NCBI GenBank assembly: GCA_038245725.1
Contig: JBBRSD010000001.1
Coordinates: 224,508 to 288,507 of the forward strand
Length of the DNA: 64,000 nt
Reading direction: 5' to 3'
Source of the DNA: Coriobacteriia bacterium
GTDB lineage: Bacteria; Actinomycetota; Coriobacteriia; Anaerosomatales; JAAXUF01
Shown: positions 1 to 64,000 of the stretch, piece by piece
How the letters are laid out: each line of letters starts with the position of its first letter
Position numbering within the stretch: the first letter of the stretch is position 1
Translations under genes and position numbers: made by a program
Notes under the pieces: model-generated
What the model was told of the DNA's origin: nothing
Databases searched by the model: none
The model's input: only the letters and a program-made list of their open reading frames with translations

Positions 1-396
1 CGCATGGGCGGCGACTGCCAGGCCGAGACGTTCTCGGGCGAAGGCGGCTTCAACGTCGCCGGGCTGCTGAACGCCGGCAACATCGACATCACCGTGCAGG
101 CGCCGTCAAGCGCGCGCGAAATCGGCGGGGAGCGCATCGTGGTCCGGCAGCCGTCCGGCAGCCTCGCGACCCTCACCGGGCTGCTCACGATCTGGGCCGA
201 GAAGCGCCTGACCGCCGAGACGATCGAGGGCGACGTCGTCTGGCTCGAGAACACGACCGCCAAGGTCGTTCGCGGCAAGAACGTCACCGTGGGCGCCGGC
301 TGCATCATCGACCTCGTCGAGTACGCCGAGAGCTACACGCCAACCGGTGCCGCGCAGGTCAAAGAGGCGCGCCAGGTGAGCGGGGCGGGCGCCTGA
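1..396 (+). CDS. C-terminal part of a hypothetical protein; the gene starts upstream of the window. Weak bactofilin-like beta-strand pattern.
   Basis: The frame is open from position 1 to TGA at 394-396, which overlaps the next ATG (396) by 1 nt. The G/V/I-rich periodic sequence carries no motif I can name securely. Confidence 0.4.
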   Translation, partial: RMGGDCQAETFSGEGGFNVAGLLNAGNIDITVQAPSSAREIGGERIVVRQPSGSLATLTGLLTIWAEKRLTAETIEGDVVWLENTTAKVVRGKNVTVGAGCIIDLVEYAESYTPTGAAQVKEARQVSGAGA

Positions 397-1163
397 TGGC
401 GTGGGACGCAAGCAACTACCTGCGTTTCGCCGACGAGCGCACACGACCCGCGGCCGATCTCGTCGCGCGAGTCGCGGTCGCCGAGCCCGCGCGCGTCATC
501 GACCTGGGCTGCGGCCCCGGCAACAGCACGCGCGTGCTGCGGGAGCGGTGGCCAGCGGCGCGCATCGCCGGTCTCGACACCTCGCCGGAGATGATTGGCG
601 TCGCCCGCGAGAGCAGCGCGGATACTGAGTGGTTGCTCGGCGACGCGGCGAGCTGGCGCTCGGTCGAGCCATTCGACGTCGTGTTCTCGAACGCTGCGCT
701 GCAGTGGATGCCGGATCACGCGGCCCTGGTGCGCCGGCTCTTCGATCAGGTCGCCGACGGTGGCGCTCTAGCGTTCCAGATCCCCAGCGACCGCTACGCC
801 CTTGTGCGGACCCTGATCGACGAGGTCGCCGACGATCCCGCGTGGCGAGAGCGGATGGAGGGGCCGCGCTCGTCGCTGACGATGCAGGCGCCGGCGTTCT
901 ACTACGACGCGCTCGTCGACCTGGCCACCCGCCTCGACATCTGGGAGACCGAGTACAGCCACGTGCTCGACGGCCCCGAGGCGATTGTCGAGTGGATCTC
1001 GAGTACGGGTCTGCGCCCGTTCCTCGATGCGCTCGACAGCGACGCGGAGCGCGAGCGCTTCTCGGCGATGCTGACCGAGCTCGTCGCCGACGGGTATCCT
1101 CGGAGAGTGGACGGGAAGGTGCTGTTCCCGTTCCGCAGGCTGTTCGTCATCGCTTATCGCTGA
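396..1163 (+). CDS. tam: trans-aconitate 2-methyltransferase (class I SAM methyltransferase)
   Basis: 255-aa ORF. N-terminus WDASNYLRFADERTRPAADL and SAM motif I VIDLGCGPGNST match my recollection of Tam proteins. Confidence 0.8.
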   Translation: MAWDASNYLRFADERTRPAADLVARVAVAEPARVIDLGCGPGNSTRVLRERWPAARIAGLDTSPEMIGVARESSADTEWLLGDAASWRSVEPFDVVFSNAALQWMPDHAALVRRLFDQVADGGALAFQIPSDRYALVRTLIDEVADDPAWRERMEGPRSSLTMQAPAFYYDALVDLATRLDIWETEYSHVLDGPEAIVEWISSTGLRPFLDALDSDAERERFSAMLTELVADGYPRRVDGKVLFPFRRLFVIAYR

Positions 1164-1205
1164 TCGGACGCTCGCCTCAGGCGGACGCAGGAAGGGGGCA
1201 CGCCG

Positions 1206-1703
1206 ATGAAAGCCGTCGTCGTGTATGAGTCGCTCTGGGGAAACACCGCCGCTATAGCGCGTGCGATCGCCGAAGGGATCGGCGGTGAGGCACGAGCGCT
1301 GTCGACCTCAGAGGCCACGCCCGACGCCGTCAAAGGCGCCGAGCTCATCGTGGCCGGCTCGCCGCTTCTCGGCTTCACTCTGCCCACTGAGACCATGCTC
1401 GAGGGGATTCGCACGAACCCGGGCACCGGACCCACGCCGCCGGACCTCTCGCAGCCGACCATGCGCACCTGGCTCGCCGGCCTCGCACCCGGCTCGGGTC
1501 GCGGCGCCGCGTTCGAGACGCGCATCTGGTGGTCTCCGGGCAGCGCAGCCAAGGCGATCGCGACGCGGCTCGCAAGCGCTGGCTACGCCTCTGCCGACAA
1601 GCCCGCCCGCTTCGTCGTGACCGGCAAGTACGGCCCGCTGAAGGATGGCGAGCTCGAGCGTGCCCGCGAGTGGGGCGCCCAGCTTGCGAGCGCGAGCGCG
1701 TGA
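1206..1703 (+). CDS. flavodoxin-family protein
   Basis: 165 aa. N-terminal MKAVVVYESLWGNTAAIARAIAEG is the typical flavodoxin FMN-binding beta1-loop-helix. Confidence 0.6.
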   Translation: MKAVVVYESLWGNTAAIARAIAEGIGGEARALSTSEATPDAVKGAELIVAGSPLLGFTLPTETMLEGIRTNPGTGPTPPDLSQPTMRTWLAGLAPGSGRGAAFETRIWWSPGSAAKAIATRLASAGYASADKPARFVVTGKYGPLKDGELERAREWGAQLASASA

Positions 1704-2299
1704 GGGTCGCACCGGGCACTCAGCCGAGCGGCGATGCGTTTGCGGACACCTGGATCGCGCTGCTGCGGGGCGTGAACGTCTCGGGTCAGCGGCGCGTGCC
1801 GATGGCCGAACTGCGCCGCGCACTCGAAGACGCGGGGCTAGGAGATGTCCGCACCTACCTGCAAAGCGGCAACGTGGTCTTCACCGCACACGATGGCGAA
1901 CCGCAGGCTCTTGCCGCGACGATCCGCGAGCGTATCGCCAGCGAGTTCGACCACGACGACGTCGCGGTGATCGTGCTGCGCGCCGCCGAGCTTGCGGCCA
2001 TCGGCGGTGCCAGCCCGTTCGCGCTCCCCGCCGACGCCGATCCGCGCACACTGCACGCGACGATCTTCGAGCGCGCTCCGGAGGCGGGCGAGTTCGCAGC
2101 ACTGGGGCTTCCGGTCCGAGAGGGCGAGCGGGCACAGCTTGTCGGCAGGGCCGTGTATCTGCTCCTGCCCCACGGTTACGGCACCACGAAGCTCTCGAAC
2201 GCCTACTTCGAGCGTGCGCTCGGCATGGCCGCGACGACGCGTAACTGGCGAACGGTGACCTCGCTCGTCGAGATGGCGGAAGGCGGAAGCGATGACTAG
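1700..2299 (+). CDS. DUF1697 family protein
   Basis: WIALLRGVNVSGQRRVPMAELRRALEDAGLGDVRTYLQSGNVVF is the DUF1697 signature. I place the start at GTG 1700, forming a GTGA overlap with the flavodoxin stop. The longer track ORF from 1529 runs through the flavodoxin gene. Confidence 0.7.
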   Translation: MRVAPGTQPSGDAFADTWIALLRGVNVSGQRRVPMAELRRALEDAGLGDVRTYLQSGNVVFTAHDGEPQALAATIRERIASEFDHDDVAVIVLRAAELAAIGGASPFALPADADPRTLHATIFERAPEAGEFAALGLPVREGERAQLVGRAVYLLLPHGYGTTKLSNAYFERALGMAATTRNWRTVTSLVEMAEGGSDD

Positions 2300-2780
2300 C
2301 GCACCCTGGTACCGAGGCGCGCGTGGCGAGTGGTACGTCGTCGTGCAGGCCGCCCTGTTCGCGCTCATCGCCGCGGGACCGCGCGCGCTCTCGGGTTGGC
2401 CCGCGTGGCCGCAGCCGTGGGCGCTCGTTGCGACGTGGGTCGGGTTCGCGATGATGCTTACCGGCGCGGCCGTTGCCGCCGGCGGCGTCTTCCGCCTCGG
2501 CCCGAACCTCTCGGTGCTGCCGTACCCTAAGGACTGCCTCGAACTCATCGAGACCGGCCCGTACGCGATCGTCCGCCACCCGATCTACAGCGGCCTGATC
2601 GTCGGCGCGCTGGGCTGGGGGCTCTACCTGCACGCCGACCTCACGCTGATCTGGGCGCTCTCGCTGTTCGTGCTGTTCGACGCGAAAGCTCGCCGAGAGG
2701 AGATCTGGCTCGCCGAGAAGTTCCCGGAGTACGCCGAGTACCGCACGCGTGTGAAGAAGCTCATCCCCTGGCTGTACTGA
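2292..2780 (+). CDS. isoprenylcysteine carboxyl / phospholipid methyltransferase family membrane protein
   Basis: 162 aa and polytopic. C-terminal IVRHPIYSGLIVGALGWGL resembles the ICMT/PEMT SAM-binding region. The ATG overlaps the upstream stop. Confidence 0.7.
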   Translation: MTSAPWYRGARGEWYVVVQAALFALIAAGPRALSGWPAWPQPWALVATWVGFAMMLTGAAVAAGGVFRLGPNLSVLPYPKDCLELIETGPYAIVRHPIYSGLIVGALGWGLYLHADLTLIWALSLFVLFDAKARREEIWLAEKFPEYAEYRTRVKKLIPWLY

Positions 2781-2850
2781 CCAGCGGGTGGGGCCGAGCA
2801 CCGCGGGGAATCAACAGGGTGACCATGCCGCTCGATTCCGAGGAGACCCG

Positions 2851-3267
2851 ATGGCTGCGAACGCACCAGGCTCAGGTACGAAAGAGGATCCCTGGGTCCT
2901 GAAGACGCCGCCGGGCACGTCCGAGTTCCTCATGTATCGCGACGAGTCCGCGGATCCGCCTGCGATCGTGTGCGTTGTGGGCAAGACCGTGCTCGGCTAT
3001 CAGCTGCGCGCGATCGAAGACCTGCACGCGATGCTCGAGCGGCACGGCGACTGGATGCCGCTTGGCGCTGCTGACGAGCAGAAGCCTGCGGCCGTGGGCA
3101 CGGTCGAGGCGTGGGCGCGCTCAGCCGACAATCCCGTGGGCGGCTGGTACGGGCTGAAGAAGGGGTTGCGCGGACGTTTCGGGATGTACATGCCTCCGCT
3201 GCTGGAAGTACTCGGACTGGCCGAACTCGAGCACAACCCGCGTAACAACCGGATGCGCGCGCTGTAG
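2851..3267 (+). CDS. hypothetical protein
   Basis: Coding-like composition. I prefer the ATG at 2851 (MAANAPGSG...) within track ORF 2788..3267. No motif recognised. Confidence 0.5.
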   Translation: MAANAPGSGTKEDPWVLKTPPGTSEFLMYRDESADPPAIVCVVGKTVLGYQLRAIEDLHAMLERHGDWMPLGAADEQKPAAVGTVEAWARSADNPVGGWYGLKKGLRGRFGMYMPPLLEVLGLAELEHNPRNNRMRAL

Positions 3268-3294
3268 CCGACCTGAGACTCGGCAGCACTAAGC

Positions 3295-3328
3295 GAGAGG
3301 GGCCGCCCGTCGCCGGGCGGCCCCTCTC
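3295..3328. terminator. bidirectional hairpin terminator between convergent genes
   Basis: Perfect 15-bp inverted repeat gagaggggccgcccg / cgggcggcccctctc with a 4-nt loop (tcgc). It lies between the stops at 3267 (+) and 3354 (-). Confidence 0.6.
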
Positions 3329-3353
3329 TTCGCAGACGCGTCCGGGCGCTCGG

Positions 3354-4211
3354 CTAGGGGGTGTCGGGGAGCTCAGAGCCAGCGTGCGGAGCCAGATGGG
3401 CGCCAGCGTGGCGTATCGCCTCGATCGGCTGCTCCTCCTCGGTGATGATGACGTCCTTCTTGGTGACCGACAGGTAGACGACCAGTGCGAGGATCGCGCC
3501 CAGGAAGATCGCGCTCGTTCCGGTCGTGCCCAGTCCCAGGCCGCCATCGGCACGGTCCGACGACAGGTAGTCCCCGATCGACGCGCCGAGAGGCCTCGTC
3601 AGGATGTAGGCCAGCCAGAACCCGAGAACAGCGTTCGTGGACTGGTGCCTATGCTGGACGGCAAGGGCGCCCTTCACGATGTAGTGGCCGGCGGTGACGA
3701 TCGCGATCGCGCCAGCGAACAGACCGAGCGCCGTCAGGTAGCCGAGGTCCCACTTCTCGGCGACGAGGTCGCCAGCAGCGGTGCCGAGCGCGAACGTGAA
3801 CAGGATCGTCAGCCAGTAGAATGCCTCACGACGGGTCGTGGTGATGGCGTGGACGGACAGCGACTTCTCGACGGCGTACCAGGCCGCGAAGGTGAGCGCG
3901 AGCAGCACGGCGAAGACGGACGTCGTGGTCACAAGGGAGATGCCGAGACCGTCGGTCAGGTTGTCGGTGATGAGAGTGCCGACGACGCTGATGAGTACGA
4001 CCGCCAGCCAGTAGATCGTCGGGACGTACTTCCTCGTCTTGAACTGGAAGAACAGCGTGACTACCAAGAGGACTCCGCACACGAGCGACGTTCCCGTCAG
4101 ACCGAAATTGAGCGTGCTGTTCAAGTAATCTGCTGCGGTTTCACCGACCGTCGTGCATAGGATCTTGATGATCCAGAAGTAGATCGTGATTTCTGGAACC
4201 TTATTCAACAT
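3354..4211 (-). CDS. COG4705-type uncharacterised polytopic membrane protein
   Basis: N-terminus MLNKVPEITIYFWIIKILCTTVGETAADYL matches my memory of the COG4705 family. Start placed at ATG 4211 within track ORF 3354..4334. Multiple TM helices. Confidence 0.6.
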   Translation of the reverse strand: MLNKVPEITIYFWIIKILCTTVGETAADYLNSTLNFGLTGTSLVCGVLLVVTLFFQFKTRKYVPTIYWLAVVLISVVGTLITDNLTDGLGISLVTTTSVFAVLLALTFAAWYAVEKSLSVHAITTTRREAFYWLTILFTFALGTAAGDLVAEKWDLGYLTALGLFAGAIAIVTAGHYIVKGALAVQHRHQSTNAVLGFWLAYILTRPLGASIGDYLSSDRADGGLGLGTTGTSAIFLGAILALVVYLSVTKKDVIITEEEQPIEAIRHAGAHLAPHAGSELPDTP

Positions 4212-4341
4212 CTTTCGAAGTTGCAGCGGATCGATTGGCAACGTTCGTCCTCCTGTTATCGGGGGGTTCGGGTTGTGGTACAACGCCTGTTTATCACGGT
4301 GCCGATGAGAAGAAGATGAGAGTTGCCGCGGCACGAAAAGA

Positions 4342-4369
4342 GTCGGGCCGCCCCGAAGGACGGCCCGAC
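4342..4369 (-). terminator. candidate intrinsic terminator downstream of the Rieske/cytochrome b operon
   Basis: 9-bp stem gtcgggccg / cggcccgac. On the minus strand it is followed by ctcttttc (a short T-run). It sits 24 nt after the cytochrome b stop. Confidence 0.45.
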
Positions 4370-4392
4370 CGATCGCTGCAATCAGCTGCTCA

Positions 4393-6009
4393 TTACGTTT
4401 GTCGTTTCCCGCCCATGAGCGCGACGCTACTCACAACACCCACAATCAGGAACCCGCCAAGTACCCACCAGAAGTACTTCCTCGGGTTGACGCCCGGATC
4501 GGCGATCGTCGCGCGCTGGACTCCGTTGATTTGCAAGATGTACGCCTCGACGTTCGCGATCTGCGGCTGCGTGAGCGCGTACGTGTTGCCGAACGATGGC
4601 ATCTTCAGCTTGGCGTTCGCGCCGTCAGTTGTCGCTAGCGGCACTGAGCCGTCCTGGAGGAAAGGATCGAGGCCGTCGATGAACTGCTGTACGTCCGAAA
4701 CATGGCCGTTCGCATCGGCGCCGCTGAGCTCCGGGTCGAGGGGAGTGACTGCGGGCACCGTGCCGTCGGCGGAGTCGGGGTTGTTGACCCCGCCCTTGCC
4801 GTCCTTTCCATGACACTGGACGCAATATGCGTTGAAGATCAGTTCTCCGTGATCCGCGCTGCCGATCATGTGTGACGCGGCGCTTGGGCCGGGCACCGGC
4901 CGCGTGGACTCGATCGCCGAGTCAGGCGTGGCCGCAGGCGGTCCGGCAGGCGCCGTCACGGGAGGAGGATTCCCGGTCGCACCCAGCCACGTGAGGGCTC
5001 CGATGCCGCCGAGAATGAGCGCGAACGCGATCATCGAGACCGGCCGCTTGAGCGGGCTGCGCTCCGGCTTCCGGTCGAGCCACGGGACGAGGACCAACAG
5101 CGCGATCCCAATTGCAGGGATTGCCACGAACCCGATCCACTCCAGCGGGCCGTTGAGATATTTGAGCAGCTGGAAGAGCCAGAGGAATGGCCAGTCCGGT
5201 CTCGCCACGTAGGTGGGGTCGATCGGATCGGCGGGACCGGCGACCGGCGTGAACTTCCATGCGCTGAGCCAGACGATGACCGTAAGCAGACCGCTGTAGA
5301 CCATGAGGTCCATGATCACCTGTTCTGGGAAGAACCGTCCGACCTTGTTGGAGGGCTTGATGGTGCCGGCCGCGCCGCTCTTGCGGAACGTGACCATGTG
5401 CAGCCCAAAGACCGCGAGAATGAGAAGCGGCGCGATCGCGATGTGGAGCGGGAACATCCGCGATAGTGTCAGCTGACCGGGGGTCGCTCCGCCGAAGACC
5501 TTGTCGCGCACAAGGCCGCCGATGCCGGGGATGCTTCCGGCCAGGCCAGCGCCGACGCGAGCAGCCCAGTAGCCCTTCTCGTCCCAAACCAAAGGCCCGC
5601 CCGTGAACACGGCGAGTAGCGTGAAGACGAACATCAGAACGCCCAGAATCCACGTGAGTTCGCGGGGCTTCTTAAACGCCCCCCAGATGAAGACCTGGGC
5701 GAGATGGAGGATGACGAGCACGATCATCGCGTTCGCAGCCCAGAAGTGGATGCCGTGTACGAGCCAGCCGAAGGGAACCTGGAAGCGGATGAAGTTTACG
5801 CTAGCGTACGCAGAGGCCGTGCTTGGGACGTAGTAGAAGAGCTCGAAGATGCCGGTCACAACGAGCGTGAAGAATGTGAGAATCGTAGCGCTACCGAGTA
5901 CGTAGGTGAACTTGGCGCCGCCGGGGATGTCCTCGTCGAGCAACGCGTGCATCGCGCTTCCACCGCCCAGCCGAGACTCCCACCAACCATTCTGCTTTGT
6001 CATCGTCAT
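4393..6009 (-). CDS. cytochrome bc-complex cytochrome b fused to a C-terminal monohaem cytochrome c domain
   Basis: 538 aa. The N-terminal 2/3 is polytopic cytochrome b-like (GIFELFYYVPS, WLVHGIHFWAANAMIVLVILHL, PLHIAIAPL). The C-terminal soluble domain carries a single CVQCH plus a downstream Met (KLKMPSFG). Confidence 0.85.
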   Translation of the reverse strand: MTMTKQNGWWESRLGGGSAMHALLDEDIPGGAKFTYVLGSATILTFFTLVVTGIFELFYYVPSTASAYASVNFIRFQVPFGWLVHGIHFWAANAMIVLVILHLAQVFIWGAFKKPRELTWILGVLMFVFTLLAVFTGGPLVWDEKGYWAARVGAGLAGSIPGIGGLVRDKVFGGATPGQLTLSRMFPLHIAIAPLLILAVFGLHMVTFRKSGAAGTIKPSNKVGRFFPEQVIMDLMVYSGLLTVIVWLSAWKFTPVAGPADPIDPTYVARPDWPFLWLFQLLKYLNGPLEWIGFVAIPAIGIALLVLVPWLDRKPERSPLKRPVSMIAFALILGGIGALTWLGATGNPPPVTAPAGPPAATPDSAIESTRPVPGPSAASHMIGSADHGELIFNAYCVQCHGKDGKGGVNNPDSADGTVPAVTPLDPELSGADANGHVSDVQQFIDGLDPFLQDGSVPLATTDGANAKLKMPSFGNTYALTQPQIANVEAYILQINGVQRATIADPGVNPRKYFWWVLGGFLIVGVVSSVALMGGKRQT

Positions 6010-6015
6010 CGCCCC

Positions 6016-6543
6016 CTATACCGGGGTCTTCTGGGAGACGCCAGGCTGGTATTGAACCCACTGCACGAACAGCGCACCGCTCTCGATCTTGGATGGCAGG
6101 ATATCGAGCCCGCGTGGCGTGGGACCGGTGACGCGAGCACCGTTCAAGGCGAAGATACTTCCGTGGCAGGGGCAGACGTATTCCTTCTTCTCGCGGTCGA
6201 AGAATACCTGGCACCCCAGATGTGGGCAGACAGGCGAGTAGACGACGATGTCGGTGTCCGAGTTCTTCATCGCGTACACGGAGTGTGGAACCTGCGCGAA
6301 GTTATAGGCATCCTGAGCGGTCTCCACGAAGCTGAGGCCGTAAGGCTCTCCGACGGGGATCGTGCTGACATCGGCGACCCTAACGAAGTCGCCCGGCTTG
6401 GCTTGTTCCACCGCCTTTGCTATCGATCCCACAAGTGGGATGCCCACGACCAGAGCAGCGAAAGCCGTCCCCAATCCGACGGCCCACCCGACGAAGCCAC
6501 GCCGCGTGACCTCCCCGGTTTCGTTCGGCCCGAACTCAGCCAT
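6016..6543 (-). CDS. Rieske 2Fe-2S subunit of a quinol:cytochrome c oxidoreductase
   Basis: 175 aa. Twin-arginine leader TRRGFVGWA and Rieske boxes CPHLGC and CPCHGS. It lies 6 nt upstream of cytochrome b on the same strand. Confidence 0.9.
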   Translation of the reverse strand: MAEFGPNETGEVTRRGFVGWAVGLGTAFAALVVGIPLVGSIAKAVEQAKPGDFVRVADVSTIPVGEPYGLSFVETAQDAYNFAQVPHSVYAMKNSDTDIVVYSPVCPHLGCQVFFDREKKEYVCPCHGSIFALNGARVTGPTPRGLDILPSKIESGALFVQWVQYQPGVSQKTPV

Positions 6544-6636
6544 GCGTCCTCCTCCTTCTTCGCTGACCGCTCGGCAAGACCGCGCGGACCAAAGCGAGTG
6601 GTAGTACTTGGCTGGTGTATACCCGAGTGACGGGAG

Positions 6637-7341
6637 CTAGAGTTCCGCGCGCCAACCTGCGGGAATGTGAGCGCTCGGGCAGATGTCCTCCAGGAAGCAC
6701 GCGCCGCATGCCGGCCGTTTCGCGGTGCAGATCTGGCGGCCGTGGGTGATGAGGTCGTAGTTGACCCGGTGCCAATGATCTCGTGGGAAAATCGTCATGA
6801 GGTCGCGTTCGACCTTGTCCTGGTCGTGCTCGGTGGTGAGGCCGAATCGGTGGGCGAGGCGAAAGACATGTGTGTCGACCGCGATTCCCTCGACGATGCC
6901 GAACGCCTCGCCGAGCACGATGTTCGCTGTCTTGCGAGCTACTCCCGGAAGCGTCGTCAGTTCCTCCATGGTTTGCGGCACCTCGCCGCCGAACTCGGCG
7001 ACGATGGAGCGCGCCGTCGCGATGATGTTCTTCGCCTTCTGGTGGTAGAACCCCAGCGTCCGGACGTACTCCTCGACCTCGAGCTGATCCGCCGCGGCGA
7101 GATCGGCGGGCGCGGGGTAGCGTTCGAAAAGCGCGGGTGTTGCCTTGTTCACGCCGACGTCGGTGGTCTGCGCGCTCAGGATGACGGCGATCAGGAGCTG
7201 GTAGGGATCGACGAAATGCAGCGCGGCGTGCGGATCGCCATAGTGCGCTTCGAGGCGCACGGTGTAGACGGTTGCGAGGCGCGAGCGCTCCTCGGCTGTT
7301 AGCTGAGGGACGGGCTCATCGGAGGCGCGGGCGGCGGTCAT
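6637..7341 (-). CDS. nth: endonuclease III
   Basis: 234 aa. HhH-GPD region (LIAVILSAQTTD, LPGVARKTANIVL) and C-terminal 4Fe-4S cluster loop CTAKRPACGACFLEDIC. Confidence 0.9.
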   Translation of the reverse strand: MTAARASDEPVPQLTAEERSRLATVYTVRLEAHYGDPHAALHFVDPYQLLIAVILSAQTTDVGVNKATPALFERYPAPADLAAADQLEVEEYVRTLGFYHQKAKNIIATARSIVAEFGGEVPQTMEELTTLPGVARKTANIVLGEAFGIVEGIAVDTHVFRLAHRFGLTTEHDQDKVERDLMTIFPRDHWHRVNYDLITHGRQICTAKRPACGACFLEDICPSAHIPAGWRAEL

Positions 7342-8827
7342 GGGCGGGCTCCTCGGCGGGTGGACGTTGCGAAGAAGATACCCGAGACGGGCCGGCGGCG
7401 GCGCGCGGTGTGAGCCAGTCCGGCCGCGCCAGTAGCAGCGCGCTCCACGCGATGAGGCACACCGATCCCGCGAGCACCGCGTTTGACGGTCCGATGAACT
7501 GGCCTAGCAATCCGAATGCAAGTCCGGAGATCGGCATGATCCCGATGAACGAGGTTACGAACAAGCCCATCACTCGCCCACGCAGGTGCGGGGGAGCTGA
7601 GGACTGGATCGATGTGTTGGCGAGCGAGTTCGTCGTCATGAGCGCGGCGCCCGCGAACGCCGAGACGACTATCGACAGCCACAGGGTGCGCGATAGCGAA
7701 AAGACCAGCAGCAGCGCTCCGAAGATGAGCAGCGAGACCGGAATGATGCGGTTGCGGCGCACCGTGCTCGGCAGGCTTGCGACGCTGAGCGCACCTATCA
7801 TCGCCCCGAGGCCGTTTGCGGCCATGATGAACGCGACTGCTTGCTTGTAGGCGCCGGTTCCTTCGGCGAGATGCAGTGTCTTGTCCACGATCGCCGGCAG
7901 CAGCGTCATGTACGGCAAGCCGAAGATCGTCATGATCGCGGTGCTTAGGATCAGCGTCCCCACGGCCCGGTTTTCGCGCGCGTACTGCAGGCCGCCGAGG
8001 AGCGTCTTGATAGCGCCTTCGCGTACGCGCTTCTCGGCGAAGGCGGCGGTTCGCGGCCGGATGACCGAGAGCGCGGCAATCACGAACAGGAAGCTCGCGG
8101 CGTTCACGTAGAAGATCTCGCCCATTCCAGCGCCCGCAATGACGAGTGCGCCTGCGATCAACGGGCCGATCAGCCGGGACGACTGGAACTGCGCCGAGTT
8201 CAGCGCGATGCCGTTGAGCAGCGACTCGCGGGGGACGAGATCGGGAAGCATCGCCTGCCACGCCGGGAACTGCACCGCGGCGAAGACGCCGGCCACGATG
8301 CCGAGCGCCGCGACCCAGATTAGCGCCGCGATCGCGTTGGCACCCCCCGAGAGCGTGCCGTGGTTGTAGAGCCAGCCCAGAGTCGCCGCCTGCACGAGCA
8401 GCACGACCTGAATCCAGATCAGGAGGCGGCGCCGGTCGACGCGATCGGCGAGCAACCCGCCGGGAATCGCAAGGAACAGCACTGGGATTCCCGCGATGAA
8501 GTTGATGAGGCCGAGGTCGAACACGGAGCGCCGGAACGAGAACACGACGATGCCGAGCGCGTAGTTCTGCATCCACGTGCCTACGTTGCTGACCAGTGCT
8601 CCAGACCAGAACCACGTGAAGTCGCGGTTGCGAAACGACTGGAACGTCCCGCCGTGACTCGCGATGGACTGAGGTGGCGCCTCCTCGTCGGCTTCGAGGG
8701 TCTCGACGCGATCCTCGGGCGCGGCGCTGCCGTCGGTTTCGGCGTCTCGTCGGGCTTCATCGGCCACGAAGTGGGTCCTTTCGGCGGGCGCGGGGCTAGG
8801 CGGTTGCCACGCTCCTATCATAGCCAT
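7316..8827 (-). CDS. MFS transporter (EntS/MFS_3-like)
   Basis: About 12 TM helices beginning FRNRDFTWFWSGALVSNVGTWMQ. Start placed at ATG 8827 (MAMIGAW). The track ORF extends to 9718 only as a shadow antisense to wecB. Confidence 0.75.
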   Translation of the reverse strand: MAMIGAWQPPSPAPAERTHFVADEARRDAETDGSAAPEDRVETLEADEEAPPQSIASHGGTFQSFRNRDFTWFWSGALVSNVGTWMQNYALGIVVFSFRRSVFDLGLINFIAGIPVLFLAIPGGLLADRVDRRRLLIWIQVVLLVQAATLGWLYNHGTLSGGANAIAALIWVAALGIVAGVFAAVQFPAWQAMLPDLVPRESLLNGIALNSAQFQSSRLIGPLIAGALVIAGAGMGEIFYVNAASFLFVIAALSVIRPRTAAFAEKRVREGAIKTLLGGLQYARENRAVGTLILSTAIMTIFGLPYMTLLPAIVDKTLHLAEGTGAYKQAVAFIMAANGLGAMIGALSVASLPSTVRRNRIIPVSLLIFGALLLVFSLSRTLWLSIVVSAFAGAALMTTNSLANTSIQSSAPPHLRGRVMGLFVTSFIGIMPISGLAFGLLGQFIGPSNAVLAGSVCLIAWSALLLARPDWLTPRAAAGPSRVSSSQRPPAEEPAHDRRPRLR

Positions 8828-8950
8828 GCGCCGCGACACCGAAGCGCTGAGCCCGCGTGGCTGTCTATGCCGAGAACCGCCGCCGCGATAGACTGACCGA
8901 CGAGCCGCAGGCGTAAGCGCCGCCGGCCGGAATCTCGAGCGAGGGGCGGG

Positions 8951-10072
8951 TTGCGCATGGCGCGTCGGGTGCTGGTGGTGTTCGGGACGCGTCCTGAGGC
9001 AATCAAGATGGCGCCCGTCGTAGCCGAACTCGCATCGCGGGACGGCTTCGAGCCGATCGTCGCGGTCACGGCGCAGCACCGCGAGATGCTCGACCAGGTG
9101 CTCGAACTCTTCGCGATCACGCCCGACCACGACCTCGACATCATGGTGCCGGGCCAGACGCTCACCGACATCACCGTGCGTTCGCTCTCGGGCCTCACGC
9201 CGCTCATCGAGCAGGTCGACCCGCACGCGGTGCTCGTGCAAGGCGACACGACCACGACGTTCGCGGCCGCGCTCGCGGCGTTCTACCACAAGGTGCCGGT
9301 CGGCCACGTCGAGGCGGGACTCCGCACCGGCGACATATACCGGCCGTTTCCCGAGGAGGTCAACCGCCGCCTCACCACACGCCTCGCACGCTGGCACTTC
9401 CCGCCGACGGCGACATCGGCGAGCCATCTGCTCAACGAAGGCGTCGACGCAGCCGCGATCACCATCACCGGCAACACCGTCGTCGACGCGCTGCTCCACG
9501 TGCGCGAGTTGCCGTACGAGTTCCCGCCGGGCGGCGCGGTCAGCGACGCGATCGCGCGCGGCGAGCGCATCGTGCTCGTCACAGCGCACCGCCGCGAGAG
9601 CTGGGGCGAGCCGATGGTGCGGATCTTCTCGGCGGTCAAAGAACTCGCCGAGAAGTATCCCGACATCCACGTGTTCGTCGCCACCCACAAGAACCCGGTC
9701 GTCGCCGAGATTGCGCACGCGATCCTCGGGCCGGTCGAGCGTGTGGACCTGCTCGAGCCTCTCGGCTACCTGCCGTTCGTGAAGCTCATGGACCTCTCGA
9801 CGCTCATCCTCTCGGACTCAGGCGGCGTGCAAGAGGAGGCGCCCACGCTCGGCAAACCGACGCTCGTGCTGCGCGAAGTTACCGAGCGCCCCGAGGCGAT
9901 CGAGGCCGGCGTCGTCGAGCTCGTGGGGACCGACACCGAGTTCATCGTCGAGCGCGCGTCCCGGCTGCTCACGGACGCCGCCGCCTACGCCGAGATGGCG
10001 CAGCCGGCGAATCCGTTCGGCGACGGCACCGCTGCAACTCAGATCGTCGACGTGCTCGAGCGGGAGCTGTAG
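8951..10072 (+). CDS. wecB: UDP-N-acetylglucosamine 2-epimerase (non-hydrolysing)
   Basis: 373 aa. VLVVFGTRPEAIKMAPV at the N-terminus, HVEAGLRT, and SDSGGVQEEAP are family hallmarks. Confidence 0.9.
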   Translation: MRMARRVLVVFGTRPEAIKMAPVVAELASRDGFEPIVAVTAQHREMLDQVLELFAITPDHDLDIMVPGQTLTDITVRSLSGLTPLIEQVDPHAVLVQGDTTTTFAAALAAFYHKVPVGHVEAGLRTGDIYRPFPEEVNRRLTTRLARWHFPPTATSASHLLNEGVDAAAITITGNTVVDALLHVRELPYEFPPGGAVSDAIARGERIVLVTAHRRESWGEPMVRIFSAVKELAEKYPDIHVFVATHKNPVVAEIAHAILGPVERVDLLEPLGYLPFVKLMDLSTLILSDSGGVQEEAPTLGKPTLVLREVTERPEAIEAGVVELVGTDTEFIVERASRLLTDAAAYAEMAQPANPFGDGTAATQIVDVLEREL

Positions 10073-10243
10073 CCGGCTCCGCTCGCGACCGCGGTGGCGC
10101 CCCCGCTGCGGCCGTTCGCATGCGTTGCGAGCCCGCCAGCGGCTTGACCCTCCTCGGCCACGGGACTACCCTGAGTCGCCCCGCCCGGCTTGCCGGAAGC
10201 GGGCTTTCGTGCTGTTCGACCACCGCCGAGGAGTCCTCGCCGC

Positions 10244-13200
10244 ATGCTCATCAACCGCCTCGCAGCTTCCCTGTCCGCCGCCAAGCCGTTCGCGACTATC
10301 GCCGATGCGCTCGCCCGCGGCGACGACGCCACGCTCGCCGCCCCCGGGCTCATCCGGCCGGCGCTCGTTGCGTCGATCTTCGCGCTCGAGCCGCGACCGG
10401 TCCTCGTCGTGCTCGCCGGCGAGGAGTCGGCCGAGCGCTTCTGGCGACAGACCGCCTCGCTGCTCGACCGCTCGCGCGTGCTGCATCTGCCCGACCGCGC
10501 CGATCTGCCGTGGACCGATGCCGCGCCCAACCTCGCGGCCATCGGCGCGCGCAGCCACGCGCTGTACGCGCTCGACAAGAACCGGCCGCAGGTCGTCGTC
10601 GCCTCGGCACGCGCGCTCATGCGCACGGTGCCGCCGCAGGGCAGCCACGTCTTCGACCCGCTCGTGCTCGCGGCAGGCGCATCGCTTGACCTCGACACCG
10701 CGGTCGCGACGCTCGCGCGCATGGCCTACGAGCGCGTCGAGTCCGCCGAGTCGCCCGGCCAGTTCGCAGTGCGCGGCGGCATTCTCGACGTCTATCCGGC
10801 CGGCAGTTCTTCGCCGGTCCGCGTCGAGTTGTTCGGCGACGAGATCGAGACGCTTCGCCATTTCGTGCCCTCCACCGGCCAGGCGATCGGCGACGCCGAG
10901 CCCATCGAGGTCTTCCCCTGCCGAGAACTCGCGATCTCCGCCCGAGGCGCCGAAGTCGCCGAGAAGCTCCTGCGCGACCGCGCGCTCAAGCAGCCAGCGA
11001 TCGCCCACGAGCTCGAACTGCTGGGCGAGGGGGTGTACTTCAACGGCATCGAGCGCTACCTGCCGCTGTTCTACAAGCGCGTGGGGATGGCGACCGAGTA
11101 CCTCGGCACCGAGACGCTCGTCGTGGTCGCCGAGCCGCGCTCGCTCTTCGACGACGCCGTCCGCTACCGAGAAGAACTCGAGGCCGCTGCGGCCTCGATC
11201 AGCCACCGGTCGCTCGTGCCGGGCAAGTCCGCGCTCGAGGGGCTCTTCCTCACGCCGGCGCAGCTCGATTTCGGCGAGCGCCAGCGGCTCACGCTCGTCT
11301 CGCTGCACCGCGCGGGTGCTGGCGTCGATGCGCAGCTCGCCGCCCGCCGCCCGGAAGTCTCCGGTGGTGAGGAGCGCTTCATCGGCGGCGTGCGCTCGCT
11401 CTCATCGACCGGTTATTCGGTCGCGCTCACCGTGCCAGACCGCCGCGCGCGCAGGCGCATCGCCGATTCGCTCGCAGTCGCCGGCGTGCCCTTCGCCGAG
11501 GAGCGCGACCACACGGTCCTCGCGACCGCCGACCGCGCGCTCTCGGCCACAGCGCTCACGATCACCGACACCGACGTGCCTGCCGGCTTCGTCATCCCCG
11601 ACGCCAAGATCGCGGTCATCTCGATCGACGACGTCTACCCGCGCTCGCAGGTCCGGCGCGCCCGTCGTCAGATCGACCCGACGCGCGTGACCTTCGGCTT
11701 CGCTCCGGGCGACTTCGTCGTCCACGCGACGCACGGTATCGCGCTGTTCAAGGAGATGGTGCGCCAGGAGGTTCTCGGCTCGGAACGCGACTACCTGCTG
11801 CTCGAGTACTCGAAGGGCGACAAGCTCTACGTCCCGGTCGAGCAGATCGACCGCGTCACGAAGTATGTCGGCGCCGAAGGCAGCTCGCCGCGCGTCACCC
11901 GCTTGAACACAGCCGACTGGTCCAAGGCGACCGGCAAGGCGCGCAAGGCGGCGCGTCAGCTCGCGTTCGACCTCGTCGACCTCTACGCCCGCCGCTCGAC
12001 GGTGACCGGGTTCGCGTACGGTCCCGACACGCCGTGGCAGATGGAGATGGAGGCGTCCTTCCCGTTCGAGGAGACACCCGACCAGCTCGCCGCAATCGCT
12101 GACGTCAAAGCCGACATGGAGTCCGAGAAGCCCATGGACCGCCTGATCTGCGGCGACGTGGGCTACGGCAAGACCGAAGTCGCCATCCGCGCCGCGTTCA
12201 AGGCGACTCAGGACGGCAAGCAGGCCATGGTGCTGTGCCCGACGACGATCCTCGCGCAGCAGCACTTCACGACCTTCTCCGAGAGGTTCGCGCCGTATCC
12301 GGTGAAGGTAGAGGTGCTATCGCGTTTCCGCTCAGACGAGCAGCAGAAGACCGCACTCGCCGGCTTCCTCGCGGGCGAGGTCGATATCCTCATCGGTACG
12401 CACCGGCTGCTCTCGCGCGACGTCGCGCCGAAGAATCTCGGGCTCGTGATCATCGACGAGGAACAGCGCTTCGGCGTCGAGCACAAGGAGCACATGAAGA
12501 ATCTGCGCGAGCAGGTCGACGTGCTTACCCTGTCAGCGACGCCGATACCGCGTACCCTCCAGATGTCGCTTTCCGGCGTGCGCGACATGAGCGTCATCGA
12601 CACGCCGCCGCCCAACCGTTTCCCGGTGATGGTGCACGTGGGCGAGTGGGACGAGGACGTCGTCAGCGGTGCCGTCCGCCGAGAACTGGAGCGTGGCGGG
12701 CAGGTCTACTACGTCTCCAACCGCGTCAAGACGATCGACGACGCAGTGCGCCGAGTCACCGACGCAGCACCCGAGGCCCGCATCGGCGTGGCGCACGGGC
12801 AGATGAGCGAGCGCGAGCTCGAGCGGGTCATGGAGGCGTTCTCGGCAAACGAGATCGATGTGCTCGTCGCCACCACCATCATCGAGAGCGGCATCGACAA
12901 CCCGCACTCCAACACCCTCATCATCGAGGACTCGCAGCGACTCGGCCTCGCGCAGCTCTACCAGCTCAAGGGCCGCGTCGGGCGCAGCCACATCAAGGCG
13001 TACGGGTACTTCCTCTTCCCGGCCACAGCGGCGCTCACCGAGCAGGCCCTGGAGCGGCTCACGGCGATCGGCGAGAACACCGAGCTGGGCAGTGGCATCA
13101 AGGTCGCCATGCGCGACCTCGAGATTCGCGGCGCAGGCTCTCTTCTCGGCGCCGAGCAAAGCGGGCAGATGAGTGCGGTCGGCTTCGACCTGTTCGCGCA

Positions 13201-13675
13201 GATGATCAACGAGGCGGTCAGCGAGGCCCGCGGCGAGCCCGTGGCGGCGTTCCCCGACATCCGTGTCGACCTGCCGGTCGCGGCCTTCCTTCCCGAGACC
13301 TACGTCGAGGCCGCCGACGAGCGCGTGCGCTTCTACCGGCGCCTCGCTGGCTCGCCCTCGATCGAGGCGGTCGACAACGTGGTCGCCGAGCTCGTCGACA
13401 AGTACGGCCTGGCGCCCGAGCCGGCCCGCAACCTCGTCGACATCGCCCGCATCCGGGCGATGGCTGCCGAGGCCGGGGCGACCAACGTCGCCATCGTTCG
13501 GCGCCGTCTCACCGTCTGGCCGCTTTCGCTCTCCGACGAGCGACGCGGCAAGCTTGCGGCTCAAGGCGTCGTCTGGATGGAACGCGAGCGGAAAGCCGCT
13601 CGGGCACTGGACTATGGAGAGTCTGTGACCCATGCAGCTCTAGGCATGCTCGGTGCTATACTGGCGCCTGTCTGA
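10244..13675 (+). CDS. mfd: transcription-repair coupling factor
   Basis: About 1140 aa. CarD-like region (DFVVHATHGIALF), DEAD/H helicase motifs (GDVGYGKTEVA, DEEQRFG) and TRG motif region. Start at ATG 10244 preferred over 10190. Confidence 0.95.
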   Translation: MLINRLAASLSAAKPFATIADALARGDDATLAAPGLIRPALVASIFALEPRPVLVVLAGEESAERFWRQTASLLDRSRVLHLPDRADLPWTDAAPNLAAIGARSHALYALDKNRPQVVVASARALMRTVPPQGSHVFDPLVLAAGASLDLDTAVATLARMAYERVESAESPGQFAVRGGILDVYPAGSSSPVRVELFGDEIETLRHFVPSTGQAIGDAEPIEVFPCRELAISARGAEVAEKLLRDRALKQPAIAHELELLGEGVYFNGIERYLPLFYKRVGMATEYLGTETLVVVAEPRSLFDDAVRYREELEAAAASISHRSLVPGKSALEGLFLTPAQLDFGERQRLTLVSLHRAGAGVDAQLAARRPEVSGGEERFIGGVRSLSSTGYSVALTVPDRRARRRIADSLAVAGVPFAEERDHTVLATADRALSATALTITDTDVPAGFVIPDAKIAVISIDDVYPRSQVRRARRQIDPTRVTFGFAPGDFVVHATHGIALFKEMVRQEVLGSERDYLLLEYSKGDKLYVPVEQIDRVTKYVGAEGSSPRVTRLNTADWSKATGKARKAARQLAFDLVDLYARRSTVTGFAYGPDTPWQMEMEASFPFEETPDQLAAIADVKADMESEKPMDRLICGDVGYGKTEVAIRAAFKATQDGKQAMVLCPTTILAQQHFTTFSERFAPYPVKVEVLSRFRSDEQQKTALAGFLAGEVDILIGTHRLLSRDVAPKNLGLVIIDEEQRFGVEHKEHMKNLREQVDVLTLSATPIPRTLQMSLSGVRDMSVIDTPPPNRFPVMVHVGEWDEDVVSGAVRRELERGGQVYYVSNRVKTIDDAVRRVTDAAPEARIGVAHGQMSERELERVMEAFSANEIDVLVATTIIESGIDNPHSNTLIIEDSQRLGLAQLYQLKGRVGRSHIKAYGYFLFPATAALTEQALERLTAIGENTELGSGIKVAMRDLEIRGAGSLLGAEQSGQMSAVGFDLFAQMINEAVSEARGEPVAAFPDIRVDLPVAAFLPETYVEAADERVRFYRRLAGSPSIEAVDNVVAELVDKYGLAPEPARNLVDIARIRAMAAEAGATNVAIVRRRLTVWPLSLSDERRGKLAAQGVVWMERERKAARALDYGESVTHAALGMLGAILAPV

Positions 13676-13702
13676 CCACGGCTATCAGGAGGAATCGGGC
13701 CG

Positions 13703-14707
13703 ATGAAGTCCACTCGTCTACTGCTCGTAACCGCGCTCTTGGGAGTGCTCGTTGCGACTGCGTTCGCTACCGGCGGATGTTCGAATAAGAACGTCGCCGC
13801 GAAGGTCAACGGCGACACTGTTTCGATGACCACGCTCAACACCCAGCTCGACCAGCTCAAGAAGCAGTACCCGACGATGTTCACCGGCGCCGACGGCGAA
13901 GGGCGACTTCTCGACTTCAAGCAGCGCCTTCTGGACAACCTCGTCAACCAGAAGCTCATCGAGCAGGCCGCGAAGCAGAAGGGTGTCGCCGTTTCAGACG
14001 CTGACATCCAGAAGCAGGTCGATCAGCTCAAGAGTGGATTCAAGGACCAGGCCCAGTTCGAGGCAGCTCTCAAGAGCGCGGGCATGACGCTTGATTCGCT
14101 CAAGGAGCAGGTCACACAGCAGCTCATCACCAACAAGCTCATGGAGTCGCTGGCGTCGAATCAGCAGGTCACGAACGCCGACATCGAGGCCTACTACAAC
14201 AAGAACAAGGCGCAATTCAACCAGAAGGCCCAGAAGCGCGCCTCACACGTCCTCTTCAAGACCACCAACAAAGCAATCGCCGAGAAGGTGCTCAAGCAGC
14301 TTCGGGCCGGAACGATCGCTTTTGCGGCCGCCGCGAAGAAGTACTCCATCGACACCGCGACCGCTGCCAACGGTGGGGACCTGGGCTGGCCGAACGGAAC
14401 GAGCTACGTACCTGAGTTCCAGGCCGCGCTCGACAAGCTGAAGAAGGGCCAGATGTCGAGCCTCATTCAGTCCACCTACGGCTACCACATCATCCTGGTC
14501 ACCGAGACTCGGGCGGCCAAGCAGCAGACGGTGGCCGACGTGAAGACCCAGATCCAGCAGATCATCCTGCAGCAGCGCAAAGCCGATGCCTACCAGCAGT
14601 TTCTCGACCAGCTGCGCAAGACCGCCAAGATCGAGATCCTGGATCCTGATCTGAAGGCCGGTGCAGGCAAGAGGGCTGCTTCCACGAACGCGACCGCCGC
14701 CAAGTAG
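13703..14707 (+). CDS. PrsA/SurA-like parvulin peptidyl-prolyl isomerase lipoprotein
   Basis: Signal peptide with lipobox AFATGGC, a SurA_N-like helical region, and a PpiC domain (ASHVLFK ... GGDLGW ... GYHIILV). Confidence 0.8.
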   Translation: MKSTRLLLVTALLGVLVATAFATGGCSNKNVAAKVNGDTVSMTTLNTQLDQLKKQYPTMFTGADGEGRLLDFKQRLLDNLVNQKLIEQAAKQKGVAVSDADIQKQVDQLKSGFKDQAQFEAALKSAGMTLDSLKEQVTQQLITNKLMESLASNQQVTNADIEAYYNKNKAQFNQKAQKRASHVLFKTTNKAIAEKVLKQLRAGTIAFAAAAKKYSIDTATAANGGDLGWPNGTSYVPEFQAALDKLKKGQMSSLIQSTYGYHIILVTETRAAKQQTVADVKTQIQQIILQQRKADAYQQFLDQLRKTAKIEILDPDLKAGAGKRAASTNATAAK

Positions 14708-14740
14708 CTTCCGAGCTGCATTTCGCCGGCAGGGGGAGCC

Positions 14741-16818
<2,078 letters not shown>

Positions 16819-16886
16819 TTCGGCCAGGACAGGTGGGCGCGATCCGCGTCCGCCTGTCGGCTCGAAGTCAGGAGCACCGCAGGCCG

Positions 16887-17771
16887 ATGAGCGAGCCCAA
16901 GAAGAGAAGCCAACTCGTACCCGCTGAATTCGGCGTGCCCATCCAGTCTGCTCTCGCCAAACGGGAGCGGTTCGCGAACCAGTACGACTACGACTATGGC
17001 CAGGAGCGCATCTTCCTGCAGCTCGTCCCGGCGCTTCTCGCCGAGATCCCGGACGACGTCGAACTGCTCGAAGTGGGCGCCGCCACGGGCTTGATGACGG
17101 GGCCGCTCCTGAGCAAGGCCAAGCACCTGACCGCACTCGAACCGTCTCCGGGCCTGCTTCGCCGCCTCGTGTCGAGCGATGTCGCGAGCGATCCGCGTCT
17201 CGGGACGATGCTGGGCATGGCCGAGGACCTCACCGCCGAGGCGATGTTCGACGTCGCGGTCGTCACGTTCACGCCGCGCCGGGGGATCGGGCTGCTTCAT
17301 CTCCTCATGTCGCTCGCGCGGCACGTGCGCCAGCGCGTCGTGATGATGCTTGACGACGACGGCTCGCTCGACTGGGCGTACCTCGCGCGAGCCGCCTCCT
17401 CGCAAGGCTTCGACATCCGGATACACCTCGTCAGCGAAGGCGGCGACGTCGCCGAGCCGAAGCGCGCCGTGATCCTCGTCGCAGACGTGAGCGCTTTCAC
17501 CGACGATGCCGAGCCTGAGGACATATGGGAGTTCGAGAGCCGGACGCTCGAAGTCCCCTACCCGGCGCCGCGCGGCGCCGCGACCCGAGTCGTGCGCTAC
17601 TTCATGACGGCGGGCGAGAGGGCGCTTCTGATCCGTACCGCCGATGCGGGTGCTGAGCGCCTCTACGGGAACCTGCGCACCGCGGTGCACCGTTTGGGGC
17701 GTGACGAGGTCACCGTGCGGCGGGTCGAGGACGGAATCCAGATCGTCCGTCTGCCCAAGGCGATCGAGTAG
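16887..17771 (+). CDS. hypothetical protein with a class I SAM-methyltransferase-like motif
   Basis: LLEVGAATGLMTG resembles motif I. Start placed at ATG 16887. No other diagnostic motif, so the function is uncertain. Confidence 0.45.
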   Translation: MSEPKKRSQLVPAEFGVPIQSALAKRERFANQYDYDYGQERIFLQLVPALLAEIPDDVELLEVGAATGLMTGPLLSKAKHLTALEPSPGLLRRLVSSDVASDPRLGTMLGMAEDLTAEAMFDVAVVTFTPRRGIGLLHLLMSLARHVRQRVVMMLDDDGSLDWAYLARAASSQGFDIRIHLVSEGGDVAEPKRAVILVADVSAFTDDAEPEDIWEFESRTLEVPYPAPRGAATRVVRYFMTAGERALLIRTADAGAERLYGNLRTAVHRLGRDEVTVRRVEDGIQIVRLPKAIE

Positions 17772-17907
17772 GAAATGGCACCGTTCGCCACGCGATTGCG
17801 CCCGCTCCCCATAACACTTTCGCCTTCCACGCGCTTGAGCTGCGGTTTCGTCTCGCATCTGGGGTAGCTTGAACGTGGCGCTTGTGCGCCATGGAAGGAG
17901 ACACGTC

Positions 17908-19305
17908 ATGCGTCGTACCAGAATCGTCGCTACACTCGGCCCCGCCACGGATCCACCTGACGTCCTTGAGGCGTTGCTCGCGGCGGGCGTCGACGTGGTG
18001 CGCCTCAACGCCGCGCACGCGGACACCGACGCTCTCGACGCGACGTTGTGTGCCGTGCGCTCCACCGCCGAGAAGCTCGGTCGCCATGTGGGTGTGCTCG
18101 TGGACCTGCCCGGCCCGAAGATTCGCGTAGGCGGGATGGCGCCGGGAACCGTGCTCGAGGTCGGCGCCACCTTCACCCTGACCGCCGAGGACTGCGTCGG
18201 CGACGTGACGCGTGCGTGCGTCACCTACGCGGGTCTGGCCGCAGATCTCACTGCAGGCAACCGCGTCCTCATAGACGACGGCCGGGTGGAGCTCGAGGTC
18301 GTCTTGGCCGACAGCGCCTCGGGGTGTGTGGTCACTCGCGTCGTTGTGGGCGGTCCGCTCACAAGTAACAAAGGCGTCAACGTCCCCGGTGTGACGCTGG
18401 GGGTTTCGGCTATCACCGATGTCGATCGTGCGGCTGTCGAATGGGCATGCGGGACCGATGTCGATTTCGTAGGCCAGTCCTTTGTTCGCTCGGCCACCGA
18501 CATACAGGACCTGCGCGCGCTTATGACCCGGCCGATCTCCATCGTCGCCAAGATCGAGAAGCACGAGGCGGTCGCCGCACTTGGCGAGATCATCACAGCG
18601 GCGGACGCCGTGATGGTTGCTCGCGGCGACCTCGGCGTCGAGACCGCGCCCGAGCAGGTACCCGTCATCCAGCGCCGAATCATCGAGGCCGCCCGGCGAG
18701 TGGGCAAGCCGGTCGTCATCGCGACTCAGATGCTCGACTCGATGACCCACGCACCCAGGCCGACGCGCGCCGAGGCAAGCGACGTCGCCAACGCGATCTT
18801 CGCCAGGGCGGACGCGGTCATGCTCTCGGGCGAGACGGCGGTAGGGGACAACCCGGTGCTCGTCGTGGAGACGATGGGGCGGATCGCGAAGACGGCGGAG
18901 GAAGCGATCAGTGGTGCCGAGCGTGACGCACATGCAGCGACAGCGGACGTCCAGGAAGCGGTGAGCGCCGCCGTGTGCGATCTCGCCTCCGACCTGCGGC
19001 TTGCCGCGATCGTGCCACTCACGGAGTCGGGGGCAACTGCGCTCGCCGTTGCACGCCACCGGCCGGATACGCGCATCATCGCCGTGACGCCCGCCGCAGC
19101 CGTAGCGCGCCATCTCGGATTGGTCTGGGGCGTGCTGCCGTTCGTCATCGATTTCCCCGCAGACACGGACCAGCTTCTGGACGAGGTGTGCGACGCCCTG
19201 CGCGACGCGAGGCTCATTACGCCCGGTAGTCGCATCGCGATCACCGCCGGCCGTTCGACTCGGACAGAGGGCGGCACCGACTTCATTCAAGTTCGCGAAC
19301 TGTGA
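17908..19305 (+). CDS. pyk: pyruvate kinase
   Basis: MRRTRIVATLGPATD start with GGAAGGAG RBS 8 nt upstream. VARGDLGVE and the MLSGETA motif are present. Confidence 0.95.
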   Translation: MRRTRIVATLGPATDPPDVLEALLAAGVDVVRLNAAHADTDALDATLCAVRSTAEKLGRHVGVLVDLPGPKIRVGGMAPGTVLEVGATFTLTAEDCVGDVTRACVTYAGLAADLTAGNRVLIDDGRVELEVVLADSASGCVVTRVVVGGPLTSNKGVNVPGVTLGVSAITDVDRAAVEWACGTDVDFVGQSFVRSATDIQDLRALMTRPISIVAKIEKHEAVAALGEIITAADAVMVARGDLGVETAPEQVPVIQRRIIEAARRVGKPVVIATQMLDSMTHAPRPTRAEASDVANAIFARADAVMLSGETAVGDNPVLVVETMGRIAKTAEEAISGAERDAHAATADVQEAVSAAVCDLASDLRLAAIVPLTESGATALAVARHRPDTRIIAVTPAAAVARHLGLVWGVLPFVIDFPADTDQLLDEVCDALRDARLITPGSRIAITAGRSTRTEGGTDFIQVREL

Positions 19306-19463
19306 ACACTGCGACCGTTGACCTAGAGGCTGTCGAACACACGTTCGAATCTCTCAACCTCAACCTGACCTATAGAGGACACACGCGCCGTTTGGTGCTA
19401 CCATCGGCACCGAGGTGACCAGCCCGGTCACTCATCGCTGGCCTGCACACAGGACTCTGAGGT

Positions 19464-20021
19464 ATGACGCCTAGGAACACGCAGCTAGGGGCTTCAGCGA
19501 AAGCGCAACGGGCATCCGGATCCCGGGTGGCTCGTGTGGCGCCATCGCTCGCTTCCCGCACCAGGCCCGCGTCGGCGCGCCCTTCAGTTGCGCGCTCGAC
19601 CGCGCCCTCGAAGCCTCGAGCGCGCGACACCTCATCGCATCGCTGGTGGCTGCTGCCTCTCGTCATCGTGGCCGTGATCTCGTTCTTCATCGCAGCGTAC
19701 TATCCCGTTGCGCGAGTCCAGTATCGCGAGACGCGCGAGCGGACGAGGTTGCAGACCGAACTCACCGCGATCCAGGCGCGCAACGACCGCCTGCGTACCG
19801 ACGTCGCCCGGCTCAAGACGCCGGAGGGTGTCGAAGACTATGCGCGGCTCCAGCTTGGCATGGTCAAGAAGGGCGAGCACCAGGTCATCGTGGTCGACGG
19901 CAGCGAGCCGACGCAGACGACCACCGCCCTCACGCTTCCGGAGATCGACTCGGAAGAGGCGGTGAAGCCGCCGGTTGGGCAGTGGTCCGCCTTCCTCGAC
20001 GCGGTCTTCGGCGTTCAGTGA
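19464..20021 (+). CDS. ftsB: septum formation initiator FtsB/DivIC-family protein
   Basis: Basic disordered N-terminus, one TM helix, coiled coil (RERTRLQTELTAIQARNDRLRTDVARL) and PEGVEDYARLQLGMVKKGE, which is typical of the family. Confidence 0.75.
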   Translation: MTPRNTQLGASAKAQRASGSRVARVAPSLASRTRPASARPSVARSTAPSKPRARDTSSHRWWLLPLVIVAVISFFIAAYYPVARVQYRETRERTRLQTELTAIQARNDRLRTDVARLKTPEGVEDYARLQLGMVKKGEHQVIVVDGSEPTQTTTALTLPEIDSEEAVKPPVGQWSAFLDAVFGVQ

Positions 20022-20557
20022 GCGAGCCCGAGCCGCATCTCCCGTCGCCCGCTGACGCCACTCTAATCGCCGAGCAGATCGGACGCGCTCCTCGCACGCC
20101 GTGGCGGGTCGCCTCGCGCTGCTCCTTCGGTCGGCCGACCGTGATCGTCTCCCCATCCCGGCTTGCGGACGGCACGCCCTTCCCCACGTACGCGTGGCTC
20201 ACCTGCCCGCACCTCGTTGAGCGCGTCGGCGCGCGCGAGTCCGCAGGCGCTGCAGCCGCGTTCGCGGCACGCGCGGAGAGCGACGCGTCGCTCTCCGGGG
20301 CGCTGCGCGCCCTCGACGCCCGCATCCGCGTTCTGCGAGCGGCCGAGTCCGGGGGCGTCGACGCGTGCCCGGCGGTCGGCATCGGCGGGCAGCGCGATCC
20401 GCTCGGCGTCAAGTGCCTGCACGCGCACGTCGCGCTGGCACTTCTCGGCGAAGGCGACCCGATCGGCGCGGAGGTGCTCTCGGGGATGGTCCGCGAATGC
20501 GAGGGCGACCGGTGCGAGGCGCCGCCCAGCTTGCGACCGGCCGAGGAGGCGTCGTGA
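20018..20557 (+). CDS. DUF501 domain protein
   Basis: GTG 20018 forms a GTGA overlap with the ftsB stop. RCSFGRPTVI ... PFPTYAWLTCPHL is the DUF501 signature, in the usual position between ftsB and ppx in actinobacteria. Confidence 0.75.
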   Translation: MSEPEPHLPSPADATLIAEQIGRAPRTPWRVASRCSFGRPTVIVSPSRLADGTPFPTYAWLTCPHLVERVGARESAGAAAAFAARAESDASLSGALRALDARIRVLRAAESGGVDACPAVGIGGQRDPLGVKCLHAHVALALLGEGDPIGAEVLSGMVRECEGDRCEAPPSLRPAEEAS

Positions 20558-21558
20558 GCCAGAGCCGGCGGATCGCGGCCATCGACATCGGGACCGTGAC
20601 CACGCGGCTGCTCGTCGCAGACGTGTCCGACAGCGGTATCACCGAGGTCACGCGCAATACCGACATCACGCATCTCGGCGAAGACCTCACCACTACCGGG
20701 CGCCTCTCGGACGCCGCCATCGCGCGTGTCGCCAGCGTGATCAAGGGATATGCGCGCACCATCAGCGGGCTCGGCGTCGAGCGCGTGACCACGCTGGCCA
20801 CGAGCGCGAGCCGCGACGCCGCCAACGGCGACGAGCTCGCCGCCTCGCTCTCGGCCGCCGGCATCACGCCGCGCATCATCGACGGCGAGGAGGAAGCGCG
20901 GCTGTCGTTTCTCGGCGCGACGTGGTCGGTGACGGGCGAGTGCTTGCTCGTCGCAGACGTGGGCGGCGGCTCGACCGAGCTGATCTTCGGCGACTCGCTC
21001 GTCGACGAGGACGAGACGCGCAGCTACGCGATCGAGACGGTGCGCTCCATCGACGTGGGCTCGCGCCGTATCACCGAGATGTTTCTGCGCTCCGACCCGC
21101 CTACTTCGAGCGAGCTCGATGAGGCGCGAGGCTACATCGCCGCAGCGCTCAAGCCGTTCTTCGACGCGCTGCGCGAAAGGCCACGCGCGATGGTGTCGCT
21201 CGCGGGAGCGGCCACGACGTTCTCGGCGATCGATCTCGAGCTCGCGCAGTACGACCCGGAGCGCGTGCACCTCAGCTGCCTGACCGGGCCGCGGCTCTCC
21301 GACATCGTCGCGACGCTCGCCGCGCTTCCGCTCGCCAAGCGCCGAGAAGTCGTCGGGCTTCACCCCGACCGCGCGCCGGTGATCGTGGCCGGCGGCCTCG
21401 TGATCGAGTCCGTGCTCGCGCTGGCGGGACTCGATTCCACGCTTGTCAGCGAGCACGACATCCTCTATGGGATACTTCTCGATACCTATCGCGACCTGCG
21501 GCACGAGCCAGTTGCGGAGAGCTATGGGGCAGACGGCGGCGTATCCGAATTGGCATAG
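20554..21558 (+). CDS. ppx: Ppx/GppA family exopolyphosphatase
   Basis: GTG 20554 forms a GTGA overlap. RIAAIDIGTVTTRLLVADV (ASKHA phosphate-1 motif) and VADVGGGSTEL (phosphate-2). Confidence 0.85.
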   Translation: MSQSRRIAAIDIGTVTTRLLVADVSDSGITEVTRNTDITHLGEDLTTTGRLSDAAIARVASVIKGYARTISGLGVERVTTLATSASRDAANGDELAASLSAAGITPRIIDGEEEARLSFLGATWSVTGECLLVADVGGGSTELIFGDSLVDEDETRSYAIETVRSIDVGSRRITEMFLRSDPPTSSELDEARGYIAAALKPFFDALRERPRAMVSLAGAATTFSAIDLELAQYDPERVHLSCLTGPRLSDIVATLAALPLAKRREVVGLHPDRAPVIVAGGLVIESVLALAGLDSTLVSEHDILYGILLDTYRDLRHEPVAESYGADGGVSELA

Positions 21559-21621
21559 GAAGCGGACTTAAAATCCGCCGGGCGCAAGCTCATGTGGGTT
21601 CGACTCCCACCGCCGCTACCA
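21535..21621 (+). tRNA. tRNA-Leu (anticodon UAA), class II with long variable arm, CCA encoded
   Basis: Hand-folded. Acceptor ggcggcg/cgccgct, 3-bp D stem tcc/gga with a GG loop, anticodon stem gcgga/tccgc with loop cttaaaa, variable arm gggc-gcaa-gctc, T arm gtggg-ttcgact-cccac, then ACCA. The first 24 nt overlap the ppx 3' end. Confidence 0.85.
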
Positions 21622-21748
21622 TGCACGATCCCGCGCGCAAGGCACGTACGGAAGCCTTCGCGCTGAGCACGACGCAATGCGATACTACGACGCGGGGAAA
21701 CGACCTCGCGCGACACCGAAGTTGAGCTGAGAGGAGGCCTGAGCGCAG

Positions 21749-22402
21749 ATGGCAGATGACTCGTCGGCGCGCCTTTATCAGGCCTTCGTGAATCACGACC
21801 CGGCGGCCGCCATCAGTGTGGTCGAGCGCGCGAAGAAGAACGGCATCGCCCAGGCGCAGCTCTTCGACCAGCTCTTTGCACCCGCGATGTCGCTTCTCGG
21901 CGGGGCGTGGGCCAACGGCGGGATCGACGAGTACACCTTCACGCAAGCCTCGGTGGTCGCCGAGCAGATCACCAGCTTCGTCACGCCGCCCACCGCCGCG
22001 CAAGACACCGGCATCACCGTGCTCGTGGGCACGATGCACCACGACTTACACGAGATCGACAAGGACATCACCGCCGCGGCGCTCAAAGAAGCCGGCCACC
22101 GCGTCATCGACCTCGGCACCGACGTGCGCCCTTCCGAGTTCCTCGAACGTGCCGATGAGACCGGCGCGCGCATCGTGATCGTGTTCGCGCAGATGATGTC
22201 GACGGCGAAAAGTGTCGAGCGCGTCAAGGAGATGTTTACGGCTGGCAGGCGCGAGGACATCGTGATGTTCGTCGCAGGCGGCCCCTTCGTCGCAGACCTC
22301 GCGCTCGCCAAGGCCGTCGGCGCCAACGGCGTGTCGCGCGGCGCGGAAAGCGCGCTCAAGCTCGTCGCGAAGGCGGCTGCAAAGACCGGAGTGGCGTCGT
22401 GA
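21749..22402 (+). CDS. cobalamin (B12)-binding domain protein
   Basis: N-terminal helical cap (B12-binding_2-like, GGAWANGGIDEYTFTQASVV) plus a Rossmann domain with a degenerate DxHxxG (HHDLHEIDK) and VAGGPF. Confidence 0.6.
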   Translation: MADDSSARLYQAFVNHDPAAAISVVERAKKNGIAQAQLFDQLFAPAMSLLGGAWANGGIDEYTFTQASVVAEQITSFVTPPTAAQDTGITVLVGTMHHDLHEIDKDITAAALKEAGHRVIDLGTDVRPSEFLERADETGARIVIVFAQMMSTAKSVERVKEMFTAGRREDIVMFVAGGPFVADLALAKAVGANGVSRGAESALKLVAKAAAKTGVAS

Positions 22403-23559
22403 GCCGCAGTCACCAGTCGCTCGTCGCCGAAGCACTCGCGCGCCAGGGACACGTTGCCCCCGCGGTCGCCGCGTGCTACGAGGCGCTTCGCGTCGACGAC
22501 GCGGACCCGCTCGTACACGCGCTCTTGGCGGACCTGTTCCTCGACGGCGATTTCTACGATGAAGCGATCACGGCCGCAAGCCGAGCGATCGAGCTCGATC
22601 CGGACTGCGCGCCCGCATACCTCGCGCTTGGCCTGGCCTACGACCGCCGAGGCGGCATGTGGGACCAGTCGATCCTCGTGTGGCACGAGCTTGCCGAAGT
22701 CGTGCCGGACCTCGTGACCGCGCACGTGCAGCTCGGCGAGGCGTTTGCCGCTGCTGCGTTTCCCGAAGAGGCGATCGACGCGTGGCGCACGGCGCTCGAA
22801 CTCGATCCCACCGAACCCCGGGCGATGTACAACCTCGCGGTCGCCGCGCTCAAGCGCGAAGGCATGGCCACTGCGCTTCCTGGCTTCCGCAAGGCCGGCG
22901 AGCTCGACCCCAGCCAGGACGACTTCTTCTTCGCGCTCGCCGGCGTCTACGACGACGGCTCGCCCGCGCCTGACCCCAACGACGTTGCGCCGGACCGGGC
23001 TTCTCGGCTGGCTGCGGCGTTTGCAATTGCGTTCGAGGAGGACTTCTTTGGCGCCGCCGACCTCATCCGGCTCATCCTCGACGAAGACCCCGACGACGCC
23101 GAGACGCTCGCGCTGGCTGGCTACCTCTACCTGAAGCAGGAAGCGGTCAACGAGGCGATGGCGGTCGCGCTACGGGCGCTCGCGCTCTCGACGAAGACCC
23201 CGACCGCCGTCTACGTGCTGGGAGCCGCGTTCCACAAGCGTCCTGGCCTCAATCGCAACGCTTCCCGCGTCTTCGATGCGCTCGCGCGAGCGGTCCCCGA
23301 CGAGCCGATGCCGCACGTGCTGCTCGCCGAGTCGCTTCTCGGCCTCCAGCGATTCTCGGCGGCGAAGGCTGCCTACCAGCGAGCCATCGAGCTCGACCCG
23401 GCATGCGTTCGCGCGCGCTTCGGGCTTGCGGCCGTGTTGCTCACCGAGGGCGAGCACGCCAACGCCGCCTGGGAGGTCCGCCGCGCCGCATACCACGACA
23501 CCCGGCGCCAGGGCCTGTTCGTGCGCCTCTACGACGAGTACGCCGAGGGGAGGGGATAG
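22399..23559 (+). CDS. tetratricopeptide (TPR) repeat protein
   Basis: GTG 22399 overlaps the upstream stop. Repeated A..Y..A(L/I)ELDP modules (AIELDPDCAPAYLALG, ALELDPTEPRAMYNL, AIELDPACVRARFGL). Confidence 0.7.
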   Translation: MSRSHQSLVAEALARQGHVAPAVAACYEALRVDDADPLVHALLADLFLDGDFYDEAITAASRAIELDPDCAPAYLALGLAYDRRGGMWDQSILVWHELAEVVPDLVTAHVQLGEAFAAAAFPEEAIDAWRTALELDPTEPRAMYNLAVAALKREGMATALPGFRKAGELDPSQDDFFFALAGVYDDGSPAPDPNDVAPDRASRLAAAFAIAFEEDFFGAADLIRLILDEDPDDAETLALAGYLYLKQEAVNEAMAVALRALALSTKTPTAVYVLGAAFHKRPGLNRNASRVFDALARAVPDEPMPHVLLAESLLGLQRFSAAKAAYQRAIELDPACVRARFGLAAVLLTEGEHANAAWEVRRAAYHDTRRQGLFVRLYDEYAEGRG

Positions 23560-23560
23560 C

Positions 23561-25600
23561 ATGCCCACACGCAAGGGCGGACCGCGCCCGGCACGACAGC
23601 GCATCGCACCTCCCGAGGCGGTCGTGCCCACGCCCGAGGAGAGCGTCGCCGCGAGCATGGGCGTCACGGAAGCTGACATGCCGCAAGCCGCTGCCGCCGC
23701 CCCGGTGGTGCCGAAGGGGCCGCGGCGCAATCCGCTGTTCCCGGTCGGTGTGTCGCTCTACCCACTTGACGCTGAGTCCGCGAGCTGGGACCAGTGGTAT
23801 GCCGCAGACATGGCGCCCGACCTCGCGTTGCTCGAAGAAGCTCGCTTCGGCCTCGTTCGCGTCTTCGCGTCGTGGAAGGTACTCGAGCCGCAGGTGGGCC
23901 AGTACGACGAGGACGGACTGCAGCGGCTGCTCGATATCATCTCGGCGGCGCGGGCCAGAAAGCTCCAGACTATCGTGTGCTTCTTCGCTGACGACCGCCA
24001 TGCGGACCTCGTCGACGTGCCGTGGGGCAAGAAACGCGATCCGCGCACGGACGCCTACCTCATCCAGCGCGAGATATCGCTCGTGCAAAAGATCGTGGGC
24101 CACCTGCGCTCCGACGCCGGCGTCTTCGCCTGGCAGCTCGCCAACGAGGCGTTCCTCTCGGGATTCACCGAGAAGAGCGAGCTCGACGAGTGGACGCTGC
24201 TGCTTCGCGAAGCCGTGCGAGAGTTCGACCCCGAGCGTCCCATCACGCTCGGCATCGACGCCGAGACGTTCTTCCGCTCCACAGGTGTGGATGCGCGCGA
24301 CGCAGTTGAGGGCTGCGAGTTCGCGGTCAGCCACGTCACCGCCGCGTACCGCGCTTACGCCGCCGAGGGCCCCGTGACGTCCGGGCCGTCCACCTACCTC
24401 GAGTCGTTCCTGCTGCGCACCGCCAACCGCGGCAAGCCCGTCCTACTCGACGACGCCGGCACGCTCTCGCTCGACTTCTCACCCGCCGAGGAGGCCGCGG
24501 CGATGCGCACTTCGCTGTGGTCGGCGCTCGGTAACCGCGCGGCGGGCGTACTCGCGCGCCGGTTGCGTGACATGGCGACAGACCGGCGCGAGCCGTACTT
24601 CCTCGACCCGTACGAGACACTCGTGGGGCTGTCCACCGTCGACCGCGCGCTCAAGCCGTCCTTCGCCGAGGCGGGCCGCTTCGTCCGTGCCGCCGCGCGC
24701 ATCGACCTGAAGGCGTTCGCGCAAACACCCGAGCGCACGGCCGTCGTCATCCCTGCCGAGCGCTTCAACCCGCTGCCCGATCTCGCGTCGCTCTTTGACG
24801 CGCGCTCCTGCCTGACCGCGTTCATCGGTGCGAAGCACGCTCATCTGCCGGTCGCGGTCGCGCAGGAGGCCGACGACTTCTCGGCGTACTCGGTGTTACT
24901 CGTCCCAAGCGCCTTCAACTTCGCCGACGAGACCTGGGAGCGGCTCAGCACCTTCGTGCAGGGCGGCGGTTCGCTGCTGCTGTCCTACGGCGGCGGAGAT
25001 GCGCACCCGGCGATACGCGAGCTGTTCGGCGTGGAGTTCCGCGGCGACGGCGGCCCGCGGTCACAGCTCTCGTGCCGCGTGGCCCAGGAGGACATGCTCG
25101 GCGCGCTGGAGAGCTTCGACGCGAACTTCGAGGTCTCGAACTACGCCTTGCTTTCCGGCGGGACGGCCACGATCGTCGCCACCGACGCGAACGGCAGCCC
25201 GCTGCTCACCGTCAATGCCGTGGGCCAGGGCCGTGCGGTCTACGTCGCGGTGCCGCTCGAACGCGCCATCGCGCAGGGCGACCCGTGGGCGACGCCGGCC
25301 CCGGTGCGCAAGCTGCTGAGCGAGGTGTACGGCGCTGTGGCCCGAGCGGCCGGTTGCGGTGCCCCGGTGGGCTGCGATGTCCCCGAGGTCGAGGTCGTGC
25401 TCTTCCAGGGCGAGACCGAAGACATCCTGCTCCTCATCAATCACACCGCAGAGCACGTCAAGCCGAACATCACCACGGATCGCCGCATCGCCGCGATCTC
25501 CGATGTGCGCGGAGGTTCTCCGGTCGCCGTGGGCGGCGCCGCGTTCGGCGTGACGCTCGAGCCCAATGGCGCGCTCGCGTTGCGCCTCACCTATGCGTGA
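23561..25600 (+). CDS. GH42-like glycoside hydrolase family protein (TIM barrel plus trimerisation-like domain)
   Basis: ATG 23561 lies 1 nt after the TPR stop. FASWKVLEPQVGQYDEDGL, WQLANEAF (NE catalytic-type motif) and a central GATase-like segment LLVPSAFNFADETWERLSTFVQGGGSLLLSYG. Substrate unknown. Confidence 0.6.
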   Translation: MPTRKGGPRPARQRIAPPEAVVPTPEESVAASMGVTEADMPQAAAAAPVVPKGPRRNPLFPVGVSLYPLDAESASWDQWYAADMAPDLALLEEARFGLVRVFASWKVLEPQVGQYDEDGLQRLLDIISAARARKLQTIVCFFADDRHADLVDVPWGKKRDPRTDAYLIQREISLVQKIVGHLRSDAGVFAWQLANEAFLSGFTEKSELDEWTLLLREAVREFDPERPITLGIDAETFFRSTGVDARDAVEGCEFAVSHVTAAYRAYAAEGPVTSGPSTYLESFLLRTANRGKPVLLDDAGTLSLDFSPAEEAAAMRTSLWSALGNRAAGVLARRLRDMATDRREPYFLDPYETLVGLSTVDRALKPSFAEAGRFVRAAARIDLKAFAQTPERTAVVIPAERFNPLPDLASLFDARSCLTAFIGAKHAHLPVAVAQEADDFSAYSVLLVPSAFNFADETWERLSTFVQGGGSLLLSYGGGDAHPAIRELFGVEFRGDGGPRSQLSCRVAQEDMLGALESFDANFEVSNYALLSGGTATIVATDANGSPLLTVNAVGQGRAVYVAVPLERAIAQGDPWATPAPVRKLLSEVYGAVARAAGCGAPVGCDVPEVEVVLFQGETEDILLLINHTAEHVKPNITTDRRIAAISDVRGGSPVAVGGAAFGVTLEPNGALALRLTYA

Positions 25601-25684
25601 CGCTATTGGCGCGTGCGATGCTCGGGTTGTGTTAGGCAACGCCCATGCCTATATTCGTCGTGACCCGAATGGAGATTCTGCTAC

Positions 25685-26269
25685 ATGACTCAGACGGATC
25701 AGTCTAGGGAAAGCGTTCGCGACCGCATTCTGAGTGCCTCGCTCAGCCTGTTCGTGGGCAAGGGCTTCCACTCCACCTCGATTCCGGACATCGTCGCGGC
25801 ATCGGGTACCAGCATCGGGGCTGTGTATCACCATTTCGGCAGCAAAGACGAACTCGCCCGCGTGCTACACAGGCAACTCGTCGACCAGTTCGTGGCCTTG
25901 TCCTCCGAGAAGGTCCTGTCGCTGCCCACGGCACGTGAACGTGTGTACGGGTATGTCGACATGTTCTTCAAGCTGACCGAAACCGACCCCGAATTCGTGT
26001 CGTACCTGATCTACACCCGTCCGAAGTCAGCCGTCGAAGACAATCTCACGGTCTGTTCTCGCGAGGGACTCGAAGTCACGCGACACATCATCGTCGATGG
26101 CATCTCGTCGGGGGAGTTGCGAGACATCGACGTGCGCGTGCTGTGTGGACTCATCTCCGGCACCATCATGCGCATGATCGACCTGCGGCTTGACCGCGTG
26201 ATTCCCGAGCCGCTGACCGGGATGATCGATGATACGGCAGCGTGCATCTGGGCGGGCATGAAGTCCTAG
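25685..26269 (+). CDS. TetR/AcrR family transcriptional regulator
   Basis: N-terminal HTH: RDRILSASLSLFVGKGFHSTSIPDIVAASGTSIGAVYHHFGSKDEL. Confidence 0.9.
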   Translation: MTQTDQSRESVRDRILSASLSLFVGKGFHSTSIPDIVAASGTSIGAVYHHFGSKDELARVLHRQLVDQFVALSSEKVLSLPTARERVYGYVDMFFKLTETDPEFVSYLIYTRPKSAVEDNLTVCSREGLEVTRHIIVDGISSGELRDIDVRVLCGLISGTIMRMIDLRLDRVIPEPLTGMIDDTAACIWAGMKS

Positions 26270-26315
26270 CACGGCACTCCCTCCGTCGTGAAGCTTAAGA
26301 ACCCTTGCGCTTCCG

Positions 26316-26362
26316 GAACAGAACGACTATTCTTTCTGCTAGAACAGAACGACCATTCGTTC
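26316..26362. promoter_or_regulatory. two candidate TetR operator sites upstream of the FAD/Fe-S oxidase gene
   Basis: A 17-nt direct repeat, gaacagaacgacNattc, occurs at 26316-26332 and 26342-26358. The second copy contains the perfect inverted repeat GAACGAccatTCGTTC (26347-26362); the first has one mismatch. Confidence 0.4.
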
Positions 26363-26402
26363 GGTTGAAGTGCCGAACATCCGGATCGCAGGAGGACCAA
26401 CG

Positions 26403-29075
26403 ATGCTTGAGCCCATCAAGAAGCTCTTTGGAGATCGCGCAAGCGACGATGCGCTACGTCGATTCGTCTATGGCCACGATATGGGAGCGCTTCCGGACAC
26501 AATCGGCAGGTTCATCGACAACGTGCCCGGTTTGGTCGTGCAGCCGGTGTCGGAAGATGAGGTCATCGCGCTTGTGAACTTCGCACGATCGACAGGGACA
26601 CCGATCGTGCCCCGCGGGGCCGCCACCGCTGGCTTCGGCGGGAGTGTACCGGCCAAGAGCGGCATTGTTGCGGATTTCGTTCGAATGAACGGCATCGTTG
26701 GCGTCGACCCCACGAGCTTCTCGGTGACCGTCGAACCGGGCGTTGTGTGGGCCGATCTCGAGAAGGCGCTTGATGCGCACGGTCGTAGGCTTCCGGTCTA
26801 CCCGACGAGTGCGCTGTCGGCCACGGTTGGCGGGTGGGTCGCGCAGGGCGGCGCCGGTATCGGGAGCCGCGGAAAAGGCGATTTGCTCGAAAACATCGTG
26901 TCCGTGCGCGCGGTGCTGGGCAGCGGTGACGTCAAGGAGTTCTCGGGGGAGGACCTTCACCTCGTCTACGCGATGGAAGGGATCACCGGCGTCATCACTA
27001 GTGTCACGTTGGCCACGCTGCCGAGCGCCGAGATAGTCGCCTGGCTCTACGCTTTCCCCTCGGCGATCACTGCGCAGGCGTTCGCGGCCGCAACTGGCGA
27101 CGTGAGCATCTGGCACCTGAACGTCCAACCGCCGCACTTCGTCGCCCTCAAGAACCGCGCGACGGGTGGGAGTCTGCCTGAGGAGTGGCTCGCGTTGGTT
27201 GCGTTTCCCGCGTCAGACTCGACGGATGCGGCGGTCGAGCACTTGGCAGCCGCAAACAACGGCCGGAGGTTGTCGGCAAGCGATGGTGCTCACGAGTGGG
27301 GGGAGCGCTTCTACCCCCTGCGCGGCAAGAAGTTCGGTCCGTCGATCATCGCCACCGATGTGGTGATTCCCGCCGATAGGCTCGCCGAGTTCTCGGCCAA
27401 GATCGCGGCCAAGTTCGGTGACGAACTCATCTTCGAGGCCACCGCGGTCGGCATGCGCGAGTACGCGATCATCGGATTCATGCTTGCCGACGAGCGCAAG
27501 CTCAGCTTCGTCATGCTGTTCGCCAACTCGCTTGTGGTCAACGAGATCGCAAAGAAGGTGGGCGGTCGCGCGTTCGCGAGCGGCATGTACCTGACGACCG
27601 AATCCGAGGCGATCTACGGCCGCGAGGTGCTCGAGCGAGTTGTCGTATTCAAGCGGGAGACGGACCCCGCCGGCATCCTGAATCCCGGTAAGGTGCTCCC
27701 AATCAAATACGACCCCAACTCCCCGGTCAAGCGCATCGCTCGCGCCGTCGGTTCGGCGCGGGGGGTGTCGGGAATCGGCGGCGCTCTGGGCCGCGTGATG
27801 ACCGGTGACGGTAAGGCGAAGAAGATTTCCGACCTGCCCAACGACATGGAGAACGGCGCCTTCGCCTGCGCAAGCTGCGGATTCTGTCGCGGCGTGTGCA
27901 CGGTCTTCGCGCCCGATCCGTGGGAAGACAATTCGCCGCGCGGCAAGTGGTACATGCTCAAGGAGTACGCGAAGGGCAATCTCGAGTTCGACCAGACCAT
28001 GGCCACCAAGATCAACCTGTGCACCACCTGCAAGCGCTGCGATACCGTCTGCGAAGTCTCGCTGCACATGGCGCACGAGTTCATGGGTGTGAAGCCCTAC
28101 CTGCTCGACGCCAAGGCGTTCGAGAACACGGGCCTGGCCGACGTGCGCACCAACGTGATGACGACCGGCAACTTCTGGGGCGCCCCCGCCGAGGGCACCG
28201 AGTGGCGCACCGACGACATGCGCTTCTCGGAGGACAGTGGGGTCGGCTACTGGCCTGGCTGCTGGTCGAGCGTCGTCACCAAGAACGCCCCGCAGAACGC
28301 CGTCCACCTCATGAACGCCGCGGGCATCGAGCCCGTCTATCTCGGCGACGAGCAGACCTGCTGCGGCCTCTACCACGCGCTCGGCGGATATGCCGACGAC
28401 TTCACGAAGCGGGTGAAGGATAACCTCGAGCTGATGAACCGCCGGGGCATCAAGACAATCATCACCTCGTGTCCCGGTTGTTTTGCGACGTTCACGGAGA
28501 ACTACAAGAGCGTGGCCGATGAACTCGGCATCCTGTGTGACATCGAGTTCAAGCACGTGGTGGTCTATCTCAGCGAGCTCGTTGAGCAGGGGAAGCTCGT
28601 TTTCCCCGCCGGCGATCCGATCAGCGTCACCTACCACGACTCGTGCCACCTGGGTCGCTGGTTCGGCAAGTACGAAGAGCCACGACGCGTTCTCGCGGCC
28701 ATGCCGAATCTGAATCTGCTCGAGATGGATCACAGCCGCGAAGAGGCGTTGTGTTGCGGCCTTGTGGGCGCGTTCTACCACCTGCCAACGGTTCAGCACT
28801 CGGCCGTCACGCGTGTGACCGAGGCCGAGAAGACGGGTGCGCAATACCTTGTCACCAACTGCGCCGGCTGTGCCTCACAGTTCAACGCCGCGACTAACGC
28901 GATGGGCACCACAATCAAGCAGAAGGATCTGACGGATCTTGCTGCCGAGGCTCTGGGGTACGAGGTGTACGACCCGACGGAGGCGATCGCTGGTGCCATG
29001 CAGGGTGCCGTGCAGATGCTCTCGGGATCGGTGACCGCACCGCGCAAGTGCGACATGTGCGGTGCCTGCGAATAG
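26403..29075 (+). CDS. fusion of FAD-linked oxidase (GlcD-like) and Fe-S/CCG-domain (GlcF-like) oxidoreductase
   Basis: ATG 26403 follows RBS caggagga. FAD_binding_4 region (PRGAATAGFGGSVP), two 4Fe-4S motifs (CASCGFCRGVC, CTTCKRCDTVC) and two CCG-type Cys-rich repeats (CCGL ... CPGC, CCGL ... CAGC). Confidence 0.85.
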   Translation: MLEPIKKLFGDRASDDALRRFVYGHDMGALPDTIGRFIDNVPGLVVQPVSEDEVIALVNFARSTGTPIVPRGAATAGFGGSVPAKSGIVADFVRMNGIVGVDPTSFSVTVEPGVVWADLEKALDAHGRRLPVYPTSALSATVGGWVAQGGAGIGSRGKGDLLENIVSVRAVLGSGDVKEFSGEDLHLVYAMEGITGVITSVTLATLPSAEIVAWLYAFPSAITAQAFAAATGDVSIWHLNVQPPHFVALKNRATGGSLPEEWLALVAFPASDSTDAAVEHLAAANNGRRLSASDGAHEWGERFYPLRGKKFGPSIIATDVVIPADRLAEFSAKIAAKFGDELIFEATAVGMREYAIIGFMLADERKLSFVMLFANSLVVNEIAKKVGGRAFASGMYLTTESEAIYGREVLERVVVFKRETDPAGILNPGKVLPIKYDPNSPVKRIARAVGSARGVSGIGGALGRVMTGDGKAKKISDLPNDMENGAFACASCGFCRGVCTVFAPDPWEDNSPRGKWYMLKEYAKGNLEFDQTMATKINLCTTCKRCDTVCEVSLHMAHEFMGVKPYLLDAKAFENTGLADVRTNVMTTGNFWGAPAEGTEWRTDDMRFSEDSGVGYWPGCWSSVVTKNAPQNAVHLMNAAGIEPVYLGDEQTCCGLYHALGGYADDFTKRVKDNLELMNRRGIKTIITSCPGCFATFTENYKSVADELGILCDIEFKHVVVYLSELVEQGKLVFPAGDPISVTYHDSCHLGRWFGKYEEPRRVLAAMPNLNLLEMDHSREEALCCGLVGAFYHLPTVQHSAVTRVTEAEKTGAQYLVTNCAGCASQFNAATNAMGTTIKQKDLTDLAAEALGYEVYDPTEAIAGAMQGAVQMLSGSVTAPRKCDMCGACE

Positions 29076-29097
29076 TCCCCGTCCGCCCAACAACGAC

Positions 29098-29128
29098 GGG
29101 AGGCGGGCCTGATCCGGGTCCGCCTCCC
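29098..29128 (+). terminator. candidate hairpin terminator after the oxidase gene
   Basis: Stem gggaggcgg / ccgcctccc (9 bp, with further imperfect pairing inside) 23 nt after the stop, followed by a C/T-rich tract. No clean U-run. Confidence 0.35.
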
Positions 29129-29262
29129 TCCTCATTCTGCGCCATAGCGTGGTGCGATCGCGGTGTTCTCAGCTCAGCGGCGTGTGCGGTTGATGGTATT
29201 CTGGCCAGGCGACTCGTGTCTGCGCGCTGTCGAACTTCGTCGTGCGAGGGAGGTGACCCCGA

Positions 29263-30303
29263 ATGGCCGAGCAGGTACGCCTCACACAGCTCTCCAGCAA
29301 GGCTGGTTGAGCGGCGAAATGGGGTCCGGCGGACCTCAAGGCCGTTCTCGACCATATCGCGCCCGGTGAATCCGACGCGCTCCTCCTCGGCTTCGAGACG
29401 AACGACGACGCGGCGGTCTACCAGCTCACGCCTGACATCGCGACGCTGCTGACCGTCGACTTCTTCACGCCCATCGTCGACGACCCGTACGACTTCGGCC
29501 GCATCGCCGCGGCCAACTCGCTCTCCGACATCTACGCGATGGGGGGTCGTCCGCTCACCGCGATGAACCTGCTCGCGTTCCCGTGCTCGCTCGGTCCCGA
29601 CATCGTGGGCGAGGTGGTCCGCGGAGGCGCCGAGAAGGTCGCCGAGGCAGGCGCGGTCACCGTGGGTGGCCACACCATCGACGACAAGGAGCCGAAGTTC
29701 GGGCTGTCGGTGATGGGCGTCGTGCATCCGGATCGTGTGATCCGCAACCGTGGCGCTCAGGCCGGCGACTCGATCGTGCTCACGAAGCCGATCGGCACCG
29801 GAATCATCGGCACCGCGCTGCGCGCCGGCCACGAGACCGAGGAGACCGCGCGCGACGTCATCGAGTCGATGGCGGCGCTCAACCGGCTCGCAGCCGAGGC
29901 GATGGTGGAGGTGGGTGTGCGCGCGGCGACCGACGTCACCGGCTTCGGGCTGCTGGGGCACATGCACGAGATGGCGGAGGCCAGCGGCGTTGCCGCGCGA
30001 ATCATCGCTGTCGAGGTACCGGTCTTCGACCGCGTCTTCGAGTACGCCGAGCAAGGTGTCGTGCCCGGCCGGACGGCTGACGTGATCGAATGGGTCAGCG
30101 ACTTCGTCACGTGGAGCTGGAAGATCGATGCCGAGAAGTGGTTGCCGGTGCTGTGCGACCCCCAGACAAGCGGGGGGCTGCTCATCGCGGTGGCGCCGGA
30201 GCGAGCGTTGCAGCTCGTGGAAACGCTCGAGTCGCATTGCCAGCTTGCGGCTGTGATCGGCCAGTTCGAGGTGGGGGACGCAGGGGCTGTGCGGGTGGGG
30301 TAG
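29263..30303 (+). CDS. selD: selenide, water dikinase (selenophosphate synthetase), selenocysteine-containing form
   Basis: ATG 29263 follows RBS gagggaggtga. Reads MAEQVRLTQLSSKAG-UGA(29308-29310)-AAKWGPADL and continues in frame into track ORF 29539..30303 (GGHTIDD, PurM-like fold). The UGA sits where E. coli SelD has its N-terminal Gly-rich loop cysteines. Confidence 0.9.
29320..29338 (+). other. candidate bacterial SECIS hairpin for the selD UGA
   Basis: An 8-bp stem tggggtcc / ggacctca (one G-T wobble) with a G-rich apical loop ggc. It starts 9 nt after the UGA. Confidence 0.45.
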
Positions 30304-30381
30304 GCGGGCGGCGGCCGTACCGGGATTGCGCCGAGATTTCACCGCACCGGCTTCTTTGCAACTCCCTAGGATAAGAAGGAG

Positions 30382-30726
30382 ATGGAGAGCAAGATGGCTA
30401 TTTGGCAAACAGCCGCATCCTCCGCGACTATTATTGGAATCTTCGTCCAACTCATGTGGGTGGGGCGCTGGGCGCGGCAGTGGGTCGAGCGCGGCGGCAA
30501 GGGGAGAGTCGTTCGTTATTTTCGAGACAATGTCGTAATGGCGTTGCCTATGGCCATCGGATTGATTGTGCTGGATGCGGCGATCGCGGAAGGCGGCTTG
30601 ACGTCGGCCGCCGTCCTTTCTTCCGTAGCGAATGCGGTGCTTTTGTCATCGTTTGCCAATCTGGTGTTGTACGCGCCGTACTTCATTTGGGTCGCTCGGC
30701 GGCGCAACTCGCGGGACCAAGCTTGA
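30382..30726 (+). CDS. small hypothetical membrane protein
   Basis: 114 aa with 3 predicted TM helices. It lies in an AT-richer segment and has RBS aaggag 5-6 nt upstream. Confidence 0.4.
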   Translation: MESKMAIWQTAASSATIIGIFVQLMWVGRWARQWVERGGKGRVVRYFRDNVVMALPMAIGLIVLDAAIAEGGLTSAAVLSSVANAVLLSSFANLVLYAPYFIWVARRRNSRDQA

Positions 30727-30765
30727 TACCACCGGGCAATCCGCTGAACCCGCTTTGTCTAGTGA

Positions 30766-31665
30766 GTGGAGGCAGACATGGACGGTGTCGACTCATCCGA
30801 CGGACTCGATGTGTGTGCGGCGAGCGACAGTACGCGTGAGGTATCTCTACTTGCTGGAGTGAGGACAACGGCGAGCACGTCAGGCCGCCGGTTGCTGGGC
30901 ATTCCGCTCGTTGGCCAGTTCGGTGTGAGACGCCTTGCGCCAGCGACGGTGGTTCTCGCCCTCGTTGGTGCTGCTCTGTGCGGCTGCGCCCCAAATCATG
31001 TGCCGGTGGCAGGACCCGAGGCAGTAGCGAGCCTGCTTCCGCCGTTGCCGACGCAACCCTCACCACGCACTATGTCAGCTATGGCCCGGACCGCGTTCTC
31101 TGAAGTCTCGCCTGCTCGCGCAAGAAGTGAGTCTGTGCCTTTGAGTTGGGGGACTCCCATTGCGGTGTACTCGCGGATACGGCGAACGACCGAGAGCTCG
31201 GGCGGCGCGGGGGTACCAGTCCTCGATCCGACCACCTGCAGGTTCCTCGTGTCGCTTGACACGAGCAAAGGCCCTGCGGGTGAGTTCTACATGTCGTCGC
31301 GCGCACCGTATCGCGCACTGGTCTCTACGGGACCGGAACATGTCCGATATGATCGCCAGCAAAAAACGGCCAGACTTGCGTCTGAAGCTCTTGCAGCATC
31401 GGGGAGAGTGGTCGCCTTCGAAGGTGTGTATGACGGGGTGTATGGCGAAGATCGCTTGGGCAACGCCGTGGTTGTGTTCTCAGTCGTCAGGTCGACTGGG
31501 ACTTTACCGAATCCTGGAGATTCCGTGAGACCGGCGCCTCCGGCCGCAATCGAGAACAGGGTGTATTCCGGGACTGATGCGCGACAGATGGTGCTGCTCC
31601 TGCCTGGCGGTGACAGTGGCCCGCCTTCGTGGACACCTGACCCTTGGGGATTCCAGTCCCGATAG
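30766..31665 (+). CDS. hypothetical lipoprotein
   Basis: Lipobox-like LVGAALCGC about 70 codons into the ORF; a GTG at 30925 is a plausible true start. No recognisable domain. Confidence 0.45.
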   Translation: MEADMDGVDSSDGLDVCAASDSTREVSLLAGVRTTASTSGRRLLGIPLVGQFGVRRLAPATVVLALVGAALCGCAPNHVPVAGPEAVASLLPPLPTQPSPRTMSAMARTAFSEVSPARARSESVPLSWGTPIAVYSRIRRTTESSGGAGVPVLDPTTCRFLVSLDTSKGPAGEFYMSSRAPYRALVSTGPEHVRYDRQQKTARLASEALAASGRVVAFEGVYDGVYGEDRLGNAVVVFSVVRSTGTLPNPGDSVRPAPPAAIENRVYSGTDARQMVLLLPGGDSGPPSWTPDPWGFQSR

Positions 31666-31685
31666 GGCGTATCCACATGCCGTGA

Positions 31686-31914
31686 CCACACCCGCTCGAG
31701 CCGCTTGAGTTTCGCTCCGAGGCGGTCCGCCTGGCCCGCTTCGGCGAGATCTCGATCCCGCAGATCGCAAGAGACCTCGGAATCTCAGACTAGACGCTTC
31801 GCAACCGGGTCGGCTGGACCCGACATCGACGAGGGACGCGCCCAAGGCTTGACCAGCACCTATCGCGATGAGCTGCGGCGCTTTCGCAAGGAAGTCAGAG
31901 TGTACGCGCTATAA
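31686..31914 (+). pseudogene. IS3-family transposase OrfA remnant (in-frame stop, frameshift, truncated)
   Basis: Frame 3 reads EFRSEAVRLARFGEISIPQIARDLGISD*TLRNRV (the HTH of IS3 OrfA). After a frameshift the track ORF 31705..31914 reads PDIDEGRAQGLTSTYRDELRRFRKEVRV (the leucine-zipper region). No OrfB follows. Confidence 0.6.
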
Positions 31915-31965
31915 TCCCTCCTGAACGCTGCCATCTGCTTTCGCTATCCGAGGGGGAGTCTCGAC

Positions 31966-32304
31966 ATGTCGAAGCGCGTCTTGATCGTCAGCGATACGAT
32001 CGGCGAGGACACGAGTGGACTCGGCGCCATCCTCATGAAGAACTTCCTGTACTCGGTTGCGCGCGATGGCAGCACCCCGAAGGCGATCATGCTCATGAAC
32101 GGCGGCGTTCGCCTCGCGTGTGAGGGCTCGACCTCCCTCGACGACCTGCGAATCCTCGCGGAGAACGGTGTGCCCGTGAAGGTGTGCGGCACCTGCCTCG
32201 ACTTCCTCGGCTTGATGGACCAGCTCGAGGTGGGCGAGGTCGGCACGATGTCCGATGGAGTCGCGGCGATGCTTGGCGACGATGCGGTGCTGACGGTCGG
32301 GTAG
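31966..32304 (+). CDS. YedF-like selenium-metabolism protein (DsrE-like domain only)
   Basis: 112 aa. VLIVSDTIGEDTSGLGAILMKNFLYS ... MLMNGGVRLACEGS ... VKVCGTCLDFLGL matches my memory of the C-terminal domain of YedF (TIGR03527). A TAA 18 codons upstream rules out a TusA-like N-terminal extension. Confidence 0.7.
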   Translation: MSKRVLIVSDTIGEDTSGLGAILMKNFLYSVARDGSTPKAIMLMNGGVRLACEGSTSLDDLRILAENGVPVKVCGTCLDFLGLMDQLEVGEVGTMSDGVAAMLGDDAVLTVG

Positions 32305-32340
32305 CGCCGCACCCTCAGCGCTGCCGCCCGCGTGAGCGCG

Positions 32341-32739
32341 TCAGCCGAGGATCGCGCGAACCGCGTCCACGAGCGCGGACGCCAGGTCCAGCGCTTCGGC
32401 GACCTCCTCGGCGGGTGGCTCTGTCATGTCGCCGGGGTCGCGGAACTCCCAGGCGTATTCGGATAGCGAGCTGACGGCCGCGGCGGCTACCGCCAGCGCT
32501 GGCTCGGCTGCGGCAACCGCGCGCCCTAGCTCGCCGAGGTCGTGGGTCTTGCGAAACGGCCGGTCGCGCAGCGCGAGTACGCCCTTCAGCGACTTCTCGC
32601 ACGCCTGCTGGCAGTGGAACGCGGCATCGCCCAGAAGCGGCGGCTCAAATCCCAGGTCGGCGCGAGCCGCTCTCAGATCGAGGTCGGCCTTCGCGAGCCA
32701 CGCCCGCGCGTCTTCGAGCGCAACCGGATCAGGCCGCAT
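32341..32739 (-). CDS. HEPN domain protein (toxin-like partner of the MNT)
   Basis: 132 aa. AAFHCQQACEKSLKGVLA and the helical HEPN pattern. It overlaps the upstream MNT gene by 11 nt. Confidence 0.8.
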   Translation of the reverse strand: MRPDPVALEDARAWLAKADLDLRAARADLGFEPPLLGDAAFHCQQACEKSLKGVLALRDRPFRKTHDLGELGRAVAAAEPALAVAAAAVSSLSEYAWEFRDPGDMTEPPAEEVAEALDLASALVDAVRAILG

Positions 32740-33202
32740 ACACGAGCACGCCCTCCCGAAGCACGGTCCCCGGCAGCGAAGCCTTGAGGTGCGTCCGCGC
32801 GTCGAAGTAGCTTTCGGTGCGCACGATCACGTCGACCGCGGCGCCCAAGTCCGCGACCGCCGCGTGTCCTGCGCCTCCACGTCGCAGTCGCGGCGGGGTG
32901 TCGTCTGCGACCACCACGAGCAGATCGTAGTCGCTGTCCGGGCCGGCATCACCGCGTGCGGCGGAGCCGAAGAGGTAGATGCGGTCGGCTGAGTACGTCT
33001 CGGCGAGGCGTCTGGCGATCTCGTCGAGAAGCGGGGAGAGCGAGGTGGCGAGGTCTGGGCGCGCGATGCGGTAGTTGCGGCCGTCTCGGCGTGCGGGCAG
33101 CGCGGCGCTCTCGATGCGCTTGAGGATGGCCTGCCGGCTGATGCCAAGCAGGAACGCCGCCTCGGCCGTTGTCACGAATCGCGTCTCCATGCTGACAACC
33201 AT
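32729..33202 (-). CDS. nucleotidyltransferase (MNT) domain protein with N-terminal excisionase-type HTH
   Basis: The N-terminal FVTTAEAAFLLGISRQAILKRIESAALPARRDGRNYRI (HTH_17-like) is followed by the minimal NTase motif LFGSAARGDAGPDSDYDLLVV. Confidence 0.8.
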   Translation of the reverse strand: MVVSMETRFVTTAEAAFLLGISRQAILKRIESAALPARRDGRNYRIARPDLATSLSPLLDEIARRLAETYSADRIYLFGSAARGDAGPDSDYDLLVVVADDTPPRLRRGGAGHAAVADLGAAVDVIVRTESYFDARTHLKASLPGTVLREGVLVYAA

Positions 33203-33244
33203 ACGCTCTCGGTTGTCAGAAGCGCAATGTAGACGACGACGCGC

Positions 33245-33835
33245 TCAGCGCGAGATTGACGGCCCGCCGCCTTCGCACGTGCGCACGAACTTCGGGTCCG
33301 CGGCCTGCTCCGGATGCGGGTTGTGCGTCACGTAGCGCAGCGTGGGCTCGCCGTCTTCGAGGTAGACGCCGTCGAGCACGAGACCGCACTTGTCGGCGAC
33401 CGCTCGCGAGGCCGCGTTCTCCGGCAGGATCGCCGAGTAGACCTGTGGGAACCCCACCTCGTCGAAGCCGTACTTGAGCGCAGCCTTGCCCGCCTCGGTC
33501 GCCAGCCCGCGGCCCCACAGCTGCGGCAGGATCGTCCAACCTAGTTCGACATCGGGCGCGAGCGTGCAGCCGAAGCCGCAGAACCCCACGATGCCGAGCG
33601 GGTCGCCCTCGACAGGTTCGCGCAGCTCGAGTGCCCAGCGCGACCAGCCGCGCTCTCGCTGGTTCTCGGTCTGGCGCGCGATGAAGCTGTCGATGTCGTC
33701 GGCCGGAAACGGTGCGCCGCGGTTGAGCCAGTGGATGATCTCGGGCTCGTGTGCGATGAGTGCGAACGCCGCGCGGTCCTTGCTCGTCCACGCGCGCAGG
33801 TTGAGGCGCTTGGTCTGGATGACGATCGGGCCCAT
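33245..33835 (-). CDS. GNAT family N-acetyltransferase (RimJ/RimL-like)
   Basis: RLNLRAWTSKDRAAFALI at the N-terminus and WGRGLATEA at the acetyl-CoA site. Start preferred at ATG 33835. Confidence 0.8.
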   Translation of the reverse strand: MGPIVIQTKRLNLRAWTSKDRAAFALIAHEPEIIHWLNRGAPFPADDIDSFIARQTENQRERGWSRWALELREPVEGDPLGIVGFCGFGCTLAPDVELGWTILPQLWGRGLATEAGKAALKYGFDEVGFPQVYSAILPENAASRAVADKCGLVLDGVYLEDGEPTLRYVTHNPHPEQAADPKFVRTCEGGGPSISR

Positions 33836-34037
33836 GCGTGCGTCCTTCCTGCTCGTTGGCACAGTCTAATCCGCATGAAAGGGGCACGCCGCGGGTTTCG
33901 GGCGGTCGGCACTCAAGGGTCGGCGGGCGGTGGAATCCGGCACGCGGGCGGGGGCGGCGGGCGTGGCGCGAGCGCCCGCTAGGCAGCCGCAGCGCACCGT
34001 GCGCGTCGGTCGAGCGCCGCTGCGGTATCATCGACCT

Positions 34038-35441
34038 ATGGACGTAAACGCGCTGCTGAGGACGCTCCCCAACACCGACGAGGTGCTCGCGCACCCCGCC
34101 CTCGCCGAGACGGTCGCCGCCGTCCCGCGCGCGCTCGTGCTCGACGCCGTCCGCAGTGCGATCGGAGACGCGCGCTCCCGCCTGCTCGGCGGCGAGGAGT
34201 TCGAGCCGTCCGCGGCCGCGATCGCGCAGGACGCGGTCGCCCGCGCCACGCTCGCCGCGCGCCCCAGCTTGCGCCGCGTCATCAACGCGACCGGCATCAT
34301 CGTGCACACCAATCTCGGTCGCAGCGTGCTCTCGGAGCGCGCCGCAGCCGCCGTCGCCGAAGTCGCAAGCGGCTACTCGACGCTCGAGGCCGACGTCGAG
34401 AGCGGCGAGCGCGGCAGTCGGCATGTGCACGTCGAGTCGCTGCTCTGTCGCCTGACCGGCGCCGAGGCCGCGATGGCCGTCAACAACAACGCCGCAGCCG
34501 TCATGCTCGGCATCGCGGGGCTCGCACGCGGGCGCGAAGCGATCGTGAGCCGCGGACAGCTCGTCGAGATCGGCGGCAGCTTCCGTATCCCCGACATCAT
34601 GGCCGAATCCGGCGCGACGATGGTCGAGGTCGGCACCACCAACAAGACGCACCTCGCAGACTACGAGAACGCTCTGACAGCGAACACAGGCCTGCTCCTC
34701 AAGGTGCACTCGAGCAACTACCGCGTGGTCGGCTTCACCGAGGAGGTCTCGCTCTCAGAGCTCGTCGACCTCGGCGCGCTGCACGGCGTGCCGGTCATGG
34801 AGGATCAGGGCTCCGGCGTGCTCATCGATCTGACGCGCTTCGGCCTGCCAGACGAGCCCACCGTGGGCGCGAGCGTGGCCGCGGGTGCCGCCGTCGTGAC
34901 CGCGTCGGGAGACAAGCTACTCGGCGGACCGCAGGCGGGCCTGCTCATGGGCCGAAGCGACGTGATCGACCGCCTCAAGAAGCACCCGATGGCGCGTGCG
35001 CTGCGCCTCGACAAGATGACGCTCGCTGCGCTCGAGGCGACGCTCTCGGCATACCTCGACGAGGAGCGCGCCCTGCGCGAGATTCCCACGCTGCGGATGC
35101 TCACCGCACCGCAGTCCGAGGTCCGAGCGCGTGCCGAGGCGCTCGCCGTGCGCATTCGCGAGGCTCTCGGCGAAGCCAACGACGTCGCTGTTGCCGACGA
35201 CGTCGCGCGCGCCGGCGGTGGGTCGCTGCCGCTCGCGGACATCGCGAGCGCTGTGGTCGCGATCGCGCAGCGCGAGATGCCGGTCGCCAAGCTCGAAGGG
35301 CTCCTGCGCTGTGGCGGCGAGCCCGCGATCGTCGCGCGCATCAAAGACGACCGTCTGCTCATCGACCCACGCACGCTGCTTTCTCCCGCCGAGGAGGACG
35401 CGGTCGTCGTGCGGCTTCGCGAAGTGCTCGGACGCGCATAG
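34038..35441 (+). CDS. selA: L-seryl-tRNA(Sec) selenium transferase
   Basis: MDVNALLRTLPNTDEVL at the N-terminus, VINATGIIVHTNLGRS, and the PLP lysine region SGDKLLGGPQAG. ATG 34038 lies within track ORF 33930..35441. Confidence 0.9.
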   Translation: MDVNALLRTLPNTDEVLAHPALAETVAAVPRALVLDAVRSAIGDARSRLLGGEEFEPSAAAIAQDAVARATLAARPSLRRVINATGIIVHTNLGRSVLSERAAAAVAEVASGYSTLEADVESGERGSRHVHVESLLCRLTGAEAAMAVNNNAAAVMLGIAGLARGREAIVSRGQLVEIGGSFRIPDIMAESGATMVEVGTTNKTHLADYENALTANTGLLLKVHSSNYRVVGFTEEVSLSELVDLGALHGVPVMEDQGSGVLIDLTRFGLPDEPTVGASVAAGAAVVTASGDKLLGGPQAGLLMGRSDVIDRLKKHPMARALRLDKMTLAALEATLSAYLDEERALREIPTLRMLTAPQSEVRARAEALAVRIREALGEANDVAVADDVARAGGGSLPLADIASAVVAIAQREMPVAKLEGLLRCGGEPAIVARIKDDRLLIDPRTLLSPAEEDAVVVRLREVLGRA

Positions 35442-35469
35442 TAACCGGCTCTCGGCAGCTCGCGCGAAC

Positions 35470-36396
35470 CTACCGCGCCATCTCCCGCAGCCGCGCGATG
35501 CGCACCGCCGGGTCCGGATGCGTGTCGAAGAGCCCCGTGAGCCAGCCACGCGTCTTGCCTTCCGGGTCGTGCAGCGGGCTCGCGATCCACAGATGGGCCG
35601 TGGCCTTGTTCATTCGCCGCATCGACTGCGGGTCGGCCGTGATCTTCTCGAGCGCGTCGGCGAGTTCGTTCGGGTTGCGCGTGAGCAGCGCTCCACTCGC
35701 GTCTGCGAGCAGTTCTCGGCGGCGCGATACCGCGAGCTGGATGAGCATCGCGAACAGGGGAGACAGCAGCGCGAGCACGATTCCCACGAGCATGAGGATC
35801 GCGCCCACCTGCCCGCTGTCGCCGCTGCCGGAATCGCGCCGCCGACCTCCGCCGAACCAGAACGGGTAGCGCAGGAAGAAGTCCGACAGCAGCACGACGA
35901 ACCCCACCAGCACCACGACGACGCTCGAGAGCAGGATGTCGTAGTTCCCGATGTGGGACAGCTCGTGCGACAGCACGCCTTCGAGCTCCGGCTTGTCGAG
36001 CTTAGCCAGCAGCCCGGTCGTCACCGCGACCGCCGCATGTTGCGGGTTGCGGCCGGTGGCGAAGGCGTTGGGCGACGGGTCGTCGATGATGTAAACGCGC
36101 GGCATCGGCAGGCCGCTTGCGATGCACAGGTTCTCGACGAGGCGGTACAGCTCGGGCGCCTGAGCTTTGTCGATCTGGTGGGCGCCGGATATGGCGAGCG
36201 CGACCTTGTCACTCCACCAGTACGACGAGAACGACTGCACGATCGCGACGATGATCGCGACCGGCAGGAGCCACGTGAGCCTGAGCGCCACGCCGAAGAC
36301 GTAGCCGAGAGCTATCACTGCGGCGACGAATACGGTCATGACCCCCACGGTCCGCCATTTGTTGGACGCTATGTTGTCGTAGACGGTAGCTGCCAT
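35470..36396 (-). CDS. htpX: zinc metalloprotease HtpX (M48)
   Basis: 308 aa, 4 TM helices, HELSHIGNYD zinc motif and a C-terminal FDTHP. Confidence 0.9.
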   Translation of the reverse strand: MAATVYDNIASNKWRTVGVMTVFVAAVIALGYVFGVALRLTWLLPVAIIVAIVQSFSSYWWSDKVALAISGAHQIDKAQAPELYRLVENLCIASGLPMPRVYIIDDPSPNAFATGRNPQHAAVAVTTGLLAKLDKPELEGVLSHELSHIGNYDILLSSVVVVLVGFVVLLSDFFLRYPFWFGGGRRRDSGSGDSGQVGAILMLVGIVLALLSPLFAMLIQLAVSRRRELLADASGALLTRNPNELADALEKITADPQSMRRMNKATAHLWIASPLHDPEGKTRGWLTGLFDTHPDPAVRIARLREMAR

Positions 36397-36399
36397 CGG

Positions 36400-36948
36400 T
36401 TAGAACTTGACCTCGACGTTGGCCCTCTCGGCGGGTGCTGCCTCGATGAACTCGAAGGCGGAGAATCCGAGCGAGCTGGCGATCAGGTTGGTGGGGAACA
36501 CCTGGATCGACGTGTTGAAGTCGCGAACGTTGGAGTTGTAGAAACGCTGCGCGGCCATGATCTTATCCTGCGTGTCGGTGATCTCGGCCTGCAGCGAGAG
36601 GAAGTTCTGGTTCGCCTTCAGATCGGGGTAGGCCTCGGCGACGGCGAAGAGGGACTTCAGCGTCTCGGTGAGCTGGTTGCTCGCCTGGATGCGCTCGCCG
36701 GTCGATCCGGTCAGCAGGCCCGCGCGCTCAGCGGCGACCTTCTCGAAGAGCTCGCGCTCGTGAGTGGCGTAGCCCTTCACCGTTTCGACGAGGTTGGGGA
36801 TGAGCTCGTATCGACGCTTGAGCTGGACGTCGATATCACTCGCCGCCTCGGCGACGCGGTTCTTGCGGGTAATGAGCCCGTTGTAAACGGCGATCAACGC
36901 GGCCACGAGCACCACGACGATCGCGATCACTATCCAGAGTCCCATCAT
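36400..36948 (-). CDS. lemA: LemA family protein
   Basis: N-terminal TM helix then YNGLITRKNRVAEAASDIDVQLKRRYELIPNLVETVKGYATHE. Start at the ATGATG at 36948 with RBS ggagga upstream. It lies 3 nt upstream of htpX. Confidence 0.9.
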   Translation of the reverse strand: MMGLWIVIAIVVVLVAALIAVYNGLITRKNRVAEAASDIDVQLKRRYELIPNLVETVKGYATHERELFEKVAAERAGLLTGSTGERIQASNQLTETLKSLFAVAEAYPDLKANQNFLSLQAEITDTQDKIMAAQRFYNSNVRDFNTSIQVFPTNLIASSLGFSAFEFIEAAPAERANVEVKF

Positions 36949-37096
36949 GGCGAATCCTCCCAATCGTGCATCGGATTTCGGCACGTCCATCATGCTGCAA
37001 CTGGCGCGCCGCTGCGAGTGGTATCACCGAATGGACACAGTCGAACAACCCCATGCTACGCTACCAGCGCCCCTCACCCCGTCTGATTGGTCGCGC

Positions 37097-39001
37097 ATGC
37101 CATCGCTGGTCCTCGGCACCGCCGGGCACATCGATCACGGCAAGTCGGCGCTCGTCAAAGCGCTGACCGGCACCGATCCGGACCGCCTGCCCGAGGAGAA
37201 GGAGCGCGGCGTCACGATCGAGCTGGGCTTCGCGCAGCTCATCCTTCCCAGCGGGCGCGCAATGGGCGTCGTCGACGTGCCCGGCCACGAGAAGTTCGTG
37301 CGCCAGATGGTCGCTGGCGCGACCGGCATCGACGTGGTGCTGCTCGTGGTCGCTGCCGACGACGGCGTGATGCCGCAGACGCGCGAGCATCTCGCGATCA
37401 TCGACCTGCTGGGGATCGAACGCGGCGTGGTTGCGATCACGAAGTCCGACCTCGCCGACGAAGAGTGGCTCGAGATAGTGCGCGCCGATGTCGAGGAGCT
37501 GCTCGCCGGCACCAGCATCGAGAGCGCACCGATCGTCGCCGTGAGTGCCAAGACCGGCGCCAGCCTGCCGGAGCTGCTGGCTACGATTGACGAGGTCGCA
37601 AAGACCGCCGAGGCGCGCCACGCGGACCTGCCGATGCGCCTGCCTGTCGACCGCGTGTTCACAATTGCAGGCGCGGGCACCGTCGTGACCGGCACGATGT
37701 GGTCGGGCACCGTGCGCCGAGACGACACGGTCGAGATCTACCCGGAAGGCGAGCGTGCTCGTGTGCGCAGCGTGCAGGTGCACAGCGAGCCCGTGGCCGA
37801 GGCGCATGCGGGCCAGCGCGTGGCGATCAACCTTGCTGGTGTCGAGCGCGACGAGATCGCCCGCGGCGATATTCTCGCGCTGCCTGGTTCGCTCAGCGTG
37901 ACCGACCGCTTCGACGCCCGCTTCACCTACCTCGGCACGCCCGGCGACGAGAAGCCCTTCGAGTCTGGCGCTCGCGTGCACGTCAACCACGGAACGCGCG
38001 AAGTGCTCGGCCGCGTGCTGCTCATGGACGTCGAGCGCCTGCTCCCCGGCCAGTCCGCGCTCGCGCAGGTTCGCCTCGAAGAGCCGCTCGCGCCGCGCTA
38101 CGACGACCGCTTCATCGTCCGCAGCTACTCGCCGGTCTACACGGTCGGCGGCGGCATTGTGCTTGACACCCTCCCGCCGCGCCGCACGCAACTGACGCCC
38201 CGCGAGCGCGACCTGCTCGGCGCGCTCGTCGCGCACGACTTCGCCGGCGCCTCGACCGGGCTGCTTACCTCGCGCGGCGTCCCGATGACGTCGGCCGAGG
38301 TCGCCGCCGCGCTTGGCGTGCAGCGCTCCATCGTCGCCGACGAGCTCAACCGCGCGAAGTTGGAGCGCCTGAAGGTCGCCTCCGACACCTACTTCGTGAC
38401 GCCGAGCGCGCTCGAGGCGCTCATCGCGGCCATCGAGCGCCACCTGCTCGCTTTCCACGCCGAGAACCCCTCGGCGACCGGCATCTCGACGAGCGCGCTT
38501 CGCGACCTCGTCGAGCGCCGCATCGAGCCGCGCGTCTTCGACGCGCTGCTCGGCGTCGCCTCGCAGCGGGGGATCGCCGCGGTCGACGCCGGGCTGGCCC
38601 GCCACCCGAAGGCGGCGGTGAGCGCGCTTGCCGCGGAAGCGTCAGCGGAGGCCGCGCTTGTGGCGCTCATCGAGTCCCAGCGGCTTGAGCCCGCCGGTCC
38701 GGCCGCACTCGCGTCAGCTGCCGGCATCGACGTGGGGCTCGCGCGCAAGGCGCTCGGCAAGCTCGCGACCGAGGGCCGCGTGGTGCGCGCCAACGCAGAC
38801 ATGCACTTCTCGGCGGCGGCGATCGCGCTGGCCAAAGAGCGCGTGGCCGGCTACCTGGCGCAGCATCCGGACGGAGCGAGCGCTGCGGAACTGCGCGACG
38901 CGCTCGGCGTGAGCCGGAAGTTCGCGATACCGCTGCTTGAGTATTTCGACGCTCAGGGAGTCACCAGACGCGTCGGCGACGTCCGAGTGCTGCGGGGCTG
39001 A
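37097..39001 (+). CDS. selB: selenocysteine-specific translation elongation factor
   Basis: [25 protein letters not shown] (G1), DVPGHEKF (G3), the SKSD-type G4 (ITKSD), and C-terminal winged-helix repeats. Start at ATG 37097 within track ORF 36947..39001. Confidence 0.9.
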
Positions 39002-40442
39002 CCGCGGGCGCTGACTTCGCCGTCACGCTGCGATCGCCCGGTGCGGTGATCCGGGGCAATTCGATCGTGAAGCGAGCTCCCGTGCCGCTGACGTTCTCTG
39101 CGCGGATCGTGCCGCTGTGCAGATCGACCAGCCGCCGCGCGATGGCGAGTCCGAGACCGGCACCGCCCGAGTCCTGCGGCCGCGGACCCTGCGCGCGGTA
39201 GAAGCGGTCGAAGATGCGCTCGAGTTCGGGCTCGGGGATGCCGGGGCCGTCGTCGGCGATCATGAGGCGTACATGCAGGTCATCGGCGTTGGCCGACAAG
39301 GTGATGTGTCCCCCCTCCGAAGTGTGCGAGAAGGCGTTCTTAAGCACGTTGAGGAGTGCCTGGTCGAGCAGGTCCGGATCGCCCGAGACCCACAGCCCGG
39401 CCACGGCATCGACCGTTATCGTTCGCGGCCCGAGCATGTTGACCCGCGCGGCGCCTTCCTCGAGCATCGTGCGTACCTCGAGCGGCTGGAACGGACGCGC
39501 GGCTCCCTCGAGACGGGCGAGCGAGAGCAGTTCGTCGAGGAGCCGGGTCATGCGAGCCGACTCGGCGTCGATCATCTCGAGGCTCTCGAGCGCGTCGACG
39601 CCGCCGATCCGCCCGCTGTGCAGGAGTTCGACGTTGCCGCGGACGATCGACACCGGAGTGCGAAGCTCGTGACTCGCGTTGGCGACGAACTTTCGCTGCT
39701 CGGCGTAGGCGTGTTCGAGCCGGCCGAGCATCGCGTTCAACGCGCTCGCGAGCGCTCCGAGCTCGTCGGGAGGTCCCTTGTAGTCCAACCGCATCCCAGG
39801 TGACGCAACCGAGATGGCCGAAGCGTCAGCCGCCATGAGGTGCAGCGGTCGCAGCGCCTCGCGCGCAGCCCAGATCGACAGCGCCGAGGCCAGGACGACG
39901 ACGAGGATGCCTGCGGCACCGAGCGCGCTTACAACACCGACCGCGATGTTGCGCGCGGTGTCTGCCGAGAGCGCGACCTGGAAGGTGCCGATACGCGAGC
40001 CGTCCGCGGCCTCCACCGGTACCGAGAGCGTCCGGTAGGTCGTGCCATCGAGCTTCGCATAAGCGAACGCTGGAGCGGTTGGAGGCGACGTCAGCACGTG
40101 GTTGTCCGCCGCAGAGTAGATTGCGATGTCGGAGTTCGAGATCTTGCGGCCTCCGTCGAAGACAAGTAGAAGGATCGGGCTCGCGCCGGACTGGCCACCG
40201 GTGCGGCCCTGCAGATAGGTGCGCGTGGCGGCTGCCAGGGCCTCGCTCGCGGGAGCGCTACGAACGGCCGCTGCGTACGCGGATGCCTCGCGCACGAGCG
40301 TTCGGTCGGTCTCGCTGCCGAGATTGCGGAGCGTGATGACGTAGGCCAAAGCGCACAGAAGAAGGATGGCGGCCGCGGTGGCCAAGGACATGGTGAGCGC
40401 GACGCGCCCGCTTGCCGACAGACGGCGCCTACGCACGGACAC
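38961..40442 (-). CDS. sensor histidine kinase (two TM, extracytoplasmic sensor, HAMP, HisKA, HATPase_c)
   Basis: H-box FVANASHELRTP, N box LLNVLKNAFSHT and G boxes DDGPGI / GGAGLGLAI. The start is ambiguous (GTG 40442 or 40436, overlapping the RR stop). The 3' end overlaps the selB 3' end by 41 nt. Confidence 0.85.
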   Translation of the reverse strand: MSVRRRRLSASGRVALTMSLATAAAILLLCALAYVITLRNLGSETDRTLVREASAYAAAVRSAPASEALAAATRTYLQGRTGGQSGASPILLLVFDGGRKISNSDIAIYSAADNHVLTSPPTAPAFAYAKLDGTTYRTLSVPVEAADGSRIGTFQVALSADTARNIAVGVVSALGAAGILVVVLASALSIWAAREALRPLHLMAADASAISVASPGMRLDYKGPPDELGALASALNAMLGRLEHAYAEQRKFVANASHELRTPVSIVRGNVELLHSGRIGGVDALESLEMIDAESARMTRLLDELLSLARLEGAARPFQPLEVRTMLEEGAARVNMLGPRTITVDAVAGLWVSGDPDLLDQALLNVLKNAFSHTSEGGHITLSANADDLHVRLMIADDGPGIPEPELERIFDRFYRAQGPRPQDSGGAGLGLAIARRLVDLHSGTIRAENVSGTGARFTIELPRITAPGDRSVTAKSAPAVSPAALGRRRRVW

Positions 40443-41097
40443 GGTACCCGGCGCCCCGAACGGTCTCGACAACGGATGACTCGCCATCGCGGTCGAGTTT
40501 TCGACGAAGGTAGCCTACGTACACATCGACGACATTGCTGCCGGCGTCGAATCCGATGCCCCAGACGGAGTCAAGAATCTGCTGTCGAGAAAGCACCTGG
40601 CCCTCGTGTCGCATGAGGTATTCGAGAAGTGCGAACTCGCGGCTGGGCAGGTCGACGTGGATGTCGCCGCCACGGGTCGCGACACGCGTCTTGGTGTCGA
40701 GCGTCATGTCGCCTACGGTCAGCACCCGGGAGGACGCGGAGCCCTGGCGCCCCGCGGCGCGGACCCGCGCGGCGAGTTCGGCGAAAGCAAACGGCTTCAC
40801 GAGATAGTCATCGGCCCCCGCGTCGAGCACGTCGACTTTGTCGTCGATCTCGCCCAGAGCACTGACAACGATCACGGGTAGCTCGGGCTTCGAGATACGG
40901 ATGGAGCGCAGCACCTCGGTGCCGCGCGCGTCCGGAAGGATGAGATCGAGCAATACGAGGTCGAAGTCGTATGTGGCTTCGATGGCGATCGCATCGGCTG
41001 CATTGGCTGCGCGCTCGACCGAGTGACCCTCGGCCCGCAACCCCTTGACCATGAATGATGCGATGCTGTCCTCGTCTTCAACGACCAGGATCCGCAC
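40429..41097 (-). CDS. OmpR-family response regulator
   Basis: VRILVVEDEDSIA receiver domain (phospho-acceptor in LVLLDLILPD) and a winged-helix C-terminus (EFALLEYLMRH ... GAGYRV). GTG 41097 follows RBS ggaggag. Confidence 0.9.
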   Translation of the reverse strand: MRILVVEDEDSIASFMVKGLRAEGHSVERAANAADAIAIEATYDFDLVLLDLILPDARGTEVLRSIRISKPELPVIVVSALGEIDDKVDVLDAGADDYLVKPFAFAELAARVRAAGRQGSASSRVLTVGDMTLDTKTRVATRGGDIHVDLPSREFALLEYLMRHEGQVLSRQQILDSVWGIGFDAGSNVVDVYVGYLRRKLDRDGESSVVETVRGAGYRVRA

Positions 41098-41098
41098 G

Positions 41099-41524
41099 CT
41101 AGTCTCCTCCGCTCGGGTTGCCTCGCCCCCCACTGCTGTGCTCCGACGACGCACCTTCCCCGTTGTCGAGCACCGGCGGTTTCACGATTTCGACCGAGTT
41201 GCCGTCCGAAGACGATGAACTCGCGCCGCTCTTGACCGACGTTGGAGTGCTTGGCTTCTTGGTGTTCGAGTAGTTCTTGCCCGAATTCGGCTTCGACTTA
41301 GAGGGTTTCGGAGAGACGATGCTGCTCGGAGCTGAGTGAGACGTCGCCGAGAGAGGGGCACTGACGGCGGACGAAACGGTCGATGTGACCGGGCGAGACG
41401 TGATCACGATCGGCACGTCGCCTGCGGTGGGACCATGGCCGGTGGAAGCAACAGCGACCCCGACCGCGGCGAGGCCGATAATTACGCCTATGACGATTAT
41501 CACCTTCACCGTGTGTCCCAACAT
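41099..41524 (-). CDS. small membrane-anchored Ser/Thr/Pro-rich hypothetical protein
   Basis: 141 aa. One N-terminal TM helix (VKVIIVIGVIIGLAAVGVAVA) followed by a low-complexity S/T/P/K-rich tail. Its stop lies 1 nt before the RR start codon. Confidence 0.45.
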   Translation of the reverse strand: MLGHTVKVIIVIGVIIGLAAVGVAVASTGHGPTAGDVPIVITSRPVTSTVSSAVSAPLSATSHSAPSSIVSPKPSKSKPNSGKNYSNTKKPSTPTSVKSGASSSSSDGNSVEIVKPPVLDNGEGASSEHSSGGRGNPSGGD

Positions 41525-41583
41525 TGCATCGCCAGTTTCTCTACTCTGAGTTGATTATCACCTATGCGGACGGTGTTGCGGGC

Positions 41584-42960
41584 CTAGCCACCATTGGACG
41601 AGTCGTGGCATGCGATGCACGTGTGCGTCGTGAAGCCGTTGGGATGGCAGTTCGTGCATGCGAAGCTCTTTGAGGAGTGCTGTCCGCCGCGGATGGGAGC
41701 GTGTGAGAAGGCCCAGCTCACGCCGGTGTTGTGATGGCAGTTCGAGCACTGGCCGGCGGCCATTCCGGCCGGTCGTGCGTGGCAGCTTGTGCAGTTCGCT
41801 CGGCTGCCCGGATGTGTGAACGCCCAGCTGACACCAGGCTTGCGATGACAGGTCGAGCACTGGCCGGCGGCCATTCCGGCCGGTCGTGCGTGGCAGCTAG
41901 CGCAGTTCGCTCCGATGCCAGGGTGCGAGAACGCCCAGCTAACGCCAGGCTTGCGATGACAGGTCGAACAGGCACCTGCGGCCATGCCTGCGGGGCGCGG
42001 GTGGCAGCTAGCGCAGTTCGCTCCGATGCCAGGGTGCGAGAACGCCCACGACTTCCCGGGCTGCTTGTGGCACGTCGCGCAGTCGCCGCGGATGCTCGTG
42101 TGCTTCGCGGGACGGACGTGGCATGTCGAGCAGTCTGAGCCCGATGTGTGCGAGTGCATCCATGTCTTTGCCACCTGCTCGTGACAGCTCGTGCACTGCG
42201 TGGACGCGGGGTGAACCGCCGGACGGTTGTGGCATGAGGCGCAGTCAACGCCTGAGAGAGGGTGCGTGAAGACGAACTTCGGACCGGTCCGGTGACACGT
42301 CGTACACTCGCCACGCGGCTTGTGCTGCGGCGTGTGGCACGTCGAGCAAGCTGTCTTCGACATCGTGTGACAGCGAGAGCACACGACCGTGATATGTCCT
42401 GCCAGATCGGCGGCTCCGGCGTCGATGACGGCGAGGCTCGTGCCCGCCGACGCGGCGGCCGAGATGGCGGTGGGGTTGAGGATTCCCGCCTGCTGAAGCG
42501 TTGAGGCGGGCACCGCGTGGCCGGCCGTCTGGTGGCAGCTCGCGCACGTGCCCCGGGTCGCGTGCGTCTTGTGGCTGAAGCCAGGTACGAGAACGGTCAC
42601 GGTCGTATGACAGCGGATGCATCGCGAATCGGGGACCTCAGTCGGAGTCATGCGCGGGAAGGACGTGTCGCTCCGGAAGTGAGCGACGACCTCCTTGAGG
42701 GCCGAGAACTTGTGAGTCAGCCGAGCGGTCTGACCTGGTTCTACATGGCATTCGAGACACGAAGCGTCGCGATGGGGACCTTGGGACCATGCCGAGAGGT
42801 ACGGACTCATCTCATGGCAGGTGGAGCCGCAGAACGACGGTTTGTCGGTCGCGTGGGCGATGCCAAGGAACGCGGCAGCACCAACGCCGATAGCCACCAG
42901 GCCGACAAGCAGCCAGGTGCCTACCTTGCGAGATATTCTCCACGTCACTGGACTTGTCAT
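41584..42960 (-). CDS. NapC/NirT (NrfH/CymA)-type membrane-anchored multihaem cytochrome c, 19 haem motifs
   Basis: N-terminal TM anchor, then FCGSTCHEM ... CLECH (the NapC/NirT head). In total 18 CXXCH plus one CX3CH. The C-terminal half is made of paired-CXXCH repeats (SWAFSHPG ... CASCH ... CSTCH). Confidence 0.85.
   Translation of the reverse strand: MTSPVTWRISRKVGTWLLVGLVAIGVGAAAFLGIAHATDKPSFCGSTCHEMSPYLSAWSQGPHRDASCLECHVEPGQTARLTHKFSALKEVVAHFRSDTSFPRMTPTEVPDSRCIRCHTTVTVLVPGFSHKTHATRGTCASCHQTAGHAVPASTLQQAGILNPTAISAAASAGTSLAVIDAGAADLAGHITVVCSRCHTMSKTACSTCHTPQHKPRGECTTCHRTGPKFVFTHPLSGVDCASCHNRPAVHPASTQCTSCHEQVAKTWMHSHTSGSDCSTCHVRPAKHTSIRGDCATCHKQPGKSWAFSHPGIGANCASCHPRPAGMAAGACSTCHRKPGVSWAFSHPGIGANCASCHARPAGMAAGQCSTCHRKPGVSWAFTHPGSRANCTSCHARPAGMAAGQCSNCHHNTGVSWAFSHAPIRGGQHSSKSFACTNCHPNGFTTHTCIACHDSSNGG
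41703..42075. repeat. about 3.4 tandem copies of a 111-bp (37-codon) unit inside the cytochrome gene
   Basis: The string cgagcact recurs at 41743 and 41854, and the diverged cgaaca at 41965, giving a period of 111. Long identical runs such as ggccggcggccattccggccggtcgtgcgtggcagct are shared between copies. Confidence 0.8.
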
Positions 42961-43195
42961 GCGCGCCGTCCCGTCGTCAGTTCACGCCGTTGGGATTATC
43001 TTCGTCTCCGCAGGTGAGGGCTGCATGAGGGGTGCGTGAGAACTTCCTCACGGTCAAACGCCGCCTCGTCGTCGCGCGTGGCGGGGATCCGGCGGTTTGA
43101 CACAGCATCGCACGCTCGAGAGAATGCCGAGGACATGGGGCAGGCGATTCTCGGCGGGCGTTTGCGCTCATCGTCGCCGGGCGAAGGGGCGAGAC

Positions 43196-45991
43196 GTGAA
43201 GTCACAGCCCGCAATCGAGCCGAAAGCGTCACCGGTCGGGATTCAGAAGCATGGGCGTCCGCGTCTGGTCGGCGTGTTGGGGTGCCTGGCGGCGCTTATC
43301 GTGGGCGAGGTCCTGGTCTTTCGCTATCTGTTCCAGTACGGGATCTCCAACATCGCGGCCGTCGATGGGGCCTCACAGCACTTTCCCGCGTTTCTGTACT
43401 TCCACGAATGGTTGACCGCCGCTCTGCGCGGGCATGCCGCAGGGTACGGGATGTGGTCTTGGCGACTCGGCCTCGGGTCCGACGTGCTCACCACGCTCTC
43501 GTACTATCTTGCCGACCCCTTCGGCTGGCTGAGCCTCCTGTTCCCGGCGCACGTGCTCGAGAGCGTGTACGAGGCACTCTTCTTCCTCAGGGTTCTGTGC
43601 GCGGGACTTGCGGGATACGCGTATCTGCGGACGATGCGCGGGACGCGATTTGCCGCCACAGCCGGGGCGCTCGTCTACGTCTTCTCCGGTTACCTGCTGC
43701 AGCTCACCATCCGCCACCCATACTTCGTCGACCCGATGGTCTGGTTCCCGCTGATCCTGATCGGCACGGAACGGGTACTCGCGCATCGAAGGTGGTACCT
43801 GCTCGTCGTCGCCATTTATGTTGCGGCTTCGAGCAACTTCTACTTCTTCTACCAGCTGGGCATCATCGCCACTGTGTATGCGGCAGCGCGGTGGGTCGAA
43901 ATCACCAAGCCCGGCGACCGGCTCCGCAAGCTCCTTCCGGACGCGTTGCGGATCGCCGGCTTGTACGTGCAGGGGGCGGTGCTCGCCGCTTGGGTGCTCG
44001 TGCCGCTCGCGCTCGCGGTGTTCGCGAGTTCGCGTGAAGTCTCGCACTACGGCCTGCGGTTGTCGTTCACCGCCAGGACCTACGCCACCTACCTCGTCGC
44101 ACTCGTGTCAGCGCGTGGCGGTGCGAACGCGTTTTCCGGCGGGTTCGCCATGCTCGGAATCCTCGCTGCAGGCGTCGTGGCATTGCGCCGCGGCAACACC
44201 GCGCTCAAGTTCATGCTCATCGCGCTTGCGGCTTTCGCGATGTCTCCGATTCTCGGCCTCGCGGTCAACGAGTTCACGTTTCCCAGCTACCGCTTCTTGT
44301 TCGTGGCTGGGCTGTTCCTCGGCTTGGCGGTCACGGTCGTTCTCTCCGATCCGCATCCGCTCTCGCGTCGGGAACTTGCCCTGACCGGGATCGGCCTGGT
44401 CGTCTTCGCGGTGATCGATATCTGGGCATGCAGGAGGCTGGGACACCGGCTGGCACTCGTGGTCGTGCCGCTCGGCATCGGCGCGCTTTCTTGGGCGCTA
44501 TTTGCCCTGGAGCGGCTCGTTCGCGGCTCCGCCAGGGCCGAAGGCGACGACGGCTCGAGGCGGGCCGGCAATCTGGCGATCGCCTCACGCGTAGGCCTGG
44601 TCGCTTTGGTGCTCGTGGGCATTGCGGCCAACGGCGTGGCCTCCTACGACCGGCGGTACAACCCCGCGCTCAAGAGTTTCTTGCCCGTCGGGACAGCCCT
44701 CAGCCGGTACACGAACGACGCGGGCACGGTGGCGCCGTCGCTTCCCGTCGATGGGTTGCAGCGCATCGACAAACAGCGCGGGGTCCTGGGAAGCGATCTG
44801 GGAGCCATTCAGGACAACGACGCGCTCGTGCAGGGGTTCCACGGCTTGGACTTCTACTACTCGATCATGGCCGACGCTCTGCACGAGTATGCGAAGGGAC
44901 TGGCCGATCGAGCGAAGCGGCTTTCCTTCGACTCTGAGGGTTTCGACGACCGCGCCGCGCTCGACACCTTGGGCGCGGTCAGGTACTACATCGCCCCGTC
45001 CGAGGGGTCCAGCTTCGTGCCGTATGGCTTCGCGCCGAGGTCGACGCTGGGCACCGAGACCGTGTACGAGAACCGCTACGCTCTGGCGGTGGGCTACGTG
45101 TACCACGCGGTCATCGCATCTGAGACGTATTCGGCCCTGTCGCCCCTCGACAAGCAGCAGGCCCTTCTGCAGGGTGTCGTCCTGGCGGATGGTGAGGCTC
45201 CTGCTGTGCGGCGGATCCTGCCCACTCCCGAGACGATCGAGGTCACCCACACGCTCACGCCAGGCAGGGGTCTGTCGTGGGATGAGGCTACCGGGAGCAT
45301 CTCGATCGACAAGAAGCGAGCCTCAGCGACTCTCACGTTCACTCCGGTCATCGACTCAGAGACATACGTCGAGATGAATGGAGTGAGCTTTAAGGGTGGG
45401 CCGCAGTTGGCGGTTACGGTCAAGACCGCCGACGCCCGCAAGACCCACTGGTTCGTCGCAGCCTCACGCGGCTACTACTGGGGAGACAAGACGTTACTCG
45501 TCAACCTGGGTTACTCGTCACACGGCGTTTCACGCGCCAAGATCGCCTTCCTCGATGCCGCCAAGGTGCGCTATTCGTCGCTAAAGGTCATCGCGGTGCC
45601 CATGGCCCATTTCGGCGAACACGTTCAACGCCTTCAGGCCGAGGAGATGCACGACGTTCGCGTCGGGACCGACGCTTTGTCGGGAACCGTGATCTCCCAA
45701 GGCGCCGGCGTGCTGTTCCTCAGCGTCCCCTACAGCACCGGCTGGCGCGCCACAGTGGATGGGGTTCCGGCTCCCCTCCTGCGTGCCAACATCGGGTTCA
45801 GCGGGATCGCGGTCGCTTCGGGCGAGCACCGCGTTGAGCTGCGCTACGCCACTCCCGGCCTGGGCACCGGCTCGGCGGCCAGCCTGCTGGCCCTCGTCCT
45901 GGCGGTAGCGCTCGCGATTGCGACCGAGATGAAGCTTGCGGGCGAGCGAAGAGGCGAGACGGCGGGGGCCGCGAAGGGCCACGCTGGCTGA
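43196..45991 (+). CDS. YfhO-family polytopic membrane protein (putative glycosyltransferase)
   Basis: GISNIAAVDGASQHFPAFLYFHEWL and many TM helices followed by a large C-terminal extracytoplasmic domain. GTG 43196 with an aagggg RBS is preferred. The track start TTG 43097 coincides with a TTGACA-N17-GAGAAT promoter-like element. Confidence 0.75.
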   Translation: MKSQPAIEPKASPVGIQKHGRPRLVGVLGCLAALIVGEVLVFRYLFQYGISNIAAVDGASQHFPAFLYFHEWLTAALRGHAAGYGMWSWRLGLGSDVLTTLSYYLADPFGWLSLLFPAHVLESVYEALFFLRVLCAGLAGYAYLRTMRGTRFAATAGALVYVFSGYLLQLTIRHPYFVDPMVWFPLILIGTERVLAHRRWYLLVVAIYVAASSNFYFFYQLGIIATVYAAARWVEITKPGDRLRKLLPDALRIAGLYVQGAVLAAWVLVPLALAVFASSREVSHYGLRLSFTARTYATYLVALVSARGGANAFSGGFAMLGILAAGVVALRRGNTALKFMLIALAAFAMSPILGLAVNEFTFPSYRFLFVAGLFLGLAVTVVLSDPHPLSRRELALTGIGLVVFAVIDIWACRRLGHRLALVVVPLGIGALSWALFALERLVRGSARAEGDDGSRRAGNLAIASRVGLVALVLVGIAANGVASYDRRYNPALKSFLPVGTALSRYTNDAGTVAPSLPVDGLQRIDKQRGVLGSDLGAIQDNDALVQGFHGLDFYYSIMADALHEYAKGLADRAKRLSFDSEGFDDRAALDTLGAVRYYIAPSEGSSFVPYGFAPRSTLGTETVYENRYALAVGYVYHAVIASETYSALSPLDKQQALLQGVVLADGEAPAVRRILPTPETIEVTHTLTPGRGLSWDEATGSISIDKKRASATLTFTPVIDSETYVEMNGVSFKGGPQLAVTVKTADARKTHWFVAASRGYYWGDKTLLVNLGYSSHGVSRAKIAFLDAAKVRYSSLKVIAVPMAHFGEHVQRLQAEEMHDVRVGTDALSGTVISQGAGVLFLSVPYSTGWRATVDGVPAPLLRANIGFSGIAVASGEHRVELRYATPGLGTGSAASLLALVLAVALAIATEMKLAGERRGETAGAAKGHAG

Positions 45992-46259
45992 CGACCGGAC
46001 CGGGATGGAGCACCCGCGGATGGCACCTCGTGGTGCGACCTGCGGCAACACGGTATCCTGTTGGTGGAGGCGGTTCTCGGCTGGTGCTGGGCTTGGTCTT
46101 CAAAACCACAGTGGGGCGTGAAGAGCGTCCCGGGTGTGTTCGATTCGCACACGCCTCCGCCACGTGCGCAAAACCGGCGTATCGCAGATGCAGACGCCGT
46201 TGCTTCAGTCATGCCAGGGGTTGTTGACGCGATCCCGCAGAGTTTGGAAGGGGAGCACG

Positions 46260-46748
46260 ATGCGTGTTCGGTTGATCGCGGTGGCCGTGCTGGCTGTCGT
46301 GGCTTCGGCAGCGCTTGGTGGCTGCGCGAGCGTGAAGAGCTCGCTGGACGCCAGGTTCACGCCCAAGCCCCAGCTCATCACGCAGGAGGCCACTGTTGCT
46401 GCCACCGGCGCATCGATTATCGGGAAGATCCCTCCCGGCTTTCCGCGCACGTTGCCCATGTGGCCGGGAGCGAGGGTCTACAGGACCAAGGTCACCAACA
46501 CTCGCAACGGCAAGCCGTCCTACATTCTGTCGACGTGGACGCGAGATCCCTTCGCCGACGTCCTCGCCGGTCTCGGCAAGGGCTTCCTCGATGGTGGCTG
46601 GAAGGTCAGGGGTACCGACGTCAGCATCGACAAACAAAAGGTCGTCATTCTCACGATCTCCGGATTGGGCAGCGAGGGCATCGTCACGGTGAGCCAGATC
46701 GCCTCGAGACCGGTGACCATCGACTACGTGGTGGGACCGAAGAAGTAG
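46260..46748 (+). CDS. hypothetical lipoprotein
   Basis: MRVRLIAVAVLAVVASAALGGCAS signal peptide with lipobox, and RBS ggaagggga upstream. No domain recognised. Confidence 0.55.
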   Translation: MRVRLIAVAVLAVVASAALGGCASVKSSLDARFTPKPQLITQEATVAATGASIIGKIPPGFPRTLPMWPGARVYRTKVTNTRNGKPSYILSTWTRDPFADVLAGLGKGFLDGGWKVRGTDVSIDKQKVVILTISGLGSEGIVTVSQIASRPVTIDYVVGPKK

Positions 46749-46795
46749 CGCCCACGGGTACAAACTGCGGTACCGCCCGAACCGAAAGGAACCGC

Positions 46796-47311
46796 ATGGA
46801 CACCCTCGAGGCAATCCATTCACGTCGCAGCATCCGCCAGTACGCCGAGACGCCCGTTACCGACGAGCAGCTCGAGACGTTGCTGCGCGCGGCCATGGCC
46901 GCACCGTCCGCCGGCAACCAGCAGTCGTGGCGCTTCATCGTGGTGCGAGACGCCGAGACCCGAGCCAAGCTTGCGGTCGCCACGCCGTACGGCGCACCCA
47001 TGGGACGAGCCCCGCTTGGAATTGTCGTCTGCGGTGACGCATCTGCCGAGAAATTCCCAGACAACTGGGCGAACGACTGCGCGGCGGCGGTGGAGAACTT
47101 GTTGATCGCAGCTCAGGCGATCGGTCTCGGCGCAGTGTGGCTCGGCGTGCATCCGGGGGAGGCGCGCGAGGAGGCCGTGGCCGCTATCGTGGGCACGCCA
47201 CCGCACATCCGCCCGTTCTGCATGGTGGCAGTGGGCGTTCCTGCGGCACCCGGCCCCGAGGTCGACCGCTACCGGCCGGAGCTTGTGTTCTCGGAGGGCT
47301 GGGGCGAGTGA
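46796..47311 (+). CDS. nitroreductase family protein
   Basis: MDTLEAIHSRRSIRQYAETPVTDEQLETLLRAAMAAPSAGNQQSWRFIVV is the canonical nitroreductase N-terminus. Confidence 0.85.
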   Translation: MDTLEAIHSRRSIRQYAETPVTDEQLETLLRAAMAAPSAGNQQSWRFIVVRDAETRAKLAVATPYGAPMGRAPLGIVVCGDASAEKFPDNWANDCAAAVENLLIAAQAIGLGAVWLGVHPGEAREEAVAAIVGTPPHIRPFCMVAVGVPAAPGPEVDRYRPELVFSEGWGE

Positions 47312-47988
47312 CCGCACTGCTCGAAGCGCGCAACCTCGTCGCGACGATGCCTGCCGAGACGGGCTCAGCTCGCGTGCTCGACGGCATCTCGCTCGTGCTC
47401 GACCCGGGCGAAGTCGTTGACATCACCGGCCCATCGGGCTCGGGCAAGACGACCCTGCTGCGCGCGCTCGCGCGTCTGCTGCCCGGCGCCACTGGAACCC
47501 TCCTCCTCGATGGCGTACCCGCCGAGAAGATCGTCTCGCAGCACTGGCGAGCGTCGGTCGCGCTGCTGCCGCAGAAGCCCGCCATCGCCGCGGGCGATGT
47601 GCGCGCCAATCTGCTGCTGGCGTGGTCTCTGCGCGTCCGGCGCCTTCACGCGCGTCCGAGCGACGCCGCACTCAACGCAGCGCTCGCACGAGTTCACCTC
47701 GACGACATCGCGCTCGACCGTGACGCTGTACGGCTTTCGGTCGGCCAGGCGGCGCGCATCGCGCTGCTGCGCGTGTTGCTCACCGAGCCGCGCGTGCTGC
47801 TTCTCGACGAGCCTGACGCCGCGCTCGACGACGCCTCCGCGGATGCCGTCTCCGTCCTCACGCGCGATTTCGTCGCCGGGGGCGGCGCCGTGATGCGCGT
47901 GCGGCATCATCGCGCCGACGGGCTCGCGGATAGGCGGCTGTTGCTCTCGGGAGGCGATCTCGTGGTCGCGCAGGAGATGACGCAGTGA
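47308..47988 (+). CDS. fetA: ABC transporter ATP-binding protein, FetA/YbbL-like
   Basis: GTG 47308 forms a GTGA overlap. Walker A GPSGSGKTT, signature LSVGQAARI and Walker B LLLDEPDAALD. Paired with a FetB-type permease. Confidence 0.75.
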   Translation: MTALLEARNLVATMPAETGSARVLDGISLVLDPGEVVDITGPSGSGKTTLLRALARLLPGATGTLLLDGVPAEKIVSQHWRASVALLPQKPAIAAGDVRANLLLAWSLRVRRLHARPSDAALNAALARVHLDDIALDRDAVRLSVGQAARIALLRVLLTEPRVLLLDEPDAALDDASADAVSVLTRDFVAGGGAVMRVRHHRADGLADRRLLLSGGDLVVAQEMTQ

Positions 47989-48788
47989 CGAGTGCAGCCG
48001 GCGGCGTCATCCCCATCGGTCCCTGGCAGCTGGCGCTGGCCACACTCTTCGTCGTCTTCGTAGGCATCGTCTCGCTCCGGCTCTCGCTCGGCATCACGAA
48101 AGACCTCGCGATCGCGACTGTCCGCACCTACGTGCAACTGCTCGCTTTAGGATTCATCTTGCGCTGGGTGTTCGGCATCAACTCCGTATGGCTCGTTCTC
48201 GGCTTGCTCGTCCTGATGGTGCTCATGGCGTCCCGGATCCTCATTCAGCGCAGCCCCGACGCGCCGAAGGGAATCTTCGCGAGCGCGTTCGTCTCGATGG
48301 CGCTCACCGGCTTCATAGTCACGTTCGCCGTGACCGGCGTGATCGTGCAGGTCAAGCCGTGGTACCTGCCCCAGTACGTCATCCCGCTTGCAGGGATGGT
48401 CATCGGCAACTCTATGAATGGCATCGCGCTCTCACTCGAGCGAGTCTTCGCCGATCTCGACTTGAGGGACAACGAAGTGCTGGCGCTCACCGCGTTGGGC
48501 GCGACGCCGTGGGAGGCGTCACACGGCGCGATCCGGCTCGCGCTGCGCGCGGGACTCATCCCCACTATCAACTCCATGGCGGCCGCGGGAATCGTATTCA
48601 TCCCCGGCATGATGGCGGGCCAGATCCTCGCGGGCGCCGACCCGGTTACCGCGACCGGCTACCAGATCGTCGTCATGTTGATGGTCGCGGCCGCCACCGC
48701 GTTGGGTAGCGTCGTCGCGCTCATGCTCACGTACCACCGTCGGTTCACCGGCGACGGAGTCTTTCTCGAGAAGGGCTTCCGCCAGTAG
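47985..48788 (+). CDS. fetB: FetB/YbbM (UPF0014) family ABC permease, putative iron exporter
   Basis: 267 aa and polytopic. GMVIGNSMNGIALSLER and IPTINSMAAAGIVFIPGMM are typical of the family. It overlaps the ATPase stop. Confidence 0.8.
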   Translation: MTSAAGGVIPIGPWQLALATLFVVFVGIVSLRLSLGITKDLAIATVRTYVQLLALGFILRWVFGINSVWLVLGLLVLMVLMASRILIQRSPDAPKGIFASAFVSMALTGFIVTFAVTGVIVQVKPWYLPQYVIPLAGMVIGNSMNGIALSLERVFADLDLRDNEVLALTALGATPWEASHGAIRLALRAGLIPTINSMAAAGIVFIPGMMAGQILAGADPVTATGYQIVVMLMVAAATALGSVVALMLTYHRRFTGDGVFLEKGFRQ

Positions 48789-48839
48789 CTGATCGGCACG
48801 CGAGTCACGGAGCGCGGTCCGATGGCGCGCGAACGAAGC

Positions 48840-48874
48840 GAAGCCCCGCTGCGATCGAGTCGCAGCGGGGCTTC
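48840..48874. terminator. bidirectional hairpin terminator between convergent genes
   Basis: Perfect 15-bp stem gaagccccgctgcga / tcgcagcggggcttc with a 5-nt loop, lying between the stops at 48788 (+) and 48896 (-). Confidence 0.6.
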
Positions 48875-48895
48875 GTAGTTGGCGCGGGTGGTCGC

Positions 48896-49618
48896 TTACG
48901 CTGGAGGTACCTGGGTGGGAGGCGCAGGCGGGGCCGCCGGAGGCTCGTAGGTCGGAGCGGCGGGAGGAGCCGGCGCCGCGGGCGGCGTCGGAGGTGCGTA
49001 CGTAGGGGGTGCAGGAGGCGTGTACGCCGGTGGTGCAGGAGGCGTGTACGCGGGCGGCGCAGGAGGCGTGTAGCCGCCACCGGGAGGCGGAGGTGCGTAG
49101 CCGCCAGCGGGCGGGGTATAGCCGCCACCTGCGTAGCCGCCAGGCATTCCCGGTCCGCCGGCGGGCGTGTCAGGCAGGCCGAATCCGCTTGCCTTCGGGC
49201 CGAGGTACTGCGCGGACCCGAATCCCAGCATCGGCACGAACACGAAGCTCAGCAGTACCATCCCGATCGCGAAGCCGACGTCCTTGCCGAACGACTTTGC
49301 CAGGTCCCAGTAGAGAATGAACAGTACGACGAGTACTGCAAGCGAGCCGATGACCGGGATGAACGCGAGGAGCAACAGCGCGAGCCACCACGTTGGCCTT
49401 CCCACGATCTGCAACAAGATGTAGATGTTGTAGATGGGTACGATGGCCGCCCAACCCGGCTGGCCGGCCTTCACGAAGATCTTCCACAAGCCTGCGATGA
49501 CGAGCACCAAGACAGCCAACATGACCAGCGAGTACACGCCGAAGAATGCGAGCATCCCCGCTGTCGCGGCTCCACTTACGGCACTATCTGCGGCGCCGCC
49601 CGGATAACTGTTATACAT
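48896..49618 (-). CDS. DUF5684-like membrane protein with a proline-rich repetitive C-terminal tail
   Basis: WKIFVKAGQPGWAAIVPIYNIYILLQIVGRPTWW matches my memory of DUF5684. The tail reads GGYTPPAPPAYTPPAPPAYTPPAPPTYAPPTPP. Start at 49618 or 49636. Confidence 0.55.
   Translation of the reverse strand: MYNSYPGGAADSAVSGAATAGMLAFFGVYSLVMLAVLVLVIAGLWKIFVKAGQPGWAAIVPIYNIYILLQIVGRPTWWLALLLLAFIPVIGSLAVLVVLFILYWDLAKSFGKDVGFAIGMVLLSFVFVPMLGFGSAQYLGPKASGFGLPDTPAGGPGMPGGYAGGGYTPPAGGYAPPPPGGGYTPPAPPAYTPPAPPAYTPPAPPTYAPPTPPAAPAPPAAPTYEPPAAPPAPPTQVPPA
49011..49082. repeat. three tandem 24-bp units (coding for YTPPAPPA) in the proline-rich tail
   Basis: gcaggaggcgtgta recurs at 49011, 49035 and 49059, a period of 24. 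Confidence 0.6.
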
Positions 49619-49817
49619 CCCTCCACCTTTCCGCATTAGCCGCTTCGAGAACGGCCCCTCTCCATGGATTGGAAATACCCCTTTTCGGCGGGAACCACTC
49701 GGCGGGTCGCGGCGAAGCGTTTGTGACTGATACGATTGCCCTCGAGCGCTTCTCCTCTCGGCCGAGTCTGCTACGGTGCAGCGGGTGGCGTCGAATACGC
49801 AATCTTCGGGAGGGTCA

Positions 49818-50825
49818 TTGATCGGGTTCGAGCTCTACCTCAGGCGCAACTCCAGGAAGATTGACGACTATCTCGCAACATTCTTCGTGGACGGCCGTCA
49901 TCCTGACATGCAGCGCTACCTCTACGGGCCGCTCGCCGAATACAGCGCGAACGCGGGCAAGCGTCATCGTCCGCTCATCTGCCTGCTTGCCTGCGAGGCC
50001 GTCGGAGGCGACCCGGCGCGTGCGATGGCGTCCGCGGCTGCGATCGAGCACTTCCACACGGCGGCGCTCATCCATGACGACATCGAGGACGCCTCACAGA
50101 CCCGCCGAGGCGAGCCCTGCCTGCACGTCAGGGAAGGCGACGGGCTGGCCATCAACGCCGGCGATCTCGCGCTTTCGCTCGTCACGGGTACCGTCGTCGA
50201 CGACCCGAACCTTGACGATGCCACCAAGTTGCGCGTTCTCAAGGAGCTCGTCGAGATGACGACACGCACCATCGAAGGACAGGCACTCGACATCGGGTGG
50301 GCACGCGACGACCGCTTCGACCTCACTGCCGAAGACTATCTCCTCATGGCCAACCACAAGACCGCGTTCTACTCGGGGGCGGTTCCGCTCGCCGTCGGCG
50401 CGATCGTGGGCGGTGGGACCGATACGCAGATCGCGACGTTGCGCGCGTTCGGCATGGCCACGGGCCTCGCATTCCAGATCCAAGACGATGTGCTGAACCT
50501 CGTCGGCACACGCGAGGCGACCAAGAAGGACTTCCGCTCCGACATCACGGAAGGCAAACGAACGCTCGTCGCCGTCCACGCGCTCCACAATGCCGAACAG
50601 CGCGACCGGCTTCTCACGCTGCTGTCGTCGCGCACCACCGACGACGCCGAACTCGACGAAGCCGTCGAGATCATGCGGCGGGCCGGATCGATCGACTACG
50701 CGAATGCGTTCGCCGAGAAGCTCGTCGTCGAGGCGAAAACCTCGCTAGTTGGGGAACTACCGAAGAGCAGGGCCCGCGACATGCTCGCCGCGATGGCCGA
50801 CTTCTTCGTCAAGCGCAACACCTAG
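49818..50825 (+). CDS. polyprenyl diphosphate synthase (GGPP/FPP synthase family)
   Basis: First DDxxD motif (LIHDDIEDAS) and second (FQIQDDVLN), plus KRHRPL upstream. The start is uncertain: TTG 49818 after gggagg, or the track start 49776. Confidence 0.85.
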   Translation: MIGFELYLRRNSRKIDDYLATFFVDGRHPDMQRYLYGPLAEYSANAGKRHRPLICLLACEAVGGDPARAMASAAAIEHFHTAALIHDDIEDASQTRRGEPCLHVREGDGLAINAGDLALSLVTGTVVDDPNLDDATKLRVLKELVEMTTRTIEGQALDIGWARDDRFDLTAEDYLLMANHKTAFYSGAVPLAVGAIVGGGTDTQIATLRAFGMATGLAFQIQDDVLNLVGTREATKKDFRSDITEGKRTLVAVHALHNAEQRDRLLTLLSSRTTDDAELDEAVEIMRRAGSIDYANAFAEKLVVEAKTSLVGELPKSRARDMLAAMADFFVKRNT

Positions 50826-50835
50826 GGGGTTCACC

Positions 50836-52053
50836 ATGAAGTCAGTTCCCGTCTCAGACGGTATCTCTTGGGTCGGTGCGATCGACTGGAACCTGCGCGA
50901 CTTCCACGGCTACGAGACGCCGCGCGGCACCACCTACAACGCCTACATCGTCAAGGGCGCCGATAAGATCGCGCTCGTCGACACCGTGAAGCTGCCCTTC
51001 GTCCCTGAGCTGCTCGAGCGCATCGCCGATGTCGTGCCGCTCGAGGCGATCGACCACATCGTCGTCAACCACGTCGAGCCGGACCACAACTCCGGACTTC
51101 GCGCGGTCATGGAAGCGATGCCGCAGGCCAAGATCGTCGCGAGCGCCGGTGGCGTGCGCGGCATCGCGGGTTACCACGGTGACGAGATCGCGGCGCTCGT
51201 CTCGGCTGTCGGTCCCGACGACGTCATCGACCTCGGCGGGAAGACGCTGCGCTTTCAGCCCATGCCCATGGTCCACTGGCCGGACTCGATGTTCACCTAC
51301 TGCCCCGAGTCCTGCACGCTCATGCCGAACGACGCCTTCGGCCAGCATCTCGCCTCCTCGGCCCGCTTCGCCGATGAGATCGGACTCGACCTCGCCATCG
51401 CAGAGCTCACCGACTACTACGCCAACATCTTGCAGCCGCTCTCCGAGCAGGTCGCCAAGGCCGTCACGAAGGTCGTCGAGGCCGGATGGGTGTGCGAGAC
51501 GATCGCCCCCTCTCACGGCGTCATCTGGCGACACGACAGCGTGCCCACCGTGATCGACGCCTACGACCGCCTCACGAAGGGTGAGACCGAAGACAAGCTC
51601 ATCGTCGCGTATTCGACGATGTGGGGCTCGACCGACATCCTCGCGCGCGAGATCGCGGATGGCGCGCGGGCGGCCGGTGTCGAGGTGCACCTCTACGACA
51701 TCGCGGTGACGCCGCTCGCCCGCATCACGACCGACCTGCTCGACGCGCGCGCGCTGCTCCTCGGCAGCCCCACGTTGCACCACCAGATGCACTATCGGAG
51801 CGCGGCGTACCTGCAGTACATCGCCGGCCTGAAGCCTAAGAACAAGCTCGCGGGCGTGTTCGGCAGCTTCGGGTGGTCGAGCGGGGCGACGAAGCAGATG
51901 ACAACGCGGCTCGAGGCGATCGGCTTTGAGATGCCCGAGGCGGATTTCACCGTGAAGTACAAGCCCACCGCCGACGGCATCGCGGCCGCGCAGGCGTGGG
52001 GTGCCGCATTCGCCGAACGCGTCAAAGCGAAGGGCGTCGCCGAACAGGCGTAG
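50836..52053 (+). CDS. flavodiiron protein (FprA-type O2/NO reductase)
   Basis: ATG 50836. Metallo-beta-lactamase-like diiron motif VVNHVEPDHNSG plus a C-terminal flavodoxin domain (IVAYSTMWGSTDILA). Confidence 0.85.
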   Translation: MKSVPVSDGISWVGAIDWNLRDFHGYETPRGTTYNAYIVKGADKIALVDTVKLPFVPELLERIADVVPLEAIDHIVVNHVEPDHNSGLRAVMEAMPQAKIVASAGGVRGIAGYHGDEIAALVSAVGPDDVIDLGGKTLRFQPMPMVHWPDSMFTYCPESCTLMPNDAFGQHLASSARFADEIGLDLAIAELTDYYANILQPLSEQVAKAVTKVVEAGWVCETIAPSHGVIWRHDSVPTVIDAYDRLTKGETEDKLIVAYSTMWGSTDILAREIADGARAAGVEVHLYDIAVTPLARITTDLLDARALLLGSPTLHHQMHYRSAAYLQYIAGLKPKNKLAGVFGSFGWSSGATKQMTTRLEAIGFEMPEADFTVKYKPTADGIAAAQAWGAAFAERVKAKGVAEQA

Positions 52054-52066
52054 CCGCGCCCCGGCT

Positions 52067-52960
52067 CTACCGCGGCGTGCGCTCCTGTATCCAGCGCACG
52101 AGCGCTTCGGCGGCGCCATCCACCGAGAGCTCCGGTGCCGGCGCTGACGCATCGCGCTCGCGCAGCTGCGCGAACAGCTCGGCGAGTAGCGGCGGCTTGA
52201 TGTTGCTTCTCGCGAGCACGTCGGCGTGTGCGAACACCTCGGCGGGCGTGCCGCGTAAGGCAATCTCGCCGCCGGGCGCCAGCACGTAGGCGTAGTCCGC
52301 GAGTTCGTGTACCGAGTCGATGTCGTGCGTCGACATCACGATGGTCACGCCGCGCTCGCGGGCGAGCAGCTCGATGAGGTCGACGAGCTCTGCACGCGCC
52401 TTCGGATCGAGCCCCTCGAACGGCTCGTCGAGCACGAGCAGCTCCGGCTCCATCACGAGCGCGCCCGCCAGCGCGACCTTGCGCTTCTCGCCGCCGGACA
52501 GATCGTGCGGCACCCGGTCGGCAAGGTTCGCGATGCCGAGAAGGTCGAGCGCCTTGGCGACCCGCGCGTCCACTTCGTCCTCGGCGAGGCCGTACTGTCG
52601 CGGCGAGAACGCGACGTCGTCGGCGACGGTGGGCATGAGCAGTTGCTCGTCGACGTTTTGCAGCACCACGCCGATGCGCTCGCGGACGTCGGGCCATCTC
52701 ACGGACGGATCGACGCCGAAGACGCGCACCGAGCCCTCCTGCGCTCGGAGCAGTCCGAGCACGTGGTAGATGAGCGTCGTCTTGCCCGAGCCGTTGGGCC
52801 CGAGGAGCACCGTTCGCGTGCCGCGGTTGGCCACGAAGTCGATGCCGCACAGGTGCACGCTCGTGCCGTCCTCGTAGCTGTGCCGCACGCAACTCACGCG
52901 CACGACTTCGTCGGCCGCTGCCGAGATGCGCTCGTGTGAGGTGCTCGGGGTCTCGCTCAT
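52067..52960 (-). CDS. cbiO: ECF/CbiO-type ABC ATPase of a Co/Ni uptake system
   Basis: Walker A GPNGSGKTT, signature LSGGEKRKVALAG and Walker B LVLDEPFEGLD. ATG 52960 overlaps the cbiQ stop. Confidence 0.85.
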   Translation of the reverse strand: MSETPSTSHERISAAADEVVRVSCVRHSYEDGTSVHLCGIDFVANRGTRTVLLGPNGSGKTTLIYHVLGLLRAQEGSVRVFGVDPSVRWPDVRERIGVVLQNVDEQLLMPTVADDVAFSPRQYGLAEDEVDARVAKALDLLGIANLADRVPHDLSGGEKRKVALAGALVMEPELLVLDEPFEGLDPKARAELVDLIELLARERGVTIVMSTHDIDSVHELADYAYVLAPGGEIALRGTPAEVFAHADVLARSNIKPPLLAELFAQLRERDASAPAPELSVDGAAEALVRWIQERTPR

Positions 52961-53757
52961 GATGCCCTCCGGGAGACGATGAGGCCTACGGCCAGCACAA
53001 GGAGTGCCGGCAGCGGCAGAAGCCAGCTGTACGGGTTGAGCGCCTGCGAACCCAGTCGCCACGCCACGCTCATGGCGAGAACCGCCAGTGCGCCGCCGAG
53101 CAGTGCTGCGTCAACTCGGCGATCGCGGCTCCTCGTCGCGCGGACACGCAGTCGGCCGCTGTAGCCGCGGAGCCGCAGGATGTCGAAGTCGCGCTGTGCG
53201 AGGTCGAAGCTGTAGAGAAGCAGGCCGCCCAGTGCCTGCGTGGTCACGCGCGCAGAACGGACCGGGTGCGTGCCGCGCAGGCCGGCCCGCAAGCGAACGG
53301 CTCGCAGCAGGCTCCCGAACTTGTCGAGCAGCAGGAACATCGTGCGGTACGTCATGAGCAGCGCGTCTCCCACGAGGCCTGGCACGATGCGCTGTATCGG
53401 GGCGAACACCTGGGGGTAGGGGGTCGTGAGCACCACGGTGACCGCCGCGAGTCCCGCGCAGACTGCCTTGAGGAAGACGACCCCGCCGGTCAGGGCGTCG
53501 GGCGCGGAGGCGATCGCGAACAACAGGGCGAACAGCCCGGGGTACGCCGCCAGCCCGAGCAGCATCCTCAGGTCGAGCCGACCTGACGCGCCCACGCCCA
53601 CCAGTGCGATAGCGAGAGCAAGCACGAGGAACGCATTCCAGCTCACGACGACCGTGGCCAGCACGACGCCTAATGCGAGTAGCTTCGTGGCCGGAGCGAT
53701 GCGGTGGAGCCAGCCCAGGTCGCCGGTGGCCGAGCGGTCTATCGAGCCGATGTTCAT
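52957..53757 (-). CDS. cbiQ: CbiQ-type transmembrane (T) component
   Basis: 266 aa and polytopic. LHRIAPATKLL near the N-terminus and the RLRG region typical of CbiQ/EcfT. ATG 53757 overlaps the cbiM stop. Confidence 0.8.
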   Translation of the reverse strand: MNIGSIDRSATGDLGWLHRIAPATKLLALGVVLATVVVSWNAFLVLALAIALVGVGASGRLDLRMLLGLAAYPGLFALLFAIASAPDALTGGVVFLKAVCAGLAAVTVVLTTPYPQVFAPIQRIVPGLVGDALLMTYRTMFLLLDKFGSLLRAVRLRAGLRGTHPVRSARVTTQALGGLLLYSFDLAQRDFDILRLRGYSGRLRVRATRSRDRRVDAALLGGALAVLAMSVAWRLGSQALNPYSWLLPLPALLVLAVGLIVSRRAS

Positions 53758-54566
53758 CGGGACTGGCCCACTTCGTCGCCAATCAGATGGCGGCCGTGTT
53801 CGAGCAACGCCCCATGCCACAACAGTCCCGGTCGCACCCGGGCGATATAGCCGAGAATCCAGGCGGTCACGAGCGCTTCGATGATCCAACCGATCGAGCC
53901 GAGCGAATACACGATGATGGCGAAGCGCCTGACAGACACGATCGGCGTTTCGGCCGACCCGGGCACGAGACGTTCGCCGCCGGAGAGCAACCCGACGTGT
54001 ACGACGCCCTGCCCGAGAGGATTCGCGAGCGTCAGCGACCTCGGGTCGAGCGCGCCCGTGTCGCGCGACGCCGCGCTTCCGCCTGCCAGCGCTACGATCC
54101 CGACCAGAAGCGTCGTCGTGATCGCGAGCGTCACGACCGTCGCGGTCGCCGCCGCCCAGCGCACCCGGGTTCGCGACAGGAGCGCGACGAGGGTCCGGAA
54201 CAGCGCCCACCCGATCGTCATCTCAGCCGAGATCATGAGCGTGTTCAGCCCCAGCACCGTCACTCCGCCGTGCCCGAGCATGGCGAGCACGATCTGCACG
54301 ATGAACGCCGCGATCACTGAGAGCGCCGGTCCGAGTAGCACGCCGGCGACCACGGTGAGGTTGACGTGGTAGGCGATGGGCACGATCTCGGTCGACATCG
54401 CGACGAGCATGAGCGCCGAGACGACCGCCAGAAGCGGCACCTTGCGGCGGGCCTCGGTCTTCTCGGCGAAGTGACCCGCGATCGAGACGAGCGCGAGCGC
54501 CAGGATCCAGCCCGGCAACCAGAGCCAGACCGGCAAGACGCCGTCGGGGATGTGGATGTGCGACAT
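53754..54566 (-). CDS. cbiM: CbiM/NikM-type metal-binding membrane component
   Basis: The N-terminus MSHIHIPDG is the CbiM/NikM metal-ligating motif. 270 aa and polytopic. No separate cbiN was seen. Confidence 0.85.
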   Translation of the reverse strand: MSHIHIPDGVLPVWLWLPGWILALALVSIAGHFAEKTEARRKVPLLAVVSALMLVAMSTEIVPIAYHVNLTVVAGVLLGPALSVIAAFIVQIVLAMLGHGGVTVLGLNTLMISAEMTIGWALFRTLVALLSRTRVRWAAATATVVTLAITTTLLVGIVALAGGSAASRDTGALDPRSLTLANPLGQGVVHVGLLSGGERLVPGSAETPIVSVRRFAIIVYSLGSIGWIIEALVTAWILGYIARVRPGLLWHGALLEHGRHLIGDEVGQSR

Positions 54567-54570
54567 GGCG

Positions 54571-55005
54571 CTACGCCGACCGTTCTTCGCTGTGCCGCGC
54601 GCAGGCGGGGCACAGGCCGTAGAAGGTGACCTCGTGGCGCGTGATGACGAAGTTCTCGCGAGCCGGGTCGCTCGGCACATGCGCTACGGGGCACTCGGCG
54701 ATCTCGATCCGGCCGCAGCCGTCGCAGACGACGTGGTGGTGGTGCGGCTCCTCGGCGTCGCAATGCGCGAACAGTCCGCACCCGTCGCGGTCGCCCACGC
54801 GCTCGAGCCAACCGCTTGCGATCATCGCCGAGACCGCGCGGTAGACGGTCGCGGTTCCGATCGTGGGATCGAGCGTGCGGGCAGCTTCAGCGAGCGCTTC
54901 GACGTTAAACGCGCCGACCATCGCCGCAGCGGCATCGGCGATGACTCGCCTCTGCGGGGTCATGCGGCTGCCCCGAAAGGCGGCGCGCGTGTCTGCTGCG
55001 TTCAT
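54571..55005 (-). CDS. Fur-family metalloregulator (possibly Nur/Zur-like)
   Basis: RMTPQRRVIADA, TVYRAVSAMIASGWL (winged helix), HHHHVVCDGCG and CPAC (structural Zn site). It lies 4 nt upstream of cbiM on the same strand. ATG 55005 preferred. Confidence 0.85.
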   Translation of the reverse strand: MNAADTRAAFRGSRMTPQRRVIADAAAAMVGAFNVEALAEAARTLDPTIGTATVYRAVSAMIASGWLERVGDRDGCGLFAHCDAEEPHHHHVVCDGCGRIEIAECPVAHVPSDPARENFVITRHEVTFYGLCPACARHSEERSA

Positions 55006-55078
55006 CAGTCCAAGCCCCAGTTCCCCTGCGCGACGACGGCACGAGTCGTTCGAGTTGCGGCTGCGAGTATACCCTTCG

Positions 55079-55093
55079 TGAGAATGGTTATCA
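55079..55093. promoter_or_regulatory. candidate Fur-family 7-1-7 box in the fur/lysR divergent region
   Basis: TGAGAAT-G-GTTATCA compared with the classical TGATAAT-N-ATTATCA. The half-sites match each other at 5 of 7 positions. Confidence 0.3.
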
Positions 55094-55199
55094 CTTGGCG
55101 CTCGCGTGACTCCGAGGCGGCAATAAGTCATGCTTATGCCACGTCTTCCAGCAAGCTCGGCATCCGGACGCATCGAACACTCGCCGAGAAAGGCTCCTC

Positions 55200-56093
55200 G
55201 TGAACATCTCGCAACTGCGCACGCTCCTGCTCGTCATCGACCGCGGTTCGTTCTCCGAGGCCGCGAAGGAACTCGGGATCTCGCAACCTGCCGCGACCAT
55301 GCAGCTGCAGACGCTCGAGAGTGATCTGGGCGTGGGCCTGCTCGACCGGCGCTACCGCCGCGTCGACCTCACCGAGGCGGGGTGTGTGCTCGAACCGTAC
55401 GCCCGCCGCGCCCTCGCAGAACTCGACAGCGCCCGAGAGGAACTTGCGGCGCTCGCGGGTGACGTGACGGGTAGCCTCGACATCGCGGCGAGCACCACTC
55501 CGGGGGCCTACGTGATACCGCGGCTTCTCGGTGCATTCCTCGCCGAGTGCCCGCGCGTGCAGGTGACGGTCACTGAATACGACACGGCAGGAGTCGTCGA
55601 GGCGGTCGAAAGCGGCCGAGCGCATCTCGGCGTCTGCGGGGCGATCGTCAAAGGCGCGCGGGTCACCTTCGAACCCCTCACCGCCGATGAGATCGTGGCG
55701 ATCTGCCCTCCGGACTCGCCGCTGGCGTCGCGCAAAGGGGTCTCGCTTGCCGAACTCGCATCCGTCGATTGGGTGGCTCGGGATACAGGCTCCGGCACGC
55801 GCCAGGTCGTCGAGGCAACGCTGGCGGCGGCCAAGGTCGATCCCTCTCGGCCCAGGATCGTCGCCTCGCTGGGCGCGGGCGAAGCCATCGTGAACGCAGT
55901 CGAAGGCGGCCTGGGTGTGGCGATGCTCTCTCGTTACGTCGCCGAAAAGGCGCTGGCGGCAGGCACGATCGCGCGCGTCGACCTTGCTGGCCCGGCTCTC
56001 GAGCGACCCTTCTTCACCGTGATGCCGAAAGGCACGCCCACGCGGGCCGCGGCGGCGTTTTGCGCGTACCTTCGTTCCGCATTCCATGGGTAA
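55200..56093 (+). CDS. LysR-family transcriptional regulator
   Basis: MNISQLRTLLLVIDRGSFSEAAKELGISQPAATMQLQTLE is the canonical LysR HTH. The C-terminus is a substrate-binding domain. Confidence 0.9.
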   Translation: MNISQLRTLLLVIDRGSFSEAAKELGISQPAATMQLQTLESDLGVGLLDRRYRRVDLTEAGCVLEPYARRALAELDSAREELAALAGDVTGSLDIAASTTPGAYVIPRLLGAFLAECPRVQVTVTEYDTAGVVEAVESGRAHLGVCGAIVKGARVTFEPLTADEIVAICPPDSPLASRKGVSLAELASVDWVARDTGSGTRQVVEATLAAAKVDPSRPRIVASLGAGEAIVNAVEGGLGVAMLSRYVAEKALAAGTIARVDLAGPALERPFFTVMPKGTPTRAAAAFCAYLRSAFHG

Positions 56094-56105
56094 AGGCGGT
56101 CGCCG

Positions 56106-56345
56106 ATGAGAGCCCCGCGCACGTTCACGGTGTTGGGATTCGACTCGACTCACGCCACACTCGATGCCGAATCGCTGCTTCTTGGCCTCGGTTTTGATGT
56201 GGTTCCTATTCCAACGCCCAAAACGCTCGGCTCTTTGTGTGGGATCTCGTTGCGACTCGAACCCGCCGATGAGAGCCGCGCGCGCGAGCGACTGGAAAGA
56301 GCCGGCATTACGATTCGTGCTCGCGAAGAGGTCGAAGATGTGTAG
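56106..56345 (+). CDS. DUF3343 domain protein
   Basis: 79 aa. FTVLGFDSTHATLDAESLL ... VPIPTPKTLGSLCGISLRL fits the DUF3343 pattern, including the conserved Cys. Confidence 0.7.
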   Translation: MRAPRTFTVLGFDSTHATLDAESLLLGLGFDVVPIPTPKTLGSLCGISLRLEPADESRARERLERAGITIRAREEVEDV

Positions 56346-56376
56346 CCAAACGCCCTCTGACCACGGTTCTCGTTGT

Positions 56377-56406
56377 TTGACACCCTCTCTCGAGGGTGCC
56401 TAGTAT
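56377..56406 (+). promoter_or_regulatory. sigma-70-like promoter with an embedded palindromic operator, upstream of the cytochrome cluster
   Basis: TTGACA (56377-56382), an 18-nt spacer, then TAGTAT (56401-56406). The element contains the inverted repeat caccctc-tctc-gagggtg (56381-56398). Confidence 0.4.
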
Positions 56407-56544
56407 GCGTGGTATTGCCATTCTAGAGTGGAGAGGCATGCCGCCGGTGTCCGGCAATCACCCGCGGAGCAGCGCTCATGGCTCGAAACTCTATGCCGTC
56501 ACGGCCGAAAGCCGGCGGCGCGACAAGGGAGTAGGGGGTGTCAG

Positions 56545-57417
56545 TTGATCGGGCTGACGCAACTAAACGTATGGATCGACGTGATCTTCACGGTGCTGTA
56601 CGTGGTCATTGTGGTCGCGTTGTCGGGGCACTTCCTCGGCAACATTCTCACGGGCCGCGCTAAGAGCCGCTTCGTGAACTGGGAGTGGCCTCACCATGAG
56701 GGCGGTCCCATTCCCACGGCGCCCAAGATCATGCACTTCCAGCACGTGGCCGCGATGATCGCTCTTGGGGTCTCCGGCATGTACATCCGGTTCCCGTTCT
56801 TTAACGGTGGCCGGACTGCGATGCGTTGGGTGCACTACATCGCGATGACGATTGTGATCGTGAACCTGGTGGCGCGCCTGTGGTACGCGTTCGCATCGAA
56901 GCGCCGAGACTACCGTGAGTTCGCCATCACCAAACGCGACATCACCACGGCGCCGAAAGTCATCCTGTATTACATCTTCGTCAAGCCGTCCAAGCCGCAC
57001 CTCGGCAAGTACAACGTGATGCAGAAGATGACGTACTCGATCTTCGTACCGCTGCTGATCGCTCAGGCGTTCACGGGCCTGGCGCTCTTGACGATGCGCG
57101 TTCCGCTGGTCAACGCGTCGCCGCGTGAACTGCTCGTGGGATGGTGGCTCGGCGCGATGCTGGGGTCGGTCGATATGGCCGGTTGGTGGATGCGCACGGC
57201 GCACTATCTCATCAACTGGTTGTTCATCGTGCTCACCACAATCCACGTCTATCTGTCCGTGACTGAGGACTTTCCTGCCTTCATGGACTTCTTCGGTCTG
57301 AGCTTTCTGGGGCCTGCCCACCACGAAGAGGGCGGCCACGAGCACGATCACGGAGGGCACGAACTACTACCGGGTACGGAAACTGCTCCAGCACTCGCAT
57401 CCATCGATCCACTCTGA
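56545..57417 (+). CDS. membrane b-type cytochrome (Ni/Fe-hydrogenase / FdnI-type cytochrome b family)
   Basis: Polytopic with conserved His in the helices (IMHFQHVAAMIALGVSGMYIRFPFF, WVHYIAMTIV, TAHYLINWLFIVLTTIHVY). TTG 56545 after gggagtaggggg is preferred; the track start at 56428 adds a basic, non-membrane leader. Confidence 0.75.
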   Translation: MIGLTQLNVWIDVIFTVLYVVIVVALSGHFLGNILTGRAKSRFVNWEWPHHEGGPIPTAPKIMHFQHVAAMIALGVSGMYIRFPFFNGGRTAMRWVHYIAMTIVIVNLVARLWYAFASKRRDYREFAITKRDITTAPKVILYYIFVKPSKPHLGKYNVMQKMTYSIFVPLLIAQAFTGLALLTMRVPLVNASPRELLVGWWLGAMLGSVDMAGWWMRTAHYLINWLFIVLTTIHVYLSVTEDFPAFMDFFGLSFLGPAHHEEGGHEHDHGGHELLPGTETAPALASIDPL

Positions 57418-58416
57418 GTGAGCCGATCCACCCGAGAGGCCTCTGAATTGACGTTGCGCCCCGCTATCGCCTTCGCGATGTTGGCAGCTGTTCTGCTGCT
57501 GCCGGCATCTGCGTGCGCGGCCGCAGCGGGCCTTTCGGCAACGCAGCCGACAGCCGGGGCGATGCCTTCTCGGGTGACCACTACGTCGGGGTCGACGTCG
57601 CTGACGGTCACGTACGATCTCACGTGGACGTTGCCTACGGCTGGGAAGTCAGGGTGCACGGTCTGTCACAGCGACAAGGACTTGGTGCGCATCCAGGCGG
57701 GCAAGACCGTCAGCCTCTACGTCAACACGGCAGTCCTGAAGAACTCGGCCCACAAGGACGTTCCGTGCACGGGCTGTCACGTGGATTTCGCATTCAAGGC
57801 CCCGCATTCCAACGTGTCGAAGGTGGGCAACGAGTGGCGTGCGGTCGCGAAGCTCTCGTGCAAGAACTGTCACCGGAACGAGTTCTCGGAGTTCACTGCT
57901 GGAGCGCATTCGCCAACTACCTTGTCTGGAAGAGTCGCAACATCGACCGTGGGTCGGCCGAACTCATCGGCACCGGGCATGCCCAAGCCCTATTGCGGCG
58001 ATTGCCACGGGGGCCACAGTATCGCGGCATCCGACAACGTTGTGGCGATGAGGCTGGTGCATGCGACGGGCATCGAGATGTGTGGCAAGTGCCACAAAGA
58101 GAGCACGGCGTCGTATCAGGATTACTACCATGGCGCGGCCTACCGCGAGGGGGCGCCCGATGCACCAGCGTGCTGGGACTGCCACAATACGCATAAGATA
58201 CTTGTGTCGAGCGACCGGCAGTCGTCGGTCTATTCGGACCGCTTGTACGATACCTGCAACAAGTGTCACCGAGACCCGCGGGACGGATACACCGCGTACG
58301 CTCGATTGATCCATGGGAAGCAGGCCGTGTTGGACTCAAACCCTGTCATTGCGTGGTTGAAGTTAGCCCAACAGCAGATCGGCCTTTTCGTCCAGAAGAC
58401 GGAAGCGATTTTCTAG
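57418..58416 (+). CDS. secreted heptahaem c-type cytochrome
   Basis: 7 CXXCH motifs (CTVCH, CTGCH, CKNCH, CGDCH, CGKCH, CWDCH, CNKCH) and a hydrophobic signal sequence AFAMLAAVLLLPASACA. GTG 57418 directly abuts the cytochrome b stop; a later start at 57478 is possible. Confidence 0.85.
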   Translation: MSRSTREASELTLRPAIAFAMLAAVLLLPASACAAAAGLSATQPTAGAMPSRVTTTSGSTSLTVTYDLTWTLPTAGKSGCTVCHSDKDLVRIQAGKTVSLYVNTAVLKNSAHKDVPCTGCHVDFAFKAPHSNVSKVGNEWRAVAKLSCKNCHRNEFSEFTAGAHSPTTLSGRVATSTVGRPNSSAPGMPKPYCGDCHGGHSIAASDNVVAMRLVHATGIEMCGKCHKESTASYQDYYHGAAYREGAPDAPACWDCHNTHKILVSSDRQSSVYSDRLYDTCNKCHRDPRDGYTAYARLIHGKQAVLDSNPVIAWLKLAQQQIGLFVQKTEAIF

Positions 58417-58478
58417 CGAAGCAGCTCGTAAGCGGTCGGCACCGGTGCGGCGCCGACGGGGAGAAGGGGAACCGAAGA

Positions 58479-59801
58479 ATGTCCCGCCAACTCAAAGCAA
58501 GCCCCGGCAGGCTGCTTGCCCTCCTGATTGCGACGGTGGCGTTCGCCACGGTGATCGGGCAGGCGTCGTGCGCATTCGCTGCAGATGCGAATGCGCCGCT
58601 CGACGTGGCAGGCACGGCGCAATTGATTCAGCAGCTTGGCCAGTCACCTGTCGACGAGGCCGTCTGCACGAGTCTGTGCCACGCCAACATCGCGCAGACG
58701 AAGAACTACGCCTCTGCGATCAAGTTCTCGCACGGCAACCACATCATCGTTCAGTGCAGCTCGTGTCACGCCAAATTCCCTCATCAGCTCGGCGGCACCC
58801 AGAAGCCGACGATGAAGGGTTGCTTCGACTGTCACGGAGTGCGACACGGGTCGATGGGTGTTATCGCCAAGAGCGACTGCACGGCATGTCACGTGACTCC
58901 GCGTTACCAGATGGACTGTCCGTACAACAAGACGGTCGTAGATTGGGCGGGCAAGGGCCATGTCGCCCTCAGCAACACGCAGCTCAACACAGACTGCATG
59001 CGCTGCCACACGGCCGCGAACTGCACGGACTGCCATGACAAGCAAGGTGTCGTGTGGGAGCCCAAGACCAACTGGGATTACGACTCGAACAACGGCTGCC
59101 AGTCGTGTCACGGCAGCTCGAACCTGCTCAAGCAGGACAATGGCGCACAGAAGTCATTCCAGGTCCAGGGCATCGAGGAATCCGTCCACCGTGGCATCAC
59201 GTGTCAGCAGTGCCACATCGACTACCGATATGACGACAAGCCGTCGGTCACGAAGCTGTGGAACGTCAACGTGGGGCTGAATTGCGCGAATTGCCACCAG
59301 ACACTGCCGAGGTCACAGGACAGCTCGCCAGTGGCCCTGTACGAGAAGTCTATTCACGCGCAGAAGATCCGCGATGGCAACTACAAGTCCGCCACGTGCG
59401 GTTCGTGCCACGGCGGCCACTTCATCTACAGCCTCAAGACCGCCGAGGGTAAAGCACAGATGCACGCCTCGGCGCTGAGGGTCTGCGCGAGGTGCCACCT
59501 CGATAAGTACGTGTCGTACAACGACTACTATCACGGCCGTGCATACAAAGAAGGCGCCCCCGATGCGCCTGCGTGCTGGCAATGCCACGAGCCCCACGAC
59601 GTGCTACCTCAAGCCGACCCGAAGTCGACGGTCAACGCTGCGAACGTCGGAGCCACCTGTGGTCGACCGGGATGTCACAAGGGGTCGAGCGAATCCTTCG
59701 GTCAACAGGCCGACCAGCTGATCCACCGCAAGGCCACCGCAGTCGACACGAACCCGGTCCTCCAGTTCTTCGCGAACCTGTTCAAGAAGAAGACCGGCTA
59801 G
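58479..59801 (+). CDS. secreted multihaem c-type cytochrome, 13 haem motifs
   Basis: ATG 58479 follows gagaagggga. The signal peptide ends AFA-AD. 11 CXXCH plus CTSLCH (CX3CH) plus CGRPGCH (CX4CH). Confidence 0.85.
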   Translation: MSRQLKASPGRLLALLIATVAFATVIGQASCAFAADANAPLDVAGTAQLIQQLGQSPVDEAVCTSLCHANIAQTKNYASAIKFSHGNHIIVQCSSCHAKFPHQLGGTQKPTMKGCFDCHGVRHGSMGVIAKSDCTACHVTPRYQMDCPYNKTVVDWAGKGHVALSNTQLNTDCMRCHTAANCTDCHDKQGVVWEPKTNWDYDSNNGCQSCHGSSNLLKQDNGAQKSFQVQGIEESVHRGITCQQCHIDYRYDDKPSVTKLWNVNVGLNCANCHQTLPRSQDSSPVALYEKSIHAQKIRDGNYKSATCGSCHGGHFIYSLKTAEGKAQMHASALRVCARCHLDKYVSYNDYYHGRAYKEGAPDAPACWQCHEPHDVLPQADPKSTVNAANVGATCGRPGCHKGSSESFGQQADQLIHRKATAVDTNPVLQFFANLFKKKTG

Positions 59802-59823
59802 GCATAGGGAGTACGCTGTCAGG

Positions 59824-61458
59824 GTGACTAGCGGGAACAACATACGACGCGCAAGTATATGGGGGGTGGCTGCGGTTCTCATCGCAGCCGCCCTCATCGT
59901 TGCGCCCCATGTGGCTCGCGCGGATGTCCCCGCCATCCCTTCGGCACCTCCGATCGACACGTCCGCTGCGGTCGATCAGAACCAGTGCGCTCCATGCCAC
60001 CTCGATCTCGGCACGGTGAAGAAGCCGGGCATCATCTTCAGCCACGGCAACCACCTCATGGTCTCGTGCGATGGCTGCCACTCACGCATGCCGCATTCCA
60101 ATGGCGGCAACACCGACACCGTGCCCATGGAAGTCTGCTTTGCATGCCACGGAGTCCAGCACGGTCCGCAAGGTGAGTTGGCCACGTCCACCTGTTCGAA
60201 GTGCCACCCGAAATCGTTCAACTTGAAGCCGGCGTCGCATATAAAGGGCTACGCTGCCAAGCCTCACGCCGATGATTCGAAGCGGCTCGGCGTCAACAGC
60301 TGCATGAGGTGTCACAACGGGCCGAAGGACTGCGACGCCTGCCACGTGAAGATGAAGCTCGGATTGCCCAAGATGCCCCGAACCTACGTCTCGGTCATTC
60401 TGGGTCGACCGAAGCCGCCCTCTGTCAAGATCTTCCCCACGGGTCCGACATCGATGGCGCAGTGTGTCTACTGCCACCCCGACCTCGATCACATAACTCC
60501 CGGGCGGCTCATCTTCGCGCACGCCGCGCACCTGCAGCGCGACTTCAAATGCACGACCTGCCACCCTCAATTCGGACACTCTGCAAGTGGCCCGGAGCGT
60601 CCGGACATGCTGTCGTGCTACCGCTGCCACGGGCTCCAACATAGTGGACAAGGGCTTGTGGCCGGCGACGCCTGCCGGAAGTGCCACCCGACGAGTTTCG
60701 CTCTGGTTCCCACGAATCACACGCCGGAGTTCAAACGAGGCAAACACAAGGCACTCGCCAACAGGGACCTCGCGTACTGCGGAATGTGCCACCAGCCCGA
60801 GTTCTGCGTGACCTGCCACACCGGCAAGAGCAACTCCGTGAACGCTACGCCAAAACCGGTCCTTCCCTCCGACCACACGGACGCGAGGTGGCTGGCCAAG
60901 CACGGCCAGGAGTACATGGGCCGACAGGGTTCGTGCGGCGCTTGTCACGGTGGCCCATCGTGCCAAAGGTGCCACCTGACGCCGGTACCGCATCCACCCA
61001 ACTGGATCTCGAACCACCGCCCGCCACCAGGAATTCCGGCAAGCGACTGCAACATCTGCCATCGCGACCGCACCAAGTGCCAGAACTGTCACCACGGGCA
61101 GGTCAAGAACGGCGAGCTTGTCGAGTCGAGCTGCGCGCGGGGACCCGGGATGAGGGGATGTCACGTCGAGATGCTGCAGAAGCCTGCCACTTCGATAAAG
61201 AACAAGCCCTTCGCCGAGCACGCCGTGCATTTCACTGTCGCGAAGAAGAAGGGGCACATAGGGCGCCCGTACCACTGCTACGAATGTCACACCGACTTCG
61301 GCAATTCGACAAACGCCAACAAGACCGAGGTCCAGCAGGGGCACGACCTGCATCTGTGCTACAGCTGTCACGGTGCGCTCGATCCGTTCAACGTGCGGAT
61401 CGCCCCGTTCAAAGGGGCGGCGCTCTGCCTGCGCTGTCATACCAACATGAATATCTAG
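59824..61458 (+). CDS. secreted multihaem c-type cytochrome, about 20 haem motifs
   Basis: The signal peptide ends ARA-DV. 19 CXXCH plus CARGPGMRGCH (a possible CX8CH). There is an internal duplication of a six-haem module. Confidence 0.85.
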   Translation: MTSGNNIRRASIWGVAAVLIAAALIVAPHVARADVPAIPSAPPIDTSAAVDQNQCAPCHLDLGTVKKPGIIFSHGNHLMVSCDGCHSRMPHSNGGNTDTVPMEVCFACHGVQHGPQGELATSTCSKCHPKSFNLKPASHIKGYAAKPHADDSKRLGVNSCMRCHNGPKDCDACHVKMKLGLPKMPRTYVSVILGRPKPPSVKIFPTGPTSMAQCVYCHPDLDHITPGRLIFAHAAHLQRDFKCTTCHPQFGHSASGPERPDMLSCYRCHGLQHSGQGLVAGDACRKCHPTSFALVPTNHTPEFKRGKHKALANRDLAYCGMCHQPEFCVTCHTGKSNSVNATPKPVLPSDHTDARWLAKHGQEYMGRQGSCGACHGGPSCQRCHLTPVPHPPNWISNHRPPPGIPASDCNICHRDRTKCQNCHHGQVKNGELVESSCARGPGMRGCHVEMLQKPATSIKNKPFAEHAVHFTVAKKKGHIGRPYHCYECHTDFGNSTNANKTEVQQGHDLHLCYSCHGALDPFNVRIAPFKGAALCLRCHTNMNI

Positions 61459-61601
61459 AGTTCCTGTGAAGCTTCACACGCTCTGAGCGGCAATTGATAC
61501 AGTAAGCACCGCATGTGCTCCAGCGATTTCCGCGCGCGTACTCGTCCCGGCAGACGGCCGTGCGTTCTGTAGCGCACCTCGATGTAAGGGGTTCATCGCA
61601 T

Positions 61602-62651
61602 ATGGCTGACCCACAGCGGTTGGATACGGTACTCAAGCTCGGCATCGCCACGCTGCTCGTGGCGATCGTGGCGCTCGGCGGCTGGTTCGGTTACTCGGTG
61701 TACCGAGATCGGATAGCCGCTGAAGACGCGACACCGGCGCTTCGAATCATGAAGGTCATCAAGGCCCAGGTCGACAAGAGCCCCAACGACGCAGTCCTGC
61801 GTGTGAGACTCGGCGAAGCTTTGGCGGCAGCTGGACGTACGCAACAGGCCATTGAACAGCTCAATGCCGCGCTCAAGATCGATCCGAAGCACACGGGCGC
61901 ATATACCGACCTCGGACTGGTCGCCCTGATGAATAACAGGCCCGATGAGGCTAGGGACTACTTCAAGAAGGTCGTCGAACTCACCAGCAGCAACCCCATG
62001 GCGGACTCTAACGACCGTCGCGAGATCGCGTTCTTCAATCTCGGGAAGCTGGAGATGTCGCAGAAGAACTACGACCCGGCGATCGGGTACTTCAAGGAGG
62101 CGCTGCGAATTCGCAACGACGCTTCGGACACGTACTTCTTCCTCGCCGAAAGTCTGAACGCGATCGGCCAGCCGCAAGAAGCCAAGCAAAACGTCGCAAT
62201 TGCCTTGAAATTCGACCCGAACTTCGCCCAGGCACACTATCTCCTCGGCAAGTTACTACTTGCAGACGGCGACAAGGTCCGTGCGTCGGCCGAGATCGGC
62301 AAGGCGCTGACGCTGTCCCCCACGGCTCCCGAGCCCAAGGCGCTCGCTCAAGAGATCGGCGATCCCGCGCAACTTGCGGCGCAGGCACAAAGCGAAGCTG
62401 CGTCGGACCCGGAGGCTGCTCTGACCGACGCGACGATCGCGTTCAACCTTGACCCGATCCACAACGTCGCAGCCGGGAAGCTCGAGGCGAAGCTGTTGCT
62501 GCAGCGAGGGAACAAGGCCGCCGCGCTGGCCGTCTACAAGACTCTGAGCCAGATCAGCTCGGCGTCAAAGGACGCTCAGGTGCTTGCCGCGATCAAGAAG
62601 CTCACCCCCAAGACATCCAAGCCGAGCACGTCGGCCACGCCGACCAAGTGA
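61602..62651 (+). CDS. membrane-anchored TPR repeat protein
   Basis: ATG 61602. N-terminal TM helix LGIATLLVAIVALGGWFGYSV, then TPR modules (ALKIDPKHTGAYTDLG, ALKFDPNFAQAHYLLG) and a C-terminal S/T/P/K tail. Confidence 0.75.
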   Translation: MADPQRLDTVLKLGIATLLVAIVALGGWFGYSVYRDRIAAEDATPALRIMKVIKAQVDKSPNDAVLRVRLGEALAAAGRTQQAIEQLNAALKIDPKHTGAYTDLGLVALMNNRPDEARDYFKKVVELTSSNPMADSNDRREIAFFNLGKLEMSQKNYDPAIGYFKEALRIRNDASDTYFFLAESLNAIGQPQEAKQNVAIALKFDPNFAQAHYLLGKLLLADGDKVRASAEIGKALTLSPTAPEPKALAQEIGDPAQLAAQAQSEAASDPEAALTDATIAFNLDPIHNVAAGKLEAKLLLQRGNKAAALAVYKTLSQISSASKDAQVLAAIKKLTPKTSKPSTSATPTK

Positions 62652-62682
62652 CGACGGCCCACCGACAGCCGAGGAGCACCAC

Positions 62683-63999
62683 GTGACCAAACGACGCATC
62701 CGACTTCTCGTTATCGCCGCGGTGCTGCTGCTCGTGCTCGTCCTACTCGGCGGCTACTACGCGTTCTATCGCTCGACCAAGAAGCTCTCGTTCAACGTCA
62801 CGGCGTCGGGGGCATCCGGGGCTATCGCCCCGCCGCAGTTCCTTTTCGCCTTCAGCGGCGCCGGGGGCGACCGCTTGCAGCGGCCGATCGGCATCGCAAT
62901 CGACGGAACGAAGGTCTTCGTCGCCGACGCGACTCGGCACACCATCTTCGTCTACGACCAGAATGGCAATCAGAAGAACAAGTTCGGCACGACTCAAACG
63001 GTGACGCCGCTCTACATGGCCGTGAATCCGAAAGACACCAACTTGTACGTGACCGACCGTCGAAGGCGCGCGGTCCTCAAGTTCAGCCAGGACGGCGCCT
63101 ATCTGGGCGTATTCAACCCGCACCTGCCCAAGAGCCAGCTGCCCAAGTTCGGAACGCATGGAGTGCAGTGGGCGCCGATCGGCATCGCATTCGCCGCTGA
63201 CGGAGCCATGTATGTCACAGAAGTGCTGAAGGGCCACCGCCTCCTCATCTTCAACCCAGACGGCACGTTCAAGCGATCGATCGGCGATGCCGGCATCGTC
63301 GATGACCCCACCAAGGGGCCCAACGTCTTTCAGTTCCCGAATGGGATTGCTGTGTATGGCGCGGACGTTTATGTGTCCGACAGCAACAACCGCCGGATTC
63401 AAGTCTTCACCAGAGCCGGCGACTTCGAGCGCATGATCGTCACAGAGGGTCTGCCTCGCGGCGCGGCGCTTCTCAAGCCATTCCCCTCAGACCCCACCAC
63501 GTCGCCGCCCGTGCGTATCGCTTCGGTGGACACGCTCTCGCACTTCGTGACCCTCTGGGATGCTAAGAACGGAACCAAGATCGTCAGTTTCGGCGAGCAG
63601 GGCACGCTCGACGCGCAGTTCAACTACCCGGACGGCATCGCGCTGGGCGACCGCAACAAGCTCTTCATCACCGACACGGCTAACGGTCGCGTGCAGGTCT
63701 GGGGCTGGCCCCTCGAGGTTTCGGCATTGCCGATAATCGGCGCGCCGACGAATCTCCTGTGGTGCATCACCCCCTTCCTCTTCCTGCCGTTCCTGTTGCT
63801 GTTCCGTAAGCGCCGCTTCTTCGCGACAGCCGACTTCGTTCAGAACATGATCGCGATCGAAGAGGCTGGCATGATGCCGGCGCGCAGTCGCGCGTGGCTC
63901 ACTCTCCAGGCGCAGTACGACCTCATCAAGGAGATGAAGTACGAGGGTGTCGACTTCAGCGAACTGTTCGAGGTCACTGAATTCTCGGAGTCCGACGCG
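62683..63999 (+). CDS. NHL-repeat beta-propeller protein with N-terminal and post-propeller TM helices (3' end outside the window)
   Basis: Absent from the ORF track because no stop is reached. GTG 62683 follows gaggag, and I translated it by hand with no stops to 63999. NHL-type repeats (PIGIAIDGTKVFVADATRHTIFVYD, PNGIAVYGADVYVSDSNNRRIQVF, PDGIALGDRNKLFITDTANGRVQVW), then the TM helix LLWCITPFLFLPFLLLF. Confidence 0.8.
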   Translation, partial: MTKRRIRLLVIAAVLLLVLVLLGGYYAFYRSTKKLSFNVTASGASGAIAPPQFLFAFSGAGGDRLQRPIGIAIDGTKVFVADATRHTIFVYDQNGNQKNKFGTTQTVTPLYMAVNPKDTNLYVTDRRRRAVLKFSQDGAYLGVFNPHLPKSQLPKFGTHGVQWAPIGIAFAADGAMYVTEVLKGHRLLIFNPDGTFKRSIGDAGIVDDPTKGPNVFQFPNGIAVYGADVYVSDSNNRRIQVFTRAGDFERMIVTEGLPRGAALLKPFPSDPTTSPPVRIASVDTLSHFVTLWDAKNGTKIVSFGEQGTLDAQFNYPDGIALGDRNKLFITDTANGRVQVWGWPLEVSALPIIGAPTNLLWCITPFLFLPFLLLFRKRRFFATADFVQNMIAIEEAGMMPARSRAWLTLQAQYDLIKEMKYEGVDFSELFEVTEFSESDA

Positions 64000-64000
64000 C

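Follow-up and report, generated by a model that had tools for sequence, protein, structure and literature searches.

The window, by which we mean the whole 64-kb stretch of DNA that was analysed, carries selA, selB, selC and selD, the last of these in a single copy. The coding frame of selD contains a UGA at its sixteenth codon, and the features that define the gene and its possible reading frames are as follows.

29249..29253, + strand: Shine-Dalgarno sequence GGAGG, read from the sequence, with a 9-nt spacer to the selD ATG
29263..30303, + strand: full-length selD (selenide, water dikinase), 346 codons, with an in-frame UGA as codon 16 and the stop codon TAG at 30301-30303
29308..29310, + strand: UGA codon 16 of selD, at the catalytic Cys/Sec position, very probably read as selenocysteine (Sec)
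29539..30303, + strand: truncated selD open reading frame of standard callers, taken from the ORF list, 254 aa, starting at Met-93

Translation of selD from the ATG at 29263-29265 gives MAEQVRLTQLSSKAG, then TGA (codon 16), then AAKWGPADLKAVL and so on, with no further stop until the TAG at 30301-30303. Since another in-frame TGA lies just upstream (29254-29256), the ATG at 29263 is the only possible start of the gene. An initial annotation of this DNA had described this ATG with a strong ribosome-binding site and a UGA at codon 16, and both are present at these positions. It had also placed the ATG in one frame with the reading frame that begins at Met-93, and translation shows this to be correct: the ATG at 29539 is codon 93 of selD, 276 nt downstream of the ATG at 29263. 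No in-frame ATG, GTG or TTG occurs between the UGA (29308-29310) and 29539. Standard ORF calling does cut selD short, as had been claimed; the first 92 codons are lost, and a public protein collection contains the exact 254-aa sequence, under an NCBI contig of 502,742 bp. Such a product would be without the catalytic loop, and its AIRS domain would be missing 45 residues at the start (residues 48-92). The 254-aa ORF is an artefact of taking the UGA as a stop.

We searched profiles with the full-length protein, in which the UGA was replaced by Cys. It scored 383.4 bits against TIGR00476 (cut-off 125), with residues 6-314 aligned to positions 1-310 of the 311 in the profile, and 340.3 bits against NF002098 (cut-off 299). 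The Pfam domains AIRS (residues 48-154, 96.6 bits) and AIRS_C (residues 166-345, 81.8 bits) were both recovered. Top matches among solved structures were E. coli SelD (3u0o; E = 2.6e-73, 250 bits) and Aquifex aeolicus SelD (2yye/2zod; E = 6.5e-69, 236 bits). The N-terminal phmmer alignment to 3u0o is gapless and sets residue 16 of our protein against Cys17 and Lys19 against Lys20, the established catalytic pair of E. coli SelD; opposite the G-U-A-A-K of the window SelD, the A. aeolicus chain has G-C-A-A-K. The UGA therefore falls in the catalytic Cys/Sec column, aligned to Cys17 of E. coli SelD, and not away from it. By profile, domains and glycine-rich loop, the window gene is a selenide, water dikinase SelD, with enzymatic activity predicted. 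Compared with the Cys-type E. coli protein (3u0o), Lys20 and the other fold-defining regions are conserved, whereas E. coli has Cys17 (the TGC/TGT type) where the window has UGA, and Cys19 where the window has Ala18.

The catalytic column in homologous loci

To compare the gene with its homologues, we used a scan of one genome per species, which yielded 80 loci, and read the codon in the catalytic column. One of the 80 loci did not match the codon-reading pattern. Among the 79 readable loci the catalytic codon was TGA in 30 and TGC or TGT in 49. All 11 closest relatives (62-80% identity), which come from independent metagenome-assembled genomes, carry TGA; they are labelled Actinomycetota, Actinomycetes and Coriobacteriia, and several bear the doubtful label 'Eubacteriales'. 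The other 19 TGA-type homologues are more distant and belong to Bacillota, Chloroflexota, Gemmatimonadota, Nitrospirota and others. The stretch VRLTQLSSKAG-U-AAKWGPxDL is conserved in 13 sequences, and upstream of the UGA the codons of these sequences differ synonymously. Because VRLTQLSSKAG is kept as protein under synonymous variation, the 11 codons before the TGA are translated in the same frame. This coding conservation upstream, together with the TGA/Cys pattern, rules out that the TGA is a sequencing error or that selD is a recent pseudogene. As judged from the aligned sequences, it is the comparative evidence, and not the hairpin alone, that puts the finding far beyond chance.

A mixture of the two codon types was also observed among the Bacillales, where the Bacillus-type loci L023, L045, L061 and L074 were set against the Bacillales and Paenibacillus loci found among L012-L080. 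Some of these SelD genes have TGA (the four named loci, with KAG-U-GCKIGP), while most have Cys (KGG-C-GCKIGP). The mix illustrates frequent switching between Sec and Cys at the catalytic column within a single order.

These comparisons bear on two other explanations of the TGA. The UGA could be a genuine stop, with selD either a pseudogene or expressed only as the 254-residue protein that starts at Met-93. Such a reading would agree with the result of standard ORF calling (29539-30303), with the presence of that product in a public collection, and with the normal use of TGA as a stop elsewhere in the window. However, 30 homologous loci share this TGA, in every case at the catalytic Cys column, and the 15 codons that precede it show conservation at the protein level, behind a strong Shine-Dalgarno sequence and an ATG. 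The Met-93 product would also be left without the catalytic loop and AIRS residues 48-92, and selA, selB and selC, whose function depends on an active SelD, are retained in the genome. We therefore regard a genuine stop as highly improbable. A second explanation is that sequencing or assembly has turned a TGC or TGT into this TGA, given that one base separates TGA from a Cys codon. The identical TGA, however, stands in 11 close relatives assembled independently of one another and in 19 genomes at a greater distance, and the conserved downstream hairpin (see below) goes with TGA and is shown less by Cys-type genes. This makes an error the least probable of the explanations that we considered, and a Sec codon in a functional selD remains our preferred reading.

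Selenocysteine genes and their neighbourhood

Three further genes of the Sec pathway lie downstream of selD.

33930..35441, + strand: selA, L-seryl-tRNA(Sec) selenium transferase; TIGR00474 586.3 bits (cut-off 267.9); Pfam SelA and Se-cys_synth_N
36947..39001, + strand: selB, Sec-specific elongation factor; TIGR00475 376.3 bits (cut-off 242.25); Pfam SelB-wing_2 and SelB-wing_3
46066..46162, + strand: selC, tRNA-Sec with anticodon UCA; found by ARAGORN (TCA) and by Rfam RF01852, 68.7 bits (gathering threshold 47)

The initial annotation had relied on selA and selB in the same window as support for recoding. Profile searches recovered both, and selC and selD accompany them; the tRNA-Sec gene, on which that proposal also depended, is present at 46066-46162. 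The TIGR00475 match to the selB ORF covers profile positions 2-580 of 581 and begins only at residue 55, and the true start of selB probably lies about 50 codons inside the ORF 36947-39001. SelB-wing_2 and SelB-wing_3 are the winged-helix domains that bind the SECIS.

With regard to the genetic code, TGA is the stop codon of 9 of the 23 confidently identified genes in the window, so it has not been reassigned genome-wide. The only tRNAs that ARAGORN found in the window were tRNA-Leu and tRNA-Sec. We also ran a crude scan of the 64 kb for other in-frame TGA codons between segments of high GC3, a scan of low power, since it missed selD itself. It returned three hits as candidates for other selenoprotein genes, none of them convincing, and all three look like ordinary gene ends or non-coding frames.

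It is conceivable that Cys or Trp, rather than Sec, is inserted at the UGA, by a near-cognate tRNA, a suppressor or an altered code. Many species have an active enzyme with Cys at this residue, as in the 49 Cys-type homologues, and the chemistry of decoding is invisible in DNA. Nonetheless, the nine genes that end in TGA argue against a change of code, and ARAGORN sees only tRNA-Leu and tRNA-Sec in the window. The presence of a dedicated Sec machinery and of a conserved hairpin at the position expected from the SECIS model also speaks against such read-through, as does the alternation of TGA with Cys codons only, which is the signature of a Sec/Cys pair (PMC1794560). We give read-through as Cys or Trp very little credence compared with Sec insertion.

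The four Sec genes are linked but spread over 17 kb (29263-46162), and do not form an selAB(C) operon. Downstream of selD, the order is two orphan ORFs, a yedF-like gene, a HEPN/MntA-like nucleotidyltransferase pair (32341-32739 and 32729-33202, - strand), an acetyltransferase gene (33245-33862, - strand), selA, htpX (35470-36396, - strand), a LemA/MamQ-like gene (36400-36993, - strand) and selB. Past selB lie a two-component system (38961-41154, - strand), a multihaem cytochrome gene (41584-42960, - strand), a large glycosyltransferase-like gene (43097-45991) and then tRNA-Sec. Neither of the two ORFs next to selD (30382-30726, 114 aa; 30766-31665, 299 aa) matches a Pfam or NCBIfam model. The G+C content of 30300-31900 is 0.585-0.635, against 0.66-0.73 in the flanks, and the AT skew is strongly negative at 30400-31000; this segment may represent inserted DNA that separates selD from the yedF-like gene.

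The yedF-like gene (31966-32304, + strand) lies 1.66 kb downstream of selD and encodes 112 aa with a CGTC (CGxC) motif. Its product scores 111.1 bits against TIGR03527 (cut-off 110) over profile positions 87-192 of 194. Only the DsrE-like C-terminal half of YedF, a selenium-metabolism protein, is represented; the TusA-like N-terminal half is missing, and a tblastn search of the window did not find it elsewhere.

Directly upstream of selD is a gene (26370-29075, + strand) for a 901-aa protein that joins an FAD-linked oxidase (GlcD-like, residues ~50-240) to a GlcF/GlpC/HdrD-like iron-sulfur CCG domain (residues ~500-860). The known selenoprotein families include the GlpC-type proteins; no in-frame UGA was seen in the gene at 26370-29075. 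The protein matches NF045663 ('dicluster-binding protein', diclust_near_Sec) weakly, at 50 bits against a cut-off of 530. At the other end of the Sec gene set, a 416-aa ORF (46061-47311, + strand) overlaps tRNA-Sec, and only its residues ~244-401 match nitroreductase models. The 5' end of this ORF is an artefact, and the real gene is probably a nitroreductase gene at ~46790-47311, directly downstream of tRNA-Sec.

The hairpin downstream of the UGA

The RNA that follows the UGA can fold into a stem-loop, which has an upper part and an extended form.

29320..29338, + strand: upper stem-loop of the putative bacterial SECIS, 8-bp stem, apical loop GGC at 29328-29330
29305..29353, + strand: extended stem-loop, in which a lower stem GUUGAG at 29306-29311 (holding the UGA) pairs with CUCGAC at 29347-29352

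The upper hairpin has the sequence UGGGGUCC-GGC-GGACCUCA, with eight pairs that include one G-U, and its folding energy alone is -11.0 kcal/mol. It begins 9 nt past the UGA, and its loop begins 17 nt past the UGA. The extended structure has a minimum free energy (MFE) of -29.3 kcal/mol (z = -3.78), and 0 of 200 shuffled sequences were as stable; the 60 nt from the selD UGA fold at -24.7 kcal/mol.

The published consensus model for bacterial SECIS elements, as quoted in a 2026 review (PMC13188914), places an apical loop of 3-9 nt on a stem of 4-16 bp, with G among the two opening nucleotides of the loop (usually G then G/U), 16-37 nt between the UGA and the loop, and an MFE of -7.5 kcal/mol or lower. 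The selD hairpin agrees with all four constraints. The 8-bp hairpin that the initial annotation had reported from 9 nt after the UGA is thus present and fits the published model. With the bSECIS model of Zhang and Gladyshev, whose prototype is the E. coli fdhF SECIS, the points of agreement are the place of the stem-loop right after the UGA, the 3-nt loop, the 8-bp stem, the GG start, the 17-nt spacing and an MFE far lower than -7.5 kcal/mol. The MFE fold of the window hairpin has no bulged U, and binding by SelB is putative. The hairpin has no sequence resemblance to E. coli SECIS elements, which is usual for bacterial SECIS elements (PMC13188914).

We estimated how often such a match arises in this window, which is 66% G+C, and found that 270 of its 1505 TGA trinucleotides (18%) pass the bacterial SECIS rules. 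Because of this high share, a match to the SECIS model alone is not evidence of a selenoprotein in this genome. At 11% of the 1505 TGAs the next 60 nt fold at least as stably as at selD, and an upper stem of at least 8 pairs occurs at only 1.6% of them. Taken alone, the selD hairpin is weak to moderate evidence for a SECIS.

Conservation across relatives adds to this picture. All 13 Sec-type sequences of the clade share an unchanged core, GGUCC-GGN-GGACC, and the core codons GGT, CCG and GAC (Gly, Pro and Asp) are each represented by a single codon in 13/13. Elsewhere in selD, of 74 columns whose amino acid is invariant and whose codons are four- or six-fold degenerate, 3% showed single-codon use. 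In the consensus fold of the 13 sequences, the six lower-stem pairs are kept in 10-13 of them. Covariation analysis of the same 13 Sec-type sequences, in which the core is invariant, gave no compensatory base changes in the hairpin or the lower stem. The conservation of the hairpin is partly protein-driven, since it overlaps the conserved codons of W-G-P-x-D-L. In four sequences the Trp codon (UGG) is replaced by Tyr (UAC), and in three of these four the Leu codon on the other side of the stem is CUG instead of CUC. These changes would allow an alternative GUA/UGC pairing, which is suggestive only.

The two codon types also differ in local folding. For the 80 sequences compared (the window and the 79 readable loci), the 45 nt from the catalytic codon were folded against shuffled sequences, and the mean z was -1.69 for the TGA type (n = 31) and -0.43 for the Cys type (n = 49). 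The difference gave p = 4e-6 in a Mann-Whitney test, a value that ignores kinship among the sequences and so overstates their independence.

An Rfam search of 29200-29450 (E <= 10) returned no SECIS family, and its best hits (E = 2.3-6) were unrelated (miRNA, viral CITE and others). We did not count this result against a SECIS because such elements in bacteria have little sequence in common (PMC13188914). The hairpin core GGTCCGGNGGACC was found nowhere in the 64-kb window besides the selD site, which it matches on both strands, the core being near-palindromic.

Decoding of the UGA and its meaning

Considering the catalytic column, the upstream coding conservation and the Sec genes together, it is very likely that the UGA at 29308-29310 encodes Sec in a functional selD. 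The hairpin at 29320-29338 would then be the element bound by SelB, and we take the mechanism over from the well-studied SelB/SECIS system of E. coli. Translation would begin at the ATG at 29263, and the ribosome at the UGA (29308-29310) would meet a stem-loop that begins in the next codons, with its GGC loop 17 nt after the UGA. SelB carrying GTP and Sec-tRNA(Sec) would bind the GGC loop through its C-terminal winged-helix domains and deliver Sec, and translation would go on to the TAG at 30301. The predicted product is a selenide, water dikinase of 346 residues with Sec16 in its mobile N-terminal glycine-rich loop (G-U-A-A-K).

A SelD of the Sec type depends on its own product, since SelA needs the selenophosphate made by SelD in order to make Sec-tRNA(Sec). 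Such positive feedback is a known feature of Sec-type SelD. It has been proposed that a self-reinforcing Sec-type SelD helps to maintain the Sec trait (PMC1794560). One could go further and suppose that SelD is the only selenoprotein of this uncultured actinobacterial lineage, or one of very few, and that the invariant stem-loop with the UGA serves as a selenium-sensing autoregulatory switch, but we consider this improbable. If SelD were the only selenoprotein or nearly so, the main use of selA, selB and selC would be the synthesis of the very enzyme that supplies them. If the stem-loop were a switch, scarce selenium would lead to a 15-residue peptide and available selenium to full-length SelD.

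Sec-type SelD is already known and forms a long-established family, of which the present gene is an ordinary member from an uncultured high-G+C lineage. Haemophilus influenzae SelD and native A. aeolicus SelD, for example, contain Sec. The window gene shares with this family the enzyme family (TIGR00476), the domain architecture and a UGA in the N-terminal G-x-G-U/C-x-x-K loop; it also has, within its coding sequence, a stem-loop that follows the UGA immediately, and is accompanied by selA, selB and selC, as other members are. It differs in its origin, an Actinomycetota/Coriobacteriia-like lineage according to the titles of the nearest loci, and in the primary sequence of the hairpin. No bacterial selenoproteins are more widespread than SelD and FdhA (PMC1794560, PMC9312934), and Zhang et al. 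list Sec-type SelD in Actinobacteria, e.g., Rubrobacter xylanophilus (PMC1794560).

The finding is therefore an annotation correction and not a discovery; only the gene model needs correcting, and the understanding of selenoprotein synthesis is unchanged by this selD gene. The correction matters for how the genome is read. Gene calling that treats UGA as a stop leaves a 254-residue fragment without the active site, and annotation of that fragment could score the SelD of this genome as defective or odd, and so misjudge its selenium metabolism. With selD corrected to 29263-30303 and Sec at codon 16, the gene joins selA, selB, selC and the YedF-like gene to give a complete Sec-decoding trait.

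Follow-up and report, generated by a model that had tools for sequence, protein, structure and literature searches.

The subsurface is widely inhabited by Anaerosomatales (OPB41) and related Coriobacteriia, whose mineral respiration is poorly known. In C. ferrireducens, a cytochrome of 459 aa containing 20 haems (Ga0395992_02_135863_137242) was proposed as an entry point for extracellular electron transfer (PMC7829351), and homologues of this many-haem cytochrome were noted in Anaerosoma and Parvivirga (PMC9686372). Such cytochromes already carry the labels "putative quinol-oxidising multihaem" and "putative Q-oxidase" (PMC7829351, PMC9686372); hence the many-haem fusion is known from the literature and is not new. 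The C. ferrireducens cytochrome was reported to be constitutive (PMC7829351), and neither a linked two-component system nor a small protein or an operator is described in the two studies (PMC7829351, PMC9686372).

The locus analysed here lies in a stretch of 64,000 nucleotides from a Coriobacteriia bacterium (the window, meaning this whole stretch). It encodes a cytochrome which, likened by description, belongs to the same size class as that of C. ferrireducens and shares its NrfH/NapC-type membrane-anchor domain. The gene stands in a minus-strand series of four, encoding the cytochrome, a small membrane protein, an OmpR-type regulator and a histidine kinase, all at the coordinates given in the initial annotation. 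We consider it probable that they constitute a regulated respiratory module, in which the adjacent two-component system controls the gene of the NrfH-type 19-haem cytochrome. The features concerned, numbered from the first letter of the window, are the following.

36947..39001, plus strand: selB, convergent with the kinase gene and a conserved neighbour of the block
38961..40442, minus strand: histidine kinase (TM-sensor-TM-HAMP-HisKA-HATPase)
40429..41097, minus strand: OmpR-family response regulator, 222 aa (Response_reg and Trans_reg_C)
41099..41524, minus strand: small membrane protein, 141 aa
41583..41525: gap of 59 nt from the cytochrome gene to the small-protein gene
41554..41565, minus strand: conserved -10-like element ATAGGTGATAAT, probable internal promoter of the small-protein, regulator and kinase genes
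41584..42960, minus strand: 19-haem cytochrome c, 458 aa
42995..43000, minus strand: -10-like hexamer GATAAT of the predicted cytochrome promoter, 34 nt before the ATG
43013..43050, minus strand: predicted operator, about 38 nt, just upstream of the cytochrome gene
46066..46162, plus strand: selC (tRNA-Sec)

The 3′ ends of selB and the kinase gene overlap by 41 nt. The ATG of the small-protein gene is fixed by in-frame stops just upstream, and the regulator gene starts with the GTG at 41097, 1 nt past the small-protein TAG and preceded by GGAGGAG. For the kinase, the start candidates are ATG 40487 and GTG 40442, the latter being more likely given its conservation in orthologues. Its frame does overlap the regulator stop, as first described, by 14 nt if GTG 40442 is used.

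The cytochrome contains 19 haem motifs, as counted initially, with the correction that one of them is CX3CH: 18 are CxxCH and the remaining one is CxxxCH (CGSTCH, aa 44). All 38 Cys lie within these motifs and the His total is 40. A single N-terminal TM helix (~aa 12-38), with positively charged residues ahead of it, is followed by four haem motifs at aa 44 (CX3CH), 68, 114 and 139. Residues 12-151 match PF03264 (NapC/NirT) with 36.1 bits against a cutoff of 24.1, covering model positions 7-172 of 174, and the NrfH structure 2J7A aligns over its full length with residues 15-146 (E 5e-8). In this alignment M51, K84 and E90, which are invariant among 28 members of the cytochrome family, correspond to NrfH Met49 (the Met of CxxCHxM), Lys82 and Asp89, which form the quinol site of NrfH. 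The NrfH equivalog model TIGR03153 scores 58.8 bits, below its cutoff of 134.2, and no nrfA adjoins the cytochrome among the window genes checked. The C-terminal part consists of a linker followed by ~15 haems arranged in c7/c3-like two-haem repeats (Pfam c7/c3 domains). The family is large in Coriobacteriia/Anaerosomatales genomes, with 15-31 haem motifs per cytochrome. The NCBI protein identical to the window cytochrome has no name attached.

Judged by its sequence, the cytochrome joins a quinol-dehydrogenase module of the NrfH-like (NapC/NirT) type to ~15 further haems. It had been proposed to be a quinol oxidase fused to its own haem wire. Of this proposal, the full-length NrfH/NapC-type N-terminus and the ~15 additional haems stand, while the homology covers aa 12-151 only, and the geometry of a "wire" is taken from haem density only, because AF2 modelled the cytochrome poorly (pLDDT 61). 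Quinol oxidation by the cytochrome is what we infer from these features. A quinone pool is plausible, because a Rieske/cytochrome b complex and a polyprenyl synthase are encoded in the same window; a quinol donor is nevertheless questioned by the observation that quinones were not detectable in two cultured Anaerosomatales (PMC9686372).

Linkage in related genomes, which the initial annotation had named as a check, proved strongly conserved. The cytochrome-small protein-regulator-kinase order was found in 27 further loci (23 species-level genomes and 4 metagenome loci), with identities of 67-81% for the regulator and 43-63% for the kinase; these counts are inflated by descent, because all loci come from one Coriobacteriia lineage. 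Across the clade the block lies between tRNA-Sec (selC) and selB, and in at least 24 loci it is embedded between selC and selB/selA/selD. In most related loci the neighbouring gene upstream of, and divergent from, the cytochrome gene is selC; in the window YfhO lies in between. Synteny alone is weak evidence, since selB and selC, with no obvious link in function, are just as well conserved beside the block.

It is therefore worth weighing whether the four genes are neighbours by descent, such that the two-component system regulates something else, another factor binds the upstream element, and the block was fixed in an ancestral selC-selB/selA locus. We hold this to be unlikely. It would agree with the flanking of the block by selC and selB, presumably functionally unrelated, in nearly all loci, with the restriction of the loci to one lineage, and with the position of the system ~15 kb from the cytochrome in L024/L053. 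However, conservation is lost in the flanks further out, where YfhO, LemA and HtpX had no matches, and L052 keeps the four genes without selB, followed by a cupredoxin gene instead. The distribution and the OmpR-type repeat geometry of the operator, set out below, argue further against it.

The neighbourhood also evokes a link with selenium, in which the system would sense a selenium oxyanion and the cytochrome would reduce it, either to detoxify it or to supply selenocysteine synthesis. The location of the block inside the sel cluster would then be accounted for; in addition, the relocated sensory unit of L053 has a Se/S-carrier gene and selD nearby, and invariant Arg, Ser and Asn residues of the kinase sensor could bind an anion. 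On the other hand, both cultured Anaerosomatales reduce neither selenate nor selenite (PMC9686372), L052 has no sel neighbours, YfhO is inserted beside the cytochrome in the window and, in loci with tandem cytochromes, the operator adjoins the long cytochrome and not selC, which makes a selenium link very improbable.

Control of the cytochrome gene by the adjacent two-component system, the reading that we prefer, finds support in the predicted operator. In the window it is composed of the palindrome TGAGGAAGTTCTCA (43050-43037) followed by CTCAT (43029-43025) and CTCAC (43018-43014). In the consensus, a palindrome TGAGRnnnnTCTCA precedes two further CTCAY repeats spaced 11 nt apart, and a -10-like hexamer comes next; the GATAAT of the window aligns with the conserved CGATnCT element of the alignment. 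The CTCA cores at 43040, 43029 and 43018 are 11 nt apart and the last one overlaps the -35 position. Direct repeats of 11 nt over the -35 region are the classic arrangement of the OmpR/PhoB family. The cores are near-invariant, as is the recognition helix of the regulator.

The element is both conserved and specific. In an alignment of 23 sites, where the window site was set against 22 orthologous sites, the window operator scores 29.9 bits with a leave-one-out PWM, the null maximum being 5.2 +/- 4.4 per 64 kb, or 16.5 as also given, still below the window score. The operator is present in 27/27 loci with the two-component system, and in the window. Across ~0.9 Mb of loci, nearly all strong sites lie upstream of the linked cytochrome, and six of these sites (24-46 bits) come from outside the training set. 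Loci without the system have no site above 12 bits, most of these loci being paralogues elsewhere in the genome. In L023 and L024, the cytochrome is still at the selC-selB position and both the two-component system and the operator are gone; natural losses that are informative in this way are rare (L023, L024/L053), and a single event could account for them. The absence of the operator wherever the system is absent, and their joint loss, point to regulator-dependent control of the cytochrome promoter rather than to a block held together by ancestry. The DNA upstream of 42960 and of 56545 had been singled out at the outset as a place for a regulator site. The former holds the conserved operator, which fits two-component control, and no operator was found upstream of the latter, the second cytochrome cluster at ~56.4 kb.

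Two other properties of the element were considered and rejected. It is not an RNA element, as the RNAalifold consensus fold reaches -1.39 kcal/mol with no structure, and a hairpin formed by the operator palindrome is impossible because the spacer is only 2 nt. An apparent covariation, in which G>A in the left arm goes with C>T in the third repeat in 3-4 loci, is at chance level (6/500 shuffles) among related sequences. A sigma-70 scan of the minus strand found no consensus promoter, and the promoters proposed here, upstream of the cytochrome gene and in the gap, are predictions from conserved elements. Binding of the regulator to the operator is likewise suggested by co-occurrence only, and activation of the cytochrome promoter is presumed rather than repression.

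Whether the sensory genes depend on the cytochrome promoter is addressed by the 59-nt gap. Co-transcription of the four genes had been suggested. The gap contains no terminator or hairpin (z = +1.63), but it does contain the conserved -10-like element. Five loci have the exact 11-mer TAGGGCACAAT, each of them a single time and nowhere but in this gap; other loci carry variants of the 11-mer or GTATACT. A single operon with one promoter upstream of 42960, in which the system is expressed only with the cytochrome, seems rather unlikely to us. The shared strand, the gaps of 59 and 1 nt, the overlapping kinase start and the lack of both a terminator-like hairpin and an operator in the window gap would be in keeping with it. 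However, the -10-like element is conserved and unique to the locus, gaps reach up to ~170 nt, L013 and L019 have additional ORFs inserted, and L025 and L051 harbour a complete second operator in the gap between cytochrome and small-protein genes. Moreover, a regulator made only from a promoter that needs its activation would have no basal expression. Because of the conserved -10-like element and the second operators of two loci, the small-protein, regulator and kinase genes probably have their own promoter in the gap, with read-through from the cytochrome promoter possible.

The regulator consists of a PF00072 receiver and a PF00486 winged helix. Its best NCBIfam subfamily is CztR/SilR/CopR (TIGR01387), at 210.3 and thus below the cutoff of 279.2, and among solved structures M. 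tuberculosis PrrA comes closest to it (E 7e-49). The near-invariant recognition helix of the regulator reads SN(V/I)VDVY..YLRRKLD across loci. The kinase similarly stays below the cutoff of its best subfamily, TIGR01386 (214.4 vs 292.55). Its extracytoplasmic sensor, first put at roughly 150 aa, measures ~120 aa and is PAS/PDC-like. An AF2 model (pLDDT 81.7, for the database protein modelled) gave only generic PAS/PDC matches in Foldseek, none with E <= 1e-3, among which WalK and CitA reach TM 0.58-0.61 and CzcS (5GPO) comes third with TM 0.39. The sensor family is tiny, with 39 clusters among 1.84 billion representatives. Used as a profile against a word-indexed database, the sensor alignment matched 7 proteins. 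Invariant residues of the sensor include Arg, Ser and Asn, and no His, Met or Cys is invariant or near-invariant among the 21 or 22 aligned sensors, which led us to reject metal sensing of the CusS type.

The small protein is found at the same position in every locus with the two-component system. It is a single-pass protein (TM ~aa 1-30) whose external tail is Ser/Thr/Pro-rich and disordered, with a motif (D/I)(L/I)P(V/T)(I/V)..R past the TM and another near the C-terminus, (R/H)E(V/T)(V/I)xPx(V/I)R(D/E)(D/E)D, for which the window has VEIVKPPVLDNGEG. The window protein has no Pfam or NCBIfam match, and 0/19 members of its family have a Pfam family.

These sensory components raise the idea that the cytochrome is also an input, the kinase sensor reading the redox state or occupancy of the haem chain, possibly via the small acidic anchored protein. 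The HbpS-SenS-SenR system of Streptomyces, with its haem-binding HbpS, is presumably the parallel. The tight conservation of the four genes and the constant presence of the small protein would suit such a role, as would a sensor without conserved Cys, His or Met from a tiny clade-restricted family, which suits a protein-protein partner. In contrast, the sensory unit of L024/L053 exists away from the cytochrome, and the variation from 15 to 31 haem repeats leaves no obviously fixed docking surface; we therefore regard an input role as doubtful. Equally doubtful is its extension to a closed feedback device for extracellular respiration in a Gram-positive bacterium, in which the sensor, aided by the small protein, would read the redox or loading state of the 19 haems, or that of the metal or mineral that they touch, and tune the same cytochrome via the operator. 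If true, the cytochrome would serve the two-component system as output and antenna alike.

In the module as we propose it, with the cytochrome as the regulated output, the protein would be anchored by one N-terminal helix, the haem domain standing outside the cell membrane. The first ~150 residues would act as an NrfH/NapC-type menaquinol dehydrogenase, and the ~15 closely spaced haems of the next ~300 residues would carry electrons off the membrane and into, or across, the Gram-positive envelope. The kinase, with its lineage-specific extracytoplasmic PAS/PDC-like sensor, would phosphorylate the OmpR-type regulator, and the small anchored protein, whose gene appears translationally coupled to that of the regulator, would probably partner the kinase. 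The regulator would then bind the palindrome and the 11-nt-phased CTCAY repeats overlapping the -35 position and activate the cytochrome promoter, while the sensory genes would keep a basal promoter in the 59-nt gap. As the gap has no terminator, read-through from the cytochrome promoter is possible, which would give positive feedback.

A two-component system governing a neighbouring respiratory gene is ordinary; no new principle is involved and the module is a tidy example of an already-known kind of system. It offers a candidate electron entry point, from quinol to a haem chain, together with a dedicated regulator pair and a conserved DNA target. With these three, the control of extracellular respiration in a Gram-positive lineage becomes directly testable, for which there are cultured relatives such as Anaerosoma tenue and Parvivirga hydrogeniphila.

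Compared with known systems, the cytochrome shares with NrfH, NapC and CymA an N-terminal TM anchor and four haem motifs within ~140 aa, and with NrfH the CH-x-M of the first motif and the aligned Lys and acidic residue (NrfH Lys82, Asp89). Its first motif is CX3CH, which is CX2CH in some homologues. Unlike these proteins, it is fused to ~15 further haems instead of docking a separate reductase. ImcH and CbcL of Geobacter follow the same concept, a quinol oxidase, NapC/NirT-like or linked to cytochrome b, which has additional haems and feeds an extracellular pathway, but ImcH, compared by description, has 7 haems and several TM helices in a diderm organism.

On the regulatory side, the three CTCA cores 11 nt apart, the last overlapping the -35 and followed by a -10-like hexamer, resemble PhoB/OmpR-type promoters, whereas the predicted operator has an additional inverted arm, TGAGR, which forms a palindrome with the first repeat. 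As in HbpS-SenS-SenR, the locus encodes a haem protein alongside a kinase/regulator pair, and an accessory extracytoplasmic component is plausible; it differs in that its haem protein is a respiratory cytochrome with 19 haems and in that the candidate for the accessory role is anchored and disordered. Of the NCBIfam subfamilies, CusRS, CopRS and CzcRS score best along the entire kinase and regulator, both below cutoffs, and they resemble the window pair in domain order and in the palindromic element of the target promoter. Their targets are an efflux pump or an oxidase, while the putative target here is a cytochrome.

The four minus-strand genes in series described by the initial annotation were recovered exactly in the ORF table and the sequence. 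In the first, 18 CxxCH motifs and one CxxxCH (CGSTCH, aa 44) contain all of the cysteines (38/38) of a cytochrome with 40 histidines and a single hydrophobic helix, at the N-terminus.

42960..41584, minus strand, cytochrome gene, 458 aa
36947..39001, plus strand, selB, convergent with the kinase gene

A 59-nt gap, with in-frame stops at its upstream bound, leads to the gene of the small protein (141 aa), in which one N-terminal TM helix precedes a Ser/Thr/Pro-rich tail. The start codon of the regulator, GTG 41097, lies 1 base past the small protein TAG and is preceded by the ribosome-binding site GGAGGAG, while the kinase reading frame overlaps the regulator stop. Candidate kinase starts are GTG 40442 (14-nt overlap), ATG 40487 and ATG 40391, the last implied by database entry P0128 (476 aa, 100% identical to the kinase); conservation of the N-terminus VS.RRR..A.GRV in orthologues argues for GTG 40442 over the other two. 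The extracytoplasmic domain of the kinase, initially put at about 150 aa, is corrected to about 120 aa. The kinase and selB coding regions share 41 nt at their converging 3′ ends (38961-39001).

The linkage of these genes was followed in one genome per species, giving 49 loci. In 23 of them, a long cytochrome orthologue heads a same-strand series: a low-complexity ORF with a TM anchor, then genes for a regulator (67-81% identical) and a kinase (43-62%), with selB convergent. Four further loci, reached via database proteins, keep the same gene order, one of them (L052) with a cupredoxin gene in place of selB. Judged by this comparison, the cytochrome-sensory gene linkage is real and conserved. 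The small protein copies share only 14-26% identity and matched no Pfam family, and all contain a TM helix and two motifs, (D/I)(L/I)P(V/T)(I/V)..R and the acidic (R/H)E(V/T)(V/I)xPx(V/I)R(D/E)(D/E)D; on sequence grounds, theirs is a real, conserved gene. Exceptions are L001/L050, where the cytochrome has no partner genes, and L023 and L024, where a selC-cytochrome-selB arrangement is missing the sensory genes, which in the L024 genome lie about 15 kb off (L053). About 20 shorter cytochrome paralogues at other genome positions are also missing them. An extra ORF, TM-anchored and with highly acidic D/V-rich repeats, lies between the cytochrome and small protein genes in L013 (11426-11977) and L019 (11619-12143). 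The block is duplicated in L026 (5861-14093), which reads cytochrome (15 haems)-small protein-regulator-kinase, selC, cytochrome (29 haems), selC, selB and has an operator-like site with its second cytochrome.

The four genes had been described as apparently co-transcribed. No terminator-like hairpin was found in the 59-nt gap, which folds less well than shuffled sequence; read-through from the cytochrome gene is therefore possible. A mapped promoter in the gap was to count against co-transcription, and the evidence for one is suggestive:

41565..41554, minus strand, -10-like element ATAGGTGATAAT

In each of five loci, its counterpart TAGGGCACAAT is found a single time, in this gap and nowhere else; other loci have variants of it or GTATACT. 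The element resembles a conserved -10, about 30 nt 5′ of the small protein gene. L025 and L051 have a second, complete operator in front of it. The small protein, regulator and kinase genes, separated by 1 nt and -14 nt, form a tightly coupled unit. The cytochrome would then be a separately promoted neighbour of this unit, and its transcription may also feed into the three sensory genes.

A strikingly conserved element, the candidate for the regulator site to be looked for 5′ of 42960, was found in the 200 nt searched 5′ of the cytochrome genes.

43050..43013, minus strand, predicted operator, window sequence TGAGGAAGTTCTCACGCACCCCTCATGCAGCCCTCACC
43000..42995, minus strand, GATAAT, between the operator and the cytochrome ATG 42960

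The consensus is T(G/A)AG-N6-TCTCAY-N6-CTCAY-N6-CTCAY, with CGATnCT about 10 nt further on, and the window CTCA cores (43040, 43029, 43018) are spaced by exactly 11 nt. With a position matrix built without it, the window site scores 29.9 bits; the best sites in each of 30 Markov-shuffled window copies averaged 5.2 ± 4.4 (maximum 16.5). The matrix revealed no second significant site within the 64-kb window, and the second cytochrome cluster (56428-62651), where a regulator site was likewise to be sought, lacks it. In about 0.9 Mb of loci scanned, every locus with the two-component system has a strong site 5′ of its linked cytochrome, or of the leading one where cytochromes are in tandem, including six sites outside the training set (L006, L015, L022, L052, L054 and L055; 24-46 bits), and no site above 12 bits was found in loci without the system. 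In the orthologous L023 intergenic region, the selC promoter survives and the operator has decayed. Where selC and the long cytochrome have a short paralogue between them, the operator adjoins the long cytochrome, hence it belongs to that gene and not to selC. An RNA structure was rejected by a fold test, the 2-nt spacer of the palindrome being too short for a hairpin.

Direct repeats that are one helical turn apart and overlap the -35 are typical binding sites of OmpR/PhoB-family regulators. The regulator recognition helix and the CTCA cores are both near-invariant across loci. Because of the operator conservation, its co-occurrence with the two-component system and this repeat geometry, regulator-dependent control of the cytochrome promoter is the best-supported reading of the predicted site. 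In the operator alignment (columns 6 and 28 of A4), a left-arm G to A change (TGAG to TAAG) is paired in 3-4 loci with C to T in the third repeat (CTCA to CTTA); the pairing would be consistent with a single protein recognizing both half-sites and is statistically inconclusive, being matched in 6 of 500 shuffles. In one sublineage, an operator (L052 3284-3321, minus strand, 23.9 bits) or a palindromic operator half (L053 6535-6572, 11.7 bits) lies 5′ of the gene of a Big_7/CarboxypepD_reg surface protein with one CxxCH motif, close to a cupredoxin gene; the surface protein gene may be an additional regulon member.

The best full-length NCBIfam matches of the kinase (CztS/SilS/CopS) and the regulator (CztR/SilR/CopR) are heavy-metal subfamilies, both under cutoff, and the solved structure closest to the regulator is mycobacterial PrrA. 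The aligned kinase sensors contain no conserved His, Met or Cys; their invariant residues are Arg, Tyr, Ser-Asn-Ser and Arg. The AF2 model of the sensor (pLDDT 81.7) has a generic extracytoplasmic PAS/PDC fold; its structure matches include WalK and CitA at TM ~0.6 and CzcS at TM 0.39, none of them reaching E <= 1e-3. The family comprises 39 clusters among 1.84 billion representatives, and is therefore a lineage-specific sensor. Candidate signals are an extracellular acceptor or metal, and the redox state of the envelope, with the cytochrome as relay. A selenium compound is the least likely; selenium oxyanions are not reduced by the two cultured Anaerosomatales (PMC9686372).

The source genome (Coriobacteriia, ~66% GC) places the following around the block:

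46066-46162, plus strand, selC (tRNA-Sec), divergent from the cytochrome gene
54571-55173, minus strand, Fur-family regulator, 5′ of the second cytochrome cluster
56428-62651, plus strand, second cytochrome cluster: b561/hydrogenase-type b subunit, three multihaem c-type cytochromes, TPR protein
4393-6543, minus strand, Rieske protein and cytochrome b/c fusion, bc-type quinol oxidoreductase

The window selenocysteine machinery comprises selA, selB, selC and a selD-like gene. In at least 24 loci of relatives (L002-L029, L051), selC is divergent just 5′ of the cytochrome or pair of cytochromes, and selB/selA are convergent with the kinase; the block therefore lies within the selenocysteine genes throughout the clade. 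In the window, an inserted YfhO gene separates cytochrome and selC. The TTG 'start' of its 964-aa ORF is the -35 of a promoter-like TTGACA-17-GAGAAT (43097-43125, plus strand), counterpart of the conserved selC promoter of related loci (TGTCAAAC, other strand); the true start is probably further downstream, a candidate being a GTG near 43190, placed by eye. The multihaem cytochromes of the second cluster have 332, 512 and 544 aa, two of them with MtrC/MtrF domain II/IV matches. A terminator-like hairpin follows the Rieske and cytochrome b/c genes; beyond it, CTCATcttcttCTCAT (4305-4320, minus strand) and GATAAA lie 5′ of a DUF347 membrane-protein gene (TTG 4241). CTCATcttcttCTCAT resembles half an operator, at a non-significant 7.3 bits.

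Overall, the initial annotation was right, its gene order and linkage holding up in the ORF table and related loci; what is new is that the small protein is conserved, that the sensor is specific to the clade and that there is a well-defined candidate operator. As for the cytochrome, Pfam assigns a NapC/NirT domain to aa 12-151 and c7/c3-type domains to the remainder. Its best NCBIfam model is NrfH, far under the equivalog cutoff, and its sole sequence match among solved structures is the quinol dehydrogenase NrfH (2J7A), aligned over about the whole NrfH length. M51 (in CH-E-M), K84 and E90, invariant across 28 aligned family members, pair with NrfH Met49, Lys82 and Asp89, the residues of the NrfH quinol site. 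The C-terminal ~300 residues hold 15 haem motifs in two-haem repeats of ~37 aa, whose geometry is not readable from the AF2 model, which is too poor. Orthologues have 15 to 31 haem motifs; the first is CX3CH in the window and many homologues and CX2CH in others (cytochrome alignment A1). In three window repeats (aa 326/363/400), Met (RPAGMAAG) replaces the His of most homologues (RPxGHxxG), which suggests His/Met rather than bis-His ligation for some haems. The family counts at least 564 database proteins, mainly from Coriobacteriia/"Actinobacteria" MAGs, auto-named "NapC/NirT family cytochrome c".

For both Anaerosomatales in culture, quinones are given as 'not detected' (PMC9686372), a caveat on the quinol model; despite this, their genomes and the window encode quinol-dependent modules (NapC/NirT-type, Rieske/cytochrome b), and "putative quinol oxidizing multihemes" were described in the same two organisms (PMC9686372). 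A many-haem quinol oxidase has also been proposed in print for Carboxydothermus ferrireducens, whose "putative Q-oxidase" has 20 haems and 459 aa (PMC7829351), against 19 haems and 458 aa in the window. Hence the cytochrome is a further member of a described, predicted class.
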